64,000 nt of DNA. Source: Lophium mytilinum. Taxonomy: Eukaryota. Shown piece after piece: positions 1 to 64,000 of the stretch. Both the position numbers and the translations under genes were made by a program. The notes below the pieces were generated by a model. It saw nothing but the letters and a program-made list of their open reading frames with translations. It made no database searches and had not been told where the DNA came from. The first letter of the stretch is position 1. Every line of letters begins with the position of its first letter. The stretch covers positions 1,302,001 through 1,366,000 of the forward strand of contig MU004197.1 in the NCBI GenBank assembly GCA_010093605.1. The letters are read 5' to 3'.

Positions 1-185
1 ACATTGTATGGTCACGTTCTCGCCGGCCCTTGCTTATGGTGAAGGTCTCAGAGGCCTTCCTCGTTGTGCTTTGGCCTCAGAGCTGTGCAGATGACCAACC
101 TATCATTCACTGACTTAAGGTGTAAGGGGCAGTTTTATCCACTCACTTCAGATTCACTGTCGTAGAGGGTGTGAGACCGCTTGCT

Positions 186-455
186 TTCACGCAGCGTCTA
201 CGCTGGGTCTATTTAAGGCAGTCTTTCTATGAAGGATACTTCCCTTCATCACCAGACCCAACATACCCCACACCACCATCGGCCCCCTGATCTCAAGCCT
301 TTGTCAACATCAGCTCGCGCGTTACCATTCACGTAGTGTCTACGCTGGATCTATTTAAAGTACCCTTCTCAGGCTGGACAGGCCTTCCGTTCATCAACTC
401 CGCACCCACCAGCCCCCACTCTACCCTACCACCATCTGCCCCGAACTCGAATCTA
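186..455 (+). repeat. Degenerate tandem duplication (about 142-bp offset) upstream of the first gene, each copy with a TATTTAA box
   Basis: ttcacgcagcgtctacgctgggtctatttaa at 186 versus ttcacgtagtgtctacgctggatctatttaa at 328; the downstream ttcatca...ccaccatc segments also repeat. Confidence 0.75.
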
Positions 456-522
456 AGTCAATTTATTTTGTTTCAAGAACGCCCTTCCCATTCTTAATTC
501 CTCACCCACACCGAGAGCCGAC

Positions 523-2721
523 ATGCCTTTGGCAAACAGGATTCATAAGCTCAAGCGGTATTTGGGAATGCCAATAACCCCTGAAACGGCCCCAGCTCGA
601 CAAGAGCACTCGAGGCCTCAGACTGCAGGCCCAGCTGCACCTCCAACCCGCTTTCGACGCATTTTACGAGGATGCACTTACGCTGGTGTCAAATCAACCA
701 ACCAGACGGCAATCAGCACCCCGATACCTATCGGCGTTCCTGCTTTCGTGGAACAGATCACAGCTGAGTCACTATCGCACTTTCTGATTTGGCTATTCTA
801 CTACGACATCGTCGAACTGCCAGTCTCTCCTGCGGATTGGTATAAACATCTGCCCTCCATGGAGATGCGTGGATGGATCCAACTCGGAAGTTTCTTACAG
901 ACTACTCTCCCGGCTGGATTTCAGCTGGATCGTCTCGATGAGATCATTGATGGACTTCACTTGAGGAAGAATTTCGTCATGCAATGCATCGACAAGGTTT
1001 CCAAACCGGACCTCATGCGATGGTCTGACGTCGCGACTGACATCCAGTTTGCTATGGCCAACTCGCTGCGAGAGAAGGATCGCCTGGAGCTCGTCGAAGC
1101 GTGTCTCGAAGCAATTCAGGACACAAATATGGCTCTCAAACCTCGAACTGGCTCAGTCTTTGAGGGCTGGCAAATCGATGTCACCGAGCGTGTCGCCGAT
1201 TATCTCGGTGTGGTCGTCAAACCACGACTTTCCAGAATTCAGGGTATCCGTATGTTGAGCGGCAAGTCTGAGGATGATCAGCGGTCCGTTCAATATATCT
1301 TCGAGGCTATGCAAGCTGAGCGTCCTGTGCCTCTGGTGCGCTATGGGATATTCCCAACCCACCCCCTTAGAAATCGGAATAGCTCAGAGCTATCAGTCAT
1401 CAGCCCAGAACAGGCAGCTCAGGAAGCTGACGAGGAACTGCAATATTCGATGGCGCAGCTTCGGAACCGAAATAGAGACCTTAGGGTGCATGTGGAAGTT
1501 CTGCAAGCTAAGAACGAAGAACTGTTGGCGAATCGGCCTCTTCCCCAACCTCCGTCTAGGTTTCCATCGCTCATGCCGAGCCGCAAGCCAGTCCCAGGCC
1601 ATGGCCACACGGAGCAGACTTCGAGCGGGACATCGACTTTCGGAGACGCAAGTGAACGCGCATCATCCCGTCCGTTGACTGTATTCCGTCCGTTGCCTGC
1701 ACTTCCAGCGGACAAGGTTGAGGTTCAGCAGCGTCCTAAGGCATCCCATGGTTTAATTCCTATGCCACCTCCCTTCACTAACCGGAAGCTCTCGGGAGAT
1801 GGACGTCCTCTCGTACCAGATCGCACCTCGTCAAAGCCGGCGAGCCTGCATATTTTGAACTCACACGCCCAGTCTGGTCCTAGCAATGAGACCATACTTG
1901 CCCAGCGTGTCGCATTTGATGTCAAGGGGAAGGGCAAGGCCAAAGAGATCGACATCAAAAGCAAAGGGAAGGCGAAGGAGATGGTGTTCGACCCATACCC
2001 AACCGACTCTCTATCCTCGAACAAGAAGTTCATCCCTGCACCACTCTTCTCTGGCCGCCCTGCACACCAGCGCTCGCAATCTCTCTCCGGAGCCCTAGAC
2101 ATAGCTGATCCACCAGCTCCTGGCATCACCCGTCGTCGATCCAAGTCAGCAGCCGGACTTGAGTGCCCTCATCCCTCATTGCACATGCGTACCCTCTCAC
2201 CTGCCCTCGAGGGCGACCGTAGACTCCTTCCTAGCCAGGAGCGCCTTGCTAGCGGCGACTACACGGCTGACATCGCTTCTTCAAGCGGTGGTGGAAATTA
2301 TGGTCTCACTCGCGGCGGTATCCGTGGCCGCAGCACCAGCGGCATGGGCACCCACAGCCGCGCTCCCAGCGGCGGCAGCGTCATGGACCGGCCGCGCTAT
2401 GACACGGCCTTCCTTCCCCATGCACCAACCGTGCCGGACGATCGATCAACGTCCCTCGATCGCCACGCGAGCAATGTGAGCTCTGAGGTCGACGAGCGGT
2501 CGCTTGCTGATAGCGCCCCTGACAGCAGCAATCACCTGTCAAATGCCTCGGACACTGACTTCGATCTGAAGGGCCCGCCGAAGCGTGGCGAGAAGCGTAG
2601 TGATTCTGATGACGGGACGATGAAATTTCGTCGTAACTCGGGATTGATAGGAGGAAATGTGCCATTCTTTGGCAGCCGGAATGTCAGCGGTGGACATCGC
2701 GATCTTTCGAGGCTGGGGTAG
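523..2721 (+). CDS. Hypothetical protein, 732 aa: helical N-terminal region, coiled coil, long Ser/Pro-rich disordered C-terminus
   Basis: Long uninterrupted ORF; coiled-coil-like AQLRNRNRDLRVHVEVLQAKNEEL; no family recognised. Confidence 0.75.
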   Translation: MPLANRIHKLKRYLGMPITPETAPARQEHSRPQTAGPAAPPTRFRRILRGCTYAGVKSTNQTAISTPIPIGVPAFVEQITAESLSHFLIWLFYYDIVELPVSPADWYKHLPSMEMRGWIQLGSFLQTTLPAGFQLDRLDEIIDGLHLRKNFVMQCIDKVSKPDLMRWSDVATDIQFAMANSLREKDRLELVEACLEAIQDTNMALKPRTGSVFEGWQIDVTERVADYLGVVVKPRLSRIQGIRMLSGKSEDDQRSVQYIFEAMQAERPVPLVRYGIFPTHPLRNRNSSELSVISPEQAAQEADEELQYSMAQLRNRNRDLRVHVEVLQAKNEELLANRPLPQPPSRFPSLMPSRKPVPGHGHTEQTSSGTSTFGDASERASSRPLTVFRPLPALPADKVEVQQRPKASHGLIPMPPPFTNRKLSGDGRPLVPDRTSSKPASLHILNSHAQSGPSNETILAQRVAFDVKGKGKAKEIDIKSKGKAKEMVFDPYPTDSLSSNKKFIPAPLFSGRPAHQRSQSLSGALDIADPPAPGITRRRSKSAAGLECPHPSLHMRTLSPALEGDRRLLPSQERLASGDYTADIASSSGGGNYGLTRGGIRGRSTSGMGTHSRAPSGGSVMDRPRYDTAFLPHAPTVPDDRSTSLDRHASNVSSEVDERSLADSAPDSSNHLSNASDTDFDLKGPPKRGEKRSDSDDGTMKFRRNSGLIGGNVPFFGSRNVSGGHRDLSRLG

Positions 2722-3543
2722 GTAACATAGGTCACGTTGAGAATCCGTGTGAGTCGGGGGTGGCTGGGGGTGAAAGAGCCGCCAGCGGAGTACACATGCT
2801 CCCACAATCGAGGGGTTGTTTCTTTTGTCATCTCATCTATGGGTAAATAGCGCTGGCGTTCTGAGTAGACCGAGGGCATCTTTGGCATATTGACTTGGCC
2901 GGCAGCCAGGTTTATATGCTGGCCTGGTTTAGGGGGCGTTTTTCTTATATTTATAGACGCATTTTTAATGGTGGGCCGTAAGTTGGCTCGTATGGGTTTG
3001 GGACGCGCAAAAGGGCACTACGGTACAGTGGTGTTGATCCCTTAATATCATCACACTTTCTCTATGTCAGTTTCAGGAGTCTCTGCTATGGTTTTTGATG
3101 CTCGTGAGAGGCGTCTGAAGACGTTGAGGTAGCTTGGATGTAGAAAACAAAGGAAAGCAGGCTCGTTTACGACATCTCTCTAAGCGCTATCTTCTAGAAG
3201 CAAATACACGGTTGCTAGGTGTTTGTGGTCAGTTTTCACACTTGAAGCAAATCTTCATTGCCACTCCTAAAAAAGTCAGAGATCTTGTCCTGTTGCCTGA
3301 AATTCGCTGAAGCTAGGTCCTATCCAGCGAGACAAAGTGTACAACTAAATACCAAGACCTCGTTCTTTCAACACCTACCCAGCAAGGACTAGTGTGATGA
3401 GTCATACCCAATCCTCCGCCAGTTAGTTTCCATATCCCAACCGACCATCACGCACTATACAAATATATATCAACCTCCGCATTTACTTCGGCACCTCTCA
3501 TCCCAACTTCAAGACTTGAGTCCTAACACCAAAAATCGACGAC

Positions 3544-4134
3544 ATGTCCCGCCCCCACCCCTTCCAAAGCAAGCGCCTCCTCTTCCGCGCCATCGAAGAC
3601 TCCGACGACGACTTCCTCCACTCCGTCCAATCCGACCCCTTCGCTTACGCAAACTCCTCCGCGCGCCTCCACGTCCCGGAGAGCATGGCGGCGACGAAGC
3701 GGTGGAAGAAGCACGTGATTGAGGAAAGCATACTCGCCGTCGTGATCTGCCTCTCACCACCAGAACTTCCAGGACAGTCGCCCGAACCCCCGATTCCCAT
3801 CGGCGTCATATCTCTAACCGCCTCGCCTGCCCATGTCGCCCACCACCGCAATAGCATGATCAGCGTTGACATCGTCGCGGCATACCAGGGTAAAGGCTAC
3901 GGCAGCGAGGCGATCCGGTGGGCGCTGAAATGGGGGTTTCAGACCGCGGGGTTGCATTCGATTGGGATTGAGGCGTTTGGGTTTAATGAGGGGGCGGTGC
4001 GGTTGTATGCACGGCTGGGGTTTAAGGAGGAGGGGAGGCGGAGGGAGTGTTTGTGGTATGAAGGGGAGTGGTGGGATGAGGTGCAGTTTGGGATGTTGGA
4101 TCGGGAGTGGCGGGAGATGGTGAAGTGGGAGTGA
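3544..4134 (+). CDS. GNAT N-acetyltransferase (RimJ/RimL-like)
   Basis: Acetyl-CoA-binding motif YQGKGYGSEAI, followed by NEGAVRLYARLGFKEEGRRRE. Confidence 0.9.
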   Translation: MSRPHPFQSKRLLFRAIEDSDDDFLHSVQSDPFAYANSSARLHVPESMAATKRWKKHVIEESILAVVICLSPPELPGQSPEPPIPIGVISLTASPAHVAHHRNSMISVDIVAAYQGKGYGSEAIRWALKWGFQTAGLHSIGIEAFGFNEGAVRLYARLGFKEEGRRRECLWYEGEWWDEVQFGMLDREWREMVKWE

Positions 4135-4287
4135 TGGGCTTAGCTTTGTTCGTGGCCTGTTGCTTGAGTAGTTACGCGTGTTGCATAGCGTCGTTCTGGA
4201 CTGGTCTTCACGACCTGTGTTGAGTTAGAGGAGTTATGGCGCTGCGTTGTGACGGACAAAAAGATGGATGCAAAAAGGCTTTTTGTT

Positions 4288-4330
4288 GAGAAGAAGAAAA
4301 AGAAGAAGAAAAAGAAGGAGCAAAGAAAAT
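4288..4330. repeat. Imperfect (GAA)n purine microsatellite
   Basis: gagaagaagaaaaagaagaagaaaaagaaggag. Confidence 0.7.
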
Positions 4331-4685
4331 AGTGTTGGCGAGATTATACAAAGGTAGTAATAGAGATCAAACTATTACTTATAGAATAAATCAGCTCGTT
4401 TATGGGACTTCAACTATGCGCGCTGATCAGTATACTAACACAGGAGTTTAAGGTAGATTTGAAGGCGAGAATCATGATCTTAGATGGAGCAGTTGTCGCG
4501 ATCGCGATTTAGTAGAACTTGACGCGGTGGTTCGTGCGAGGGCTGACGAGGAGAAAGCCACTTTGCCAAGCAAGAACTTTAGCCTCCCGCCTTCCACCCT
4601 GTGTAGGCATCAAAGTCTTCAATACCTTTGCCCTTTTTACTATGTTTTCATCATACGCGAAGAGTCATCCCTATACAACTGTGAC

Positions 4686-6955
4686 ATGCTGTGCGACAAA
4701 TGTATCAACATCCACTTCAAGCGGATCGAGGAGTGTGACTTGATTCGAGAAGAGCCTGATCGGCTGCTAGGGACGGACTCTGTCAACATATTCCATTGTG
4801 TGTTCTACTTCCATCACAGAAACAGACATGACCTGGAGAAATCTGCCGATCGAGGCTGCCACTTCTGTGGTATGCTTTGGGGTAGACTACTTGGAGGGGA
4901 TGGCAATGGTCTGGTGTCCAACTACCGCTTTGCTCGCGGCGAGGTGATACTGCGCCGTTCTATTGTAGAGAAGTGGATTGATGATAAGTCTGGCACTGGG
5001 CTACATGGTTGGAATATAGGTGACTGGATCTATATTCAATGCGAGGAACAAAACTTCACAACGACGAATTCCGAAACGTATTCAGGTATGTGGCAGATTG
5101 GGCCTCTGTGTGGTCGCTTCTTAACTTATTACTCACTATTCTAGGTCCTGTAGCTGTAATGCTCGAGGCTCTAACGTCTTGCAGAGACATAGAGTCCTTT
5201 GGTCCATCGACGGGGGTTGCTCCGACCCTCTTGGACGACCATGAACTTCAAAATATCAGTTCAGAGCTTATCCCCTCGCAAGACTCAAGCATTTATTCAC
5301 CCTGGCTTGACTTATCAACCGCGTCACCTGCTAGTATGGCACTCGCATCTGTTTGGCTCCGGAACTGCCTCGAAAACCACTTACCTTGCAGTAATGCTCA
5401 AGGCGAGGGTACATTACCGCGACGCATTATCGATATCAGCTCTCCCCAGCATCCCTTTCTTGATGACGGAAATAGTAGAAAGGGCTCGTATCTGACATTG
5501 AGCTATAAATGGGGGGAGAGTCACCGATACGTGACAACGACGGAGACCGAGGGTAAACACCGAAAAGAAGTACCGCTGAAGGAGCTTCCTTGGACATTTA
5601 AGGAGGCCATACACGTGGCTGATAGTCTTGGGTTCCGTTGGATCTGGATAGATGCGCTTTGCATTCTCCAAGACTCCAAGGAAGACCAGCGCCGAGAGAT
5701 AGGGCTCATGGATCAAATATTCCGTTGGTCTACCCTAACTTTATATGCGGCTGCTGGTAACAACGCAGATGCTGGAATATCAGTAAATCGAGATCCACGA
5801 TGCGTCAAACCTTGTTGCCTGCCTCTGAAAACGACACTCGACGGCAAGACGGCCTCGGGTAAAAGCTACACTATGCTCGATAGTGGTAGAGCAGATACAC
5901 CATTGTTCGACCGCGGATGGGTTTTACAAGAAGAAGTCCTCGCACCTCGAGGGCTTATATTCGGAGAGCGTGAACTAGAGTGGCGCTGTCTATGCGGAAA
6001 CTCTTCTGAAAGTCGTCCGATCTACAAGCACCGCGTGGAAAGATGGCAAGATCTAGGGAATGAACAGTACAAAAAGTGGCGGTCATACTCCTCAGGAAAG
6101 GACGGATTTGACACGCTTCGTATGTGGCTCCATGAGAAAGACCCAGTTCCGGACCGGACACCATGGCAGCGAGATAATCAATTTGATCTCTGGTACACCT
6201 TAGTGAAAGAGTATAGCCAGCGATCTCTTACATACCCTTCGGATGTCCTTCCAGCCCTTTCCGGCCTCGCGAATGCCCTGGCAAAGACGCACGGCTGCAC
6301 CTACGTGGCAGGTCTATGGAAAGAGGACCTACAAATTGGTTTGATCTGGTACGTATCAGGTCGGCGTTACTATTATCAGCCTCCATTAAAGGACCATCCC
6401 GATGATGGGAACATGACTCTTCCATCCTGGTCTTGGGCTTCACAGTGGGGAAAGGCCATCAGCTTCCGAAATTGGCAGAACAATAATACCCAGGTTGTAC
6501 CGGACGGTATGCAATTGTACAGCGGCTTTCCATACATCCGACCACTTCGAGAAGGAAGCGTTAATGCAACGAAAAGTCTGATTGTGACTGCTCGTGTCAG
6601 AACGGCAGTGGTCTACCAGACGACAAACATCGAGTATAATGATCGAGAGGACGCATGCTGGATCGCAGGCATCAAGGATCCAGTCTCCGGAGACGAGATT
6701 GGCCAGATAGCATTGGACTCTGACCCTTCCCAAGTGCCAGTACGACTAGTTTACTGTCTTCTTTGCACTGTCCGAGAGAAGTACGGCGAGTGGCACCTCA
6801 CTGGCGTTGGACTCGTCCCTACGGACGAGTCGTTTGAAGAGTTTACGAGAGTTGGCCTGGCTTTTGTGCGCAAAAAGGGATGGTTTGGCCATTTAGATAT
6901 GGGGTTTGAAAGGTCTAGGGATAGTAGGTATCTGAGAACAGTGCGAATGGTCTAA
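4686..6955 (+). CDS. HET (heterokaryon incompatibility) domain protein; exons 4686-5085 and 5145-6955
   Basis: HET motifs YLTLSYKWG, WIWIDALCILQD, RGWVLQE and DVLPALSGLA; N-terminal MLCDKC...GCHFC; GTATGT...TAG intron joins the two ORFs in frame. Confidence 0.93.
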
Positions 6956-7585
6956 GTACAGTACTACTACCACGCCTTCAGTCTCGCCAAAAGTATATCG
7001 CCTTGCTTGGGAACGAGTCTTTCTCGCGCAATACCACTGTGAGGGGTGGCCCAAATGTGAGGCGCTCAGTAAGTAAGAAGGTGTTACAAATTATAGAGCA
7101 CCAACCCTACATCACGCCTGAAGTTTGAGAGCGTATAGGGCCACCCGCCTTAAAGTCAGTGCGAATCGGACTGCTCTTCATGTTGGAGCTAGGCGAACAA
7201 GATTGAAGCCAGGCGGTGGTGAAGCCGTGTGCCCAGGCTTGTATCCCAGTGTTGATGAGGAGGACGGAAGAATCTTCGGGTCTCGCGACCAGGACACTCG
7301 CTCCGAAGATGAGTTCCGTTTCGTCAACTGCAAGCGAGATTCATCCCGACTATCACCCAATTATAGAAATTGTCCCTGCAGATCATGAGATGGGAGGTCG
7401 TGCACCCATTACTGATCACCACGATCGACAGAGGCACGTCCCGCTCCCGCGATAATGAAGAGAGCATCATCCCTGCTGTACCACGGGGCGGCAGGATAAG
7501 AGCTGAGAAACGTCCTCAAAAACCAGCCGTCCCCTTCTTCTATCGATTCTAGAAAACTTCCCACGGAATCCTGGAAACCGGACTC

Positions 7586-8478
7586 ATGATGAAGTCCTTC
7601 AGCCGCGCCATCCTCTTCCTTCTACTAGTACTTAGTAACACTGCTGAAGCCGCGTCCATCAATTCGAGTGTATGTCCTACGTTCGTAGCCAAGAATACCA
7701 CCGCAAAATCCTACCACATCGCTTTTTATGACAATGGCAACGGCCCTCCCGGAAACTCCCTTCAAAACATCACCCTCCCGGCGAACGCAACCGCCAGCAG
7801 TCCCTGGAAGATTGGCAGCCCAACTCATCATGACCAGGGCGCGCTCTTCACCCTTACGAACTGCACATCTACGACCCAGTCGAGTTGTAGCCACGGTATG
7901 TCCACCCATTCTTTCTTTCCAATGCTCGGGTATATTACAACAAGTCACGTGCTAGCGATTCCGTTCAACTATTGGTCTACTCCGAGCGAATCAGAAGGGT
8001 GAGAAGCCGTCACAACTGAGCATGACATGCCAAGTGACAGTCTTCTGCTGATGCGTGACTTATCACGCGCCGATATCCCTAACTGAGATTTGAAGTCCGT
8101 AATCAGTACTAACAGACCTCATCTACAGGCGGCTGCTACATTAACTACATCACAACCACCCAGATCACACGCTCCAAGCGTTGCCTGACGTTCTCCAATA
8201 CCGACGCCACCCAGAACGCGACATTCTCGTTCCAGCCTTGCACCGGCGCCAACAGCACTGCTCAGCTTTTCGAGCTTTCGCAGGTCGTGCGATACAGCCC
8301 GGGCTACGCGAGTGTTACGGCATATGGGGAGGTGGATGTCAACTTGATCCAACTGCAAGTCGCGACGGAGCCGTTCCGGGCGTTCTGGATAGGCGATGAA
8401 GGGAGTAGTGAGAGGAGGACGATCGAGGCTATCAATTATCCGTACACGCAGGCGGGGGTAGGGGTGAGGCTAGTCTAG
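7586..8478 (+). CDS. Secreted glycoprotein with a possible ricin-B-like subdomain; exons 7586-7895 and 8129-8478
   Basis: Signal peptide MMKSFSRAILFLLLVLSNTAEA; intron GTATGT...TACTAAC...CAG splices in frame; exon 2 encodes CLTFSNTDATQNATFSFQPCTGANSTAQLF; several N-x-S/T sites. Confidence 0.75.
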
Positions 8479-8585
8479 AGTTGACGCATAGGGTAAAGTA
8501 CAGGGGCGGTAGCATTTCAGAGAATGTGGGAAACTGAGGCATAGAGAAACGACGGATTTATCTACTTATATTGGTCTGATAATAA

Positions 8586-10779
8586 TCACGCCGGTGTCAG
8601 CGTGACCGGTGTTCTTCCTTCAACGTGAACCGAGATGTGAATGTTTCCGGAAGAGTCCGCAGTAGCTTCTTGCTTGCCATAAGTGTACTTCCGGCCCGGC
8701 TCTAATCGACTGACCCCCAAAGTGAAGTCGCCTGCGGCGGCAGACGGGTAGAGGACAAGCTCGAGGTCCTTGCTGGTGTGCGAACGAGCCTTTGCAACTA
8801 GAACTCCCGGATACGGAACCTGGGATAGGATAGGCCCAGCGAGTGCTGTTTTGGAAGGACCCTGGAACATCATTGTCAGCGACGTCGAAGTTAAAGGAAG
8901 TTGGATGCACATACCTCTCGAACCAAATTTAGCCAGTCATTGCGACGAAGCAGAGTGCCCTTTAGTCTAGCCATGTTATAAAAGAAGGAACCTAATTTCG
9001 CGCGTCTGGCACCAGTGCTCGTCGTTTCAAGACCGACGTGATCATTGATATACTTCAGCGCCGCAACTCTGACTTTCTCGTCTCCGAATTCCGCAGCGAC
9101 ATATGCGACGTGAGGGTAGATAGCGTGCTTCCCAGTCTCGTAGTTCCCGGTATCCAAGTTATCCGCTCCGCTCAGACCAACGAAACTAAGTTCCTTAGTG
9201 ACTTCGTCGTAGCGAAGACATTCGCCTTTGAAAAGCGCATACGACTGTTCAGCCAGTTGAGGAAGATAGCCGCGGGTGATGACGCCGTTGCTAAGATCAA
9301 TCAGTGCACCTGTCAGACCGGGGATCGTGAATCCAGTTATAGCGGAGCGAATGGGGAGAATGCTCCCGGACTTATCGGCGAAATTCGACATGAGCGACTC
9401 CAGGAACCGGGGCTTGATATCTTCAGCATGCTTTGTACCAAACACCCGATCGTAGACGACCTGGCCAGTCATGCCGATGAAGTTACAAGGCGTGTAGATC
9501 CAGTTTGGCTCGCAGGGGAACAGGCAGTACGGATTGCTGGTCCACTGGTCTACTAGCGCCTTGCCCATCGAATGAACGTCGTGGCGGTAGGAAATTTTAT
9601 CGGTGATCTCAAATTTTAGGCAGCCGGGCTTGGTATATTGCAGGTCTCCGGTGTTGGCGGTGTACAGCATTATAGCCTGTTGGAGGAAGCCGGTGACCAT
9701 GATGTTGTCTCGGACTACTGGATCGTAGTCGGTGGTGAATTTGCCCCAAAGGGATTCCCACTTCCAGAAACCCATGACAGGCTTCGTCAAGGACTTGGCG
9801 ATGACATTCTGGATCCCTTCGCTCAAGTAGCCGTGGAAATTCGGAGTGTATATCCCTTGGTAGGTGCTTAGATTGTAGATCATGTCGTAGAGTTGATAAC
9901 GAAGTGCGGAGGTTTGGAACTGGTCGATGTAGGTGAAGTTTAGCCAATCACTGACATCAAGTCGTGTTTGATCAATGGCATATTGGACGTCCCGGAGTTC
10001 GTCCAAAGTAAGCTCTCGCTCTGAGGCTGGCGGTGCTAGAACTGCGGTGGTTTGGATCTCATTGAGCACTGTAGGCAGATACTCGTTTCGCTTGACGCGT
10101 TTCTCCTCGCCTTCTTTCCGTTCGATCCCATTTTTGTATCTGAGATAGAAGACCAGGGCTCCAAGAAGCACCACGGAGACTCTGTCGCTATACTCGAAGA
10201 CGCTCTGGCCTGCTGCGAAGTAGGCGCCGACTACGCTGAGCGTCCAAACAAGTATTGGGAACAAAAAGCCACCGGCTCCGAACCACTGCAAGACTTAGCA
10301 AATTTTCGCGTAATTGCAACACGAGAAATGGTTATAACTAACCGCAAACATCGCTGCCGGTAATGATAACCAGGTGACAATGAAAGCGACGGCCCCCGTG
10401 ATATTGGCACACGCAATGTATCCAGCGCCGGGGAAGATTAATCCTACGGCAGCCGCTCTAAGCCCAGATGAGACGGGAACTATATTCTGATGGAATAGAG
10501 TTAGGCTGATGGCCGTAAGGGTCGCCCACTGAACCATGGTTCGATTCTGGAAACGCTTGCTTGTAACGTTGGCTCCGAGGGTTGGTGGAATGAAAGAGGG
10601 AGTTACTGGAGATGCAATATCAGAAATTCGGTCCCTCAATCCTTGATGGAATCATTTTCGGTAGACATACCATCGGCCTGAGGTGCAGCCTTGTGAGCAC
10701 TGCCATTGCTGGCTTTGGTTTTGCCGTTCATATTGTTGGTGGAGGTTGGGACGATTGTATTCTTGGCGGCAATCATCAT
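8586..10779 (-). CDS. Linalool dehydratase/isomerase (Ldi)-like protein with N-terminal transmembrane region, about 4 exons
   Basis: Motifs DQFQTSALRYQL, DPVVRDNIMVTG and FPCEPNWIYTPCN; introns 10670-10606 and 8914-8862 (plus one near 10.3 kb) join the ORFs; hydrophobic N-terminal segments. Confidence 0.8.
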
Positions 10780-11343
10780 CGCAATAGCTTTACCACACCT
10801 ACCTCTGAAGGATCAGTACATGCAAAAAGAATCTGGGTGTATGACCCACATTAAATACGGTTGTTCCAATCCTTTCAGGATCAGTGAAAGCTATGCGTGG
10901 TTTCCAATATCAACTCCAGCTGTTCACAGTAAGAAGCGGCTCGGAGGCTATCCTAGAGCGGGGAAAATAGAACCCCCGCATGAGAGCTTCCCATTCCGAG
11001 GTTACAGTCATGCTGGATGAGAGTGCAAGATAAAAGTAGGAAGTATTTGCACATCACATATTGCTGACGCGGAATGACAATGTTGGAGTGGGGTACAGGC
11101 TCAACTGACTCAGGACCTTCGATGTCATGAACGCCAGTCATTAAACTTGGCTTCAAAACTAAGACAACACTTTTTACCACGAAAGATCCAATTGGATCGC
11201 AAACCACGCACTGAATACTTCAAGGCACCCTAGTAGCTGGCTAGTCAGTAGAAAAGCAATTCAATTCACCAACCAAACAAAGCTGTATACACGCTCAAGG
11301 ATTTTCATACCTCTCCTCCATGTTTCCCGAGACTCGCAGCCAA

Positions 11344-12307
11344 TTATCTAAGCTCATCACGGCAAGTCAAGCAATTAGGGTTCGTACTCCAATTCCTATA
11401 TCCCCGAGAAGCCCAATATGCCGCACTCGCGAAGAAAGCGTAATTATCCGCATTTTGGCGCGCCCCGTTCGCGCTCTCTAACGCGTACCGAAGCGTATAT
11501 TCGTGTCCGTATGCTTGGCCGCCTTTCTTATCTCGAATATCTAGAGTCGGAACCAGTCAGCACTCTCGAACCAGTGGCTTAAGCAACGTAGCCAGGGTAC
11601 CGACATGGATCCATGATATGAAACAGCTCGTGTAGCAAAAGCTGGCCGTAGGTTACAAAATGGTCGAGGCTCTCAGGAGGCTTGTATATGGATGGGGGAG
11701 CTAGATTTATCAGAAATCGGGTAGGTTCGCGCCAGAAGATATCGCAGAGGAAGATTGTATGGGTTTGGTATATAACCTGCGCCTTGCTACGATCAAATGT
11801 TAGCAGTTTGGTGCGAGTTTCGGAGATAATGGGTCGGCGAATTTGTAAGAATGACATGACGTGTTGAATAAACGTACGTTGTGCGGGTTCCACAAACCGA
11901 CGCCGGATTGTCATCGCCGTCGCACCGAATAGTGACAGTGAATGGTAAGCCATCAAATGGATAGTTGGTGGTCACCCATAGGGTGTTGAATAGGTTCAGA
12001 ATGTCGGAGTCTCTCATGCTTGGGCTGGATGGACCACCGAACCAGGCTTTATACCATTTGTTGTTTGGCTAGGAGAAACACCGTTAGTCTTCCGATACAT
12101 TACTGTGACGATAGAAACAGATGAGTGGCTCACATCCACAGCCCCTGAAGCTGCCCTGGCATATCGCTGCACATCACCCAGTGCTAGGTCGATGAGGCGT
12201 TGGCGGCCCGAGTCGCAGGTTCCATCTATTTGGATCGCACCGGCTGAACATTGGATGACCAAATGAAAAAGCGAAAGGACAAGGAAGAACATTGGAGCGG
12301 GGCCCAT
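11344..12307 (-). CDS. Secreted M35/deuterolysin-like zinc metalloprotease, multi-exon
   Basis: Signal peptide MGPAPMFFLVLSLFHLVIQCSAG; HELFH (HExxH); last exon encodes NADNY, the Asp zinc-ligand motif; stop at 11344. Confidence 0.8.
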
Positions 12308-13380
12308 TATGAAAGCTTTGTAATGCGTAGAATTGACGATGGCAGGATTCGCAAAGTCTTTGGCACAGCTCTAAGTCCGCACTCCGGTTGCTCGACTTTT
12401 GATCGAAATCGCTAAGATTGAGCCGCAGTTCTAGTTCGCGAGACTTGGATGGCTTGCTTTGGGCCCAGCGGGCGACTTTTCAAGCCGTTTGTAGACGCAG
12501 TTCGAAGTGTTTTAACGGGCTTGCCGTGCTGGAAGTTACTGGCAGACCGCAGCGCAAATGGCGCCTCGCCGCTGATGCAGGATACAGGTGCTTGAAAACA
12601 GAGGTTCGGATCTAATAGTTCGGCGTCTAAAACTGTTACTTGAGTCCCAGCGAAGTCGAGTCCTCCTCTAGATTTGTACTGTGATTTGACTAGCAAGGCT
12701 GAGAATCCTGTGAGACTGTTCTACTGTTTTGCGTGACGACCTGCGTGAGCCGCATATCTAGGCCACTGTTTCTTTAGTAGGAGAACACTAAAATAGCTTC
12801 AGGTAACGGCAGCCCAGATGTTCCAATCTGCATACTATGAATGCCACATGAGGGGTATTTGTTTAGTCCGTCTTGAAAACGACAAAACTGGTAAGGTCCA
12901 AAATTCAGGCGAATCAGGCTACAATACTGTTCCAGATCCGGCGAAATCCTTGGATTACAGTTCATCGTGCAGGCCAAAATGCAGCCATAGATGCAGAGCA
13001 GGTCACACTGAAGCAGATCTTTGGGGCGCAGCTCGGCTCCTTGGGCGCTATACCTGCACGCCAAGATGCGACGCACCTATAGAGACTGGATGTTTTTCCG
13101 GTGAACATGCGGGCTCCTAAATAAAGAAAATCGGGCGTGACAAAGTTCAAACGAGACAAGGTCTGGTGCGTCTCAACCCGGGGACTACTTACTAGCAAGA
13201 AGCGGACATACGCCGGAGAATCCTGAAGGTAGCTATCAGACTGGATTCTGGGGAGGACTTGAAGCATTCGCTGCTGTTGTTTTGAATTCTGCTCGCTCTA
13301 TTCATGCTCAGCTTCAGTCGATTCTAGGAGCAGCTCTATTCATCATGGCGCACCAAAGTCGCCGTGAAGGCTTCCGACCT

Positions 13381-13871
13381 ATGACCTTCCTCGCGACAAC
13401 GTTCCTCATCCATCTCTTTCTTGTCGTTCCCATAACTTTGGCAGCAGACTGCTACGGCGACCACTCCGGTCCCCACCCCCTCGTCGAATACACTTGGGAA
13501 ATCCGCCAAAGTGTCTGCGGAGACGGCATCTGCAACGACCAATTCGACTCTCTGGGTGCCAGGACCGCTTGCATCATGTACATGCCAATCGGCTCTTCGC
13601 AAATGCTGACGCTTCAAGTCAGCGACACGACCGGGCAATATGCAAACTGGTAAGAATAGAAAGCTCTCGAAGAGAATGACTGGGCTGATGTTGTCATAGC
13701 TGGGATGCTACGCAGAATATCATCGAGCTGTGCTTTCGTGCAAGTGGGAATCCGGTGGATATAAATACGGAGATAATAGGAGACTGGCAGCTTGGTTCGG
13801 AGGCCTATGTGATGTATTTGTATGATGCGGACAATGATCATGAGGACGGGGCGTTTGATGTGGAGTCGTAG
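13381..13871 (+). CDS. Small secreted Cys-containing protein; exons 13381-13649 and 13700-13871
   Basis: Signal peptide MTFLATTFLIHLFLVVPITLA; GTAAGA...CTGAT...TAG intron gives YANCWDATQNIIELC; 6 Cys. Confidence 0.8.
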
Positions 13872-15053
13872 CCACAGATGATGAGATGGCGGAGACCTAA
13901 AGACTCGGGTCGAGTATATAGGATTGGGTTCTAATGTCGGGAAGAGAACAGCTAGACTTCTTACTGCTGGATCCTGATTTCTCTAGATTCAATCTGACCT
14001 TTCGAGCTCCAATGCACCCAGTTTGGCGTGGACGAGATGTTCGATCTTGAAGCCCCCCTATTCTAGGCGGAATGCAGACTTCCTACGCCCGGGTCGCGGA
14101 GTGGCTCGAGCAAGGTGGGGTTTCTGCATCCCAACCTCATCTCGTCAACTCTCGCGCTTCAATGACAGCTGCCCTATTCCAGACTACTATTACCTTGTAT
14201 AGACCATACCTTGCGGATATGATATAGTGATGTTGCACATCACTAGCTTGGTTGCTGCCGCCTAGCTTGTCTACGGGTAGACCAGCCTTGAGGTGACGAT
14301 GAGATTGATGACCTGGGAAGCCTCTATGAAGGTTGAAATGATGATAGAAGATAAAGATACCCCGGGGAATACTACAGTATGTATGTAACTTGGGAATTGC
14401 GGCACCCGTATGCTGTATGGAGCAAAGTAGAACGATGGAGCAAAAATCAACTTCAGCAAAGGCCGGAACAAGCTCTTGAAAGCCATGTAAGAATGACTAT
14501 GACTGAAAGCGTGATCCCGTGCGTAATATTCTAGACTCTGATATGCTTCTCAAGCCTATTTCGCCTATAGTCCACAATTGGGTAAAAGTGGACGTTGATG
14601 TGTGCCTCCGTGTATACAGCGACTCGGCGGGGCAATGTAAAGCAAGGAACACAAAATTCGATAGGCGTATAAGGGCACCTATTCAAGAATCCCACGTTTC
14701 TTTAATCCGTTAGTGCTCATTTTGTTCATCGGCTGGGCGTTGGGGCTCGCTTGTCCCAGCATTCTCCGTGTAGTGTGGCGGACGATCTCTCCGCTCGTGG
14801 TCTTCTTCTCTTTTGTCTTTAATCACGGTATGTAGGAGGTCCTGATACTACTACAGTATTTCAATTGATCTCTATAGCCCTTTCACAGGCTCGGCGCGGC
14901 TCTGCAAGCGACTCTCTCCCGAGGTCAGCAAACTCGTGACCCGTTTCATTGGCGGGGATTTCCTCTTCCTCACCACCTCACTCCCCACAACTATCTACCA
15001 CACAACATCATCAACTTGCATCACGCCTGAACAATATACCGCGCAACGTCACC

Positions 15054-16559
15054 ATGAGCGGTAGCGACGAGCTCCGTCGGCTCGACCAAGAGCTCCGCCG
15101 TTTGAGCGACGAGAGACTCGACCTTCAGAGAGAGCAAGAATCGGTGGTCAAGCAGATTCAGCCGCTTGAAAAGAAGACTCAAGGTCTATACGCTCAGCAG
15201 CAGCGGCTCGAGCATCGATCGATAGAAATCGCCAATGAGGAACTGGTAAGCAACCCGCTCCCGCTGTTTGGCGATGGTCATCGAGGCAGGATATACGATC
15301 TCGTGAATCCCAAACACATCCAACGCAAAATGCCTAGCTCAAATGTCTTGTTACGTTACCACAATACGCTAATGGCCGTGCTCTAGGCCATTCGTCAGCA
15401 ACGTATGGTAATCCTTACCAAGTTCAACCCCAAACTGGATATCGTCCCAGCAGGCCAGAGTTCGGCGCAAGAGACCTCCACCAAAGCAACGGCATCAAAG
15501 TCAGTCAAGAAGCCTCGCCCGACTTCAAAGGCTCGTGGAAAGGCCAAATCAGGCCCTGCTTCAGCGTCCGGTCTTCTGCACAATCTCAAGTCTGCAGCTC
15601 CGGCGAACCAGAGCCCGGCGAGCAGTACGCGCTGGAAGACGCGTGGCGGTCTCCTTGCCGCATCTCCAGGCACTCCTCCCACAACGTCGCCTTTCATGCC
15701 GGAAGACCCTGTCGCCAACTCGGCGACGATTTCTCGTAAACGAACGAGGGCTGTTGTCGACCAAGAGCATGAGTCTCCATACATCCCCCGGAAGCGATCG
15801 AATGCCAGGAAAGGTCGCCAGACAATCACATCAATGACGGCTGGCGTGCTTCCGGAAAATCACGAAGCCCCCCATACCCAACCTTCTATTCCCGCAGCAG
15901 CCGCTGAGGAGCCTACCGTCGAGAATTTCACCCACGACTCTTCAAAGTGGCCAACAGTTGTCCTCAAGTACGGACAGCAGAACGGAGGAGAATGGGTTGA
16001 CCTTAGGTGCCCAGAGTGCGGTTGCAACGCTCCTACATCTGGTATCGGTTTCTTCAAAGGAGCGAATGGTATGAAGTTTCATATGATGTCGGCACACAAT
16101 TACAAAGCGACGGAGAGTTTCATCCTTCTGGCCCAGACTCACACTTCATACACCACGGAACAGATCTTTCACCTGAACACCGGAGGACCTCTCGCTCCTA
16201 CGCTGCCGTTGATCCCTGCTATCGGGAAAGCAGGGAAGACGACTGAGAGTGGCGATCGGAAGTCTGGAGGTGGATTGGTGGCGATGGCACCTGCGTCTGA
16301 GAAGACTGGACTCCAAGGTGCCGCGAAGAAGAAGAAAGGGCATGGTTGGAGTGCCGTCACATCCGGGCCTCGCCGAAAGAGCAAGCCTAGCACTCTTGGA
16401 CAGACCCAACTATCGTTCTCCGAGGAAGAAGCCCCACAGCAGAGTGCAGAGAGCGGAGCGGCCTTGGACGAGAGCCAGCATGCGAGGGACAACGACCAAG
16501 AAGCAGCGAATGGACAACACGATGACTCGACTTTGACGGCTCCTATTGACATCCAGTAG
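15054..16559 (+). CDS. Hypothetical protein: N-terminal coiled coil, basic disordered region and an atypical C2H2-like finger; intron about 15246-15387
   Basis: ELRRLDQELRRLSDERLDLQRE coiled coil; LRCPECGCN...GFFKGANGMKFHMMSAH; GTAAGC...CTAAT...TAG intron. Confidence 0.7.
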
Positions 16560-17096
16560 GACGAGCTATTGGACATCGCCCGTGGTTCGAATGAGCCACC
16601 GCATGAAAGCTACTCAAGAGGATCGAATTGATTCGGAGGTTTCATGGGCCGCATTACGGGATGTGGTACAGATGTGGAGTATGATATGGACCCTGGTATG
16701 TTGGTGGGATGTATCAAGGGGCTCAAAATCCCTTTGACAGGTTTGTTTTACCCTGATGCACTCATTGGTGTAGCGTTGGTAGCAAAGGTAATACTGGGAA
16801 AGTACTGTGGGACGGACTCCGGGCATTTTGCCGCAACTTCGACCCACGAATTAAGCACTCATGCCTCCAAAGATTTCAGATAGGAAAACCGAAAAAGAAA
16901 GATTGATCGATCGAGGTTATATGTGATACAGCATAATTCATCAAAGCTTTTAGCAGCCAATGATCGAGAATTGTGACCCCACCTGCGGAGATGTGGAGCC
17001 GACGAGCATAAACAAAACATCGTTTTCAACCCTCAACTTCTCTACTTCTACACTGGCGGTCCCGTTAATACTTGACGTCAAACCACATAGAGCAGG

Positions 17097-18051
17097 ATGG
17101 AATCTAACGATCTTTCAGCCGCAAACCTCTTCAATGTCAACGGTATGGTAGCAGTCGTGACTGGAGGCGGAACAGGTTGGCCATCTCCTTCGTCTTATAT
17201 ATCACCCTAGTAAAGCAACTGTCATCTAAGTTCTATCAGGGATTGGTCTCATGATCGCCAAAGCCCTCGCTGCCAACGGTGCCTCCAAAGTCTACATTAT
17301 TGGCCGTCGCCTCGAGGTCCTCGAAGCCGCTGCTGAGTCTACCAACAGCGACATCATCATCCCATTACAAGGCGACATCACATCTCTCGACTCTCTCCTC
17401 GACATGGCCGCTCGCGTGGAAAAAGATTGCGGCTTCGTCAACCTCGTCGTCGCAAATGCTGGCATCATGGGCCCGCGCCCTCTCAAGCCCGCCGAAGGCC
17501 AACCACCGCCTTCATTGGCAGAGTACCGCGCGCACGCCCTCAAAACTCCCATGGCAGAGTTTACCAACACGTATGCTGTGAATACTACAGGCGTGTACTA
17601 CACCGCCCTCGCCTTCTTGGACCTTTTAGATGCTGCAAATACAAAGCAAAACCTGGGTGCCGACTACCGCAGCCAAGTCATCGCCGTGGGCAGTATCGGC
17701 GGCTTCTCTAGACTGAAGGGCGCCAGCTTTGCGTACAACACGTCTAAAGCAGCGGTCACGCACCTCTTGAAGATGATGGCGACGAGTCTGGTGCCGTACA
17801 AGATTCGTTGCAACGTCTTGGCACCGGGGGTGTTTCCTAGTGATCTATCGGGGTCGTTCATCAATACGCTCGGGGGATCGAGTGGGCCAGGAAGTTTTGA
17901 TCCGAGTTTTATTCCGCATGGGCGCGCAGGCCAGGAGGGTGATATTGCGGGAGCAGTGCTTTTCCTGGTGTCGAAAGCTGGGGCGTACACGAATGGGAGT
18001 GTGGTTGTGGTCGATGGAGGAAGGCTGGGGACGTTGATTTCGACGTACTAG
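17097..18051 (+). CDS. Short-chain dehydrogenase/reductase, 2 exons
   Basis: VAVVTGGGTG|IG across the intron; NAG motif; catalytic YNTSK (YxxxK). Confidence 0.93.
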
Positions 18052-18366
18052 GGGGATTGCGATCAGAGGACGTCGGAGGTGAGGTATAGATGGTGAATGT
18101 CGGAAGTTCGAGGCTCGAAGTGAGACGGGTCGCTGGAAGCTACGGATTGCGACAGGTTACTTTTCTTCATATGACCTTTCCATTTTGTTTGCAACGCGCA
18201 AGGACATGTGGATTTGTCGCTTGACGTTTGTCCTGGTGCTAATACCTCGTCATCTTAACTCTCACCTGTGGTAGCGCAAGCGAAATATCTCACTCTCCTC
18301 CTCCATCTCCTCCTCAGCCAAAACCCCACACTCCCGCAAAGTAACATCCACCGAAATCGTTTCGGC

Positions 18367-19238
18367 ATGAGGGAAACATCTTACAGCCCTCCGTCAGTGA
18401 AGTCTCCATCTTCCTCCTGCTTTCTCAGATACATCACTAACAAACCTCAAGCGGCATCTCAAACACCGACCCTAGAATCCTCGTCCTCATCCTTGACCCT
18501 TCGCCCCACTTCACTAACATCAACTACACGTTCACTTCCTCGCTCAAGAAGTCCTTCCTCGCGCCCTGCTCTCCCAGATTCCACGCCATGATCTCCGACC
18601 CCAACACCACAGAGATCGCCATCGACACCACGGTGCGCATATGGGGTCTCTTCCTCGGATGGCTGTACACGCATGAAATCCGCCTCGACGCTCCTCTATG
18701 GGACAAAGACCAAGACGACAGCAAAAGCATGCCCGACCTCCTCGGACTCTACATGTTCGCCTGCCAATTCGAAGTCTTCGAGCTACGGCGAGACGCCATG
18801 AACTGCTTCCTCTACCGCTTCGGGGGCGGGTGGGTTATGAACGAAAGCACGCTCGCGGGGATAGAGAACGGACTACATCACCAAGACCCGCTGGTCGCGT
18901 TCGCGGTGGCCATGGTGCTGAACTTTATGCCTGGGGTGTCGTATGACACGTGGGCTAAGCTGGGACCCAGGTTCTCGCATACTATCAATGTGTGCAACAA
19001 AGCGCGCGCGGAGAAGGCGTGGTCGGAGAAGGACTTTGTTGTGGAAGATGCTGGGAGGGCGAGGGATCTTGTTCTGAGGGATTGGTGCCAGTGGCACGGG
19101 CATAGGACAAAGGGAGATGGGACATACGAACAGCCCAGGTTGGTGGAAGTATGCGGCGAGGAAACGGATACGCTAAGGAGCATGTGGAAGGCCGAGAAGA
19201 AGGGGAAGTGGCTGAGCAGTGAAAATCGGGAAGTGTAA
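18367..19238 (+). CDS. Divergent BTB/POZ-like protein (paralog 1), short first exon
   Basis: FLGWLYTHEI...LLGLYMFACQFEVFELRRDAMNCFL, a typical fungal BTB C-terminal pattern. Confidence 0.7.
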
Positions 19239-19635
19239 GCGGTCTCATGATGGTGTAGATGGGCGCAGATTAGCTGAGCTCAGCTCCAAGTAGGATAAAA
19301 GCGTGTACCTGATACAGCTTCGCAGTGCCTGCAAAAAGCCCGCAGGACTTGGATGGGATATTCTAAAGTTCTTGTCCATCAAACGCGCGGGGAGCATCTA
19401 ACTTTGATGCTGAGCTAGATAGCTCGATTGCTTCTTCTAACCGTGACTCTAATATTTTCTAGCCCTACCGCTTTGCCCGTCTACCACCGCATCAAGGGCC
19501 CAGAGCCTGCGGACATCTCCGCAATAGAAATGTCACGTGACATATATACCAGCTTCAATCCAATCCCCTCAACTCCACCTCCCACCGGCCCTCCAATCCT
19601 CCAACGCATATGTATAAGCCCTCCTCCCATCTCCA

Positions 19636-20067
19636 TCACGAGCTCTCCACAATCGGCGCCGTCGCCTCCTGATTCATAACAATCGCCAGCCCGGCGGCCG
19701 CGCCAATCGGCATGCTCAACCACCAATACCCCAGCACCAACTCATACCAATCAATCCACACGGTGCCGGTGAAGAACAGCGCGCCCAGCACTGTCGCGAA
19801 GGAGATGGAGAGCACGACGGCCGGCGATGCCGTCTGCATCAGCGGTAGGTCGAACAGCCAGGCGCCCACTATGCCGGCGCCGAGCAGCCCGAGCAATGTG
19901 CCGAAGGAGAGGATGTAGCGCAGCGTCGAAGTTTCGGAGGTGAGGGTTGGGAGCGGGAATTTGGGGTCCGTGACAGCGGCGATGGTGGTGGAGAGCTTGT
20001 GGTCGTCCGTGTTGGTTTCTTTCTCTGAGAGGGGGTGGGAGTCTGTTCGGGCGGGGTTTTGGTCCAT
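19636..20067 (-). CDS. Small membrane protein, about 143 aa, about 3 TM helices
   Basis: MDQNPART start after an A/C-rich leader; hydrophobic segments LLGLLGAGIVGAWLF, VVLSISFATVLGALFF and MPIGAAAGLAIVM. Confidence 0.65.
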   Translation of the reverse strand: MDQNPARTDSHPLSEKETNTDDHKLSTTIAAVTDPKFPLPTLTSETSTLRYILSFGTLLGLLGAGIVGAWLFDLPLMQTASPAVVLSISFATVLGALFFTGTVWIDWYELVLGYWWLSMPIGAAAGLAIVMNQEATAPIVESS

Positions 20068-20573
20068 TTTGGAGGGATTGGGAGGGGTTGTCTGGTTTGG
20101 ATTCGTTTGAGGGCGTGTACCTGGAGATTGGTAGAGATGAATGGGGTGGGGGCGTTGGAGGAAGAGGGAGGGTTGTGAGGTAAGGGCAACCTTGAAAATA
20201 GCTTTGGAGCCAGGAGACGCGACCGCGCAGAAAGCTGGTAAATATCCAATGACGTATGGGCGTGCGCTTGCTGCTTTGTTGGGATCGTCTAGCACTAAGG
20301 TTGTTTTAGTGTTCGGGTGGGTGCAGTAGTGGAGACGCTTGGAAGGGTTTATGGGACATGTGATAGTCACGTGACTACTGAAATGAGGGTCGTGAATGCA
20401 GCGCTCTCGCTTAGCTACAGAATTAGGACGCTGATTTGCTCATATTGTCGCCTAATACATTTCGAGATAAATACATCGCCAGATACAGAGAAACAAGGCT
20501 GGCAGTTCTACATGCACGATACCCAGTACGAACGCTCTACACCTTCGTTCGCTACCCTTTGATAGATCAAGCT

Positions 20574-21374
20574 TCAATCTAACGAAAGTCTGCGGTCCTT
20601 CGCTGGGCTCCACCGCTTTCTCATTGTATCAGTCTCACGTCTACATGCGGTGACTAGCTGCAGATCTCTATACGTTCCATCCTCCTCACGAACGTGGTCA
20701 TGCCATATGCACCAATCTCTCAGCACGAAGCCCCTCGCACCTTCGATGGTTCGGGGAATCATTACTATCTGCTCCGGCCTCGTCGTACTGTAGCGATAGC
20801 AAGCGTATTTGAACTGATCGCTCAACTTCTTCCATGTCTGGCTCTCATATGATATCCGCGGCATGAAAACCATTACCATGAAAACCATGAACTCGGTGAT
20901 AGCCCCGAAAGCTTCATGGCATCGCTCGCCTCGAAACTTATCTACCTCAAGCAGCGCGTTTTCACTCGGAATCCACCTATCCGCGAAGCGCTGGAGGAAG
21001 CAGTTCATAGTATCGCGTTTCAACACTTGAATTTCATCTTTGGAGGCGAAGAAGTAAAGCCCGATGAGAGTGACTTCAGTGTGAGCGATATCTTGATTTT
21101 TGTCCCAAGGGAGTCGAATACTGTTGTTGTGGGTGGTGAGCCAGGTGAGGAACGTTTTGAATACACGCTTGGTAGTCTGGACAGTGATGGAGTTGGGATC
21201 GTTCTCGCCGGGGTTCTCGATAGCGTCGCGAAAAGCTGCAGAACAGCGTATGAATGGTTTTTTGTCGACTTCGATGACATATGGGGGACTATCGGCACAG
21301 TGGGGATCTACTACTGTGACGCTGATCTTGGCATCTTTCCGACGTTGGGAGAGACTTCCAGGTGTGGTGCTCAT
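20574..21374 (-). CDS. Divergent BTB/POZ-like protein (paralog 2)
   Basis: FIRCSAAFRDAI, FKTFLTWL and LIGLYFFASKDEIQVLKRDTMNCFL; closely similar to paralog 1. Confidence 0.72.
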   Translation of the reverse strand: MSTTPGSLSQRRKDAKISVTVVDPHCADSPPYVIEVDKKPFIRCSAAFRDAIENPGENDPNSITVQTTKRVFKTFLTWLTTHNNSIRLPWDKNQDIAHTEVTLIGLYFFASKDEIQVLKRDTMNCFLQRFADRWIPSENALLEVDKFRGERCHEAFGAITEFMVFMVMVFMPRISYESQTWKKLSDQFKYACYRYSTTRPEQIVMIPRTIEGARGFVLRDWCIWHDHVREEDGTYRDLQLVTACRRETDTMRKRWSPAKDRRLSLD

Positions 21375-21741
21375 CTGGTTATGGAGTGCTTTACAGGGCT
21401 GAAAGGTGCGAAGATACGGTAGGTAGTAGAAGGAGAAGAGCGTAGTATATTTAAGATGGTTGCTGCATTGATTGACTAGGGATCACCAAGAAGAAGGATG
21501 TATGTGCTGTACCAAGCGCCGAACGTTAGAGCTCCAAAGACAAACACAAACCGTATTACAACGGCAAGTAAGATTGTCAAACACCCGCAAACCGCAGCAG
21601 CCTTGTGCTCTCCAGAATGAGGACTGATCGGGTATTTCAATCTTGTAACAGTGCCCATTCAATTACTTTCGCCGCCGCTCTTCCAAAATTCCTGACTGAG
21701 GAGTATCACGAATCCGAAGTTTCATTTCATTTCTTGCGGCC

Positions 21742-22704
21742 ATGGGTGAGGTACCAAAATCATACTCCAAAAAACGAAAGCGACCGGTCAAGCAAGACGA
21801 CCAAAAGCCTGAAAGCGAGAGCAAGCTCATGGTTGACTTGCTGGACCCTCAGAAAGACGGAAAGAAGACTACGATCGAATTGCTGCGTACTCCGACCACA
21901 GAAAAGCTTCTCAAAATTGGCGACTCCAGACCTCAATGGACTACCGATAACCATTTGACACTTCCTATGGCATCGATCGCTTTCCCGGGGGTCATGAGTT
22001 GTCTTAAGTACGGCAAATTGCCGAACCGACTCTACGAAGTAGATGATCCAGCAGAACTTGATAAGAGCGATCCGGATGTCGAATTCAAATCTAATCTGGA
22101 GACGCTCTTTGTTGATACCGCGCTCAAGGCGATCTACAGATTTGGGTACGCGTACAAGGACACAATAATCATGCGTATCGTTGTAGACTGCTTCCTTCAG
22201 CGATCGGAATACGGGCTTGGTCCTCTTTTTCATTATGCCATAGAACTGCATGACAGAGGATCGCATAAGGGTGGCGCTCTATCTACCCTTATGCTTTCGA
22301 TGATGATATTTGCTGGGAAAAAGTTGGTATTCAAGAACTGGAAATGGTTCTCGCCCAGCTTCAGTTACCTTGCGCACGCCATGGAGAAACTCCGAGATGA
22401 GGGTATATTGGAATTCGCTGTGCCACAGGATACAGTGGATTTACACAACTTCATCCTGGATGGTTGGTTCTACGGGGAAGATGAAGAGGCCGATCGTCTA
22501 GCTGCTTGTATGCTGGCCTACAGCGAGCGTTTTCACTACGCAGAAAAATTGGAGACTCCGGAATTCAGTGGTTTTCAAGATTGCGATGGATTCTTTGATG
22601 ATTTCGAAATTGATACCCGGCCCATCTATGATACCGACTCGGAGGAAGAAATCGATAACTATAGACCATCCAAAAAAAAGGCTGAACAAAAACGCCTCTT
22701 GTGA
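21742..22704 (+). CDS. Highly divergent BTB-like protein (paralog 3)
   Basis: LKAIYRFGYAYKDTIIMRIVVDCFLQR aligns with the paralog motif; basic NLS-like termini. Confidence 0.6.
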   Translation: MGEVPKSYSKKRKRPVKQDDQKPESESKLMVDLLDPQKDGKKTTIELLRTPTTEKLLKIGDSRPQWTTDNHLTLPMASIAFPGVMSCLKYGKLPNRLYEVDDPAELDKSDPDVEFKSNLETLFVDTALKAIYRFGYAYKDTIIMRIVVDCFLQRSEYGLGPLFHYAIELHDRGSHKGGALSTLMLSMMIFAGKKLVFKNWKWFSPSFSYLAHAMEKLRDEGILEFAVPQDTVDLHNFILDGWFYGEDEEADRLAACMLAYSERFHYAEKLETPEFSGFQDCDGFFDDFEIDTRPIYDTDSEEEIDNYRPSKKKAEQKRLL

Positions 22705-23217
22705 TGACATAGCGACCGATGAAAACCAACGAAATGATCACAATACGAATAATAGCAAACCGAGCAAAGAGGGAAATCGGAAAAGCGGCCAGGAAGGCAC
22801 AAATGAGTTGAAGAGGGTACTGGAGCTGAGGTTCAAGAATAGAAAAGGCGAGGCTGGTTGACACTAGTCTCTGTCAGAAGACAAACAAGATCAGCGCCTT
22901 CAATCTAGCGATGTGGTTGAATGGAGAAGTGTCTATAACTCTAGACTGGAAAGGAGATCACATTAGATGATAGTGGATGAGCGGAGAGCAAATAGGAAAC
23001 TTCCTAGTACTTTCTTGAGACTACGACGTGATTCTTGATTTCTCGATCATCTTGTTTGCCTGCTTGAAACGAAAGCACAAACTCATAGTATGGTGATCAA
23101 ATAGAGCTTCAAGTTACAATCCCATCAGCAGCAGTTGCCACCCTCAAGCAATTCCATACGCTTAGCACGCAGCCAACCTCTCAACGTGCCGGCTTGGATT
23201 TGGCACGAGGTTAAAGC

Positions 23218-24498
23218 ATGGATAATTGTACTCACACCGATGTCGAGATGAAGGATATAGCAAGTGCGCAGAGTGGGAAGCGCAAGAAAAAGAAGCGCAG
23301 AGAGGTTACTCCGCCGTTGGTTCGATCGGAGGCAAAACCTGAACTGAAGAAAGAAGAAGACCTGAGCACCGAAGAGAGGGAATCGAGGAGAGCTAAGAAA
23401 GCGAGAACGGGTCCAATAATCCGCCGACATGAGCCAACACCAATTCGGGACAATGAAATCTACGTTACGGTGGTCGACGACAGAGCCGATACATTCTCGA
23501 CAGTTCTCACTACGATTGATTTCATGGACTTTCAGGATTTCAAAAAGAAGATAGTCATCTCGAAGAGCCGTATCATGGGCCATTCGAAAGAATGCAAAAG
23601 CTGCCCGGCCGTGCATTGGACTTTCAGATATGGAGAGGATGCGTATCACTCGTTTGTGTACTGGCTTGAAAAGAAGAAACTCCCGGAGCACCTGTACGAT
23701 ACGGGCATATTGACTGATTATATCTGGGATGATGAAATGGAGGACGTCGACAGAGAGTTGATCAACCTTTGGGATTGTGCGCGGGAATACAAGTTAGAAG
23801 GCCTTAAGCGCAATGTGCTAAAGTGTCTTCTTCGTCGAATGGAACGCGGGAGACCCTTATCCCGGGGTATCTGTTATTTCCAATTACGAGAATGGACCAT
23901 CAGAAATAGGATGGTCGTCTCACAAGACCCCTTGCGAGAGTTTCTTGTTCCCATGGTGTACTGGTACCGGAGAAAAATTCTGCCTCACGAGTGGAACATT
24001 ATCTCAAACAGGTTCAAATACCTCAAGTACAGGATGACTCAAGATGTGTGTAGGAGGGGGAAGCGGGAGAGGGACTTCGATTCCCCGCATCTTAAGAAAT
24101 CCTTGAGAGATGTTATTGTGGACAATTGGTTTGAGTGGAGCTGTGGCCGGGTTGATGGCATGTTCACTTGGACTGCCAACATTCTGGCCAACGACATGTA
24201 TGACTATATGAACTTGATAAATCATTTGCGGGAGAACAGGATTGTAGTCCTAAGGTTCCGTGGAGCCGAAGCAAGAGAGCAGTTGCGCAAGTATCCCCCA
24301 GAGAAAAATCGTAATGACGACGACGAAGAGAAAGCGGAGGACATGGAGACGGACGATGGAGATTGTCATTCTCAACCTCGAGCGCTCCAAGACCAAGTTG
24401 AAGAGAGAGGTATGAGCAAGGAAACTGATCAAGCGAGGGATTCTGGAAGCTCTTTCACGTTTACTCGAGCATTAGTGTTGCGGCCTAAGGCAGTCTGA
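23218..24498 (+). CDS. Divergent BTB-like protein (paralog 4) with basic N-terminus
   Basis: AYHSFVYWLE...LINLWDCAREYKLEGLKRNVLKCLLRR; KRKKKKRR NLS-like segment. Confidence 0.62.
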   Translation: MDNCTHTDVEMKDIASAQSGKRKKKKRREVTPPLVRSEAKPELKKEEDLSTEERESRRAKKARTGPIIRRHEPTPIRDNEIYVTVVDDRADTFSTVLTTIDFMDFQDFKKKIVISKSRIMGHSKECKSCPAVHWTFRYGEDAYHSFVYWLEKKKLPEHLYDTGILTDYIWDDEMEDVDRELINLWDCAREYKLEGLKRNVLKCLLRRMERGRPLSRGICYFQLREWTIRNRMVVSQDPLREFLVPMVYWYRRKILPHEWNIISNRFKYLKYRMTQDVCRRGKRERDFDSPHLKKSLRDVIVDNWFEWSCGRVDGMFTWTANILANDMYDYMNLINHLRENRIVVLRFRGAEAREQLRKYPPEKNRNDDDEEKAEDMETDDGDCHSQPRALQDQVEERGMSKETDQARDSGSSFTFTRALVLRPKAV

Positions 24499-25643
24499 GC
24501 TGGAGATTCGGGGACAAGTCCGGGAGAGTCAACGCCATGCCTTTTAAAGGACTACTACATCCACAATACGAGGTCTAAGCGGGAGAACCCTTATGGGGCC
24601 TACAGATAAGATAGATTGTGTCCAAGACATCTGAATATTCTCCGGGGCGAGAAGAACACACTCCCGCTGCCTGTGATCTAGCCTCTCGTCGTGGCCATTC
24701 AAGATCCGTAGCCTCTTTTCTCTTAAGCTTACTCACACCAGGGACACCTCAAAATATGACATTTCCTGCAATTTCTGTCTATGCCATTCATATCTTTGCC
24801 GTATCCGCGTCAACAGGAGCGCCAGTTGCAGTAAGGAATTGACATATATATGCCTGATCATCACAGAGTCTCTTCGATCCCTTCAAGGCAGTGTTGAATA
24901 TACGAATGGACTTATCAGCTCACGGGTACAAATAGCCCAATGTATGAGAGTGACAAATAATATGTTCAAGCTAGAACTTTGATGCCAGCACATCCATCGC
25001 CACGTCTTTGCTTCAGTCATCACACCCACTGCAACCTCTCAACTAGCCGCAGACACAGTTTTGTAAATATATTTTCTCAACTCTCATGCACACCGCACGA
25101 TTAAGCCCTTTCATAATTCACCATACCCCAGGTAATCGAACGCAGATATTCGTACACTGCTTAGATCTCCACTTCCGAGAGTTGTCGCAGTAAAAGTCCT
25201 TACTATCAACTTTCGCAATTCAATCGCAGCGAAAACAGCGCGGAGAGTAGCATTTCGATGTTGGTTTGGTGATGGGTATCAAGAACAAAGGTTGGAGTTC
25301 GAATTTAAAGGGACAGGGCTGTCATAAGATCGAATGCTTCAATTAAGTCGTAGAAAAAAGAAAGGGTTCAGGGATAGACTTTTGTATTAATGATTAAAGA
25401 TTAAGGCAGGGTAAAAGGGAGAAGTCCAGTCGCCCAGACTCGCTATCAACCTACCCAAGCCGTGAAGCAAAACGCCAACGCCAACTCCGAAATGTCAAAC
25501 CCGTGATTCTAGCATAGTGTTTCGCTATGCCATCATCCTCTCCTTCACCAAGCCCATACACAATCCCTGGGTCTCACGCTTCCTCCTAAAGAGTTCATAG
25601 GAGGATGTTCTCAGACAAGGGCCTTGGCGTCCATGTCGCCGGA

Positions 25644-25763
25644 TTAAAAGGTACAGTTGCTGCACCTCGTGCTCTTGCAGCTGGCGCAGCAAATGTTCAC
25701 ACCGTTTTGATTCCCGGCGTACCCGCATTTGCAGCACTTCCACTTGTAGTTGGCGGCTGGCAT
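25644..25763 (-). CDS. 39-aa Cys-rich microprotein MPAANYKWKCCKCGYAGNQNGVNICCASCKSTRCSNCTF
   Basis: AAAAAATG start context; 8 Cys in a WxCCxC...CxxC..RCxxC pattern; upstream TATAAAAG and A/C-rich leader; not in the supplied ORF track. Confidence 0.75.
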   Translation of the reverse strand: MPAANYKWKCCKCGYAGNQNGVNICCASCKSTRCSNCTF

Positions 25764-25975
25764 TTTTTGATTTTCGTTTTAGTAGCAGTGGTGGTGGTGG
25801 TAGGACTAGTATATAGCTTAGTGGTGGTTTTTTGTTTATAGCTTTGACTTTCAAGGTTTGGAGCTGTGGCTGTTTCGACTGTTTTAGTGCTTTGGAGTTT
25901 GTATAGTGCTAATATTTGGATTTTGGTTGCAGATGTTGATTGTGGATGATGGAGAAAGAGGGTTCTGAACCTACT

Positions 25976-25983
25976 CTTTTATA
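25976..25983 (-). promoter_or_regulatory. Canonical TATA box (TATAAAAG) upstream of the microprotein gene
   Basis: The plus strand reads cttttata, about 215 bp upstream of the ATG. Confidence 0.6.
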
Positions 25984-26359
25984 CCTGAAATTGGGAGAGG
26001 GAGGTGAGGTGGCTGTCCGCTGTTTGCACGACGCCAACGCTTGAGGAATACAGGTCGGTTCTTGACGTATCTCTACAGTGGTCCAGTAAGTGGAGTACAA
26101 GTAGCGTGACACGAACGACTAGCACTGTCAGAGCATTGGCTACGCGACACGTGGATGCACTGGCACTGTATGCTGGAGAGCGGCATTGGAGTGAAGAGAA
26201 ATCGTGAAGGCAGAACCTGAGCACTGCTACCAACGCAACTATACTGACGACCCTGGGCCATGCGATAAGTCCAGCGCAACAAATTCTCGAGCGCAAAGCA
26301 CTCATACCATCCTCCGAAGTAAGCCAGCCCACTTATCGAGGGCTTCGTATTCGGATCTC

Positions 26360-26908
26360 CTATTCCTGCTCGCCCTCCTTCTTGATATCGAGATTGTAGT
26401 CCGACAAGATACGCACCCCACACCCCTCTCCCTTATCTCTCTCCTTTCTTGCCTGCTCCATTCTCTCCCACATAGCCTGTAAACCCCCCTGCTCTTCGAT
26501 CCTCTTCCTCGCCTTCTCCTTCTCCTCTTCAGGTAGTGGCGGCGGCAACTCACTCTTATCTGGCTTCCACCACTGCACCTCCGGTACCTTCGTTCCATCC
26601 ACTCCACGAAAGCTATCTTCAGACTTCTGGTCAAAGGGAAAGCGGTCCTTCATCGCCTTGATGAGGCGTGGCGGGAATGGAATTGCGTCGGTGACCTCGC
26701 GGTCGGCGGAGAGCGAACGCATGATGCCATCATGGCCGAGGTGCCAGATACCCATAAGAGAAGGGCTATGTCGGAGGGTCCTGAGCTTTTTGCTGAGCTC
26801 TTGTTGGTCGGGAGGGAGGTCTGCATCCTTGATCGGGGTGGCGTTGGCCCAAGGGTTTGGAGGGGCGATGTCGTTATCGGGAGGGCTGGGGGCGGTCTCA
26901 GGAGCCAT
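26360..26908 (-). CDS. Hypothetical fungal protein, 182 aa
   Basis: Clean ORF; HLGHDGIMRSLSADREVTDAIP resembles a recurrent fungal uncharacterised motif. Confidence 0.72.
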   Translation of the reverse strand: MAPETAPSPPDNDIAPPNPWANATPIKDADLPPDQQELSKKLRTLRHSPSLMGIWHLGHDGIMRSLSADREVTDAIPFPPRLIKAMKDRFPFDQKSEDSFRGVDGTKVPEVQWWKPDKSELPPPLPEEEKEKARKRIEEQGGLQAMWERMEQARKERDKGEGCGVRILSDYNLDIKKEGEQE

Positions 26909-29221
26909 ACTTAGCAGACAGAAGGTTTTCTGACGGTGGAGATTGCAAAATGGAGGATGGTTGAGAAAGGCGAAACGTTCATCGATGCTGTCTTATATCA
27001 GAACGATTGTCAGCCGTGTCTGGGATACCTAGGGAAGCTACCTTTGTAACGGACCGGTCCACTGACTTAAAAGTCCTGATTGGCCCCTCGCACAAATACG
27101 TCTAGGGTCCCTTGGGGACAGTCTTGCCATTGGTCGGCCCATATCAAAACCCAGTCGGATTCTGTGGATGTTCAGCCAGGGTGTGATCCTGCCGACGACT
27201 AAGGCTGCTGCCGAGTCTGCCTCGCCGAAACGGGCACATGATCTTCTCAGAAGTGGCAAAAGTTTGTGTTTCGGATATAGAGATCTCCGGCACAGAGCTG
27301 CGAGGCCGAATGATAAGCTGATGGATAAGGTACTCGCGTCAGGTACGGAATGTAGTATGTCAGAATATTTGGCCTTGACTGGTGCAGTGGTGCTAATGAA
27401 TCAACGGATTCGAGTTTACATTGCAGTTGCATCAATATCTTGGAACTCGGAACTACCAGATGAGGTTCAAATGACGCCGGAAGGTGCGATATTGGCTCCG
27501 TAAGAATGAATGAATTCTCACTCTCCGGAAATTCAAATCAGTGATCGATTTGCTGTCAGTCGCCTAGCGTCAAAAGTACAACATGTACCAATTGTTGATG
27601 AGAGGTGTTTCAAGAATTGTGGCATGAAGTTCGCATTAGACCGTAAAGCCCGCGGTTTCAATGTTCTGGAGTGGGAATTGCTTCGATCCCAATGCTGCCC
27701 TAGCAAAGCGATCACGGTTGCACATGAGACGCATTTAGACTGCACAACCGTGGCGAGGGATGCGTCAAGCAACACGATGTCCGCTTGCAGCGACGGCATC
27801 GTAGCTGAGGCAGAGCCAGAGCCAGAGTCAGACTAGTTTCAAAGCTATGAGGGAAGGATTAATCCATGTCAAAGAGTCAAGCCCAAACCGACGTGAACCC
27901 ATTTCAAGATAATGAAAGATAGCAGACGAAAACATCGTTGGTTGTAATGCGAAAGCGTAGCATACGCCCAAAAGAAAAGAGCACAAACATACAACCAGAG
28001 AAAGAGCTTAACATGCAAGTGCCTTATACCAAAGCCCAGTTGCGTCCTTCAAGCACATAAAACATAAGCAACACGCAATGAGACCAAAGAAAACATCATG
28101 AAAGTCGTTGATCTCTTTTTTTGGAGGCCGGGGTTTCACAGTTAAACGTATGGGTTGCCGAAGCTTCGTATATCTTGAGCTTGTGTGGCTTTATTCTTCC
28201 TCGGAAGGCGTCGTTTCGTATCTCTCGTCTTGCAGTACGTTTTCGTATTCCGAACGGTTTTCATCGTCGGATTGCACTGCCGCTTCATTCTTATTTTCGT
28301 TCTCGTCCTCATCTTCATCATCGGATGGCGGAGTCCTACATCGTGGATCAGTCAGCATGAGCTCGTTGAAATGCTGCAAAATACATTGGTCTCGGAGATG
28401 TTGATCCAGCGCGAGGAGAGAAGACACCATTCAATTCCCAGGGTGGATCATGGTGAAACGGGATTATTTGATAGCATGGCACCAAATGGCACCTAAATGG
28501 GAAGCGGTACGGTTTTGGACCTCATCCCAATACGACGCTGGGATTGGAACTGCGTCGTAATCATCCAATTTCACTGTCATTTACTCCATCTATATGATGC
28601 AAAGAAAAAGAAACGGAATCTTCAACGACGAAGATTCCAAAGGGAGTATTTAATATTAACTCATCCCGAATGGTGATTACCTATGTATCCATGGTCCCTC
28701 GTAGTTCTCGTGATATATGCGCAATACAAAGCTGAGGAAAGGCGAAGAAACGGACCGGGTATCGAAATCGTTTATAAAGCACCAATAACGAGATCCCAGA
28801 TGACGTAACTGTTGGTGGCCGAATCCGAAAAACAACAATGACGATTCAGCGGTGCTGTGATCCAAATTGAAAAGGCCTCTCCAATGTAACCGTTCTTTCC
28901 CTCTTTCGATCAACATGGAAAATAGTAAATAGACCGCCAGGATAAGATCGCCGAGATCCCAGGTATGAAATGTCACTCTCCCGATTCCTATCCTTCCAAC
29001 GCAAGCGAGATTTTGCGGAAACGGTATGTATCCTGGCATCCTCCGATTGGACCTGGGGTGGAAGATCACAAGTGCTAGATGCACTTGACACGGGCAGAGA
29101 AGACAGAACCTGGGAGTAGTAGGCGGTAAAGAGCAATGTGACATCTTTTGACATTCGCAGGACAGGTCTAATTCCACGGAGAAACGGTAGAAGGGTTGGT
29201 GGAGTTCCACATCCAAGCTGG

Positions 29222-30626
29222 TCAGGTATCCGGAAGAAAGCTATAACCTTCTTTAGAACTGCCAGGGCTCTGGTCCATTCCGTGGCTAGTGTGGAATGTT
29301 TCGAAGAAGGGATTATATTGAGAATTGAAACCATTACTCAACATTTGATTTTGAAAAACAAAAGGACTGGGAAAATTTCTTCTAGGGTAGCTAGAAGAAA
29401 AAGGGACTTCCATGGTTCCGTGGACACGCAAACCTTCCGTTCCATAGCTTGGATCATGCGTAATCGGTGAAGGTTGAGAATCCCAAGTACCATCCGGATG
29501 AGCGGGCAACAAAAAGGCAGCTTCTGGAAAAATGCCTGTATGAAATTCCTCATGGAACGAAGTGACGGGTGCCTGTACGTACATCTGTCCATTCGTTTCT
29601 GCGCCCAAGCTCGCATCATTTTTCAATGGCGTTTCAATGAGACCTTGCTCAGCCATATCTTCAGTTGCAGTAACGCGAACGCCCTGATGCATATCCGCGG
29701 GTGATGTATTTGGTGTTTGTGCAAGGCGTAACGGTTGCGAGTTTGACTGAGGATGATCGTCAATCTGGCCAGAGGCGGGAGATTTGAATTCAGGACCAGG
29801 TGTAGCTAATGGGTTTATTCTAATTGCCAGATGTCAGTAATATAAAGGTAAATATACTCCTCCGGTAAAGATACCTCTTCGTCTTCCTCTTATTTCGCCC
29901 TCCCGGTTTCACTGGCTGTGGTGTATCGTCATCAGTCTTATGCTGATGTGTACACTGCGAATAGTGTTAGCAAAGATGAATACATGTTTGAGGGTAGGGA
30001 ATTACTTTGCGTTTGTGCATCTTGCACGACTCGCATGCTCCATTTAGCCTCCGGCGTTTGTATTCTCCGCGTTCCCGCTCGTTCATTTGTCGCCGTCTTT
30101 TGCGTGTCGGAGCGCTACCATCGGACGTACGCCAAATCGAGACCATTTCCTCCATGGCGGGAACAAATTTATTAGAAGAGATGAGGCTGATGCTCGTCGG
30201 TACGTGTTTGGTAACCCTCCTATCGGCTGTTGGGTTTGGCATTGGCGGTGACGAGTCAGACTCTGGAGAGGTGACCGGCGAAGAATGGTCATCCGAGCTG
30301 GAAGCTGACGTGCTTCGATGTTCGACACCCGTCCTCCCTGTGAGCGTGGGAGTCTGGATGTTTAGCTTGTCGGCATAGTCACCAGCAGTGGCAGGACCCT
30401 CCGCGCCACCCTCCAGCTCAGTGGACAAAAAGTCTATTATAGCCCGAATTTTGCGCTGCGCATGGTTCTTTAGATTCGGGTAAGCTGTCCGCAGCTCATC
30501 GAAGAGCTCATCGGAGTCGGCAGATGGAGAAAATACGAGACCGGCGGAAGGATTGTTTGGGTCAACGCCAAATCTTCCATCGCGGTAAACCCGGTAATTG
30601 ACAGGCGATAAGTTGAGCCCAGCCAT
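29222..30626 (-). CDS. Putative transcription factor with a truncated Zn-cluster-like motif; 3 exons
   Basis: KRRRLNGACESCKMHKRK|CTH across an intron; the second intron splices in frame into ORF 29222-29692; N-terminal DELFDELRTAYP domain. Confidence 0.65.
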
Positions 30627-32096
30627 CTTCCAAGAGTTTACCTAGGTGGCAGAAAAACAGCTGATACGCAAGAGTCACAGCATACCTCCCCTCAAACACT
30701 CGAATCACTTGGGCGGTGTAAGCTAACGAAGGCTGACGTTACGGAAGGCAAACTCACGTGGAATAGCTGCCAATGATAGATTGCAAAGGTCCAACAATAG
30801 GACATAAGTTTGTGGAAGCGATCGGTTGTATAAGATGCGATATGAAGTTTATTCGAAAGATGCAACACCGCACACAGGAAAAGTCTCGCCACGTGACCAC
30901 GATTGCTTTAGACCACCGCTTCACGACACCAATGATAATCCTAAAGTCTCCGAAACGACAAACCAAATCCAAAATACTCGTGAAGCCCAGAAGTCTACGA
31001 CACAAAGCTAAGAGAAGAAAAGAGGGGTGAGGTAGGGGGAGTAGTGATTACCAACTCGACGCACTCAACACGGTGAGGGTGCGAACCAGGCCGCAAGGCA
31101 ACAAGGCGGACTCGCATATTCGTAAGTAATTGCCCCAATTGGACACCGATAAGACGCTCCATGCACGAATCCTTCCCCAAGAGCGCTGACAGTGCCCCAT
31201 GACTTTCTGCAACTCATCCGACTGGATTTGCAGCTGCGAGCGTTGTTGCTCAGGCTCTCACCGTGCAGCTCGATTCATGCAGGCGTGCCCAAGTGTGCAA
31301 GGAGCCAACTCGTATTGAGGCACCGCAAAGCACTAGACGCTCCTGTATTTGAGCTTTTGCCCGATGAGGTAAAACGGTGAGAGGCTGACGGCACAGATAG
31401 TTGTTGATGTCGGAAAAGGTTTCTTCGTTCAACCACCGCGATACGCCGAATGGAGACCGCGCGCGGCAAGGTCGCAAAGGATCCTGCAGCTTTTCTCTTA
31501 AGGGGAATATCTGCTTCCGGGGCGTAATTGGACATGGATTGGAGGCCACAAAACTAAATGTGGTTGTTGTAGTAATGAACGACATTGGTTTGGGTTGGGC
31601 TTCCAAAATCGGAGCCCGATCCTTGGAAGATGTCCCGTCACGTGAGGACCACGTTCGATATCTTCATATACCCCCTAAGTCATACAAATCTACTAGCAAT
31701 GCTCTCCTTAAGAGTAACATGAAATCAGCTACATATGGCGGATTTCTGTTTGTTTCCTGTGTTCTGATCGACACGTGACCCTTTAGCTCACTGCTTTTGC
31801 TCACCCAACCTCATCCTGTCATTATCCTCAATTGCAGCGATCCCTAGGTGACTGAGAAGCAGTCGCTACTTAATACGTCTGGACATGCGCTCTGTGCGCA
31901 ATAGACCGAGACCGTCGGCGAGAGGATCAAAACCTGTTCTGAGTTTCACCGACATGAGCATCATCAATCTTAGCTCTCGAGGATGTCCTAACGTATCTTT
32001 CACGACTTCTCTTGAGCTAGAATTGGGAGGACACATCCCCGAGATGGACTTTTCCCGCAAGTCAGGGTTCTTTTTCCACTACAAGGCAACCAACTT

Positions 32097-34074
32097 TCAT
32101 TGCCGCGTTGTATATTCGTAATCCTTTTGTAGTGGCACCACAACCCCTTGATAAAACCGTTCTCTGAAATGGTCGTCTGTAAGGCTATACGAAGAGCTGT
32201 CGAAGTTGCAGTGGATACATCTGTGGACTGCGTCAAAGTAATTAGCGAGCTCGCGGTCGCGAAGTGCGTCCGCAAGGCGGCCGGCGACAGAGAACTCGGT
32301 CCAAACGGTGCGCTTCCCATCATCATCCCAGTCCTCAGTAGTTTCAAACGCGGAAGTAGGCTTGCCATAGGAGATCTCCAGTAAAGCTACACCAAGGGCG
32401 AAGATGATACTGTTCTTCACGAAACAAAGTCTCTTACGGTGCGGAGGCGTGGAGTCTGGTGTAGGTTTGAAACTCTTCGACACGTATGGCTGATCGGAAA
32501 GCAGTGCATTATTGGAGTTTTCGACAACATATATATCCTTCATGGTCCATGTTTCGCTTAGCCAAGGCGTTCCGTGGAGCTGGAGGACAGCGGTAGCCAG
32601 TGTGAGCGCAATTCTGCACCTGCTGAGATATTAGTGGGTGATCGACAGCCGAACTTACTATGCTTACTTCTCTTTAATCTGAAATCCATTTCGGGATTGG
32701 CCATGAAGTACTTCTTCGAGCGACACAGTCTTGCCTGCCGTTCTACTTGGTATTGGTAACGTGATTGAGTGGATGTGATGTTTTGTCGCAGCATCGCTTA
32801 GAATCCCCAGACAACACATGCCTTGCGCGTGGCCTTTCAAAGCCTTGCAGAGGTCATCAATCTTAGGTGCCGTTAGTGCGCATTTCTGCCAAAGTGTGTG
32901 TCGCTGTGGAGCCGGTGGCAAGACAAATGTGGGAGTTTTCGAAGCTCGTGGTGCTGTCCTGCTAGTGATGCATTAGCGATCTTGTAAATCCTTATATATA
33001 ACTCTTAGAAGAAGGTCGCTAGTTATTTCACGCACGGAACTTTGGTACCGTCTCATAGACCAAGGTCGTTTAGAGTTGGTGCCCAGAGGAAATGGGCAAG
33101 GCTTACGGATGATGATACTCGTCTCCTTCTGGCTCTATTTCTACAGCGCGCCAATGCCATGGGAGGGCTGTAGGACGTGCAGATACTTCAAATGAGAATA
33201 AGAATCTAAATGTGCTCCATTGTTCGATTCCGCGTTCTTTTCGCAGGTCGAGCCGCAGATTGGCCTGATGAAGATGCTGGCAAGCGCATTGAGGAGACCA
33301 TCGGGTAAAGAAGCTGTTATACAATGCCTCGGCCTGCGTACGCAGGCTGTTCCAGTACTTAGAGTTTGCTTTGCGTTTTCGTTCGAATCGAAGAGGTTCG
33401 AGGGCAATCGCGCCTGCTGTTAGGATAGATATCCGGCTGATATTGGTATCAATTTCGGACAGCAACAGCTTGTACTTGTCCGCACTGAATCCACCTCTTA
33501 CTCGCGTCAATGGATTTTTGAAGAAGTCTTCGCGGGCTCTCACATCGACGATGTTGTTCTGGTCAATCCATTGTGGCTAAGAGGCTTTAGTCCAGAGCGT
33601 CACTGGTAGCACAATGAATGCACTAACCTTGAAGTTTTGCTTTAACCTCAGCTTCTGGCCAAAAAGGACGACTCTTTTATTGAGCTGTTTTACTGAAGTT
33701 CTGAACGGCAAGTAGTTGGAGCCGAGCCGTTCTCGAAGTCGTTCGCTGAGACCAACATCCTCCCAGGCACTGCCATCAATCTTTTCGAGTAATTCATAGA
33801 GCTGAGAGTCCGGCAGAGCAAGGGGACCGAGCAACTCTTCGCAAGAGTTCCGGTATATCGATAGGCTAGTAATAAGAGACACATGAAGGTCATCAAACAC
33901 CCCTTCGTACTTTTTCATGCTCTTTATTGTCGCGACCTATGTCTCCGTCAGCCTTGCACCCCAAGATCAGCATTACTGAGAAGCAGTGATTACCCCATCG
34001 GCATAATGTTCTAGAGCACTAATTATTAGCGGAATCGACCCCAGCACAGCTCCTGCAATCTCGAAGCCAGACAT
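32097..34074 (-). CDS. HeLo-like N-terminal domain plus DUF7580-type (kinase-like) C-terminal domain protein, multi-exon
   Basis: N-terminus MSGFEIAGAVLGSIPLIISALEHYADG; LATAVLQLHGTPWL, IFALGVALLEISYG, YFDAVHRCI and FYQGVVVPL; GT-AG introns link ORFs 33577-33918, 33103-33543, 32664-32921 and 32097-32543. Confidence 0.82.
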
Positions 34075-34320
34075 GTTGGGCGCTAACAGTGTGAATAGAG
34101 AAGAAGGTAAGTTGGTAGGAGAAAAAGCATGGGGTCAGTATTCTATGGCCCGTGCGTGCGGGGCCTGGGGGCCATTTCACTGCCCTGCTGCACGCACCCT
34201 TCAAGTCTAACCTTGGGAACTGCATCTTCATCACATCGACATCGTGGTCACGTCAGATATACACCAACGCAGGGGAGAATATGGGTAAAGGTGTCTCCTG
34301 AGTCTTTTCTTTTAGCCGCC

Positions 34321-37300
34321 ATGGAAGGGTCCATCGCTGAATCGCACACTGTATGCCTTGATTTATTCGCAGCCTTGCTGAGCGTCATCAAACAGCATTC
34401 TACAAGTCATGCACTACTCGAGACTGATATTCAAGATGAATTCGACAAGTATAGTATGTGGGCGGGAAATGTCGGTGCTGCCTTCTCCGGACAGAACTAC
34501 AAGCGTTCCTTAGATTATCGGCTTAGAGAAGCTTCCTTTTACAAGGAGCAGGTATGTGAATTATCTCAAATCTCAAATCTTTTCGTTTCGGCCATCTTAG
34601 CTCATATCAACTTCTTTACTCTTCATCCTTGCTGCACTTCAACTCGGTTAGGGCCGCCAATATTCGTGACTGGATTACTCGAGGTACCGCCGATAGTATT
34701 CAGCCTTGGCGAGTAGAGGCCAGACGTTCCAGGCTCTGGATAGAGACTAACGATCAAACCTTGGACTTAGGTATTGAAGCTCTTGGAGAGTCTGCGTGGA
34801 GTGGTGAGTAATCGTCTGCATACACATGCAAACCTTCATGAAATGACCGTCGCTGAATCAAAGAACGAACTAGATTCACAAAGGTATTTGTCCCTGGCGG
34901 CCGTTTCCACGATTAGTGTACATATTGCTGACACACAAGCACAGCGGTGTCTATTCTCAACGGCAACAAAGTACCATTTGATGAATTATCGGAGTCTGAA
35001 TCAGACACGCTTGCCGATGACCAAAGTGGGGAGGACTCTCCTTGGGAGATATCCTCCAGCTCGGAGGAAGAGGACATGGACGTCGTAAAAGAACATCCGC
35101 CAGCGCCAAAAATTTCTCGTTCGAGCGTCATCAAGCTAGAACAGACCGTCGCTCCCTCCTCGCTGCCCGGAACACAAACAGAATTACGCCAATTGATGCA
35201 ATCAGTCAGCTTTACCGTTACATGTCTTTGGCGGATTCCTATTCGTAGACCTGCTCCGATCGATCGAATCAAGGATAAAAGTGCAGCCGAGACGTCGTAT
35301 TATCAACCGTTCGATATCTTGTACGTGAAGGATAAATTACCATTCGTTGATGAGAGCGTCGCAAATCGTCTTGGCAAGTTGATATCGAAACGACGTCAGA
35401 TAATGCAATACCGCAAGGGCCATACCGATGCATTGCAATCTATTACCATTGAGCCTAGGCACACGGCAGAGCGACGCGTTGCCGAGTTAGGTGGTACGAC
35501 TAGTGTAGGAGATTTAACGGCGCCTTCAAAGAGCGCGCCAAGTCGTCAGACACAAGAGGAAAAGGCCACGACTTTGAGACTGCCTCGAAACGAAATGGAG
35601 CTCCAAGATGTATCTCGACTTTATGCACCTTCGATGCCCGAGTCAAGGACCACGGCGGCTTCCGACCAGGCCGCAAATACGGAGCGAGTCATTATTCCGC
35701 CACGGCCTGTTGGGAAGAACGGCAAGCCTCTCGAGCAGTTCGTATGTCCTTATTGTTCCGTGACTCAGATCATCAAGTCCGAACGGAGTTGGAAGTAAGT
35801 TGAAGCGACCAGCATAGAGTTAGGTATCAATTAACTGTTTCAGAAAACACGTCTTGGAAGATTTGCAGCCCTACGCCTGCACTTACCCAGCATGTGAGCT
35901 ACAGGAGTACTTATTCGAAAACAGAGAGGAGTGGAACAATCACGAGACACAGCATCACCGACTCGAGTGGAGCTGCAATACCCAAGATCACCAATGCTTC
36001 GTAGAACTTCCTAGCTTCCTGGAGCATATGGCAGGAATCCATGACAGTTCTTTGAACGAACGCCAGATTCAAGCTTCGCGAGGTATGTTCCAGCGCCCGG
36101 TTCAAAGCCATTCGGGTGTGTGCACGCTTTGTCACAAGCAAGCGACTAAACTGAAGATTCACGTGTCTCGTCATTTGGAACAAATGTCTCTATTTGCTAT
36201 ACCACCCGCAGACATGATGAAAGACCTCGACTCGGACATTTCCGGGTCTGGTCTTTCACATCGAAACATCAATGGTTCCAAATCTAAGAAAGCCTTGTCC
36301 AGAGGATCAGGAAGCCTCTCGCGCATTTCCGATGATGTAGTCTCTCATGATGACGCTGGCACACTTGCGCATCCGCCAAATGGACATTGGGAACATGTCC
36401 AATGGACCCATAGATCTTTTGAGGAATGCCGGGCACTCGGACTAAAACCTCAGTGGGAGAAACTGATGCAAGCAACATTTCCGAAAGAAGTTGGGATGCT
36501 TGTGGTCGAGAAAGTGTTTCCAGCGAGGCCTATGGAGATCGATCTTACAGCGGGCGACATGCTAATCACGGTCAACAAAACACTAGTCGCAACCATCGAC
36601 CGCCTAAATCAGATCTTAGATGATAACGTCGACGGAAAATTTCCCGCGTTGGTTCAAAGGGGTCGCGAGGACGTTAACCTTGATGGTCGGGGACTTGAAA
36701 TCGTTACCAAGTCGGCAGACGACCTAGACATTAAGCAGACGTCCGTTCCTGATATGGACGTGGACGAGAGCACTTTGGACAACTCTTGGGACCATATCAC
36801 TCCAAAATTCCGAGAAGCACGTGCTGCGATGTATCCCGAACTACTCGCACAGCCACCTGTTTCGGCTGAGCAAGCTCTTGAAGGGGTAACAGGCCCTAGA
36901 TTGATGCTGCCCCAGATTCTCACCTACTCACCACGGCAAGGCCAAGCTGGGGACAACTTCTCCCTTGAATTAGGAAGTCAAGTCGACATTCTTGGAAATG
37001 TATTGCCGTCTGCTCCGTACGGTAAGAGATTAGACACCATAATACTGCAAACCTCTCCCTCCGCCAACAATGCGCCGTCGCCAAACGAGCGACCGCGACT
37101 TAGGACTGGCTTCAACGGCCAACTGCTAGCTAAGGCCCAAGCATTTGCCTCATCCATGTCGCCTTCAGATGGTCAAGCCGCGACATCCCCTCCAGGCCAG
37201 TCACCGGGGGATCAAGCTCTCCAGGACTACCGGGAGCAGCTCAAGCTCCTAGACCAGGAGAACAAGAAGCGCCTTGTGATAGCTCGCCAAGAGCAAGACA

Positions 37301-40213
37301 GCATAGCCCAACCCCCTTCTGGCCAACCGTTGGCTAATGCCCAAGAATTCGGCTCATCTATGTTGCCTTCAGATAGTCAAGCCGGAATATCACCCAATCC
37401 GAACGACCTGATGAGCAGTCCGCCCGGTCTCTCTGAGTCTCCCATGGCTGACGTCATGCAGGACAGCCGTCGCCCTCGGAGAGCAGCAGCTCCGACGTTT
37501 GGCGCGGAGAGTGAGGGCTCCTCGGTTTCCCCGGTTTCCCACCCAATCCGGAAATCAGGTATAACAGCTCCTGTGTATGGCTCGGAGAGTGAGCAGGACT
37601 GGACCTCCCCTGGCTACAATTCAGAGATAAGGTACACTATAATCTTCGGAAGGGAAGCAATACTACCTGTCGTAGTTCCCCTGTCCGAGGTTCAAGACCA
37701 CTCTCTGCCATTCTCATTCTCACTGCACACCGAAGTGCCTAGTGGAGAGATGAATGAGTGGAGCTATGACCTAAGTGGAACAAAAAAGAGTAGTTCAGTG
37801 CACGTGCAACTACGACTTGAGCGAAACATGTCTGACGGATCTACTTTGCTTGAGCATGTTGATGTCGGTGACTTCGAGTATGTGGAGACAGTAAAGAGTT
37901 CGGAGGCGCAAGCAGACGAAGACCCCAAAATCAAGCCAAAACTAGATATCACGCCTTCAGATCGAGACCACTACCAGCAGAGACCAGTTTGTGGAGCCTC
38001 GATTGGTGCATATCGAGACGGCCTACATCTTCCACCAGCTACATTCGGCGGCATTGTTCTCGTTGATGGCAAGCATTATGGCTTAAGCGTCCATCATATG
38101 CTTGAAGTACCTTCGGACGATGAAGAAAGTGATGATGGCGAGCCTGATGATTCAGGTGGCGATCCTGTTCGCGATCCGTCGGCTCACAAAGGAGAGCATG
38201 CACCAGTGAGGAGTACTGCGCGCAAAGCAAAAGGGAAGTCCGTAGTGGTCTCGGCTGGTCTTGACCTTATACATGGCAAATTATATGAAGTGGACGCTAC
38301 CTGGACTAAGATCGACCGCCGTCTCGTCAATGCAGAAGCTCTTGAAGAGGCACAGGAGCCGTTTGAGGAGCGCGAAGACTCGTTAGACTCTTTATATGTG
38401 TTAAGAGTATTAACAAAGAAGGAAATACAGAAGCTGGCTGATCGAACCAAGCGAATAAGGGATAAGAGATCTCGCGACGAGCATAACATTGCAGAGTTAT
38501 CGAAAAACCCACCCTCGGGAGAACCTGAAGACAACTCAAACGCCCGTGAACAACGCCCCGCGAGTGAACCACGTATAACTCACGATCACCCCGGCTCTTC
38601 TGGTGCATATGGCCGTGACGACTATAATAGCTATTCGGACGACGACATGGAAGTCAGATCATCATTCGAGGGTGGCGAGTTTCGCGAAATCATTGGTACC
38701 GTTGGTGACGTTGAGGGTATTCGACCGGGTAAGGGGGAACAGATCATCATCACACAACCCGCAATTGATGATGTTGCGGAAGACCTTTTTCCAAGCTTAG
38801 ATGACAGAGACGAAGATCACTTGCACTCCCACGCCCTTGGCCATGTCTATGCATCATCGGGAATTCGTCGGTTGCGCCGCAGAGGGATCCTCCATGAGAT
38901 AGATTGGGCTCTGATCAAGATCGTCGATGAGCGTTTGGCTCCATGGAACGTGGTTCACGGCGGTGGACAGTTTTGCATCGACGCTGCAACCGCTGCCAGA
39001 CAGGACTCGCCGCGCGTCAAGCGGGAACCCGATTGGCATGACTACTATAAGAACGGCCTCCCAAAAGAAGTCATTGTTATTGACGATGACGACGACGAAA
39101 CTTCACCTAGCCAGCACGACCAACCCGAAATGAACCGACACGCCATCGCGAAGGCCGTTGAAGACATTCCCGGAAAACTTCCGCAGCCTCTAATCGCCCA
39201 CTTACTCACCATAGATCAAGTAGAACGGGCCTTGGAATGGTGAGTAAACGTTCTTTTCGGCAATACTCTGCTAATGCTCTCAATAGGTTACGTACTTGCT
39301 TTGAACCAGACTCATCATGCAAAGTTAGTTTGATAGCGCTAGAGAACGCGTATATGACGACTTTCGAGTTCGATTTAATAAAACACTGGTGGATGGAGAT
39401 TGACACAATGAAACACTGGTTCAGGGGGCTCCCAAACGAGGAATTTTACGGCGTGTTCCCGACAGCCTCCATCACGACATATCCAGAAGCAGAGGCAAAG
39501 AAGAATTCGATCCACGGCATTCGGCCACGCAAAGATGATTACCCAGTTGAAGTTGCCAGAGCAGACGAACTTGCAGATCGGAAAGTCCATTGGTATGGCC
39601 GAACCTCAGGCTTGCAAAGCGGAGTAATTTCATCTACTATGCGTCAAGTGCGGTTCTACGGCCGTGAAACGTTCGCTGCTCTCTGGAGTGTCAGTGGCGG
39701 AGGTACGTGTGTCTTCGTCCAGTGGTCTTTCTTAGCAACACAGCAATTTTCGGGCAGTCCTTCTGCCCTTAACGTGCTAACTTGGAAATAGCAAAAGGAG
39801 GCGACACAGGTGCTTGGGTCATCGATGACCGTAGTCGTGTTTGTGGCTACCTAATTGCCACCAGTGAGGCCAAGCAGGTTGCTTACATGTGCCCGATGGA
39901 GGTGGTCATGGAAGACATCAAGCAGACGCTCGGTGCAGAATCAGTGTGTCTGCCCGGGTCGGCTGAGGCCAAAGAGAGGCTCGAACGGAAGTTTCCGGCC
40001 CAAGTACCTCGTCCTCTGTTCCCACTTGGAGCCAAGGTGCAACTCAGAATAACCAACAACCACCTGATGAACGCCTGTATCACTGACCGCAGGTGGAGTC
40101 CAGGGCTTCCGTGGGAGTACCAAGTGAGGCCAACCAGAGATGATGTCAACCAAGACAATGTTGAGGAGCATGGGGAATGGTTTGATCAGAGTCGGATTGT
40201 GAAGAGAAAGTAA
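34321..40213 (+). CDS. Large mosaic protein (roughly 1800 aa): N-terminal helical domain, C2H2 fingers, several foreign fragments, trypsin-like domain and C-terminal SH3/Tudor-like domain
   Basis: MWAGNVGA...SLDYRLRE; FVCPYC...WK|KHVLEDLQPYACTYPAC; GASIG...VHHML...DWALI...GRTSG...GDTGAW; introns from 34552, near 35796-35843, 39240-39286 and 39703-39791 join the ORFs; the micro-exons near 34.77-34.95 kb are uncertain. Confidence 0.82.
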
Positions 40214-40688
40214 GAAAGCAAATGATCGGTGGAATGAGATTTCTCGCACGGTGATTCATAAGAAGACCGATACACGAAAAGCCTTTGGAGTCCGTGGAGG
40301 CTGAAAGTCACACTTGGATTAGCCACTCCAATTTTCGACTTCTAGAACGATGATGGGAATAACGAAGCCATTGCCAGATGGAAAGGCAGTTCTCACTAGA
40401 GATCAGAGGGACCAGACAATCCAACAGCCAAAGAGTTAGATAACAAGACGCAATGCCTGGATATATTCAGCAGCAATAACACAGCCTACTCAACCCACAT
40501 CTTTTCCGTACCTCCACACGCTCTCTCAAATGCCGGCTTACACGCCCACATGAATCGCAAATCGCTGAAACGCAGCTCAAGCCCAAACTCCGAGATCAAC
40601 ACCCCATCTCAGCCCTCTTAAATCCCTCTAATATACAGCACCTAACACCCTCAACCCCAGACGAGGCCCAAACCCGGAGGTAGCCCCC

Positions 40689-41835
40689 CTACCTATCCCC
40701 CCCACTAAAACTGTACCCCGGCGCCGGCGGCGCCGGTCTCCTGTACTCCTCATAACCCCCGGGACTTAGCGCACTCGTGTGCTCGTCGTGATCATAGCGG
40801 TATTCGGGCACCGGATCATGGGGGTTCTCGCCCCAGCTGAGCGGCCGGCCGGGGTGTCTCCCTTCGTCTGTATCCGTGCTATGCAACAACGCGTATTCAT
40901 CCTCTTCCTGGTTCCCACCGCGCTCCGTCCGTGTCTCGTCATCCGAGTCGTTGAGCTCGTGGGTATCCGCGCTCCAGGTGTTGTCCTTGACGCCGTGCTC
41001 GAGGGAGGAGTCGCCGCCCGAGGCGTGCGGGGAGGGCTTAGAGGAGGCGTAGGGCATGACGCCGTCTTTGCGGAATTTGACGACGTAGTAGGCGGATATT
41101 GCGGTTGTGATTACGAAGAGGAGCCTGTGGAAGGAGAAGCGTCAGCTGTGGGTTTTCTTTTGGAGGAAATGGGAAGAGGGGTGTACCATATCACGACGCC
41201 GAAACCGAATGTTGCGCGGCTTAGCTTGCATTTCGCCTCGTTGCCGTAGGCGAAGGTGGTGCAGTTCCCGTCGTTTTGGTCGAGCTTTTTGTCTTTGGCG
41301 CCCTGGCGGATGCCGCGGCTGTTGTAGAGGGCGATGGCGATGAAGGCGGAGAACCAGAATACTGTGGTTGAAACGTGTCAGAACTGATTCCAAGTAGTGT
41401 GTTCAAGCATTGGCTAGAGAAGTAGACATTGTTCTTTCTTGGGAGAGCCAAGGGAGGGGAAAGGTGCAACTAGGGAAGCCTACTCGTATATAGCGCATCT
41501 ACCGCAACAAATGCATATGCGTTCGCAAACCTCGCCGCTCTCGACCACATAGGCACCATAACGAGGTATACCAGCGCGGGAATTGTCAGAAAACACTATT
41601 CGTTCAGCCCCAACTGTCAGCCTGATGCTCAAAAGTCCCAGATTGTCCCAGCACCCTCCCCTCTTGGGACACCAGAGGTTCTTACCAGTGCAAAATACCA
41701 GTCTGTAGCACCACCATTTGTCCCGTCTTTAGTCAAGACGGAAATGGTGATACATGCCGCAATGAAGATCAGCAGGATCTGGAAGATGTGCGCAACGACT
41801 TTGCATTTCTGGATATAGCTCTGCGGGACCTGCAT
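40689..41835 (-). CDS. MARVEL-domain membrane protein, multi-exon
   Basis: Four hydrophobic helices (HIFQILLIFIAACITISVL; CFLTIPALVYLVMVP; FWFSAFIAIA; LFVITTAI) and an acidic/Pro-rich tail. Confidence 0.8.
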
Positions 41836-42384
41836 CTTGTCCCCAGATTGTGTTCTTCTCCGCCTCGTCTATCGTTTTCGGTGCTCTTAGAGGCTTTTGA
41901 GGACGTTGGGTCGTGGGTAGTAGGGATATAGGGAGTCGTAAACACAGCCCCGGGGTCGATCGAGAAGCCTCCGCAGGGAACCACAGTACAACGAGGACAC
42001 CGAGCGCTACAATACGCTTAGCAAGAAGCAAGACGAAGTTGATAATGACCGTGTGTCGTGAGTAGCAGCGCAGCAACAGGTGGAAGGCAGGTTGAATGAA
42101 GGAGAGAGCGTCGACGGTTGCCAGGGCACTTCAGCCTCACTGAAGCTGAGCCTCCCTCCGCCGGCGCAAATCACAGGCCCGTGGTCGCGCCTGGGCCATG
42201 CGCCCTCCGCTATCCGGGTCGTACGCACTGCTGCACGCTTTTGGCAGCGCTATTGGGCCCCTGTCAGCGGTTTGGGTGAAGGACAAGTCAGCCTTAGCTA
42301 TAAATAGTAAGGGGTCGCGCTACCTAAGGTCCCTGCATTTGGACAGTGGGAAGCGAGAAATGCCACAGCAGTGGCTGATGGTGG

Positions 42385-42626
42385 CAGGCATGGAATCAGA
42401 TTAAATGGAACTCTCCAAAATTGGGGGCAGCGAAATACTTTTTGTACCTTTCAACCACGCAATATAGGATGCATAACTTGAAATAATTACGCTGTGGTCT
42501 CCCAGCACCCGCTTATAGCTCCCCTTAATTTCAGAAAATTTAATAAATGCTGGAGTATAGGAAAATTCATAACGTTGGGGCTCGGTTTACTAAGCGAGAG
42601 TTCCATTTAATGTGATTCCATGCCTG
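42385..42626. mobile_element. MITE, 242 bp, with 31-bp TIRs and a 4-bp GTGG target-site duplication
   Basis: caggcatggaatcagattaaatggaactctc (42385-42415) matches the reverse complement of 42596-42626 at 30/31; GTGG directly flanks both ends; AT-rich non-coding interior. Confidence 0.88.
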
Positions 42627-43367
42627 GTGGACGCTCGGGTATTTACTGTATAGGGTATGTAAGTCGCATTAAATGCCGTCAAGTGAGGTTCGGTTTCTCG
42701 CAGTCTTGACTGCTGTGGCTCTGGATGATCTCCAAGGCTATAGCTGACTTGCTACCGAAGAATAGTACGCGGGACGGGACTTTTACCGAACCTGGACTTC
42801 GCAAACGGCCGTGTCATTCAGATAGTCAGCCATTTTCCTGGAACGGCATCATGAGATTCACAGGACAGCCTCCCCTGCTAATGTCACAGTAAGTTCATTG
42901 CCCAAAGTCTAGCATAGCAAAAAGTTCAAATTAGGCATAGAGACAATATTGCATTTCAAAAGCTGCATAAGGTCTCCATCAAGTAGTGTTCTCGTTTTGC
43001 ACTTTCTTTAACCCTACGAGAACCCACAACATCGCTATCATACGAACCTGTCTTTTAACTGTGCTAAAGCCCTCTCGGAATTCCACTTTTGTGGGGAGAT
43101 TGCGAGAGTTTGGGATCGAGGCCTGTGTGGGAGAAAGATCTGAAGGTGATTGTCTGGATCTGTATCTACGCGCATGTAGAGAATATTCGGTACAAATGGT
43201 AAAGCCATAACCTTCAATATGGACTCCCCATAATATCATCTGGCCTCAACCCCAAACCAGAGCCCACGTATAATTGCCAATGTCCTGAACGCCGCGCAAT
43301 GCAAGCTCTTCACAAGCCACGTCCCAACCGACCCCATTTAAACCCTCCTCCACCTCCGAACATCCCT

Positions 43368-43979
43368 CTACCTCCCCTTCTGGGCCAACACAGCATCCAA
43401 CTCCTTCTTCAGCTGCAGCAGATCCGCCTCCGCGGCCTCAAACTCCAACGCCTGGCCAACCCACTCGCTCGCCTCCTCCACCCTTCCCATCTCCTGCAAG
43501 CACTTCCCCCTCCGCCACCACGCCTTCGCATTCCCAACCTTCCTCATCTCAACACTGCTCTCCGCATCCAGCGCGCCCTCCACCCACTGCTGCAAGCTCA
43601 TGTGCGCCTGCGCGCGATTCGCAAACAGCGCCGACACCTCCTCCCGCACCAAGCCCGACGGCTCCCACCCAGGCCTGCCCAGCGCCATATCAATCCCGAT
43701 GCTGTACATGCGGATAGCTTCGGGGAACTTGTTCTTGCGGAAGTCGGCGTTGCCGCTCTCGCGCAGCTTGGTGATTTGCGCGCTGCGTTTTGGGTTGACG
43801 GGGATGGGGGGTGGGGGCACGGTGTGAGGGGCCTCGAGGCCGAGTAAAGCGCGGTGGAGCTGGTTGAGGGCGGTGAGTTCTTCGGCGAGGGCGGTGGAGG
43901 CGGGGGTTGCGGAGGAGATGGCTTTGGAGGTTGGGTCGAGGTTGAGGGGGAGGAGGGTGAAGGTGTCGCTGGTTTCCAT
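43368..43979 (-). CDS. SEC72: Translocation protein Sec72 (TPR subunit of the Sec63 complex)
   Basis: LNQLHRALL...PPPPIPVNPKRSAQITKLRESGN; RPGWEPSGLVREE; NRAQA; KAWWRRGKCL. Confidence 0.9.
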   Translation of the reverse strand: METSDTFTLLPLNLDPTSKAISSATPASTALAEELTALNQLHRALLGLEAPHTVPPPPIPVNPKRSAQITKLRESGNADFRKNKFPEAIRMYSIGIDMALGRPGWEPSGLVREEVSALFANRAQAHMSLQQWVEGALDAESSVEMRKVGNAKAWWRRGKCLQEMGRVEEASEWVGQALEFEAAEADLLQLKKELDAVLAQKGR

Positions 43980-44262
43980 TTTGGTGGGTTTTGTGGGTGT
44001 TGGTTTTGTTGGGGAGGTGGGAAGTAGAGATTGAGGGTGGTGTGCGAGTCTTTGAATTACTTTGGAGAGGACAGTTCTCACTCATGAATTGGAGTTGATC
44101 CCGGGAAAATTAATTACCGGTAGCGTGCTTAGTCATCTTGAGTATCGTAAATCGCCGCCACTGCACCTGCATCCTTTCATCTCGTCTCCACCATCAATCC
44201 ATCACTCGTCAACAGTCAACTATGTTCATCCTTCTTTACAATCCGTCCGTAATCCACGTAAT

Positions 44263-45123
44263 CTATCGTAGGTAGTAGTTCATGTAGGCTGCTAAGGTGA
44301 TGCAATGCTTCTTCTCCCACTTCCACCAATCTTCCCACCAGAGTCCCACGATGATCTCCCTCAAAGTGTCGAGACTCTTATCTTTCAGTGGCACCACATC
44401 TTCCTGTACCTGGAAGCAGGTCTCGTTCCTCATTTGATACGCGAGATAGGTACAACGAGGAGTGAGCTTAGCCCACTCTATCAAATTGATATCGGCGTTG
44501 AGCTTCATGTGTAGCATCATTGGAAGCGCGAACACCACGAACGGATCATCCTTTGCTTTCTCGCACAGTTTTCTTGGATAGACCTCCTTCGGGTTTAATC
44601 CTCTCTCGAATCGCCGCAGAAAACAGTGCATAAGGTCGCGCCGGAGGTCTTTCATTGTGCGTCCGTCGGCGAGATGAGCGTCCAAAGAGTGTAGGTACGC
44701 GAAAAGGTAAAAGTCAATCAGGAAGTAGTCGCCGTTTCGGTCGTCGTACCCATTCCCAGCATCGATCAGCGCTCCTGGTGGTTCATTCCTCTCGACCCAG
44801 TCCCGAAACCAAAGAAAGACCCGGAGCGAAACGCCTTGAATTGTGACCTCATCCTCGTAAATTTCAATAACCCGGGACCCACCGTCTTCCTTCATTAGGC
44901 TCAGCAGCTTATGAAGTAAGCCTTTTCTGATATTTAGTGGCCCGTCGGATCCAAGATAAAGATGCGGTGCGAGACTCTCTACGTGGACAGGGATAGAAGT
45001 TTTTTCATCAACATCGAGATCCCGACTGCCAAAATGGAAGCCAAGAGGTCCTAGCTCGGGGGCCGCGCTCGTCATGGCGACTGGAAAGGTCGTAATCCGT
45101 CGCCTTTCGAGCAAGGACTGCAA
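44263..45123 (-). CDS. Divergent BTB-like protein (paralog 5)
   Basis: VFLWFRDWVE...LIDFYLFA...DLRRDLMHCFLRRFERG...DDPFVVFALPM matches the 18-24 kb family. Confidence 0.65.
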   Translation of the reverse strand: MQSLLERRRITTFPVAMTSAAPELGPLGFHFGSRDLDVDEKTSIPVHVESLAPHLYLGSDGPLNIRKGLLHKLLSLMKEDGGSRVIEIYEDEVTIQGVSLRVFLWFRDWVERNEPPGALIDAGNGYDDRNGDYFLIDFYLFAYLHSLDAHLADGRTMKDLRRDLMHCFLRRFERGLNPKEVYPRKLCEKAKDDPFVVFALPMMLHMKLNADINLIEWAKLTPRCTYLAYQMRNETCFQVQEDVVPLKDKSLDTLREIIVGLWWEDWWKWEKKHCITLAAYMNYYLR

Positions 45124-45917
45124 CGCCTAGATTCTTCCAAGTTACCATGTCGAGGATATTTCTCGAAGATAAACCCAGCGATTGTTTGCATTGGGAAGTT
45201 TGCAGATGAGATCATTAACCCACATAGACCGACCGTAGCTTGAGTCTGCAGTAGTACGACAGACTTTAGCAGGAGACTAGACTAATTAAAATGATTTGTT
45301 GGATGAATTGAAACACATGACCTGCGAAGACGCTTTCAAAGCATAATACAGCAATCACGATGACGGATGAGGACGGAAGCTCAAGTGTATGTGTATTGCT
45401 AGTACTACATGTAGGTCTATCAGGTGCAATTGTAGCTGTTCAATGCGAGCTTGCATAATTTATGCGAAAAGTACAACTTTCCTAGGTAATCGACATTTTC
45501 CCAGTTCCCGTTTGCCCACTCTCTCAGACAGGGTAGACAGCGGCGCTCGTCGCGGACGTCTCTCGCATTATTCCACGTGTTCAAGACACGCTTCAACAGT
45601 GAATCGTTTGACAAGGTGGAGCACCCCACAAGAGTTGCAGTGACGCCGTCAGAAGTGTTGACGCCGCGCTCTGATAGCGACAAGCAGATTTCAGTTCCGA
45701 TACAGGAACATAGTGATTTTCAAGCTCCGGTGTACGGTGAATCATTCAGCAAGGGAAAACCCAGGTCCTGCAACAGCCATTCACTGCAACCTAAAACACT
45801 GCATCCCCGAAGACGCCTCTATTTAAGCCTAGGAGTCCAGCTCTTAAACAACAACACACTGTCGACCCCTCACCAACACCCACATCATAGCCACACCACA
45901 CTCACTACCACTCTATC

Positions 45918-48371
45918 ATGCCACATCTTCGGGAGCCGAAGTCACAATTAAGGCTTGTCCCGAGGGCACTGCCGGGAGTGCGCCATCCTTTGGGCGGAGA
46001 GCCTCAGATGGTGGCAATTTCTCACCTCACGTACACGGAAATCATTGTAGCGTTGAAGGATGTTCTTATACTAGCGCCTCTAGGGAAGCTGTTCAAGCCG
46101 TCGACAATGTCTGGTTCTAAATTCCACGCTATCCGGAACTCATCGACCTGGGCGATGTACGAACTCAACCAGATTTCGGAAGAGGAATGTTACGCCATGC
46201 TCTGCGACCAACAATTCCCAGAACTGACCCCGGAGGCTATTCAAATAGCGGTCACCGAGTCGCTCAAGGATGTTCGCATCAACTACTCCCTCCTCGACGC
46301 GTTGCAGAATATCAAGGCCCAGTCGGAGGGGGAGAATATCCAGAATGGGAGGACTGGTAGGCTACGTGTTATCGGGGTGGCCAATATCTCTCTACCAGAG
46401 TGGACTGCCCTACGCTCGCGTCGGCATTGGAAGATCTTCTGGGATCTCTTCGACACGGTACTTACATCTTGGATGGTGGGTGCGCGGATGCCGGATCTAG
46501 CATTCTTTGAGCATGTGGAGACAGCCCTGCATCTGGACCCATCAACGGCTATATTCATAGCGCTAGAGTCGGAGCTTGTTCTAGCAGCGCGGGCCGGAGG
46601 GATGAAGGGCCTACACTTTGAGCACACAAAAGAGACAGTTAGACAGCTTCTGAACACGTTCGGTGAGCCGGTCCAACGGGGCAACGACTTTCTGATGCAC
46701 AACGCGAAGAAGATGATATCGGTAACTGAGGCGGGGGTTACCGCGTATGATAACTTCTCACAGCTTCTCATTGCCGACCTGACGGGTCGGGAAGATCTGA
46801 GTATGCTTACAGTCCGGGAATTATGCCGATCATTCCCTGAAGTCTGGGCTTTCCTCCAGCCTGGCACAGAATATCCCCTCGAGAGGCTGCCGGGGGATGT
46901 TGGTACTACAGTGCTTGCATTTCTGACGCTAAAGTTGACCGATGGAATTACGGAAGATGTCATGGAAGCCATCCTCTCCGACCTTACAGTGGACGGTCTT
47001 GCTGGAGCTCACATCCACTGCCCAGATTTCTACGGCAGTCATCCCTCCATCGCTGATCCAGTCACTTGCGTCAACGTCCTCCGTCTCTTCTACCGCCATG
47101 GCCGCGGATCTGAAGTCCACAAGACATTTGAGTATGTAATGTCTGTATTCTGGAACCGAGCCTACGTCGAGGGCACACCGCTTTTCCCGCACCCCGAAAT
47201 GTTCCTTTACTTCCTCACCCGCTTCATCGTTGAGAGCCCCGACAAGTACGAGCTCTACCGCCTGATTCCGAATATGGAGAAGCGACTCCAGGAGTTCATC
47301 GGATGGCCTAAGGATGCGCTAGGACTCGCGTTAAAGGCATTGTCTCTCGAGATGCTCAAGATCGACAGCCGCATCTATACCGCCGCTATCAAAAAGAAGC
47401 AATGCGAAGACGGCGGATGGGACGCAGATATATTCTGTACCTACGGTACGGACCGGGTCAGACTCGGTAACCGTGGTGTTGCAACCGCTTTTGCTGTCAA
47501 GGCACTCGGTGGGTGCATGCCACGAGAGCCCGAAAAGACACAGTTCCTCCAAATCGACAACCTGAATGATAGGAAGTTGCTAGAAGAGCTCGAAGAGGAA
47601 ATACGAGGTTTCGAGGTCATGGAGGAGAGTATCGCAGAGTTCGCCGTTTCCGGAGATATTCGTCTAGCGGTCCTCGTAAACGAGAACGCCTACGAATCCG
47701 GCCTACAATTGGAAAATGACATCCGAGCCTTCGTTTACCCATACCACGCAGCCTATTATCACTTCGTATGGGGTCAGGTTGCGCGCTTGCGAAAGGTGTT
47801 CTGGCATATGATCGCACAGCTAAAGCATCTATTTGACTTGGCAATGCTCACTTTCTTCGACGCTGTCGATGCTGGAAACCAAGCTATCCGGTATGTCGCG
47901 CTCCACGATTGGATGATCTTTCTCGTCTTGGGCCCCGTTGTCTCCGTTTGCCTACTGGGAGAGAATCTCGATATCACGTACGCATTCGGTACCGTCTTAG
48001 CCGCTGCGCTCTACGCCGACCTTATGGTGGCGCTTTGCCTCTACAGGCCCGATGGACTTTTTGCAGGGGCGGGGCACGGCCCGATAGCGCGCTGTGTTGG
48101 ACAGGCATTCGACAAAGAGACGTATACGGTGCCCTTCCTGGCAATCTGTGGTTCGCTAGCGCGAGTTAGCGACCGTACGCGTGGCTACTTCTTCGCGAAG
48201 GTTCAGAACGTAGGCGAGGGCATCAAGAGCGTTGGGGAAAAGGTGGTGGCACTGACGCCTCCACGTGTGTATAATGCTTTGGAGGAAGATGAGGAAGGAG
48301 AGGATCGCATGGTGCGGAATCTTGAGCAGGAGTTTCTCGCTGTGAAGGAGCGAGAGGGTAGTAACAATTGA
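45918..48371 (+). CDS. HAD-like plus class II terpene cyclase protein (drimenol synthase/AstC-type) with degenerate motifs and a hydrophobic C-terminal extension
   Basis: DNFSQLLI, PGDVGTT (DxDTT position), DPVTCVNVLRLFY, RAYVEGT, QCEDGGW (QW motif), GNRGVATAFAV; N-terminal HAD-like region. Confidence 0.78.
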   Translation: MPHLREPKSQLRLVPRALPGVRHPLGGEPQMVAISHLTYTEIIVALKDVLILAPLGKLFKPSTMSGSKFHAIRNSSTWAMYELNQISEEECYAMLCDQQFPELTPEAIQIAVTESLKDVRINYSLLDALQNIKAQSEGENIQNGRTGRLRVIGVANISLPEWTALRSRRHWKIFWDLFDTVLTSWMVGARMPDLAFFEHVETALHLDPSTAIFIALESELVLAARAGGMKGLHFEHTKETVRQLLNTFGEPVQRGNDFLMHNAKKMISVTEAGVTAYDNFSQLLIADLTGREDLSMLTVRELCRSFPEVWAFLQPGTEYPLERLPGDVGTTVLAFLTLKLTDGITEDVMEAILSDLTVDGLAGAHIHCPDFYGSHPSIADPVTCVNVLRLFYRHGRGSEVHKTFEYVMSVFWNRAYVEGTPLFPHPEMFLYFLTRFIVESPDKYELYRLIPNMEKRLQEFIGWPKDALGLALKALSLEMLKIDSRIYTAAIKKKQCEDGGWDADIFCTYGTDRVRLGNRGVATAFAVKALGGCMPREPEKTQFLQIDNLNDRKLLEELEEEIRGFEVMEESIAEFAVSGDIRLAVLVNENAYESGLQLENDIRAFVYPYHAAYYHFVWGQVARLRKVFWHMIAQLKHLFDLAMLTFFDAVDAGNQAIRYVALHDWMIFLVLGPVVSVCLLGENLDITYAFGTVLAAALYADLMVALCLYRPDGLFAGAGHGPIARCVGQAFDKETYTVPFLAICGSLARVSDRTRGYFFAKVQNVGEGIKSVGEKVVALTPPRVYNALEEDEEGEDRMVRNLEQEFLAVKEREGSNN

Positions 48372-48871
48372 TGGAAGTAGTGGCTGTTTGGTGGATTACA
48401 GTGCCTGTCCGGGGTAAGTTTCGTGTAACCTTACATTGAAGGATAGGCAATAAGGCGTCTATAGGATAGGGATGCCTGGATGGGGCTTTGAACAATGATA
48501 ATGGTAATGAGCTTCAATTCGATTCAACTTGCAAATGTCATTTCGAGTATTTTGATTGCTAATTGAGGACCTTAAATGGAGCTATATGCTCGTGACGAGT
48601 GGGAATATAGGGAGCTCGGCGTGAGCATCGTTTCCTTGACTCCTGAATAGTGTGACTCTTGTATTGCGTCGGACAATTTTGCGTCTTCAAGACGGCGCTG
48701 CCTGCTCCCACAACGTCACAACGCAGAGAGTAAACTTTGTTATATAACAATGCAATCGCTTTTATCTACTAACCTTAGCATTGACAGTGCACAATGATAG
48801 CAAAATTCCCAAACTCGAAGCTTACATATTGAGCAGAGACATCCACTATTTTCAACCCCCCAATCGTAGGT

Positions 48872-49780
48872 ATGGCTCCACGCAAGCTTCTAGGGACACG
48901 TCCCAAACCTACAGTCACAGCTCCAGTCAAGTTACTAGAAGCTGAGGCCAACAAGAACTCCTTCTACCTCCACCAGTGGCCCTACAAGTCCACACTCTGG
49001 CGGGCCCGATGGGATACCTCTCCAAGCGTTGCTCTCAATGCTGATATGCATATAATAGTAGAAAAGCCCAACCCCGATGGCCCACGACAACCCACCATCT
49101 CTGTGATCTTCTCCACCAAGACCAAGCAAGGAGACCTTGAGATCGCCTACAAAGAAGAGCCTGCCCAGAAGCCTGTGTTCGAGCTTGATCCGGACAAGCA
49201 AACTCCGGCATACATCCGCGCTTTCAACGATGCCCATATGGAACCCTCCACTCTTGCTTTCGCCACCATTTGGAACGACTGCGGCACGGATGCCGAGAGC
49301 TTCGGCTATCGTGCTGACGGCCATCACCAGGGCGGGTGCGATTCATATTGGATCCGGCTCCAGCTCTACAAGATCCTCGATCAGCTAGTCACCAAAGCCC
49401 TCCAATATGGTGGAGATGAAGCCACTATACTTAAGGCCTTCACTTGGGAGATGTGGCCGCAGTGGCGGATTGAGGACGAGGGCTGCGGGAGTGTTGGTGC
49501 CGCGCTATATGTCAAAAACAACGGGGAGCCGAAAGACATGTTCTACGGATCATGGGAAGATGGGCGGGGAGCTCGCATGGGCGAGCGGGACGAAGCGGTC
49601 ATGTTGAGACACCCACCTGAAGAGCCACTGGTTCGAGAAAAGGGGAAGCCGTTCATGCGCCCTGGTAAACATGCCCTTCCGTCTGTGATGTCTGATGGTG
49701 CAGTCAAAAAGACTAAGAAGCGCCCTAAGACAACTCAGACGCCCGCATGGCTTGCTGAGATTCAGGGATTGAACAAATAG
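48872..49780 (+). CDS. Hypothetical protein, 302 aa
   Basis: Clean ORF with a good start context; a degenerate paralog lies immediately downstream. Confidence 0.72.
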   Translation: MAPRKLLGTRPKPTVTAPVKLLEAEANKNSFYLHQWPYKSTLWRARWDTSPSVALNADMHIIVEKPNPDGPRQPTISVIFSTKTKQGDLEIAYKEEPAQKPVFELDPDKQTPAYIRAFNDAHMEPSTLAFATIWNDCGTDAESFGYRADGHHQGGCDSYWIRLQLYKILDQLVTKALQYGGDEATILKAFTWEMWPQWRIEDEGCGSVGAALYVKNNGEPKDMFYGSWEDGRGARMGERDEAVMLRHPPEEPLVREKGKPFMRPGKHALPSVMSDGAVKKTKKRPKTTQTPAWLAEIQGLNK

Positions 49781-50229
49781 ATCTGATGCCCAATACGGAC
49801 GTTTCGAAACTCGGACGCCGCAAACTAGCTTCTACTGAATGAATACCTCTTACAAGACGACTAAGTGCCAGTGCGAGTGATCCATGGTGATGATCTCTTC
49901 CAGAAATCTGACTTTATTACCTGTTGCCGTATTGTTCACTGACTTACCTCATGCGCTGTAGGTACACACGTAGGCGTTGTATTCAGTACTCAAACGCGCT
50001 TGTTCATGGCTAGTTTACCACACGCCGCTATCTGAATGCACCACGAAAGATTTTCTGAGGAAACCTCCTGCAAGCCCGGTACAATGTAAAGTGCATTGTG
50101 TATAGACATGAATGAAAGAACTCTATATAACTATGAGCTATGCTACACCTACACCTAAATCCCCACACGTCTTTTCCAGTTGAGGTTTGAAAAATTCACT
50201 CTCGCAACTCAAGTAAAACAGAACTAAAC

Positions 50230-50990
50230 ACAACGGGAGTCATCCCAGCAGAAGCTCTCGAAACGCCTAACATGGTCTCGACGACTACATACCTTTATCC
50301 TTCTTCTTCCGCAATAGGTTTCCTCTCCTCAGACAACGACCATACAGATGTGGAATTCTTGATATACGGTTGATATTCGGATGTCGTGCACGTGATGTAT
50401 AGATCTACTGTAGGAACGCCTTCCTACATAGATCTAGTGTAATTGAGGCCTGCACGGGCCTCTCCAACGTGTATATAGACTAGTTAGATTCCTACATAGA
50501 ATCGACATCTATTGTCCTCCAAATTCTTACATCACGTGATCGGAAATATCACACAGAATCCTATCTCGACGCCTTCTTCTGCGCAAAAGGTAACCCTCCC
50601 GCCCTCGCCGACCTCTGGATCGCCTGCGGCGCCGAAGCAGAAGCTCTCGGCTACCGCCCGGATGGCAACCATAAAGAAAGCGTAGATGCCGTATTCTTGC
50701 GACTCCAGCTAGTTCGAATCCTAGACCAGTTGGTCGAAGCAGCAATGCAGGCGGGTAAGGACGACAATTGGATCCAAGAGAGTTTTGCTTGGGAGATGTT
50801 CTCACGCAGCCGTATTGATGAGTACAATCGTGGATGCGTGGCTTCGGCTATCTATGAGAGGACTTATGGGAGGCCGGAGTATGGACGCTTTGGGCCCTCA
50901 GAGCTACCGTCACAAGAGGTGAGAGCCTGGAGCACAGTGTGCCTAGATAAGCGGAGTCACTCTTTTTGTGATGGCGAGCCTGGCCTTTAA
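50230..50990 (+). pseudogene. Degenerate tandem paralog of 48872-49780
   Basis: AEALGYRPDGNH...RLQLVRILDQLV...FAWEMF versus AESFGYRADGHH...RLQLYKILDQLV...FTWEMW; the open frame 50484-50990 has no upstream ATG and the 5' part contains stops. Confidence 0.7.
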
Positions 50991-51845
50991 GGGGCTGAGG
51001 TCTGCGAGGCTGAAGGGGTTGTTCGATTCCCTGAAAGAGTCTAGCACTGTCTTATAGGGGACTCTTGTGAAGCTTGATTGATGCTTTGTGATGCTGGTAT
51101 CGAAATTCGAATTCGCATTGCAACAATTATTTTTGACTGGAATGCGTGATACCTGAGCCCAGCGTCTTCGATGTCAGCTGTATGAACTCCATAGAATGGA
51201 ACTCTTTCCTTAGAACAAATGAGTACCAAACGGGTGACATATGACTAGAACTGAAATGCCACAGACGATGTCTAGACAAACTTGCGATGCTCCCGTCTTC
51301 AAGCCATAGTTCTCTTGTCCCAGACTTTTGTTTCAAGATCCAATGATAATGCCTTTCGCGTGAAGCTCCTATTGCTCCCGTCTTCCTCAGTTACCTCCTT
51401 TAGTAGCACCCAGCGACCTATTAACCTGCCCATCCGTGTGTCCAGTTTGATTCGTCTCATTCTTGAATCTCGACTATCCACTATACGGAAAGCTTTTGTC
51501 AGTATTTTCAAAATTCGAATCATGACTGAGAAAGAACTGCGTATAAGCATCAGTGATGATCACGACGTAAAGGCGAATACGCTCTATATCAGCCTCCCGT
51601 CACATATATCGCCCAATCGACTTCGCTTTCTACGCCTTGCAAACCTAGAACTATGGCCCATAGATCTACGCACATAGTCAACACAAGAATCTACCTCACA
51701 CCAACAGCACGTTAAGTAGCTTCGCATCCCAAGAGGAAAGTTCTGTATTGGAGTTCTGCGCATGTAGTAACCACAGCATATTACCCATCACCCATTTCAA
51801 AGAAACCCCCGTGAACATACCACTCCGCACCCCCACTTCAAGTGC

Positions 51846-52460
51846 TCAAGAAGCAAGATGTTCCACATTCAAATCCCCCCCCTTCAGCACCCACCAATGC
51901 ACCGGCAACAACACCAACGGCACCACCACCGCGACCCCCAGAAACGCCAGCAACCACGCACAAAACTTCACCGGCCCCACCGCCTCCCCGTACTCCCGCG
52001 ACCGCCGATCAGCCATCATATCCTCCCGCGTCATCCCCAGCGCAGCCGCGACGAGATCCAGGTTCTTCTCGCAGATACCGATGGCGTCGATGAGCTCGAG
52101 CAGGCGGGTCGTTTGGTAGGCCGAGTCGGTGTGCTCGCGCGCGAAGCCGACTTTGCGGTACTTGAGGCCGTTGTATTCGAGGATGAGGTCGCGGGCATCG
52201 CTCCACAGGTCGCGGGGGGTGTCGGAGAGGGAGACGTTGACCATGGAGGGGATGGAGAGGCGGTTTTCGGTGTAGCTGGGTGGGGCGTGTTTGGAGGAGT
52301 CGTTGGAGAGGCGTTTTTCGGAGTAGGTTGACGAGGCGTGCTTGAGCTCGTCCTCGGAGAGGAACTCGCTGTAGATGCTGGTGTAGCTGTCGGTGGATTT
52401 GGAGGATATGGGGCGAGGGAATGGTCGCCGATTCGAGTTGGGGTTGGTGGGAGAAGCCAT
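51846..52460 (-). CDS. Hypothetical protein with a C-terminal TM helix
   Basis: MASPTNPN start; Ser-rich N-terminus; FCAWLLAFLGVAVVVPLVLLPV. Confidence 0.65.
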   Translation of the reverse strand: MASPTNPNSNRRPFPRPISSKSTDSYTSIYSEFLSEDELKHASSTYSEKRLSNDSSKHAPPSYTENRLSIPSMVNVSLSDTPRDLWSDARDLILEYNGLKYRKVGFAREHTDSAYQTTRLLELIDAIGICEKNLDLVAAALGMTREDMMADRRSREYGEAVGPVKFCAWLLAFLGVAVVVPLVLLPVHWWVLKGGDLNVEHLAS

Positions 52461-52794
52461 GGTGGAGTCGAGGTTGCTGGTCGTGGAGATGGTCGTGGTG
52501 GCCTTTACGTTTGGTGATCGCGCGAATAAGGGTTTTGAATCTCCTGGACTTCGTTCTGGAGGATGGATGATTGGGAGACCAGGAATGGGAAATGACCGCA
52601 GGTGAAGTGTGGGTGTGGTAGATGTGAAGATGTGTTGTGCAATTGAGCATGAATCGGCTGACCTAGTCACATGACCTCAACGACGCAGGCACCGGTTGTG
52701 ATACTTTGCCGCATTGTTCAGAAGAACTTCACTTCGCCATCAGAGCGCTCCGCACTGATACGTCGTTGGCCCGACCCGGGTTCTACAAGCGTCA

Positions 52795-55700
52795 TCAGAT
52801 TTCGAAAGGATCATAATTGAATGACCACATATCTCCGAGCGTCCAGTCATCCATCAAGTCAAAGCCATCTAACAGCCCAGGAACGGGATCCTGCTGCGGG
52901 TGGAACGGAGTCATTGCGGCAATAGGGACATTCAGCGGCGGCCTCGAGACGTTGTCTTGCATTGCAAGGACCTTGTAATAGAGCTTTGATACCCGATCTG
53001 TGGCTTGCAGCTCATAGGTGCTCGCTTGCTCGGGGTTGGTGCGAATTTGTACAAGGCTGAATGCTGCACTGACGAACCAGAACATATGAAAGCCGCGACC
53101 GGGGCGCATGGCGCGTTCTTCGAGGATGCGGAATGATTTGTCCATCGCTTCAACGAAGAGAGTCGTCAAAGTGCGAGAGAAAGTATTGACTGGACACGTT
53201 AGCATACATTTCTGGACAGCTTAGGTTGGCTCGCAACGGTATAATATTGGCGCTCGTCTAACCACTCATACGGCGCGGTAGAATTCATTGCACAGCGGCC
53301 TGACTCGAAAGGACTCAAGGTTGACGACTCCAAGGAAAGTGAATCCCCTGCACCACTGACTCTTCGGCGACACTGCCAGAAAGAACATGATAGACACCTT
53401 ACACAAGTGGAAAAAGCTGGCCACTAGCGCGATTGAGGTCATTCTACACAGGAAGAATGACGAGTACGCTCAAAGAGGCAACGGAAAAGCTAGAACTCAC
53501 CCGGTCCGAAACTGTCCTTGAATGACATCTGGCAAAGCAGAAGACTCGCACGCACATGATCCTGTCGCATCAAACACAACGCAAAGTTTCTGCGATCGAC
53601 AAGTCGCATATGTCCTTCCAGCATCGCGACGCACGCGTCCAAGCAAACAGTGCGCGAGTATCGATTTCGAGAGTACGCCTCGGGGTCCTGCTGTACGAAT
53701 GAGCTGTAGAGCATCGTTAGGAACTGTCTGAGCTGAACGTCGAGCAGCGTGCGTGCTTGGAGAGCGCGTGGTTCCTCCCATTTTGGAATGGTTCCTAAGG
53801 CATCCGTAATTCGTTGTTCGTGTTGCAGCAGCTCCTCGAAACTGGCCCGACAGTCTTGATCCTGGACGACAGAGGAGAGCTTCACTCTTGATAGCAATGT
53901 CCGAGATGAGAGATAGAGGTAGGAGGCATCTGTGAACTCGTCTTGAGGCCTTGACTGCGGAAGCGCTGCATCGTTCTCGCTGAGGTCTTGATCGTTGATG
54001 TTTGATGGGGGTGGGCAATCGTAAAGAACGGCAGATAGCATAGAAGCCGTACCCCGATCAAGTGACGCTTGTAGTTCTAGCTCCATAGTAGTGGCCCACA
54101 TCCGCCGTCGCATCTCAGCTTCGAACGGTGTGCATCGACCAACCAAGAGACTCGGGTTTCGGTGCATTCCCGCGGACTTCATGTAGATTAGGAGACCTTC
54201 TACTTGCACGTAGCACTCCTTCGTCTTCAGGCAATTGACCGACGCTGCTATGACTCGTAAAATACGAATCTGGTACGTCGCAAGCGTTCGGTGCTTGTTG
54301 CTTTGGGCCCTGATCCACGCATCGCAGGCAAAGATCCATGTCGTTGCTTGTTCGCGACACATTGAGCCATTAGGCGTAAAGCGTATGGGTTCTTCTGGCG
54401 ACGCGCAAAGAACGCATGCCATAAGCAAGAGTAGTAAGGCAAGAAATTCCGACTTGATGCTGGGGCTCTTGGGGTCATCCCAAAATGCAGCATATTGGGC
54501 CCAGAAAGTGGGTGCGTGCAGAATACGAAAGGTTGTTTCGAATGTGTCAAAGTAGGTTTTACAAAGAATGTCTGTTTTAGGGCGTGATGGCATCAATTCG
54601 AGCAACTTGGCGCAGGGAGGGGTACTCCACGCGGAGGGGTCCTGGCGAACCAGAGTCCCTAGGGCCCTGCACTCGTGCTGAAGGCGCTGGAGCGTGGAGT
54701 TTGGATATATATCTTTCATGAAGATCCTCACTTCAGGAAACTGTCATGGAAGTCAGCTGTTTTGAACACTCGGGGTAAAGTGATTGCCCGCCTCGGCCAT
54801 GGGCAGATCAATGTGTATAGATAACGAATGTAAGAATTGCAACAGATCCTCTCAACCCTTCGAGGCGCCACAAGAAAAATTTGATATTGTTTGCACAGGT
54901 TGAAACTCACATGAGTAAGGATACTGAGAGGGCTACTGGATCCGTAGAATTGCGTCTTATAGCCGCGACCCTTGAAGAAACCGTCGTCTAACGACTTTGT
55001 TGCTTGGAATTTCTGTTCATACTCGTCGACTGGGTAGGAGCGATCTAGGCCGAGTGATCCGTCGTTGACGGGCAATCGACTTTCCAGGGCCGCAAGACGT
55101 GCTTCTAATTCATATGTTCTTTCGCCTTTTCCCCCGGAATAGTCATCTTGTTTATCCTCGGAGAAACCTAGTTCCACCGGTTTTCCACGAATCGGTGCGG
55201 TGCCACTCTTTTTGGTTGGTCGCGCACTCTCGGGGTTCTATAGAACGTGGTTAGTAAAATTCTTAGACACCGCTTGGTCATAAGTGCATCCAAGCTGAGC
55301 TTTTACAATCTAGGGCTTCAGACTTTACGATTACTTTTGCGTAAGCGATGGGACGTCTTTGAAGAGGCCTTGTGGGGAAACGGCTGTTCAATTCGACATG
55401 GCTCAGAGCAATGAAGGTTTGACGTGGTGCTCAAATGTACAGAGATCCACACCCGCCATTAACACTCTCTTTGCTATAGCATAAGGTTGCCCTGAGACGA
55501 ACTTGCCCAATTGGCGCGAAGCCTTCGAGCCACCTCACATGGCGGCAAGAACAGCGTATCATATGAAACAGTACTCACAGTTTCCCGTTCATCTACGTCT
55601 TCACCAGACTCTCGCGCCTCTCCATCAACATGAGATATCTCATGCCAATTATAAGCGCAAGTCCCCGCAATGCCCCCTTTGATACAGCGGTCACATGGTT

Positions 55701-55848
55701 GTTCTCTATCACACTTTAACTTGCGCCGCCTGCAGGTGTTGCATGACACCACTGCTCGCCGCTTGCGCTTCCGCTTTTGCTTCATATCCGAGTCTTCGGA
55801 ACCAAAGCGTGCATCGATGAACGGTGCCGTTACTACAGCATTGTCCAT
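52795..55848 (-). CDS. Zn(II)2Cys6 transcription factor with a fungal-specific TF domain, multi-exon
   Basis: CNTCRRRKLKCDREQPCDRCIKGGIAGTC; YFDTFETTFRILHAPTF; GMHRNP; EAEMRRRMWAT. Confidence 0.92.
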
Positions 55849-56089
55849 TGTCGTCGGTGCCTGCTAAGAACAGAAGGAGGTAAGAAATTTATCAAAAGAT
55901 CAGATTAGATTTCGATGCGTTGTCCGAGAAGGAGAAATATAGAGCATGAAGGAGAATATGACTTGAGCGAGCTCGGAGAGCGGAGATAATGAAGTTGCGG
56001 AAGGCCCGTGTGTTTTGATATCTAATTGGCTGTGGCCCCTGCAAAATGCCACACTACGCTCTGTGGAGATTAGCGGACCTTGATCCTTC

Positions 56090-56120
56090 TCGGATACTCC
56101 GACCGCGTCGGACTTTCCGA
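56090..56120. promoter_or_regulatory. Two palindromic TCGGA-N3-TCCGA (CGG-N5-CCG) sites, candidate Zn2Cys6 binding sites
   Basis: tcggatactccga (56090-56102) and tcggactttccga (56108-56120) in the divergent TF/MFS intergenic region. Confidence 0.55.
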
Positions 56121-56718
56121 TATCAGCGCGAGGACCGAGTTCTGATATGGTAGCTCATGAAAGACCGTCGCTTCAATTGTGGAGATTGCATGACTAGATG
56201 TCTGTAGCGGCTCAACGATGCACAGGTTCCTGGGTTTGGCCAAAGCCTTAGTCTTGAATGACGTACAATTATTCTACCGAAAGTTTGTTGAAGCACCTTC
56301 GACAGTAGTAGAGAAGTGTACCTGCACTCACGAGCCGCGTTGCGAGTTAGCCATATCCGAGCATCTAAAAACTGTCACAAAACAACTCTCAGACGTCATC
56401 TTCATATTTCCGACTCTGGTGCTGTAGTCAAAAATCAGGCAGCACTTCTAAGAAGAACGGTATTCCAACTTAGCGACCATCCTTCGCGAAATGGGGAACC
56501 CTGGAAGACGTGACTCACCGCCAGCCATATGTACTAAACAGTATCAGGCAGGTCAGAAAGATCTGATAAAATTAAGATCTGATAACAAATCCATTTTTGC
56601 AGGTACTCCGAGCTGTAGGTAGTCCGAGGGGTTTTCGCATTTGGCTATATAGTCTTGGAGAAGCTCCAAGAGGGCAGTGATATTGCTACCCTTATATGGA
56701 TGTCGATTCTGTAGTATC

Positions 56719-58516
56719 ATGACGATCGAAACTGTTGACGAGGAGAAAGCGGTTGGGGGTTCTGTCCACGTGACTGATGAAGAACGCGGAGGAGAGAAAA
56801 GCGGAAACCTTGTTAGCACGACTCCAGGTCTCGATCCCGTTGACCCATTACTCGTACGTCATACCGTTCTCGTTCTTCTCTGTCATGTTTCATATAATTC
56901 CTGCACTGAACTCCAACTGCATCTTCTGTTCCAAAACCCCTTCGCATCCACTAAGTTTCCTCTAGACCACACTTTATATACCTTCTTCAATTTCCATATC
57001 TTCCCCTAATCCAGTTCTCTTCTTCTCTCGGGTCCCCATTCGCCATCAATACTTCTCTCTATCCTAACCTCGTCCCCAGGTCACATGGGACTCTCCAACG
57101 GACCCCTCAAACCCCCTGAACTGGCCTCGCGTTCGCAAATGGAGCATCCTCCTCATCACATCATTGGGCGGCCTTGTGACTCTCATGTCCGGTGCCATGC
57201 TCGCGCCAGCTCTGAAGTCAATTGGCGCAGACCTCCACATGGAGAGCGCCGAAACTGAGGTCGCACTGTCTATCTTCGTTCTTGCCTTCGCACCCGGCCC
57301 GCTCGTACTAGGCCCCTGCTCCGAAGTGTTCGGTCGGCGCTGGGTGTGGGTGCTCTCTGGATCGTGGTATATTCTGTGGAACACTGTCTGTGGGTTTGCA
57401 AACACCAAGGGATTGATGATTGCTGGGAGGTTCCTGGCGGGCTTGGGGGCGAGTGCTGAGTTTGCAGTATGTTATGAACCCCCTTTTTTCGATTTGGGCG
57501 ACTGCTGACTCGTGATTTAGCTTTCCACTCCTATTTCGAGCGACTGCTTTCGCCCCGAAGAACGCGGAATGTCAATGGCCATAAAACAGTTCATACCGCT
57601 CCTTGGCCCTGCCATCGGTCCGATTATAGGCGGCGTGATCACAGATTCCATCAACTGGCGCTGGCTCTTCTGGGTGCTCTCGATCTTCGACATCTTCGTC
57701 GTCTTCACCGTCTTCATCTTCTTCCCCGAGACCCACCACCCCACGATCCTCGCTCGAAAAGCCGCCTCCCTCCGCAAAACCACCGGCCTCAAGTACTACT
57801 CCGCCACCGAAATCGGCAGCCCAACCCTGGCCCAGCGCTTGAAAGTAGGCCTTTCCCGCCCCTTCCGCCTCCTAGTAACCCAGCCAATCCTCCAACTCAT
57901 GTCCGTCTTCCTCGCCTACAACTTCGGCATCCTATACATCATGCTCTCGACCTTCGCGACTCTATGGATCGACCACTACCACCAATCAACCGGCACGAGC
58001 GGCCTCCACTACATCGCCATCGCCATCGGCTACAGCATCGCCGTCATAATAGGCGGCCCCGCCCAAGACCGCCTGTGGAAACACTTCACGAAAAAGAACG
58101 CCGGTGCCACCGCACCGGAATACCGCGTGCCGCTCATCCTCCCGGGCGTCTTGCTCATCCCCATCGGACTCTTCTGGTATGGCTGGTCCGCTGAAAAGCA
58201 CTTGCACTGGGCGATGGTGGACGTCGGCGCCGGGATCCTGGGATGCGGGTATATCCTTAGTGGGGTCGCGGCCCAGTCGTATATCGTGGAGGCGTTTTTG
58301 CAGTATAATGCTTCGGCGGCGGCGGCGAGCCAGGTGCTGCGGAATATATTTGCGTTTGCGTTTCCGATTTTTTCGCCGAGGATGTATCAGGTGTTGGGGT
58401 ATGGGTGGGGAAATAGCTTGCTTGCTTTCCTGTTCCTGGCGATTGGGGTGCCGGCGCCAATCATACTTTGGAGGTATGGAGCTAGGCTGAGGGAGAGGGG
58501 GAAGCCGCAGCGATGA
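56719..58516 (+). CDS. MFS drug:H+ antiporter (DHA1 family), about 3 exons
   Basis: WDSPTDPSNPLNWP; GPCSEVFGRRWV; GRFLAGLG; GPAIGPIIGG; FPET; PEYRVP. Confidence 0.93.
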
Positions 58517-59299
58517 GCGGGCTGCTTTAGGAGGTGGGTAGTGTTACATTGGATGGGACGCATCGTTAGTGGACGTGGAGAGGTTCTATGGGTGTCTTTG
58601 CCCGCAGTTTTGAAGCATATGGCTCCGGAATTGAAGGGTGCAGGAATGTGAAGCTGAGTGAGCAGCTTGTGTAAAGGATGGCTGATTTAGACTCGCTCAA
58701 TATAACATCGTCATCCTCCACTCTTCCATCCTCATGAGGTATCTCGATATGTCTTTCGTGTGTGCAGATCTCCAATAGAAACCTCTCAGATCTCGACATG
58801 TGGGAATCTTAAAGCGCTCGGTATGCTGTCATTGGAGGCGGCTGATTCAGGGTATATTTGATATTACATCGCCCTCTCTTATTCTCCCGACCCTGTAAGG
58901 CGTCATCAGAAGCCTAACTGATGCGCATATCTTCCCTAGTAATACCTAGAAGTCAGCCTACCGTTTTCCTACTCGAGCATCTGCTACCCATTACCCTCCT
59001 CATTGTGGCGCCGAGTGCGCAAGAATGAAGCCTGAGCACTTGTATGACCATCTACTAAAATGCAGCCCCAAAATCAGACTGTTAAAGTCAACACTACGGA
59101 TATTAGAATACGTTTCGACAACACCAGCATCTGCTACGTAGGGCCCTCCTGATGTTGGCATTGAATTTGCAAGAAGGAAGCCTAAATTGCAGCGCTCAAC
59201 CTTTATGCTCAACTCAACACCACAGAAGTCAGGATTGCTTTTGGCTGAGGAACTCCCCGCTACCTAGGGCTCTCTTCACGATATTATTAACCTCTTGGT

Positions 59300-59974
59300 G
59301 GTTGTCTCTAGTGAAGCTCGCACGCGGCCTGTAGTCGAAAATCTTGCCGCATACTGGGTTGGTTTGTTCGCGATGCGCAACGTGTGTTCCGCTGCGGGGA
59401 GTTGCTGTCGAACACGCCTCTGGAAACCCTAGATGATATCTCCGGCTTCCTCTATATAGTTACAGCGTTCTTGAGCTTTGAATATATCGGCTCCACTACT
59501 ATGTGCCACGCAAAGCGTCGCAGCTGTACGCGTTGGACATGCTAGGCAGGTGGAACGCAATATTTGAAGAATGACTGGGACCATGCATTGGGACTCTCGA
59601 CGTATGTTAGAGGTAGTCAAAGACACGCTCCAAGAGATTCAATTCCCTCAAATTACAAACGAGGATACCGCTTTGGAGTTCATGTCTAAGGCACGTAAGA
59701 TTCAGCAGCTATGGAGCGCCGGCTCTACTGCATATCCATGGGGCACTGCGGAAGAGCTTCCGGAGTACTCTCGCTTACTTGAAGTTTGTACATCCTACTG
59801 GCAGTACATCCATATGCTAACTTTTGATAGGTGTGCGGTAGTCTTATCAAGGGTTGCCAGTGCAGGCCCAAATACGGATGCCAGCAAGACTCGTGTGTCT
59901 GTTACAAGAACCATGTACCCTGTAGAGACGAATGTCATTCCACGAAGCGAGAGAAAGACTCTTGTCATTACTAG
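59300..59974 (+). pseudogene. Disrupted gene ending in a CXC (tesmin-like) Cys cluster
   Basis: After intron 59784-59830 the exon reads GCQCRPKYGCQQDSCVCYKNHVPCRDECH; in-frame stops upstream at 59472 and 59565. Confidence 0.5.
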
Positions 59975-60318
59975 CTAGTGTTCCCAACGAGGGTGTAGGC
60001 GTATGCGAGTATCCTCGCAGGTGAGGAGGGGTCAAATTTCGTAATGGTTGCATGTTGTTGGCCGATGGAACAGGGGAGGCTTGCCGGGGGCCCAACGAGG
60101 GTGTAGGCGTATGCGCGTAGCCTCGCAGGTGAGGGGGGTCCAAGACGCGTGATGGTGGACTCACGTTGGCGTGCATAGCTACGGCTGATAGTGGAGGAGC
60201 AGTGTAGACGGTTCGCGGACGTGTTATTCGCGGAGGAATACTGCGGACGTCGTGCCGGCACATAGGACAAGTAATTGCAGTATTTAGCCATGGGCTGATG
60301 CAGTCTCGATGAACGCGA
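59847..60318 (-). pseudogene. Fragment carrying the C-terminal half of a RING-H2 finger and a duplicated Pro-rich repeat
   Basis: HRDCISPWLNTAITCPMCR; PPHLRGYxHTPTPSLG twice. Confidence 0.5.
59983..60138. repeat. About 48-bp direct repeat at 108-bp offset
   Basis: cccaacgagggtgtaggcgtatgcg...cctcgcaggtgagg at 59983 and 60091. Confidence 0.85.
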
Positions 60319-60800
60319 TCCCGAAATGCCCTAATTGCGAGAAAGAACAGCCCCAGCGCAATTTGTCGCGCCATATCCAACGAAATCATCCAACAGCGAT
60401 CTTACCTGCACCAAAACTACCAAAGGTGGTTTGCGGATTATGTGGAAAGGAGGTCGCCAAAAAAGCACGAAAACGACACCAAGCCCTGCAACACAAAGGA
60501 GCAGCTATAGTGTTTACTCGGGTACGGAAAGCAGCTGATTCACGCCAACGGAAACGATACCAAGTCTTGAACCAAGAAGGGAAAGATGTAGTGGTTAGGA
60601 ATGTAGAAACACAAGCAACTTCACGCGAAAGTATATCCGAGATCGAAGAACAGGAGAGGCCGAAAGGAGCTCGTATACCACGATCATACAATGGACCCCG
60701 CGTACATTGTAGTATTTGCGCGAATCTTCCACAAGCGAGTTGCCGGTATCGTCCACGTTATGATTGGAGGGAGGTAGGTTCTGGATTGGCTTCACTTTAA
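60309..60800 (+). CDS. Small protein with two C2H2-like fingers (may be a fragment)
   Basis: CPNC...LSRHIQRNH; CGLC...RKRHQALQH. Confidence 0.5.
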   Translation: MNAIPKCPNCEKEQPQRNLSRHIQRNHPTAILPAPKLPKVVCGLCGKEVAKKARKRHQALQHKGAAIVFTRVRKAADSRQRKRYQVLNQEGKDVVVRNVETQATSRESISEIEEQERPKGARIPRSYNGPRVHCSICANLPQASCRYRPRYDWREVGSGLASL

Positions 60801-61129
60801 GAGCGGTAGTCACATCCTTAAGCGGCTTGGGCCTAGGTGTGTCCTGCGTATCGGACGGCGTATTGGGAATGCTTAGGGCGGACAATCGGGGCTCGATTTG
60901 ACTAGCAAAGCTACTCAACCTTTTGAGCCACTCCCAATGTGTTTTCATTAGGACCTCGCGAATAGCTCGGATCCTAGCGATGAGCTCATTGACTGGAGGC
61001 GGGTGAACATTATAGCATTACATTTATACTGATACAGTTGGTATCTTCTACCTGAGCCCTAGTGTCCACTTATCCACCTAGCTTTCTGGTATACCGTCCT
61101 TTGACACCAGTTTTCTTGTCAACTTCTTT

Positions 61130-62350
61130 GCTGCCTTCGTCTTGTTACTCTCAATGGGCGACCGTGACTTCCGCTTCTTTGTCGTAGCTCTTGTGAGCCG
61201 TCGTGTGTCATGCGCATCCTCCTGTCTGTCCTCTTGGTCTTCGTTACTCTCGGCAGATGATCGAGGTCCTTTCCGGCGTTTACAGCCTTCTTGATTTCGA
61301 TCTCAAGCTACATGTATCGAGATTAGTGATAGTAATATACTCTAACTATGATCAACTTACCTTCTGAGGAAGTGTGTCAACATTATCAATTGCAATTTCG
61401 TTTAGGATGTCCTCAAGTTCCTGGGGATGTTCTGGGCCGCCGTCGTATAGGAGATACGGCCCCGCAACGCAATGTTCGCAATTTCTTGTAAAACGACCCG
61501 GTGTCTCTTCAATCTTTGTTGCGAACAGGTCTGCTAGGCAGCTTGTGTGATAGTAGGCTTGACAATTGCCACACTGGTGCGTATGTTAGTTGACGATGCA
61601 AGTTGCCATAGTTAAGAAAGGGTACTGACTTGAAAGATGTACTCCCCCAAGGTACATGGCACAGTACAGCCCTCATGGGCGCACTCATATGCTTTATTCG
61701 TCTCGAGAATATTTATGCTAAAGGAATCCAGGATCCACTTCCTTAGTAGACCCACTACTATAGTCGAGTTCGCTTTGACAAGGTTTATGAGGTCTGGTCC
61801 CCATGCCGACATCTTCCGGGCACTCTTATCCTTCAAGTTAAAGTTTGGCCAGCGCAAGTTCTCCAAAAGGTCTTCATGCATCCATCCAGTAGGGGCAGGA
61901 CGCTCGCAATCCTTTGACAATCCTTCCTCTTCCAGCATCTTTCTAGGTAATTCTGGCTTGGTAGAACACAGTGTTAACGCCAGTTGTCTTTGGCATATTG
62001 CTCAGCCAGCTAGCGACGGGTTTGGCCGTTGGACTATTTAGATCATCATACTCCATAATGGTACTCTCAACTCTACACTTTACATCGCATCTGCATTTTT
62101 GAAAGACTATGGGTGCATCCTAAGAGGTGGTGAACAAATAAATGAACACCCTCGTTGTGAAGCAGTACACGAGGCGGTACTTCTTATGTTACCCGTAGGG
62201 CTCTTCACATCATCTACGGTCATCTCAAAAGCTCGACAGCGACGACGAGGCTTCACAAAATTGCAACGATTATCTATGATCATGACGCCAGTCAATGTGC
62301 TATACTGCTGTGACGGGAATCGGGCACACCAGGTACACTTCCAATCTGTG
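61130..62350 (-). pseudogene. Disrupted Cys-rich (PHD-like) gene
   Basis: CAHEGCTVPC, then in a later segment CGNCQAYYHTSC...CEHC; upstream WKCTWC segment with a stop at 62107; boundaries uncertain. Confidence 0.4.
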
Positions 62351-63204
62351 TAGGCCGTGTTGACACTGTCTGGAGTAGCCTCGCGAGTCTACTAGTAGTT
62401 CAAAATATCGTGCCTTTCCCTCATTCGGCACGCTGAAAGTACCACAAGGCTCCTCAAACCGTGGTAAATGAGTGTACGGATTTCTATAAAAAGTTATTGC
62501 ACTAACACCTGGTCTATCTAATCCGATTCAAACAACACCGACTCCCGGGCCCCTCCTGCAAACCCATTATTACGGGTCAACCTTTATTAGAGGCACTTTG
62601 GGAATGAGACTGCCTCTTGACTAGCTGGCTACCTGACAACTGGGCTACTCCTGACAGTGATGCCTGGCTTCCAAAGTCGCTCTCAAGCCTTGCTGGTATC
62701 CATGTGGGTAGGTGCGTAGCTACTCTAATGCGCCATTGAGGTCTACGCAGTAGCTTTTAGACTTCCCTTTGGCTGGCTAGCTTGCCGATAACGGTGCCAC
62801 TCCTCACAGCGGCATCTAGCTTCCAAAGCAGTCTTCGAGCAGCCAGCCTAAATTGGAGAACGGCATCGCACATAACCTAGAGACTCTTCTCGGCGATTCC
62901 CCCCGGACGATGATTAGGAACCGGAAGTGCCCGTGGACTGGTACAGCTATGCGGTCTTCGATTGCCAACACGATGCAGAGGTCTACGCAGTGAAAAATAG
63001 ACCCTCCTTTGACTACTTCAGCTCATGCTGAACGAGCTCCTCCTCACGGTAGCCTCGAGCGGCCAAGAGCAGGACATTTGGAGTCCCATTTCCGGGTGCC
63101 CGGCTCAAGAATATTACAGTATTTTGTGCAGTACTCCGACCTTCTATGAATCACTTACGGCAATGTCAAGAGCCCGACTGCGAAGACTGGACTGTACGAA
63201 ATTG

Positions 63205-63967
63205 TAGGTGTTTTTAACAATTTCGAGATCCTTCAACGTGCTACAGATGGTGTAAGAGCACGAGGTCTAAACTGGTGTGTCTAGAACGTTACATTCACAA
63301 AAAATGATCTTGAAAGGTTCTGAGGCAGTCTGCTAGGTCATTTACGAGTGGAAACCTCTTGTCCGCAATATCTTTTAAGGCCAGTCCAAGTACTATCCAT
63401 GCTGTAACAGTACGAGGTCTCATTTACGGTGTGTAGAGCATTACTTTCAATGTGAACCGTCTTGACAGGGTCTAAGGTAGTCTAGTAGGTTGACTACGGT
63501 TGTAAAACTCTTGTTCTCAATGACTCTGAGGTTAGCCAGCATGCTACACATGCTGTAAGAGTACTGGATTTGATATAGGGTGTCTAGAGTGTTACATTCA
63601 GCGACTTCGATCTCAAAAGGGCCTGAGGTAGTCTGCAGGGCCTACTAAGGGTGAAACGATCTTCTTCCCAATAGCTTTGAGGGTATTCAACTTGCCATAC
63701 GTGCCGTGGGAACACCGAGTCTAGTTTGGGGCGTGTAGAACCTTACACTCATCAAAACTAATCTTCAAAGGGACTGAGGTAGTCTGCCAGGCCTACTACG
63801 TGTGCAAATCTCTTATTCTCAATATTTCTGAGGCCAGTCCACCTGCTATAAATGCCGTATGACCATCAGCTCTAATCTAGGGTGTGTAGAGCGGTACATT
63901 CACTGAGAATGGTCTTAAAAGGGTCTGAAGGAGTTTGCTGGGTCTATCACGTGTTCAAATCTCTTAC
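63205..63967. repeat. Degenerate tandem array, period 151-152 bp, about 5 copies
   Basis: Anchor TAGA-N4-TAC-N2-TCA recurs at 63282, 63434, 63585, 63736 and 63887; ctgaggtagtctgc-like and ctcttgttctcaat-like blocks recur at the same spacing. Confidence 0.9.
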
Positions 63968-64000
63968 ATGAGCTGCTGAACTTGAAGCTTCCAGCAACGT

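Follow-up and report, generated by a model that had tools for sequence, protein, structure and literature searches.

The closest characterised relatives of the two proteins described here are PskA for the pseudokinase and SltB for the protease-like part. SltB is an Aspergillus stress-signalling protease, not a death protein. It comprises a pseudokinase and a chymotrypsin-like protease, and cleavage of the C2H2 factor SltA depends on the two halves together; self-cleavage separates the halves, yet they stay associated, and their cooperation is required. The published sites are H1033, D1036, G1140, S1142, F1126 and G1156, and S1142A is a null allele. Mellado et al. (2015) report no genes that resemble SltB's C-terminal portion alone; by alignment, the right gene of the pair analysed here and its relatives are such genes. 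The pair, from Lophium mytilinum, resembles SltB/SltA of the cation/alkalinity Slt pathway of A. nidulans in its protease-domain family and pseudokinase superfamily, in the involvement of a C2H2 protein, and in being confined to Pezizomycotina. It differs in that pseudokinase and protease-like domain lie on two divergent genes instead of in one chain, and in that an AcuF-type C2H2 module is joined to the protease-like domain, which has Thr in place of the nucleophile Ser.

PskA (AN7985) is the A. nidulans pseudokinase most similar to SltB and lies outside the Slt pathway. Its deletion gave no phenotype under the conditions tried, and it has no known function. Compared by description, PskA and the left protein have similar layouts, with the pseudokinase at about residues 301-523 in the former and 319-550 in the latter. 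Both are found in Pezizomycotina only, and pskA, too, diverges from a partner, ffkA/AN7986. That partner is reported in A. nidulans as an unclassified kinase bearing ankyrin repeats and is not known to carry the C2H2 module that the right gene has.

Like MLKL and the fungal proteins that join HeLo or HELL domains to a pseudokinase, the left protein has a helical N-terminus, the first helix of which is hydrophobic, ahead of a kinase-like domain that lacks catalytic residues; its layout resembles that of MLKL and of the N-terminal half of SltB. A 2025 review places some HELL domains in kinase or pseudokinase proteins. The left N-terminus, however, fails the Pfam and profile tests for HeLo, and no activating kinase is known. 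The fungal death clusters nwd2/het-S and het-Q1/het-Q2 (a gasdermin and a protease) likewise set a putative membrane-acting protein beside a multidomain regulator and place a protease-family domain inside that regulator. In contrast, the Lophium regulator has no NLR domain, there is no gasdermin, the partners have no amyloid-like motif in common, and the protease domain belongs to the PA clan, without its Ser, rather than to S8 or CHAT. Plant paired NLRs such as RGA4/RGA5 and RPS4/RRS1 are encoded head to head, with extra domains resembling host proteins on one partner. Nucleotide-binding domains and LRRs are absent from both Lophium proteins, however, and a decoy role would be putative.

In the window—the whole stretch of 64,000 nucleotides that was analysed—the two genes diverge from ATGs at 34074 (minus strand) and 34321 (plus strand), 246 bp apart (Table 1). 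The preliminary description had proposed such a head-to-head pair, and a right protein that has a WAGNVGA/SLDYRL helical domain and C2H2 fingers; gene models and spliced contigs bear out the first, and contigs, PF26082 and alignment the second. The contigs, from run X1 (typed as RNA by a tool's guess only), span both genes and all 10 introns. That they come from spliced transcripts is shown by the nine GT..AG or CT..AC joints listed in them, which fall at predicted introns, one joint comprising the two introns on either side of a micro-exon. Between the ATGs, transcript contigs leave no more than about 122 bp uncovered (34095-34216), the contig ends having been derived from record lengths.

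Table 1. The divergent gene pair and its parts (positions in the window)
Feature	Positions	Strand	Basis or remarks
Left gene	32097..34074	-	PskA-like DUF7580 pseudokinase with hydrophobic N-terminal helix
Left gene exons	34074-33994, 33936-33628, 33576-33107, 32958-32668, 32619-32097	-	5 exons; gene model and spliced joints
Left exon 1	33994..34074	-	Hydrophobic N-terminal helix MSGFEIAGAVLGSIPLIISALEHY
Inter-ATG region	34075..34320	.	246 bp, common to both genes
Right gene	34321..40213	+	7 exons, 1785 aa; spliced contigs, tail identity to P0030
Right gene exons	34321-34551, 34771-34803, 34874-34883 (micro-exon), 34945-35794, 35844-39239, 39287-39702, 39792-40213	+	Spliced contigs
N-terminal helical domain, WAGNVGA and SLDYRLREASFYK motifs	34321..34803	+	Exons 1-2
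AcuF-type C2H2 zinc fingers	35745..36240	+	PF26082 (precomputed annotation); intron 35795-35843 inside
PDZ insert, Nma111 (HtrA-like protease) type	36400..36684	+	Salinomyces Nma111 residues 299-393, 47% identity, E 1e-22
Q-rich insert DYREQLKLLDQENKKRL	37180..37323	+	62% identity over 48 aa to LisH-domain protein
His block of SltB-type chymotrypsin-fold domain (GLSVHHML)	37969..38154	+	Alignment; fold from orthologue P0032
PF26118-type insert, His to Asp block	38269..38616	+	Precomputed PF26118 on P0030
Asp block of protease-like domain (HEIDWALIKI)	38695..39024	+	Alignment, residue landmarks
Rsc9-like insert, Asp to Ser block	39175..39536	+	Weak; PDB chain 23cp_R, E 0.034, 14.6 bits; intron 39240-39286 inside
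Ser block of protease-like domain	39525..39985	+	GDTGAWV at 39800-39820; intron 39703-39791 inside

The left gene equals P0001, a Lophium mytilinum database protein of 558 aa, with 99% identity over the last exon, which begins at 32622 in the public model; its product has 557-558 aa. The protein starts MSGFEIAGAVLGSIPLII, and residues 4-22 have a mean Kyte-Doolittle hydropathy of 1.6-2.0 in eight of nine orthologues. Pfam DUF7580 matches residues 207-552 (E 4.7e-35; 122 bits, where the cut-off is 27), and in profile alignment the pseudokinase pairs with that of the SltB family at a probability of 80% (E 1.3e-5). The hydrophobic first helix and the DUF7580 domain claimed earlier thus both stand. 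The HeLo-like N-terminus claimed with them goes further than the data bear: Pfam HeLo, HeLo-like and SesA gave no match at E<=1, and hhalign detected no profile similarity to the HeLo region of SltB-family proteins. A language-model feature search (Atlas) with residues 1-205 had a HeLo cluster as its second-ranked match (score 0.94, 179 common features), and HeLo membership is a language-model lead only. The left protein could be modelled only poorly (mean pLDDT 43), and a fold search with its model returned nothing at E<=1e-3.

Proteins of 1100-1600 aa, assigned to the SltB family by architecture, size and residue landmarks, unite the parts that Lophium keeps on two genes. All 25 aligned carry HeLo, 22 carry DUF7580 and 15 Pkinase; these HeLo/DUF7580 proteins also carry a protease domain of the right-gene type, and they fit the published landmarks of SltB (H-E-I-D, G at S-2, F at S-16, G at S+14). 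SltB being HeLo, pseudokinase and protease in one chain, the Lophium pair therefore re-sorts known parts.

The coding sequence of the right gene (7 exons, 1785 codons) has no internal stops. Exon 34321-34551, which encodes the WAGNVGA/SLDYRL motifs, is spliced in frame to P0030 through a micro-exon of 10 nt, and since the spliced sequence is identical to P0030 from residue 136 on, the public model lacks the first 135 residues. The N-terminal helical domain is kept in all 29 members with a complete N-terminus among the 33 family members aligned, the other four being truncated there. In the model of orthologue P0032, N-terminal residues 10-105 reach a pLDDT of 80-96 and the fingers 91-96. Structural comparison (VIA) of the N-terminal domain gave the SD domain of the plant NLR Sw-5b (Z 10.3) and the CC domain of Rx (Z 9.0), likenesses that are leads only because these Z values lie under the bar for helical bundles. 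The right protein falls within a large family, that of the AcuF-C2H2 N-module.

Beyond the fingers, the right protein had been described as a patchwork of fragments. The mosaic is real, as the open frame and the contigs attest, but three of its pieces are not fragments: as His, Asp and Ser blocks they make up a single chymotrypsin-fold domain, demonstrated as such on the Ophiobolus orthologue, and most of the patchwork is thereby explained. The foreign fragments are, on the alignments, only the stretches ahead of and between these blocks. With the P0032 domain, Foldseek returned 62 matches at E<=1e-3, of which the top rows listed were all PA-clan proteases, and VIA matched the L5 protease with Z 14.9 and an rmsd of 3.1 A over 183 aligned residues. 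At the nucleophile position Lophium has Thr (codon ACA, 39806-39808); across the four full-length members it is Thr also in Ophiobolus, Ala in Melanomma, and Ser only in Massariosphaeria. Lophium, Ophiobolus and Melanomma have also lost the Gly at S+14, where SltB has a mutation site. The SltB-derived domain of Lophium is probably inactive.

These changes bear on a reading that makes the pair a non-killing Slt stress-pathway paralogue. In it the right protein would unite a latent C2H2 regulator with an SltB-type protease domain, the left pseudokinase would supply in trans the scaffold or prodomain that SltB has in cis, and as output a zinc-finger fragment would be cleaved off, released and put to regulating genes. 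The three protease-like blocks share 48-82% identity with their SltB-family counterparts, the left pseudokinase aligns to that of SltB in a PskA-like layout, the N-module is joined elsewhere to the DNA-binding domains HSF and homeodomain, and SltB itself works on a C2H2 factor and needs both halves for it. Against this, the nucleophile whose replacement is null in SltB and the Gly at S+14 are lost in the same three species, PskA stands outside the Slt pathway, the fingers of the right gene are AcuF-type, and the metagenome partners described below have no protease domain in any of five loci. We consider a Slt paralogue unlikely.

In a tree of the protease-like domains, eight of the 10 that are linked to C2H2 modules form one clade (SH-aLRT 99), and holding all 10 together improves the tree by 8.7 log-likelihood units (p-AU 0.75), so that a single origin is not rejected. 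Lophium and Melanomma have long branches (0.35 and 1.78; the median is 0.1).

Lophium is the one species in which the inserts were seen; Ophiobolus and Melanomma are without them, and the PDZ piece is absent from orthologues P0032 and P0083. The earlier view took them for pieces of host regulators, and a resemblance to such regulators is borne out for the Nma111-type PDZ (Pfam PDZ_6 itself matches weakly, E 0.13) and for the Q-rich stretch, which is common to many fungal proteins, a LisH-domain protein among them. The likeness of a third insert to a region of the chromatin remodeller Rsc9 is weak, and Pfam found nothing there. The PF26118-type segment occurs in other PF26082 proteins, too (P0082, P0150, P0175; 43-45% identity), and for two insert stretches (query positions 117-270 and 400-536) relatives were not detected. 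Base composition is of coding type in every insert.

Two explanations of the inserts compete here. They may be tolerated baggage: an SltB protease domain would have fused once to an N-module gene and decayed as an enzyme, and its long disordered loops would have gained in-frame insertions without a role. The compatibility of the tree with a single origin, the variable nucleophile, the long branches and the two stretches without detectable relatives all agree with this. A frame intact throughout, inserts that lie within transcript contigs, His and Asp blocks that are still highly conserved, and a PDZ piece old enough to have at most 47% identity to Nma111 yet still recognisable do not. We regard baggage as possible, at less than an even chance. 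The preliminary description proposed instead a non-NLR immune pair, with the left protein as executor and the right as a sensor whose host-regulator pieces are putative integrated decoys. Pathogen effectors or toxins would be what such decoys catch. Homology of the fragments to host proteins (SltB protease, Nma111 PDZ, Rsc9, a Q-rich co-regulator) fits that model, and so would a protease-like domain that has lost its nucleophile. Despite identities of 47% or less the fragments are still in frame: exon 35824-39240 (1139 codons), covered by transcript contigs, has no stops in its frame, while the two remaining frames have 48 and 75. The N-module is, moreover, found in other fungi ahead of NACHT/NB-ARC receptors and many other domains (by our own count from a precomputed Pfam column, NACHT, NB-ARC or related domains are on 23 of the 120 N-module proteins listed), and fungal NLRs have themselves been proposed to carry integrated decoys. 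However, the inserts occur in a single species, they lie where the relatives have long, unconserved, low-confidence loops (P0032 498-611 and 666-812, pLDDT <50) and insertions are for that reason tolerable, neither partner has a nucleotide-binding domain, and any role as executor is putative for the left protein, its N-terminus having failed the HeLo tests. The decoy model seems to us quite unlikely.

The pairing of the genes is older than these inserts and independent of them. All five metagenome loci with enough upstream DNA (L001, L002, L003, L005 and L006, the first two near-identical) have an N-module/C2H2 gene on the opposite strand, with about 326-367 bp from ATG to ATG. In Ophiobolus disseminans the pair has adjacent gene numbers (458775 and 458774) and the same contig size for both, and Alternaria rosae has both genes, again with equal contig sizes; the locus of a DUF7580 paralogue (L008) has no N-module/C2H2 neighbour. 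In this survey of Pleosporomycetidae-like sequences, pairing extends from Mytilinidiales to Pleosporales-like sequences at 45-56% protein identity. Linkage is thus conserved, and the C-terminus of the partner is variable. The preliminary description had named a lack of linkage and an invariant C-terminus as grounds for refutation, and neither was found. The metagenome partners have about 700-800 aa, estimated from ORF ends, and no protease-like domain in any of the five loci; the Ophiobolus partner has the domain in 1105 aa, and that of Lophium has the domain plus inserts in 1785 aa. A domain absent from five partners cannot be a conserved contact point.

Could the two genes be unrelated neighbours, held together only by a very short common promoter region? 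Bidirectional promoters are able to do this, and the inter-ATG DNA, compared with that of related loci, has no motif clearly in common. Persistence of the pairing over such divergence speaks against it, as do the union of the domains of both genes in one chain in SltB-family proteins and, weakly, a complex prediction above its controls; we think it very improbable. That prediction, of P0032 residues 1-445 with P0021, had been proposed as a check: two runs scored 0.58 and 0.59 against 0.17 for the best of three controls, and one scored 0.01. At least 26% of contacts agree between runs, the partner pLDDT is at least 72, and the result is graded 'weak support'. In calibration the mark was reached by 51 of 78 solved complexes and two of 108 mismatched pairs; passes at 0.60 or below comprise five of the 78 solved complexes and all four of the passing mismatches (of 180), and by the tool's counts are, without a good prior, wrong more often than right. 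The model points weakly to binding between the partners.

We consider it likely that the genes constitute a functional pair, conserved and co-expressed, whose proteins work together, probably as one signalling or cell-death switch. A short common promoter would give joint expression, and the left pseudokinase protein would bind the N-module of its partner. The lineage-variable C-terminus of that partner would be the input or regulatory part, in Lophium the probably inactive, SltB-derived protease domain together with the PDZ, Q-rich, PF26118 and Rsc9-like pieces that were captured. A change at the input would then free the left N-terminal helical domain, which would act most likely on a membrane. 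Binding of the partners, the direction of signalling, and a membrane or cell-death output are what we infer. A functional pair working by this mechanism is the best explanation we have, held tentatively and at just under even confidence; the whole chain, through to a membrane-directed output, is doubtful, and an MLKL-like death output with bait fragments ranges from doubtful down to unlikely. The immune or cell-death interpretation made earlier keeps the conserved linkage and variable C-terminus on its side, and has against it the HeLo tests and nearest characterised relatives that are not death proteins. No sequence motif is common to left and right partners in three pairs (best E 0.44), so an amyloid-type relay in the style of NWD2/HET-S is not indicated.

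Both domain families turn up in immune-type settings elsewhere. In the N. crassa pangenome PF26082 is among the most copy-variable families, as is HET, and one N-module protein carries HET plus NACHT. DUF7580 occurs fused to PNP_UDP_1 in three Penicillium-type proteins.

The two genes diverge from start codons 246 bp apart, just where the preliminary description had placed them, and both are spliced in contigs of the public sequencing run X1 (an RNA run by the tool's guess only), with nine joints that fall at predicted introns and have GT..AG or CT..AC ends. The gap between the two transcripts that lacks contig cover amounts, going by contig record lengths, to at most ~122 bp, and when the intergenic DNA was aligned with that of related loci, no motif clearly common with Lophium emerged. 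The source is Lophium mytilinum (Dothideomycetes), to judge by database proteins under that species name, which match at 99–100%. The left model derived from splice signals is concordant with the database protein, P0001 (558 aa). Its last intron ends in a tandem CAGCAG acceptor, of which the public model takes the upstream AG and the contig the downstream one, 3 nt away, for a product of 557 aa. For the right gene the public model, P0030, misses the first 135 residues: three upstream exons are joined by spliced contigs, and the exon that encodes the WAGNVGA/SLDYRL motifs is connected to it in frame by way of a 10-nt micro-exon. The full right coding sequence comprises seven exons and 1785 codons with 0 internal stops; its large exon has 0 stops as well, where the other two frames have 48 and 75.

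Coordinates of the gene pair, its parts and other features (nucleotide positions in the window, unless a protein or a locus is named)
Feature	Position	Strand	Remark
Long open frame	457-2718	+	754 codons
Open frame with HET domain	5024-6952	+	643 codons
Left-gene contig beyond the stop	~29738-32096		~2.2 kb
ORF under the contig extension	29970-30641	-
ORF under the contig extension	31253-31663	-
Left gene (P0001)	32097-34074	-	ATG at 34074
Tandem acceptor of last left intron	32619-32622
Gap without contig cover	34095-34216
Right gene (P0030)	34321-40213	+	ATG at 34321
Exons upstream of P0030 start	34321-35075
Micro-exon	34874-34883
Start of P0030	35076
Loose contig ends	37461 and 37514
Thr codon at nucleophile position	39806-39808		ACA
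Long open frame	45891-48368	+	826 codons
DUF7580 (PF24476)	P0001 residues 207-552
Segment aligned to SltB-family kinase-like domain	P0001 residues 319-550
Predicted helices	P0001 residues 3-28, 32-66, 88-122, 163-183
Protease-like blocks	P0030 residues 949-1010, 1191-1300, 1452-1575		match to SltB-family proteins
Partial DUF7580 paralogue	L008:10001-11190

A few features of the contigs are less tidy. Two of them have loose ends within the right gene and continue into unlike sequence; an assembly break, or a short repeat that also occurs in another transcript, could be behind this. The overlap between the two right-gene contigs is just ~19 nt, and their mean depths are 32 versus 219. The left-gene contig runs on past the stop, over two minus-strand ORFs; overlapping transcripts, read-through or a long 3' UTR could account for this.

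The head-to-head linkage is conserved. Metagenome contigs, scanned with the left family, yielded nine loci: five with enough upstream DNA, three without upstream DNA, and one, L008, that stands apart. In all of the five—two of which, L001 and L002, are near-identical—a gene for the N-module, that is, for the helical domain and C2H2 fingers with which the right protein begins, lies on the other strand, its ATG ~326–367 bp from that of the left gene. At L008 there is a partial DUF7580 paralogue that is 50% identical over residues 384–554, and no N-module gene lies within 10 kb upstream. In Ophiobolus disseminans the two genes (P0021, left; P0032, right) are numbered consecutively, on a contig of one size, and in Alternaria rosae, too, both genes are on contigs of one size. 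The C-terminus of the partner varies: in the five metagenome loci the protease-like blocks are missing and the ORF ends at ~700–800 aa, in Ophiobolus the protease-like domain is present, and in Lophium that domain is joined by inserts. Because those five loci do without the blocks, we take the pseudokinase protein and the N-module to be the conserved core of the pair, and the protease-like domain and the inserts to be later additions.

That the genes are paired and transcribed jointly, and that their domain types are fused in SltB, to which we return, makes it likely that the two genes work together as a functional pair, and very improbable that they are unrelated neighbours brought together by chance. 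That they form a regulator-plus-output pair has, in our estimate, somewhat less than an even chance; a full chain that ends in a membrane output is rather unlikely.

Physical association of the two proteins received weak support from structure prediction. For residues 1–445 of the Ophiobolus right protein with the full left protein, the verdict was 'weak support', from runs that scored 0.58, 0.01 and 0.59; in the tool's calibration its mark is reached by 51 of the 78 solved complexes, against 2 of the 108 mismatched pairs, and passes at no more than 0.60 comprise 5 of those 78 solved complexes and all 4 passing mismatches (of 180). The best of three controls scored 0.17, at least 26% of contacts agreed between runs, and partner pLDDT was at least 72. 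Pairs of the NWD2/HET-S amyloid type have a short motif common to both partners; here, in contrast, BLASTP with short words on three partner pairs found no common sequence motif (best E 0.44).

Pfam places DUF7580 (PF24476) on P0001 at E 4.7e-35 (122.2 bits versus a cut-off of 27), and the last left exon alone matches it at E 3.7e-24. When the left-side alignment, A1, was compared by hhalign with the SltB family, the C-terminal part aligned to the kinase-like domain of that family (probability 80%, E 1.3e-5). Since in that alignment the catalytic-loop H-K-D of P0036, an SltB-family row, is replaced by S-E-T, the left protein is a pseudokinase. The top Foldseek rows for its structure model are kinase domains, none at E<=1e-3; the model, built from a 9-row alignment, is poor (mean pLDDT 43). 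The gene is PskA-like, set beside PskA (AN7985) by layout and published description only. PDB sequence searches with the profiles of A1 and of the right-side alignment, A2, returned nothing meaningful.

The left N-terminus had been called HeLo-like. What stands of this is the hydrophobic helix of the first 24 residues, kept in eight of nine orthologues, and an Atlas language-model feature search with residues 1–205, in which a HeLo cluster ranks second (score 0.94, 179 common features) and 8 of 30 matches are HeLo. Sequence comparison, however, went the other way: Pfam detects neither HeLo (PF14479) nor related N-terminal families on P0001 at E<=1, and residues 1–210, set by hhalign against the SltB-family HeLo region, get a probability of 0.15%. 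Four helices are predicted in this part, at pLDDT 45–72 only. A HeLo-like fold of residues 1–205 is thus a lead, not a finding. In the ninth orthologue, P0004 of Alternaria alternata, the predicted N-terminus is unlike that of the other eight and has no hydrophobic helix, probably because the gene model has a wrong start.

The first ~500 residues of the right protein hold the helical domain with the WAGNxGA/SLDYRL motif, which is kept in the N-terminal alignment, a conserved RRPAP-type helical stretch and, behind the helical domain, C2H2 fingers. The fingers are annotated PF26082 (zf-C2H2_AcuF), for P0030 and P0032 as precomputed annotation only; our own Pfam scan placed PF26082 on no protein, with a library copy that apparently lacks PF26082 and PF26118, and found no family on nine other exon pieces or on P0030 as a whole. 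A search with the Ophiobolus N-module yielded 125 relatives at E<=1e-3. By our own count from precomputed Pfam annotation, NACHT, NB-ARC or related domains, accompanied by TPR, ankyrin or WD40 repeats, occur in 23 of the 120 N-module proteins listed; others carry, behind the module, domains such as protein kinase, macro, HSF, homeodomain or PNP_UDP. In the Neurospora crassa pangenome, PF26082 is reported to belong, with HET, to the families whose copy number varies most. In the Ophiobolus model the helical domain resembles the SD of the plant NLR Sw-5b (Z 10.3) and the CC of Rx (Z 9.0), at values below the trust level for helical bundles. A HeLo identity for this right N-terminus was considered and dropped: an early hhalign probability of 99.8% proved circular, because alignment A2 included the same SltB-family rows, and the clean value is 0.4%.

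PNP_UDP_1, which fungal NLRs usually carry at the N-terminus, occurs as a fusion with DUF7580 in P0026–P0028, of which two bear a Penicillium name, and with the AcuF-C2H2 module in P0105, a Logan protein. Fusions of this one domain on both sides link the two gene families a second time, though indirectly.

Behind the fingers, the preliminary description saw a patchwork of fragments. Three collinear blocks of this region are common to 47 proteins of 1100–1600 aa, at 48–82% identity and with best E down to 1e-36, and carry the motifs G-x-T/S-V-H-H, H-E-I-D-W-A-L and G-D-S-G-A-W. The fold could be read from the model of the orthologue P0032, which is confident there, rather than from the Lophium protein: Foldseek gave 62 matches at E<=1e-3, led by L5/alpha-lytic proteases, NAL1 and Deg/HtrA, and VIA on residues 621–1010 gave Z 14.9, 14.4 and 13.5, with an rmsd of 3.1 A over 183 residues for the L5 protease, and matched NAL1 and Deg/HtrA, too. 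Given these matches to proteases of the chymotrypsin double-barrel fold, the three blocks are one protease-like domain with long loops; the patchwork is dissolved to that extent, but its inserts do contain foreign pieces. In Lophium the His motif (GLSVHH) and the Asp motif (HEIDWAL) are intact and the Ser position is Thr (GDTGAWV), so we file the domain as protease-like rather than as an active serine protease. Ophiobolus, too, has Thr at the nucleophile position, Melanomma has Ala and Massariosphaeria Ser.

The relatives of the three blocks are assigned to the SltB family by sequence landmarks only. Published descriptions give Aspergillus nidulans SltB 1272 aa, a pseudokinase region at ~350–550 and a chymotrypsin-like protease domain that bears little similarity to proteases of the Ssy5 (S64) family, with H1033, D1036, G1140, S1142, F1126 and G1156 as notable residues. 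Two Aspergillus members of our set fit these landmarks (H-E-I-D, Gly at S-2, Phe at S-16, Gly at S+14), with an Asp-to-Ser distance of 101–102 versus 106 in SltB. The supplements of Mellado et al. 2015, in their text, contain no sequence motifs. At the N-terminus of 25 of the 25 aligned family proteins (drawn from P0035–P0081) Pfam finds HeLo, with a best E of 1.2e-9 and, for P0036, 30.9 bits versus a cut-off of 23.2; DUF7580 is found in 22 of the 25 and Pkinase in 15. With these matches SltB would be composed of HeLo, pseudokinase and protease, an MLKL-like layout.

The tree places the C2H2-linked protease-like domains among SltB-family rows. In a quick tree, eight of ten form one clade (SH-aLRT 99) among Dothideomycete rows of the family, and the long-branched Lophium and Melanomma rows fall outside it. 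A tree that holds all ten together—a group defined after the first tree was seen—is better by 8.7 log-likelihood units (p-AU 0.75), so a single fusion event is not rejected. Mellado et al. 2015 report no gene resembling SltB's C-terminal portion alone in any genome analysed there, and describe PskA as its closest pseudokinase paralogue, without a Slt phenotype and divergently transcribed with ffkA. The ffkA product is an unclassified kinase that carries ankyrin repeats. By comparison with SltB and PskA, the right gene has the SltB protease domain without its pseudokinase, and the left gene is the PskA-like counterpart.

Might the pair, then, be a non-lethal module of the Slt kind? SltB, as published accounts have it, cleaves itself and so parts its pseudokinase half from its protease half; cleavage of the C2H2 factor SltA needs both halves, and S1142A is a null allele. 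The Slt pathway thus has pseudokinase and active protease in one chain, which cleaves itself and SltA, whereas here the parts lie in two genes and another residue stands in for the catalytic Ser. That the nucleophile is lost speaks against simple Slt-like cleavage in Lophium, and is compatible with a binding or bait role or with decay. We consider such a Slt-like module unlikely.

Relative to Ophiobolus and Melanomma, the protein of Lophium carries additional stretches, ahead of the His block and within each of the two loops. All are in frame, present in transcript contigs and of coding-type base composition. Searched against 1.84 billion representative proteins, the first stretch gave 468 matches at E<=1e-3, all in two sub-segments: one is the first PDZ domain of Nma111, an HtrA-like 'pro-apoptotic' protease (47% identity, E 1e-22), and the other a Q-rich stretch common to many fungal proteins, a LisH-domain protein included. 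The His-Asp loop contains a PF26118-type segment that is also found in other N-module proteins, and the Asp-Ser loop has a weak likeness to Rsc9 (E 0.034). For two insert stretches, neither the representative-protein search nor Pfam detected relatives; on single insert pieces Pfam gave only PDZ_6 (E 0.13) and SUKH_5 (E 0.06). The idea that the PDZ insert is a remnant of an HtrA-like protease ancestor was rejected, as hhalign finds no similarity between the SltB family and Nma111. P0031, a metagenome protein related to the right gene, has a SUZ domain (E 1.9e-6) behind the zinc fingers and ahead of the His block, the site occupied in Lophium by the PDZ and the other inserts; going by position, different lineages may put different pieces there, or the gene model may be in error.

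Perhaps the inserts are tolerated baggage, an account that can be combined with any other explanation and with which nucleophile loss, as decay, is compatible; we give it an appreciable chance, if one well short of even. The integrated-decoy sensor of the preliminary description is a good deal harder to credit, and we hold it to be quite unlikely. Nucleophile loss would be compatible with a bait, the PDZ piece is homologous to a host protein and the Rsc9-like piece weakly so, and the arrangement is head-to-head and conserved across species, as in plant paired NLRs. In those pairs, however, both partners have NB-ARC/NACHT, whereas Pfam finds a nucleotide-binding domain in neither gene here. The wider evidence is likewise divided: the N-module in NLRs, the variable copy number of its family and the hydrophobic first helix on the left point to fungal NLRs and cell death, but SltB and PskA, with stress signalling or no known role, and the failure of HeLo membership in sequence tests point away from them.

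Spelled out by analogy, a non-NLR two-gene immune switch would consist of an MLKL-like left protein, a helical killer domain with a pseudokinase, restrained by its C2H2-module partner until a microbial effector attacks any of the C-terminal decoys of the latter and so frees the killer; this has a small chance of being right. We would give equally little credence to the supposition that those decoys—the dead SltB protease copy, the Nma111 PDZ, the Rsc9-like and the Q-rich co-regulator pieces—were copied from the fungus's own stress and death machinery. It is improbable, too, though suggested by its layout, that SltB with a HeLo-type N-terminus would be the all-in-one ancestor, joining stress signalling to necroptosis-like death.

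Parts of this picture are familiar. Published work describes fungal HELL-plus-pseudokinase architectures, two-gene death clusters, integrated decoys proposed in fungal NLRs, and SltB, SltA and PskA themselves. Within the literature exclusive of bioRxiv supplements and most subscription journals, we found neither the divergent pairing of DUF7580/PskA-like and AcuF-C2H2 genes, nor an SltB protease domain moved to the AcuF-C2H2 family with its Ser lost, nor a HeLo match of SltB-family N-termini or anything relevant that joins SltB and HeLo. A search of that literature for DUF7580, PF24476, DUF8035, PF26118 or 'acuF-like' returned nothing, and PF26082 turned up in a single paper. If the pairing is functional, DUF7580/PskA pseudokinases, without a function since 2015, would gain a partner, and the AcuF-C2H2 N-module, the front of many fungal NLRs with strong copy-number variation, its first mechanistic lead. 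The SltB protease domain has moved into a different gene family, where its nucleophile was lost; HeLo throughout the aligned SltB family links stress proteolysis with necroptosis-like death; and the Lophium gene is a concrete test case for integrated decoys outside NLRs in fungi.

Elsewhere in the window, two long open frames match no Pfam family at E<=1e-4, and a third, 27 kb from the pair, contains a HET domain (E 3.3e-28) and is an incompatibility-type gene.

Follow-up and report, generated by a model that had tools for sequence, protein, structure and literature searches.

A lineage-specific chimeric gene of Lophium mytilinum with pieces of unrelated proteins in a zinc-finger and protease-fold backbone

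Pack-MULE and Helitron elements capture gene fragments in plants. Transposon-mediated transduplication of gene fragments has been described for the Dothideomycete Pyrenophora tritici-repentis (PMC3538342). In these cases copies of host-gene fragments come to lie at new loci, as they do in the gene described here, a mosaic on the forward strand of a 64,000-nucleotide stretch of DNA from the wood fungus Lophium mytilinum (the window; contig MU004197.1 of assembly GCA_010093605.1, positions 1,302,001 to 1,366,000). The mosaic differs in that no transposon ends or repeats flank its pieces (neither a repeat nor a transposon remnant was found at the junctions) and in that the pieces are translated in frame within a host gene.

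NLR immune receptors of plants feature integrated decoys, and putative decoys are reported for Sordariales NLRs (PMC12258605). As that account presents them, a duplicated host-protein fragment likewise resides within a protein whose family evolves fast and is linked to cell death. The mosaic also lies head to head with a neighbour gene encoding a DUF7580 domain (32097-34094, reverse strand; PF24476, E 3.7e-24), recalling the sensor/helper pairs of NLR systems; an opposite-strand RNA contig ends at 34094. It differs from the NLR decoys in holding several fragments instead of one domain, and in holding them inside a protease fold, and here a link to pathogen targets is speculative. Pfam found no NB-ARC or NACHT domain on the public protein model (P0001) or on the upstream exons.

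The C-terminal protease-fold domain is shared with fusion proteins that combine HeLo, DUF7580 (kinase-like) and protease domains (P0007-P0061, about 1100-1600 aa; from Dothideomycetes and other Ascomycota). Their conserved blocks are 44-77% identical to those of the mosaic, and in them too the His block is followed by a long acidic loop. Their N-terminus consists of HeLo and DUF7580, whereas that of the mosaic is a zinc finger and DUF7580 is found in the neighbour gene; in relatives of roughly 1400 aa DUF7580 is fused to the same protease domain. The fusions keep Ser at the nucleophile position, where the mosaic has Thr. Three metagenome or assembly proteins, P0002-P0004, have the same AcuF-type zinc finger, linker and protease blocks in the same order as the mosaic, without its PDZ-like, Som1, DUF8035 or LAMMER pieces.

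Gene structure and backbone

The locus is BU16DRAFT_159462 of Lophium mytilinum (P0001, a 1650-aa model, 100% match), and the chimeric gene is real, transcribed and specific to this lineage. P0001 begins at 35076, and RNA contigs lengthen the coding region upstream, to 34321-40213 (forward strand). Its seven exons (34321-34551, 34771-34803, 34874-34883, 34945-35794, 35844-39239, 39287-39702 and 39792-40213) join into a single open frame of 1785 codons plus a stop. Exon joints were taken from spliced RNA contigs of run X3, which come from a second study, with GT..AG boundaries; P0001 was placed on the window by tblastn. A sequence-only reading had proposed one continuous frame over 36385-40213. 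A stop-free frame does run from 35824 to 39243 (1139 codons), with local similarities to different protein families along it, but introns at 39240-39286 and 39703-39791 cross the proposed span.

Three parts make up the backbone, namely an AcuF-type C2H2 zinc finger, a linker that is disordered, and a C-terminal chymotrypsin-fold domain with long variable loops between its blocks. The zinc-finger region (35793-36267, forward strand; P0001 240-381, with a precomputed PF26082 match) is 43-45% identical to P0002-P0004. The linker holds a motif beginning NSWDHITPKFREARAAMY... (36778-36906, forward strand; P0001 552-594) common to P0002 and P0004 at 46-47% identity by blastp; the motif TSWDFVTPKFREARAAMY is complete in these two, and its first part alone is present in P0003, which has its own repetitive disordered expansion at the same linker. 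About 12-16 unaligned residues separate the motif from the protease domain in P0002 and P0004. While the protease domain is common to about 60 fungal proteins, the zinc finger accompanies it in three of them (P0002-P0004). No full-length collinear orthologue of the mosaic was found among 95 matches, the best non-self match covering 31% of the query, or in 6 metagenome loci.

The protease domain consists of three blocks, all on the forward strand and all conserved with 59 relatives in the alignment. Block 1 (37969-38169; P0001 949-1015) holds the invariant His-His (SVHHML, codons 38092-38097), block 2 (38695-38994; P0001 1191-1290) the invariant Asp (HEIDW, codon 38902-38904), and block 3 (39522-39985; P0001 1451-1575, with intron 39703-39791 inside it) the sequence GGDTGAW, in which Thr is encoded at 39806-39808. 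Relatives read GDSGAW here. Among the 46 relatives having the motif, 45 have Ser at the nucleophile position and one has Ala; the Thr of the mosaic is read without differing letters in DNA and RNA contigs. The His-Asp-Ser triad is thus incomplete in the mosaic sequence, while His, Asp and the glycines of the oxyanion region are intact in the alignments.

AlphaFold2, given a 44-sequence alignment, predicts a double beta-barrel with pLDDT above 90 in the three blocks. The predicted model has 43 PDB matches at E<=0.001, and those listed are chymotrypsin-fold proteases throughout, including SGPA, Deg/HtrA, alpha-lytic protease and NAL1, with alignments of 103-153 columns. Likeness to clan PA (HtrA/Deg, alpha-lytic/SGPA) extends from the fold, as predicted (Foldseek probability 1.00, E as low as 4e-5), to the motif order His, Asp, G-D-x-G. 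The mosaic departs from clan PA proteases in two very long loop insertions, in Thr for the nucleophile Ser, and in having no sequence-level match to Pfam or PDB proteases: neither P0001 nor the domains of 8 relatives gave a Trypsin, Trypsin_2 or Peptidase_S1-type match at E<=10, and a profile of the domain found no match among PDB sequences.

The Som1/Flo8-like piece and its surroundings

Between linker and protease domain the mosaic has a lineage-specific insertion of 354 aa (36907-37968, forward strand; P0001 595-948), where P0002 has 12 residues. Within it lies a 138-aa Som1/Flo8-like piece (37048-37461, forward strand), to which Som1/Flo8-type LisH proteins match at P0001 642-782. The best match is Lophium's own LisH protein, P0103 (E 1.8e-17), with two separate parts of which, residues 226-250 and 363-461, the piece is collinear. 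It is 57% identical to Lophium Som1 over 147 columns and has states common only to Lophium-lineage Som1. In a tree with 30 other orthologues it groups with the Lophium proteins P0103 and P0104 (UFBoot 99), which bears out, for this piece, the earlier suggestion of capture from host genes; the alignments and tree indicate that it derives from the host lineage's own gene.

The piece has the central motif ALQDYQMQLMLLEQQNKKRL.MARQEQD, flanked by Pro/Ser-rich segments. Of the 28 motif residues, identical in at least 29 of the 32 aligned orthologue rows, 21 are kept and 7 are changed; evolution of the piece is very fast, its branch measuring 0.96 against 0.0003 and 0.038 in the same tree. Relaxed constraint would fit this divergence as well as a new function would. 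The piece also contains an internal 74-nt duplication (37117-37190 and 37321-37394, 81% identical). An N-terminal LisH (LUFS) domain is a feature of the Som1/Flo8/SomA transcriptional regulators, as described in PMC4631450. Nothing in the mosaic corresponds to the LisH region of the orthologues, the match being confined to the middle of P0103; judged by these alignments, homology to Som1/Flo8 is limited to a fragment and the mosaic protein itself is not a family member.

The piece lies between two orphan flanks, A (36907-37047) and B (37462-37968), both on the forward strand; flank B is beta-rich and contains a small tandem repeat. Searches found no relatives of either flank. These flanks had been read as a MedA-like domain enclosing Som1. 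A phmmer search of residues 776-948 against 1.84 billion representatives returned the mosaic itself and two bacterial repeat proteins, with no fungal relative, and word-based searches with residues 421-948 and 595-948 returned Som1-like proteins only; residues 595-641, in the region of flank A, are covered by the word-based searches. These database searches do not confirm the MedA identity. As they found no MedA donor, the proposed nesting of Som1 within MedA is not sustained, and Som1 is instead placed inside the lineage-specific insertion with orphan flanks.

A further piece lies downstream of the zinc finger, within the disordered linker (36385-36714, forward strand; P0001 421-530), and is absent from P0002 and P0004. 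Its PDZ-like identity, which the sequence-only reading had not named, is weakly supported. PDZ_6 matches at E 0.063 (13.5 bits, below the cutoff of 27) and the DegP PDZ at E 0.29; by Atlas features all 10 best named clusters are PDZ (scores 0.90-0.93), two of them with PF12812 PDZ_1, and UniRef names P0001 a "PDZ domain-containing protein". A single-sequence model with mean pLDDT 41 is too poor for a judgement of fold.

Pieces in the protease loops

The loop between His and Asp is 216 aa long in the mosaic and 95-149 aa in 59 relatives; that between Asp and Ser is 214 aa, against 39-81 aa in 54 relatives. None of the 59 relatives carries any of the mosaic's pieces in these loops. In the mosaic the inserts fall in regions of predicted disorder (pLDDT below 50).

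A DUF8035-like piece (38236-38475, forward strand; P0001 1038-1117) sits in the acidic loop that separates the His block from the Asp block. DUF8035 proteins (n=33) match at P0001 1047-1117 only, with 59-76% identity and a 3-residue insertion. The core motif WTKIDRRLVNPEALEEA..FEER..VLRVLTK.EIQKLADRTK.IR is present, and PF26118 is precomputed on P0001 and on the matched proteins. Most family-conserved positions of the core are kept while the flanks have diverged. A confident helix is predicted for the C-terminal part of the piece and beyond (model residues 159-188, P0001 1098-1127), successive 10-residue blocks from model residue 161 having pLDDT 93, 93 and 88.

The Asp-Ser loop holds a LAMMER-kinase (Lkh1/Kns1-type) N-terminal motif, PDWHDYYKNGLPKEVIVIDDDDDE (39013-39153, forward strand). 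The match, over about 45 residues (P0001 1299-1343), is to a single LAMMER/CLK-type kinase, P0094 (residues 92-143, 30/52 identical), which has the EHLAMME motif and whose best matches are CLK1/CLK2 (E about 4e-92). Only this N-terminal motif is in common, and Pfam found no kinase domain in the mosaic. The rest of the second insertion is orphan piece C (39154-39521, forward strand; P0001 1344-1450, with intron 39240-39286 inside it), predicted as low-confidence helices; it occurs in none of the 59 relatives and has no Pfam or PDB match.

Alignment, model and loop lengths agree with the earlier placing of the DUF8035- and Lkh1-like pieces inside a trypsin-like domain, here in loops of the protease fold, and this position argues for insertion rather than end-to-end fusion. 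The proposed mosaic of at least five conserved proteins is borne out for its Som1, DUF8035 and LAMMER pieces and not confirmed for the MedA-like one.

Origin and possible role of the mosaic

An artefact of assembly or annotation, with two loci joined at a repeat or exons of different genes merged, is most improbable. Its basis would be a 54-nt stretch at 37461-37514 (forward strand; translated as DSRRPRRAAAPTFGAESE) that recurs nearly identically at another locus in this genome, with no second copy found within the window. Every DNA and RNA contig breaks there, and only there; at this point X1, X2 and X3 show loose ends together with a 41-nt unitig whose depth is raised about 1.6-2.2 times, and both alternative continuations are open in the same frame over the 10 codons seen. 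The repeat is nevertheless below ordinary read length, DNA depth is alike on its two sides (162 vs 175; 121 vs 130), and the motif recurs, diverged, in its right flank (37565-37593, 83% identical). The zinc finger and linker on the left also co-occur with the protease on the right in P0002-P0004. Every other piece junction is contained within a single contig, of DNA as of RNA, in which no letters differ. DNA contigs are collinear with the assembly and RNA contigs agree with it, except across the 54-nt stretch, which contigs cannot bridge independently. An old multidomain protein, in which mobile modules (PDZ, DUF8035, short motifs) were shuffled long ago and the "donors" merely have them too, is decidedly unlikely as well. 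DUF8035 does occur both together with Myb and apart from it, so in two architectures or more, PDZ is widespread as a mobile domain, and the protease domain is found with zinc-finger, GTPase-like and HeLo/kinase-like N-termini; against this reading, the Som1 piece has its Lophium-only states and its place beside Lophium Som1 (UFBoot 99), none of the 59 relatives has any of the pieces in these loops, and a collinear orthologue was not found.

Serial in-frame insertion of copied gene fragments into permissive disordered loops, with the frame kept by selection, is the somewhat probable explanation. Under a neutral patchwork, which is rather unlikely, a dispensable, fast-evolving gene would have accepted templated insertions in tolerant loops, the pieces being functionless, the protease already dead (Ser to Thr) and the gene heading to decay. 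The very long branch of the Som1 piece, the Thr where 45/46 relatives have Ser, the predicted disorder of the inserts, the comparable expansion in the linker of P0003, and the retention of the pieces in no orthologue all suit such a patchwork. It is harder to reconcile with 1785 codons open across six correctly spliced introns, with the conserved positions kept by the DUF8035 core although its flanks diverged, or with the intact His, Asp and oxyanion-region glycines. In a simulation of unconstrained substitution to 57% identity, moreover, the Som1 piece alone stayed stop-free in about 3-5% of runs. The kept frame had been taken earlier as a sign of selection, and the simulation favours selection against changes that would keep the downstream protease blocks from being translated, though not selection for the inserted pieces.

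By serial insertion, copied DNA would have entered the backbone in frame on several occasions at permissive disordered sites: the PDZ-like piece; the 354-aa block with the lineage's own Som1/Flo8 fragment; the DUF8035 core in the His-Asp loop; and the LAMMER motif with an orphan piece in the Asp-Ser loop. The insertions may have arisen by ectopic, template-copying DNA repair or recombination, and the 54-nt tract shared with another locus suggests that ectopic exchange continues. Retention of the frame would follow from the need to translate the protease blocks downstream. For about 320 aa (orphan pieces A, B and C) no donor was found, so copying from other genes holds for part of the inserted sequence only.

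The product may be a weakly active or inactive protease-fold scaffold displaying short interaction motifs of nuclear regulators; it would probably act with the product of the neighbouring DUF7580 gene, as part of a gene family that has ties to cell-death modules (HeLo and kinase-like). A role as bait or adaptor scaffold is speculative. On a quite doubtful reading, the mosaic would be a "bait array", a catalytically attenuated protease-fold sensor of a cell-death-linked family whose loops hold fragments of Som1/Flo8, LAMMER kinase, DUF8035 and Nma111-type PDZ as decoys for molecules by which antagonists (mycoparasites, viruses, incompatible self) target those regulators, the signal passing via the divergently transcribed DUF7580 partner. 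Such dense in-frame capture of gene fragments, by which the loops of a zinc-finger and protease-fold protein come to hold pieces of several unrelated regulatory genes, is unusual, and a bait array, if true, would parallel the integrated-decoy receptors of plants while being independent of NLRs and using multiple decoys.

Gene model and transcript support

The mosaic gene is represented in public databases by P0001 (Lophium mytilinum 'hypothetical protein BU16DRAFT_159462', 1650 aa), whose residue numbering is used throughout. It was recovered as a 100% match in a word-indexed search of 5.8 billion proteins, is named 'PDZ domain-containing protein' in UniRef, and has precomputed Pfam assignments to PF26082 (the AcuF-type C2H2 zinc finger) and PF26118 (DUF8035). 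A stop-free frame of 1139 codons runs from 35824 to 39243 in the window, and tblastn maps P0001 to four exons from 35076 to 40210. The sequence-only reading had placed one continuous frame at 36385-40213; the span corresponds to P0001 residues 421-1650, but it crosses two introns.

Contigs from two DNA runs, probably derived from the assembly's own sample and hence not independent of it, were compared over 33800-40700. A third run, X3, comes from another study; its RNA label is a guess, and its contigs are spliced. Over this interval zero differing letters and zero indels relative to the assembly were reported. The X3 contigs skip 34552-34770, 34804-34873, 34884-34944, 35795-35843, 39240-39286 and 39703-39791, and since all six stretches have GT..AG ends the contigs are read as spliced RNA. 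Joined accordingly, the exons read through 1785 codons from 34321 without interruption, and chance does not account for a frame of this length across six correctly spliced introns. The public gene model is thereby corrected by 135 N-terminal residues (MEGSIAESH...), the spliced contigs adding, in the region 34219-35075, plus-strand exons at 34321-34551 and 34771-34803 and a micro-exon of 10 nt at 34874-34883. The 3' RNA contig extends 1037 nt beyond 40700 with a mean depth of 219, versus 32 for the 5' contig, and may have been merged with a neighbouring transcript.

Every junction between pieces lies inside one DNA contig and one RNA contig, with the sole exception of 37461-37514, where the contigs of all three runs break. 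The loose ends there point to another locus, and a 41-nt unitig has a depth about 1.6-2.2 times that of its flanks; the breaks, the raised depth and the loose ends together indicate that these 54 nt are common to two places in the genome, the copies being near-identical (2 mismatches). The second copy was not found within the window, and two alternative continuations are both in frame over the 10 codons seen. An assembly chimera, in which the shared stretch had joined two loci, would have to be sought here, at the only junction that lacks independent contig confirmation. Against it, ordinary reads are longer than the repeat, relatives have both sides together, and the motif recurs 78 nt downstream in a diverged second copy; a chimera is for these reasons considered very improbable. 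The 54-nt stretch may reflect recent gene conversion, or it may be a vestige left by a donor.

A chymotrypsin-fold backbone with pieces in its loops

The backbone of the protein was delimited by blastp of P0001 against 94 other matches and by an alignment of 60 domain sequences. It consists of three blocks: block 1 (949-1015), with an invariant His-His; block 2 (1191-1290), with an invariant HEIDW; and block 3 (1451-1575), in which the relatives have G-D-S-G-A-W. Most of the 59 relatives are about 1100-1600 aa long and carry HeLo, DUF7580 and weak kinase matches, while two have GTPase-like N-termini. In three relatives (P0002-P0004) the same zinc finger as in the mosaic is followed by a linker motif and then by the protease blocks, the linker motif being full in P0002 and P0004 and represented by its first part alone in P0003. 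The predicted C-termini of P0002 and P0004 (..GGCKICPANLKF.) end exactly at the position of the window's intron 39703-39791, and these models are probably truncated by reading into a conserved intron.

No match to the protease domain was obtained among Pfam models or PDB sequences, even with a domain-only profile; the matches of a broader profile (from alignment A1) to PDB sequences came mostly from the kinase-like portion of these proteins and were set aside. Structure prediction was more informative: an AlphaFold2 model built with 44 sequences has pLDDT >90 in all three blocks, and Foldseek returned 43 PDB matches at E<=0.001, those listed all being chymotrypsin-fold proteases (Streptomyces griseus protease A, Deg/HtrA, alpha-lytic protease and NAL1). 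What emerges is a domain family of chymotrypsin fold, uncharacterised and recognised by no curated model. The term 'trypsin-like' proposed from the sequence is borne out for fold and motif order, but the nucleophile position holds Thr, not Ser. The codon is ACA (39806-39808), DNA and RNA contigs concur on its letter, and relatives that have the motif show Ser in 45 of 46 cases, with Ala in the remaining one (P0005). Thr is a poor replacement for the nucleophile Ser in chymotrypsin-type enzymes, so the mosaic protein is predicted to be a weakly active or inactive protease-fold scaffold.

Two loops of this fold are enlarged, the first to 216 residues versus 95-149 in relatives (n=59) and the second to 214 versus 39-81 (n=54). 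The acidic loop after the His block holds the DUF8035-like piece that had been recognised from the sequence: 33 DUF8035 proteins align to residues 1038-1117 with 59-76% identity. Its core motif is mostly kept (60-76% identity), with a 3-residue insertion, and AlphaFold2 predicts a confident helix at the C-terminal part of the piece (1098-1127).

In the second loop, residues 1299-1343 match residues 92-143 of P0094, a LAMMER/CLK-type kinase (30/52 identical, E 8.3e-5 versus the whole database). P0094 has an EHLAMME motif and its best matches are CLK1/CLK2 (E about 4e-92), which makes the earlier label 'Lkh1-like' apt as to kinase type; what is present, on the basis of this one match, is a short N-terminal motif and no domain. 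A VIVIDDDD stretch presumably resembles a SUMO-interaction motif. The remainder of the second loop, orphan piece C (1344-1450), is split by an intron, and no relative of it was detected: it gave zero Pfam domains, RFX-like or other, and its four matches to PDB sequences are weak (E 0.15 to 1.3).

The 354-residue insertion and its Som1 fragment

Between the linker motif and block 1 lies a lineage-specific insertion of 354 residues (595-948), where P0002 has 12 unaligned residues. Within it, residues 642-782 match LisH proteins that are annotated either as 'cAMP-dependent protein kinase pathway protein' or as 'LisH domain-containing', which fits the account of Som1/Flo8/SomA given in the abstract of PMC4631450. 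The top match (E 1.8e-17) is Lophium's own LisH protein, P0103, with which the piece is collinear in two parts, 226-250 and 363-461, the intervening ~110 residues being absent. In a maximum likelihood tree (148 columns, 32 orthologues) the split of the mosaic, P0103 and P0104, the last a further Lophium orthologue, from the other 30 has an ultrafast bootstrap of 99, and the aligned sequences of this group have states in common such as SANNAPSPN and NAQ.F. Given the best match, the grouping and the shared states, the Som1 fragment is, as judged by sequence comparison, a copy that arose in the Lophium lineage from that lineage's own Som1 gene and has evolved very fast since. The mosaic branch measures 0.96 substitutions per site, those of P0103 and P0104 0.0003 and 0.038, and the piece differs at 7 positions of a 28-residue motif that does not vary across at least 29 of the 32 aligned orthologues. 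The Som1-like piece was thus correctly named from the sequence.

The Som1 core motif is flanked by the copies of a 74-nt in-frame duplication (37117-37190 and 37321-37394, 81% identical), and a second in-frame direct duplication lies within the insertion at 37487-37515 and 37565-37593 (83% identical). P0003 has a long repetitive, disordered expansion of its own, at residues about 230-490, in the linker that holds the 354-residue insertion in the mosaic; the site seems expansion-prone across the zinc-finger and protease subfamily.

The MedA-like domain proposed to surround the Som1 piece is not supported: the flanks of that piece (595-641 and 780-948) gave no MedA match, either of them in word-based searches and the second also by phmmer. 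With residues 776-948, phmmer drew from 1.84 billion representatives no match beyond the protein itself and a pair of bacterial proteins with FN3 and DUF11 repeat arrays, which were judged chance matches inflated by their repeats. Word-based searches with 421-948 and 595-948 found Som1-like proteins only, and an Atlas search with 790-948 returned only unnamed clusters (0.75-0.77). As far as these searches reach, the Som1 fragment sits in a larger lineage-specific insertion with orphan flanks.

Upstream of the insertion, residues 421-530 may be PDZ-like, with matches to PDZ_6 (E 0.063) and DegP PDZ (E 0.29), Atlas feature scores up to 0.93, and PDZ names for all of the ten best named clusters, two of them of PDZ_1 type. 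A single-sequence AlphaFold2 model of residues 410-950 had a mean pLDDT of 41, too low to judge a PDZ fold or a domain formed by the two flanks. Among all proteins gathered in the analysis, the orphan pieces, the PDZ-like piece, the N region and the C tail had zero phmmer matches at E<=1.

Frame retention, locus and significance

Preservation of the frame had been taken to imply selection. When the 138-codon Som1 piece was taken by simulation, under unconstrained substitution, down to its observed identity of 0.57, only ~3-5% of 2000 trials, with indels uncounted, stayed free of stops, which indicates that frame-breaking changes have been removed. This part of the claim stands, but selection on the pieces themselves is not established: with the pieces located ahead of or within the conserved blocks, selection acting on the protease blocks downstream would by itself be expected to retain the frame. 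The DUF8035 piece, with a conserved core and diverged flanks, is the sole piece whose pattern suggests constraint of its own.

The upstream neighbour (32097-34094, minus strand; DUF7580, E 3.7e-24) is divergent and head-to-head with the mosaic gene; its RNA contig stops at 34094 and that of the mosaic starts at 34219, a gap of ~125 bp. DUF7580 is fused to the protease domain in relatives of ~1400 aa, so the locus looks like a split version of such a fusion, and the two genes may work together; tblastn of relatives against the neighbour gene gave E 0.07 at best. Elsewhere in the window are a HET-domain ORF (5024-6955, plus strand, E 3.3e-28), a linalool dehydratase/isomerase-like ORF (8891-10294, minus strand, E 1.7e-87) and an ORF with a fungal transcription-factor domain (53490-54743, minus strand). 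The main ORFs had zero matches in a Pfam set that lacks PF26118 and PF26082.

A collinear orthologue was not found, the best non-self match in the word-indexed search spanning 31% of the P0001 query, and a metagenome scan with P0002 yielded six loci, every one belonging to the long fused class, with no zinc finger or mosaic among them. Serial in-frame capture of host fragments by insertion, and not fusion, is upheld for the traceable pieces. Terminal repeats, target-site duplications and transposon remnants were looked for at the piece junctions and none were seen. We propose that copied DNA would have been inserted repeatedly, by templating, into disordered, insertion-tolerant sites, and that ectopic exchange may be ongoing, as hinted by the 54-nt near-identical tract. 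The scaffold would then display short motifs from nuclear regulators. On a bolder and less probable reading, compatible with the data, the protein would be a decoy-like sensor that carries several baits and works jointly with the DUF7580 neighbour. Integrated decoys in fungi have so far been proposed for NLRs only, according to passages of PMC12258605, and the mosaic protein has no NLR domain.

Literature searches found no paper on DUF8035; for HeLo/trypsin-like fungal proteins, the titles and abstract openings retrieved describe no such protease-domain family, and these searches brought up no description of the mosaic. Gene chimerism and domain shuffling are familiar phenomena, and the mosaic is a case of chimeric gene formation and domain insertion, one of unusual density for which there is transcript-level documentation. 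That a single expressed gene carries confirmed pieces of three or more unrelated conserved genes (four with the PDZ-like piece), with two of the pieces lodged in enzyme-fold loops, is out of the ordinary. Should the pieces be neutral, the gene offers a clean archive, made by nature, of templated insertions that recurred and survived in frame, useful for studying how coding novelty arises from ectopic DNA repair in fungi. If they are functional, it would be a natural grafting of new interaction surfaces onto a stable fold, and could be the first multi-fragment decoy-like protein in a cell-death-linked fungal gene family.
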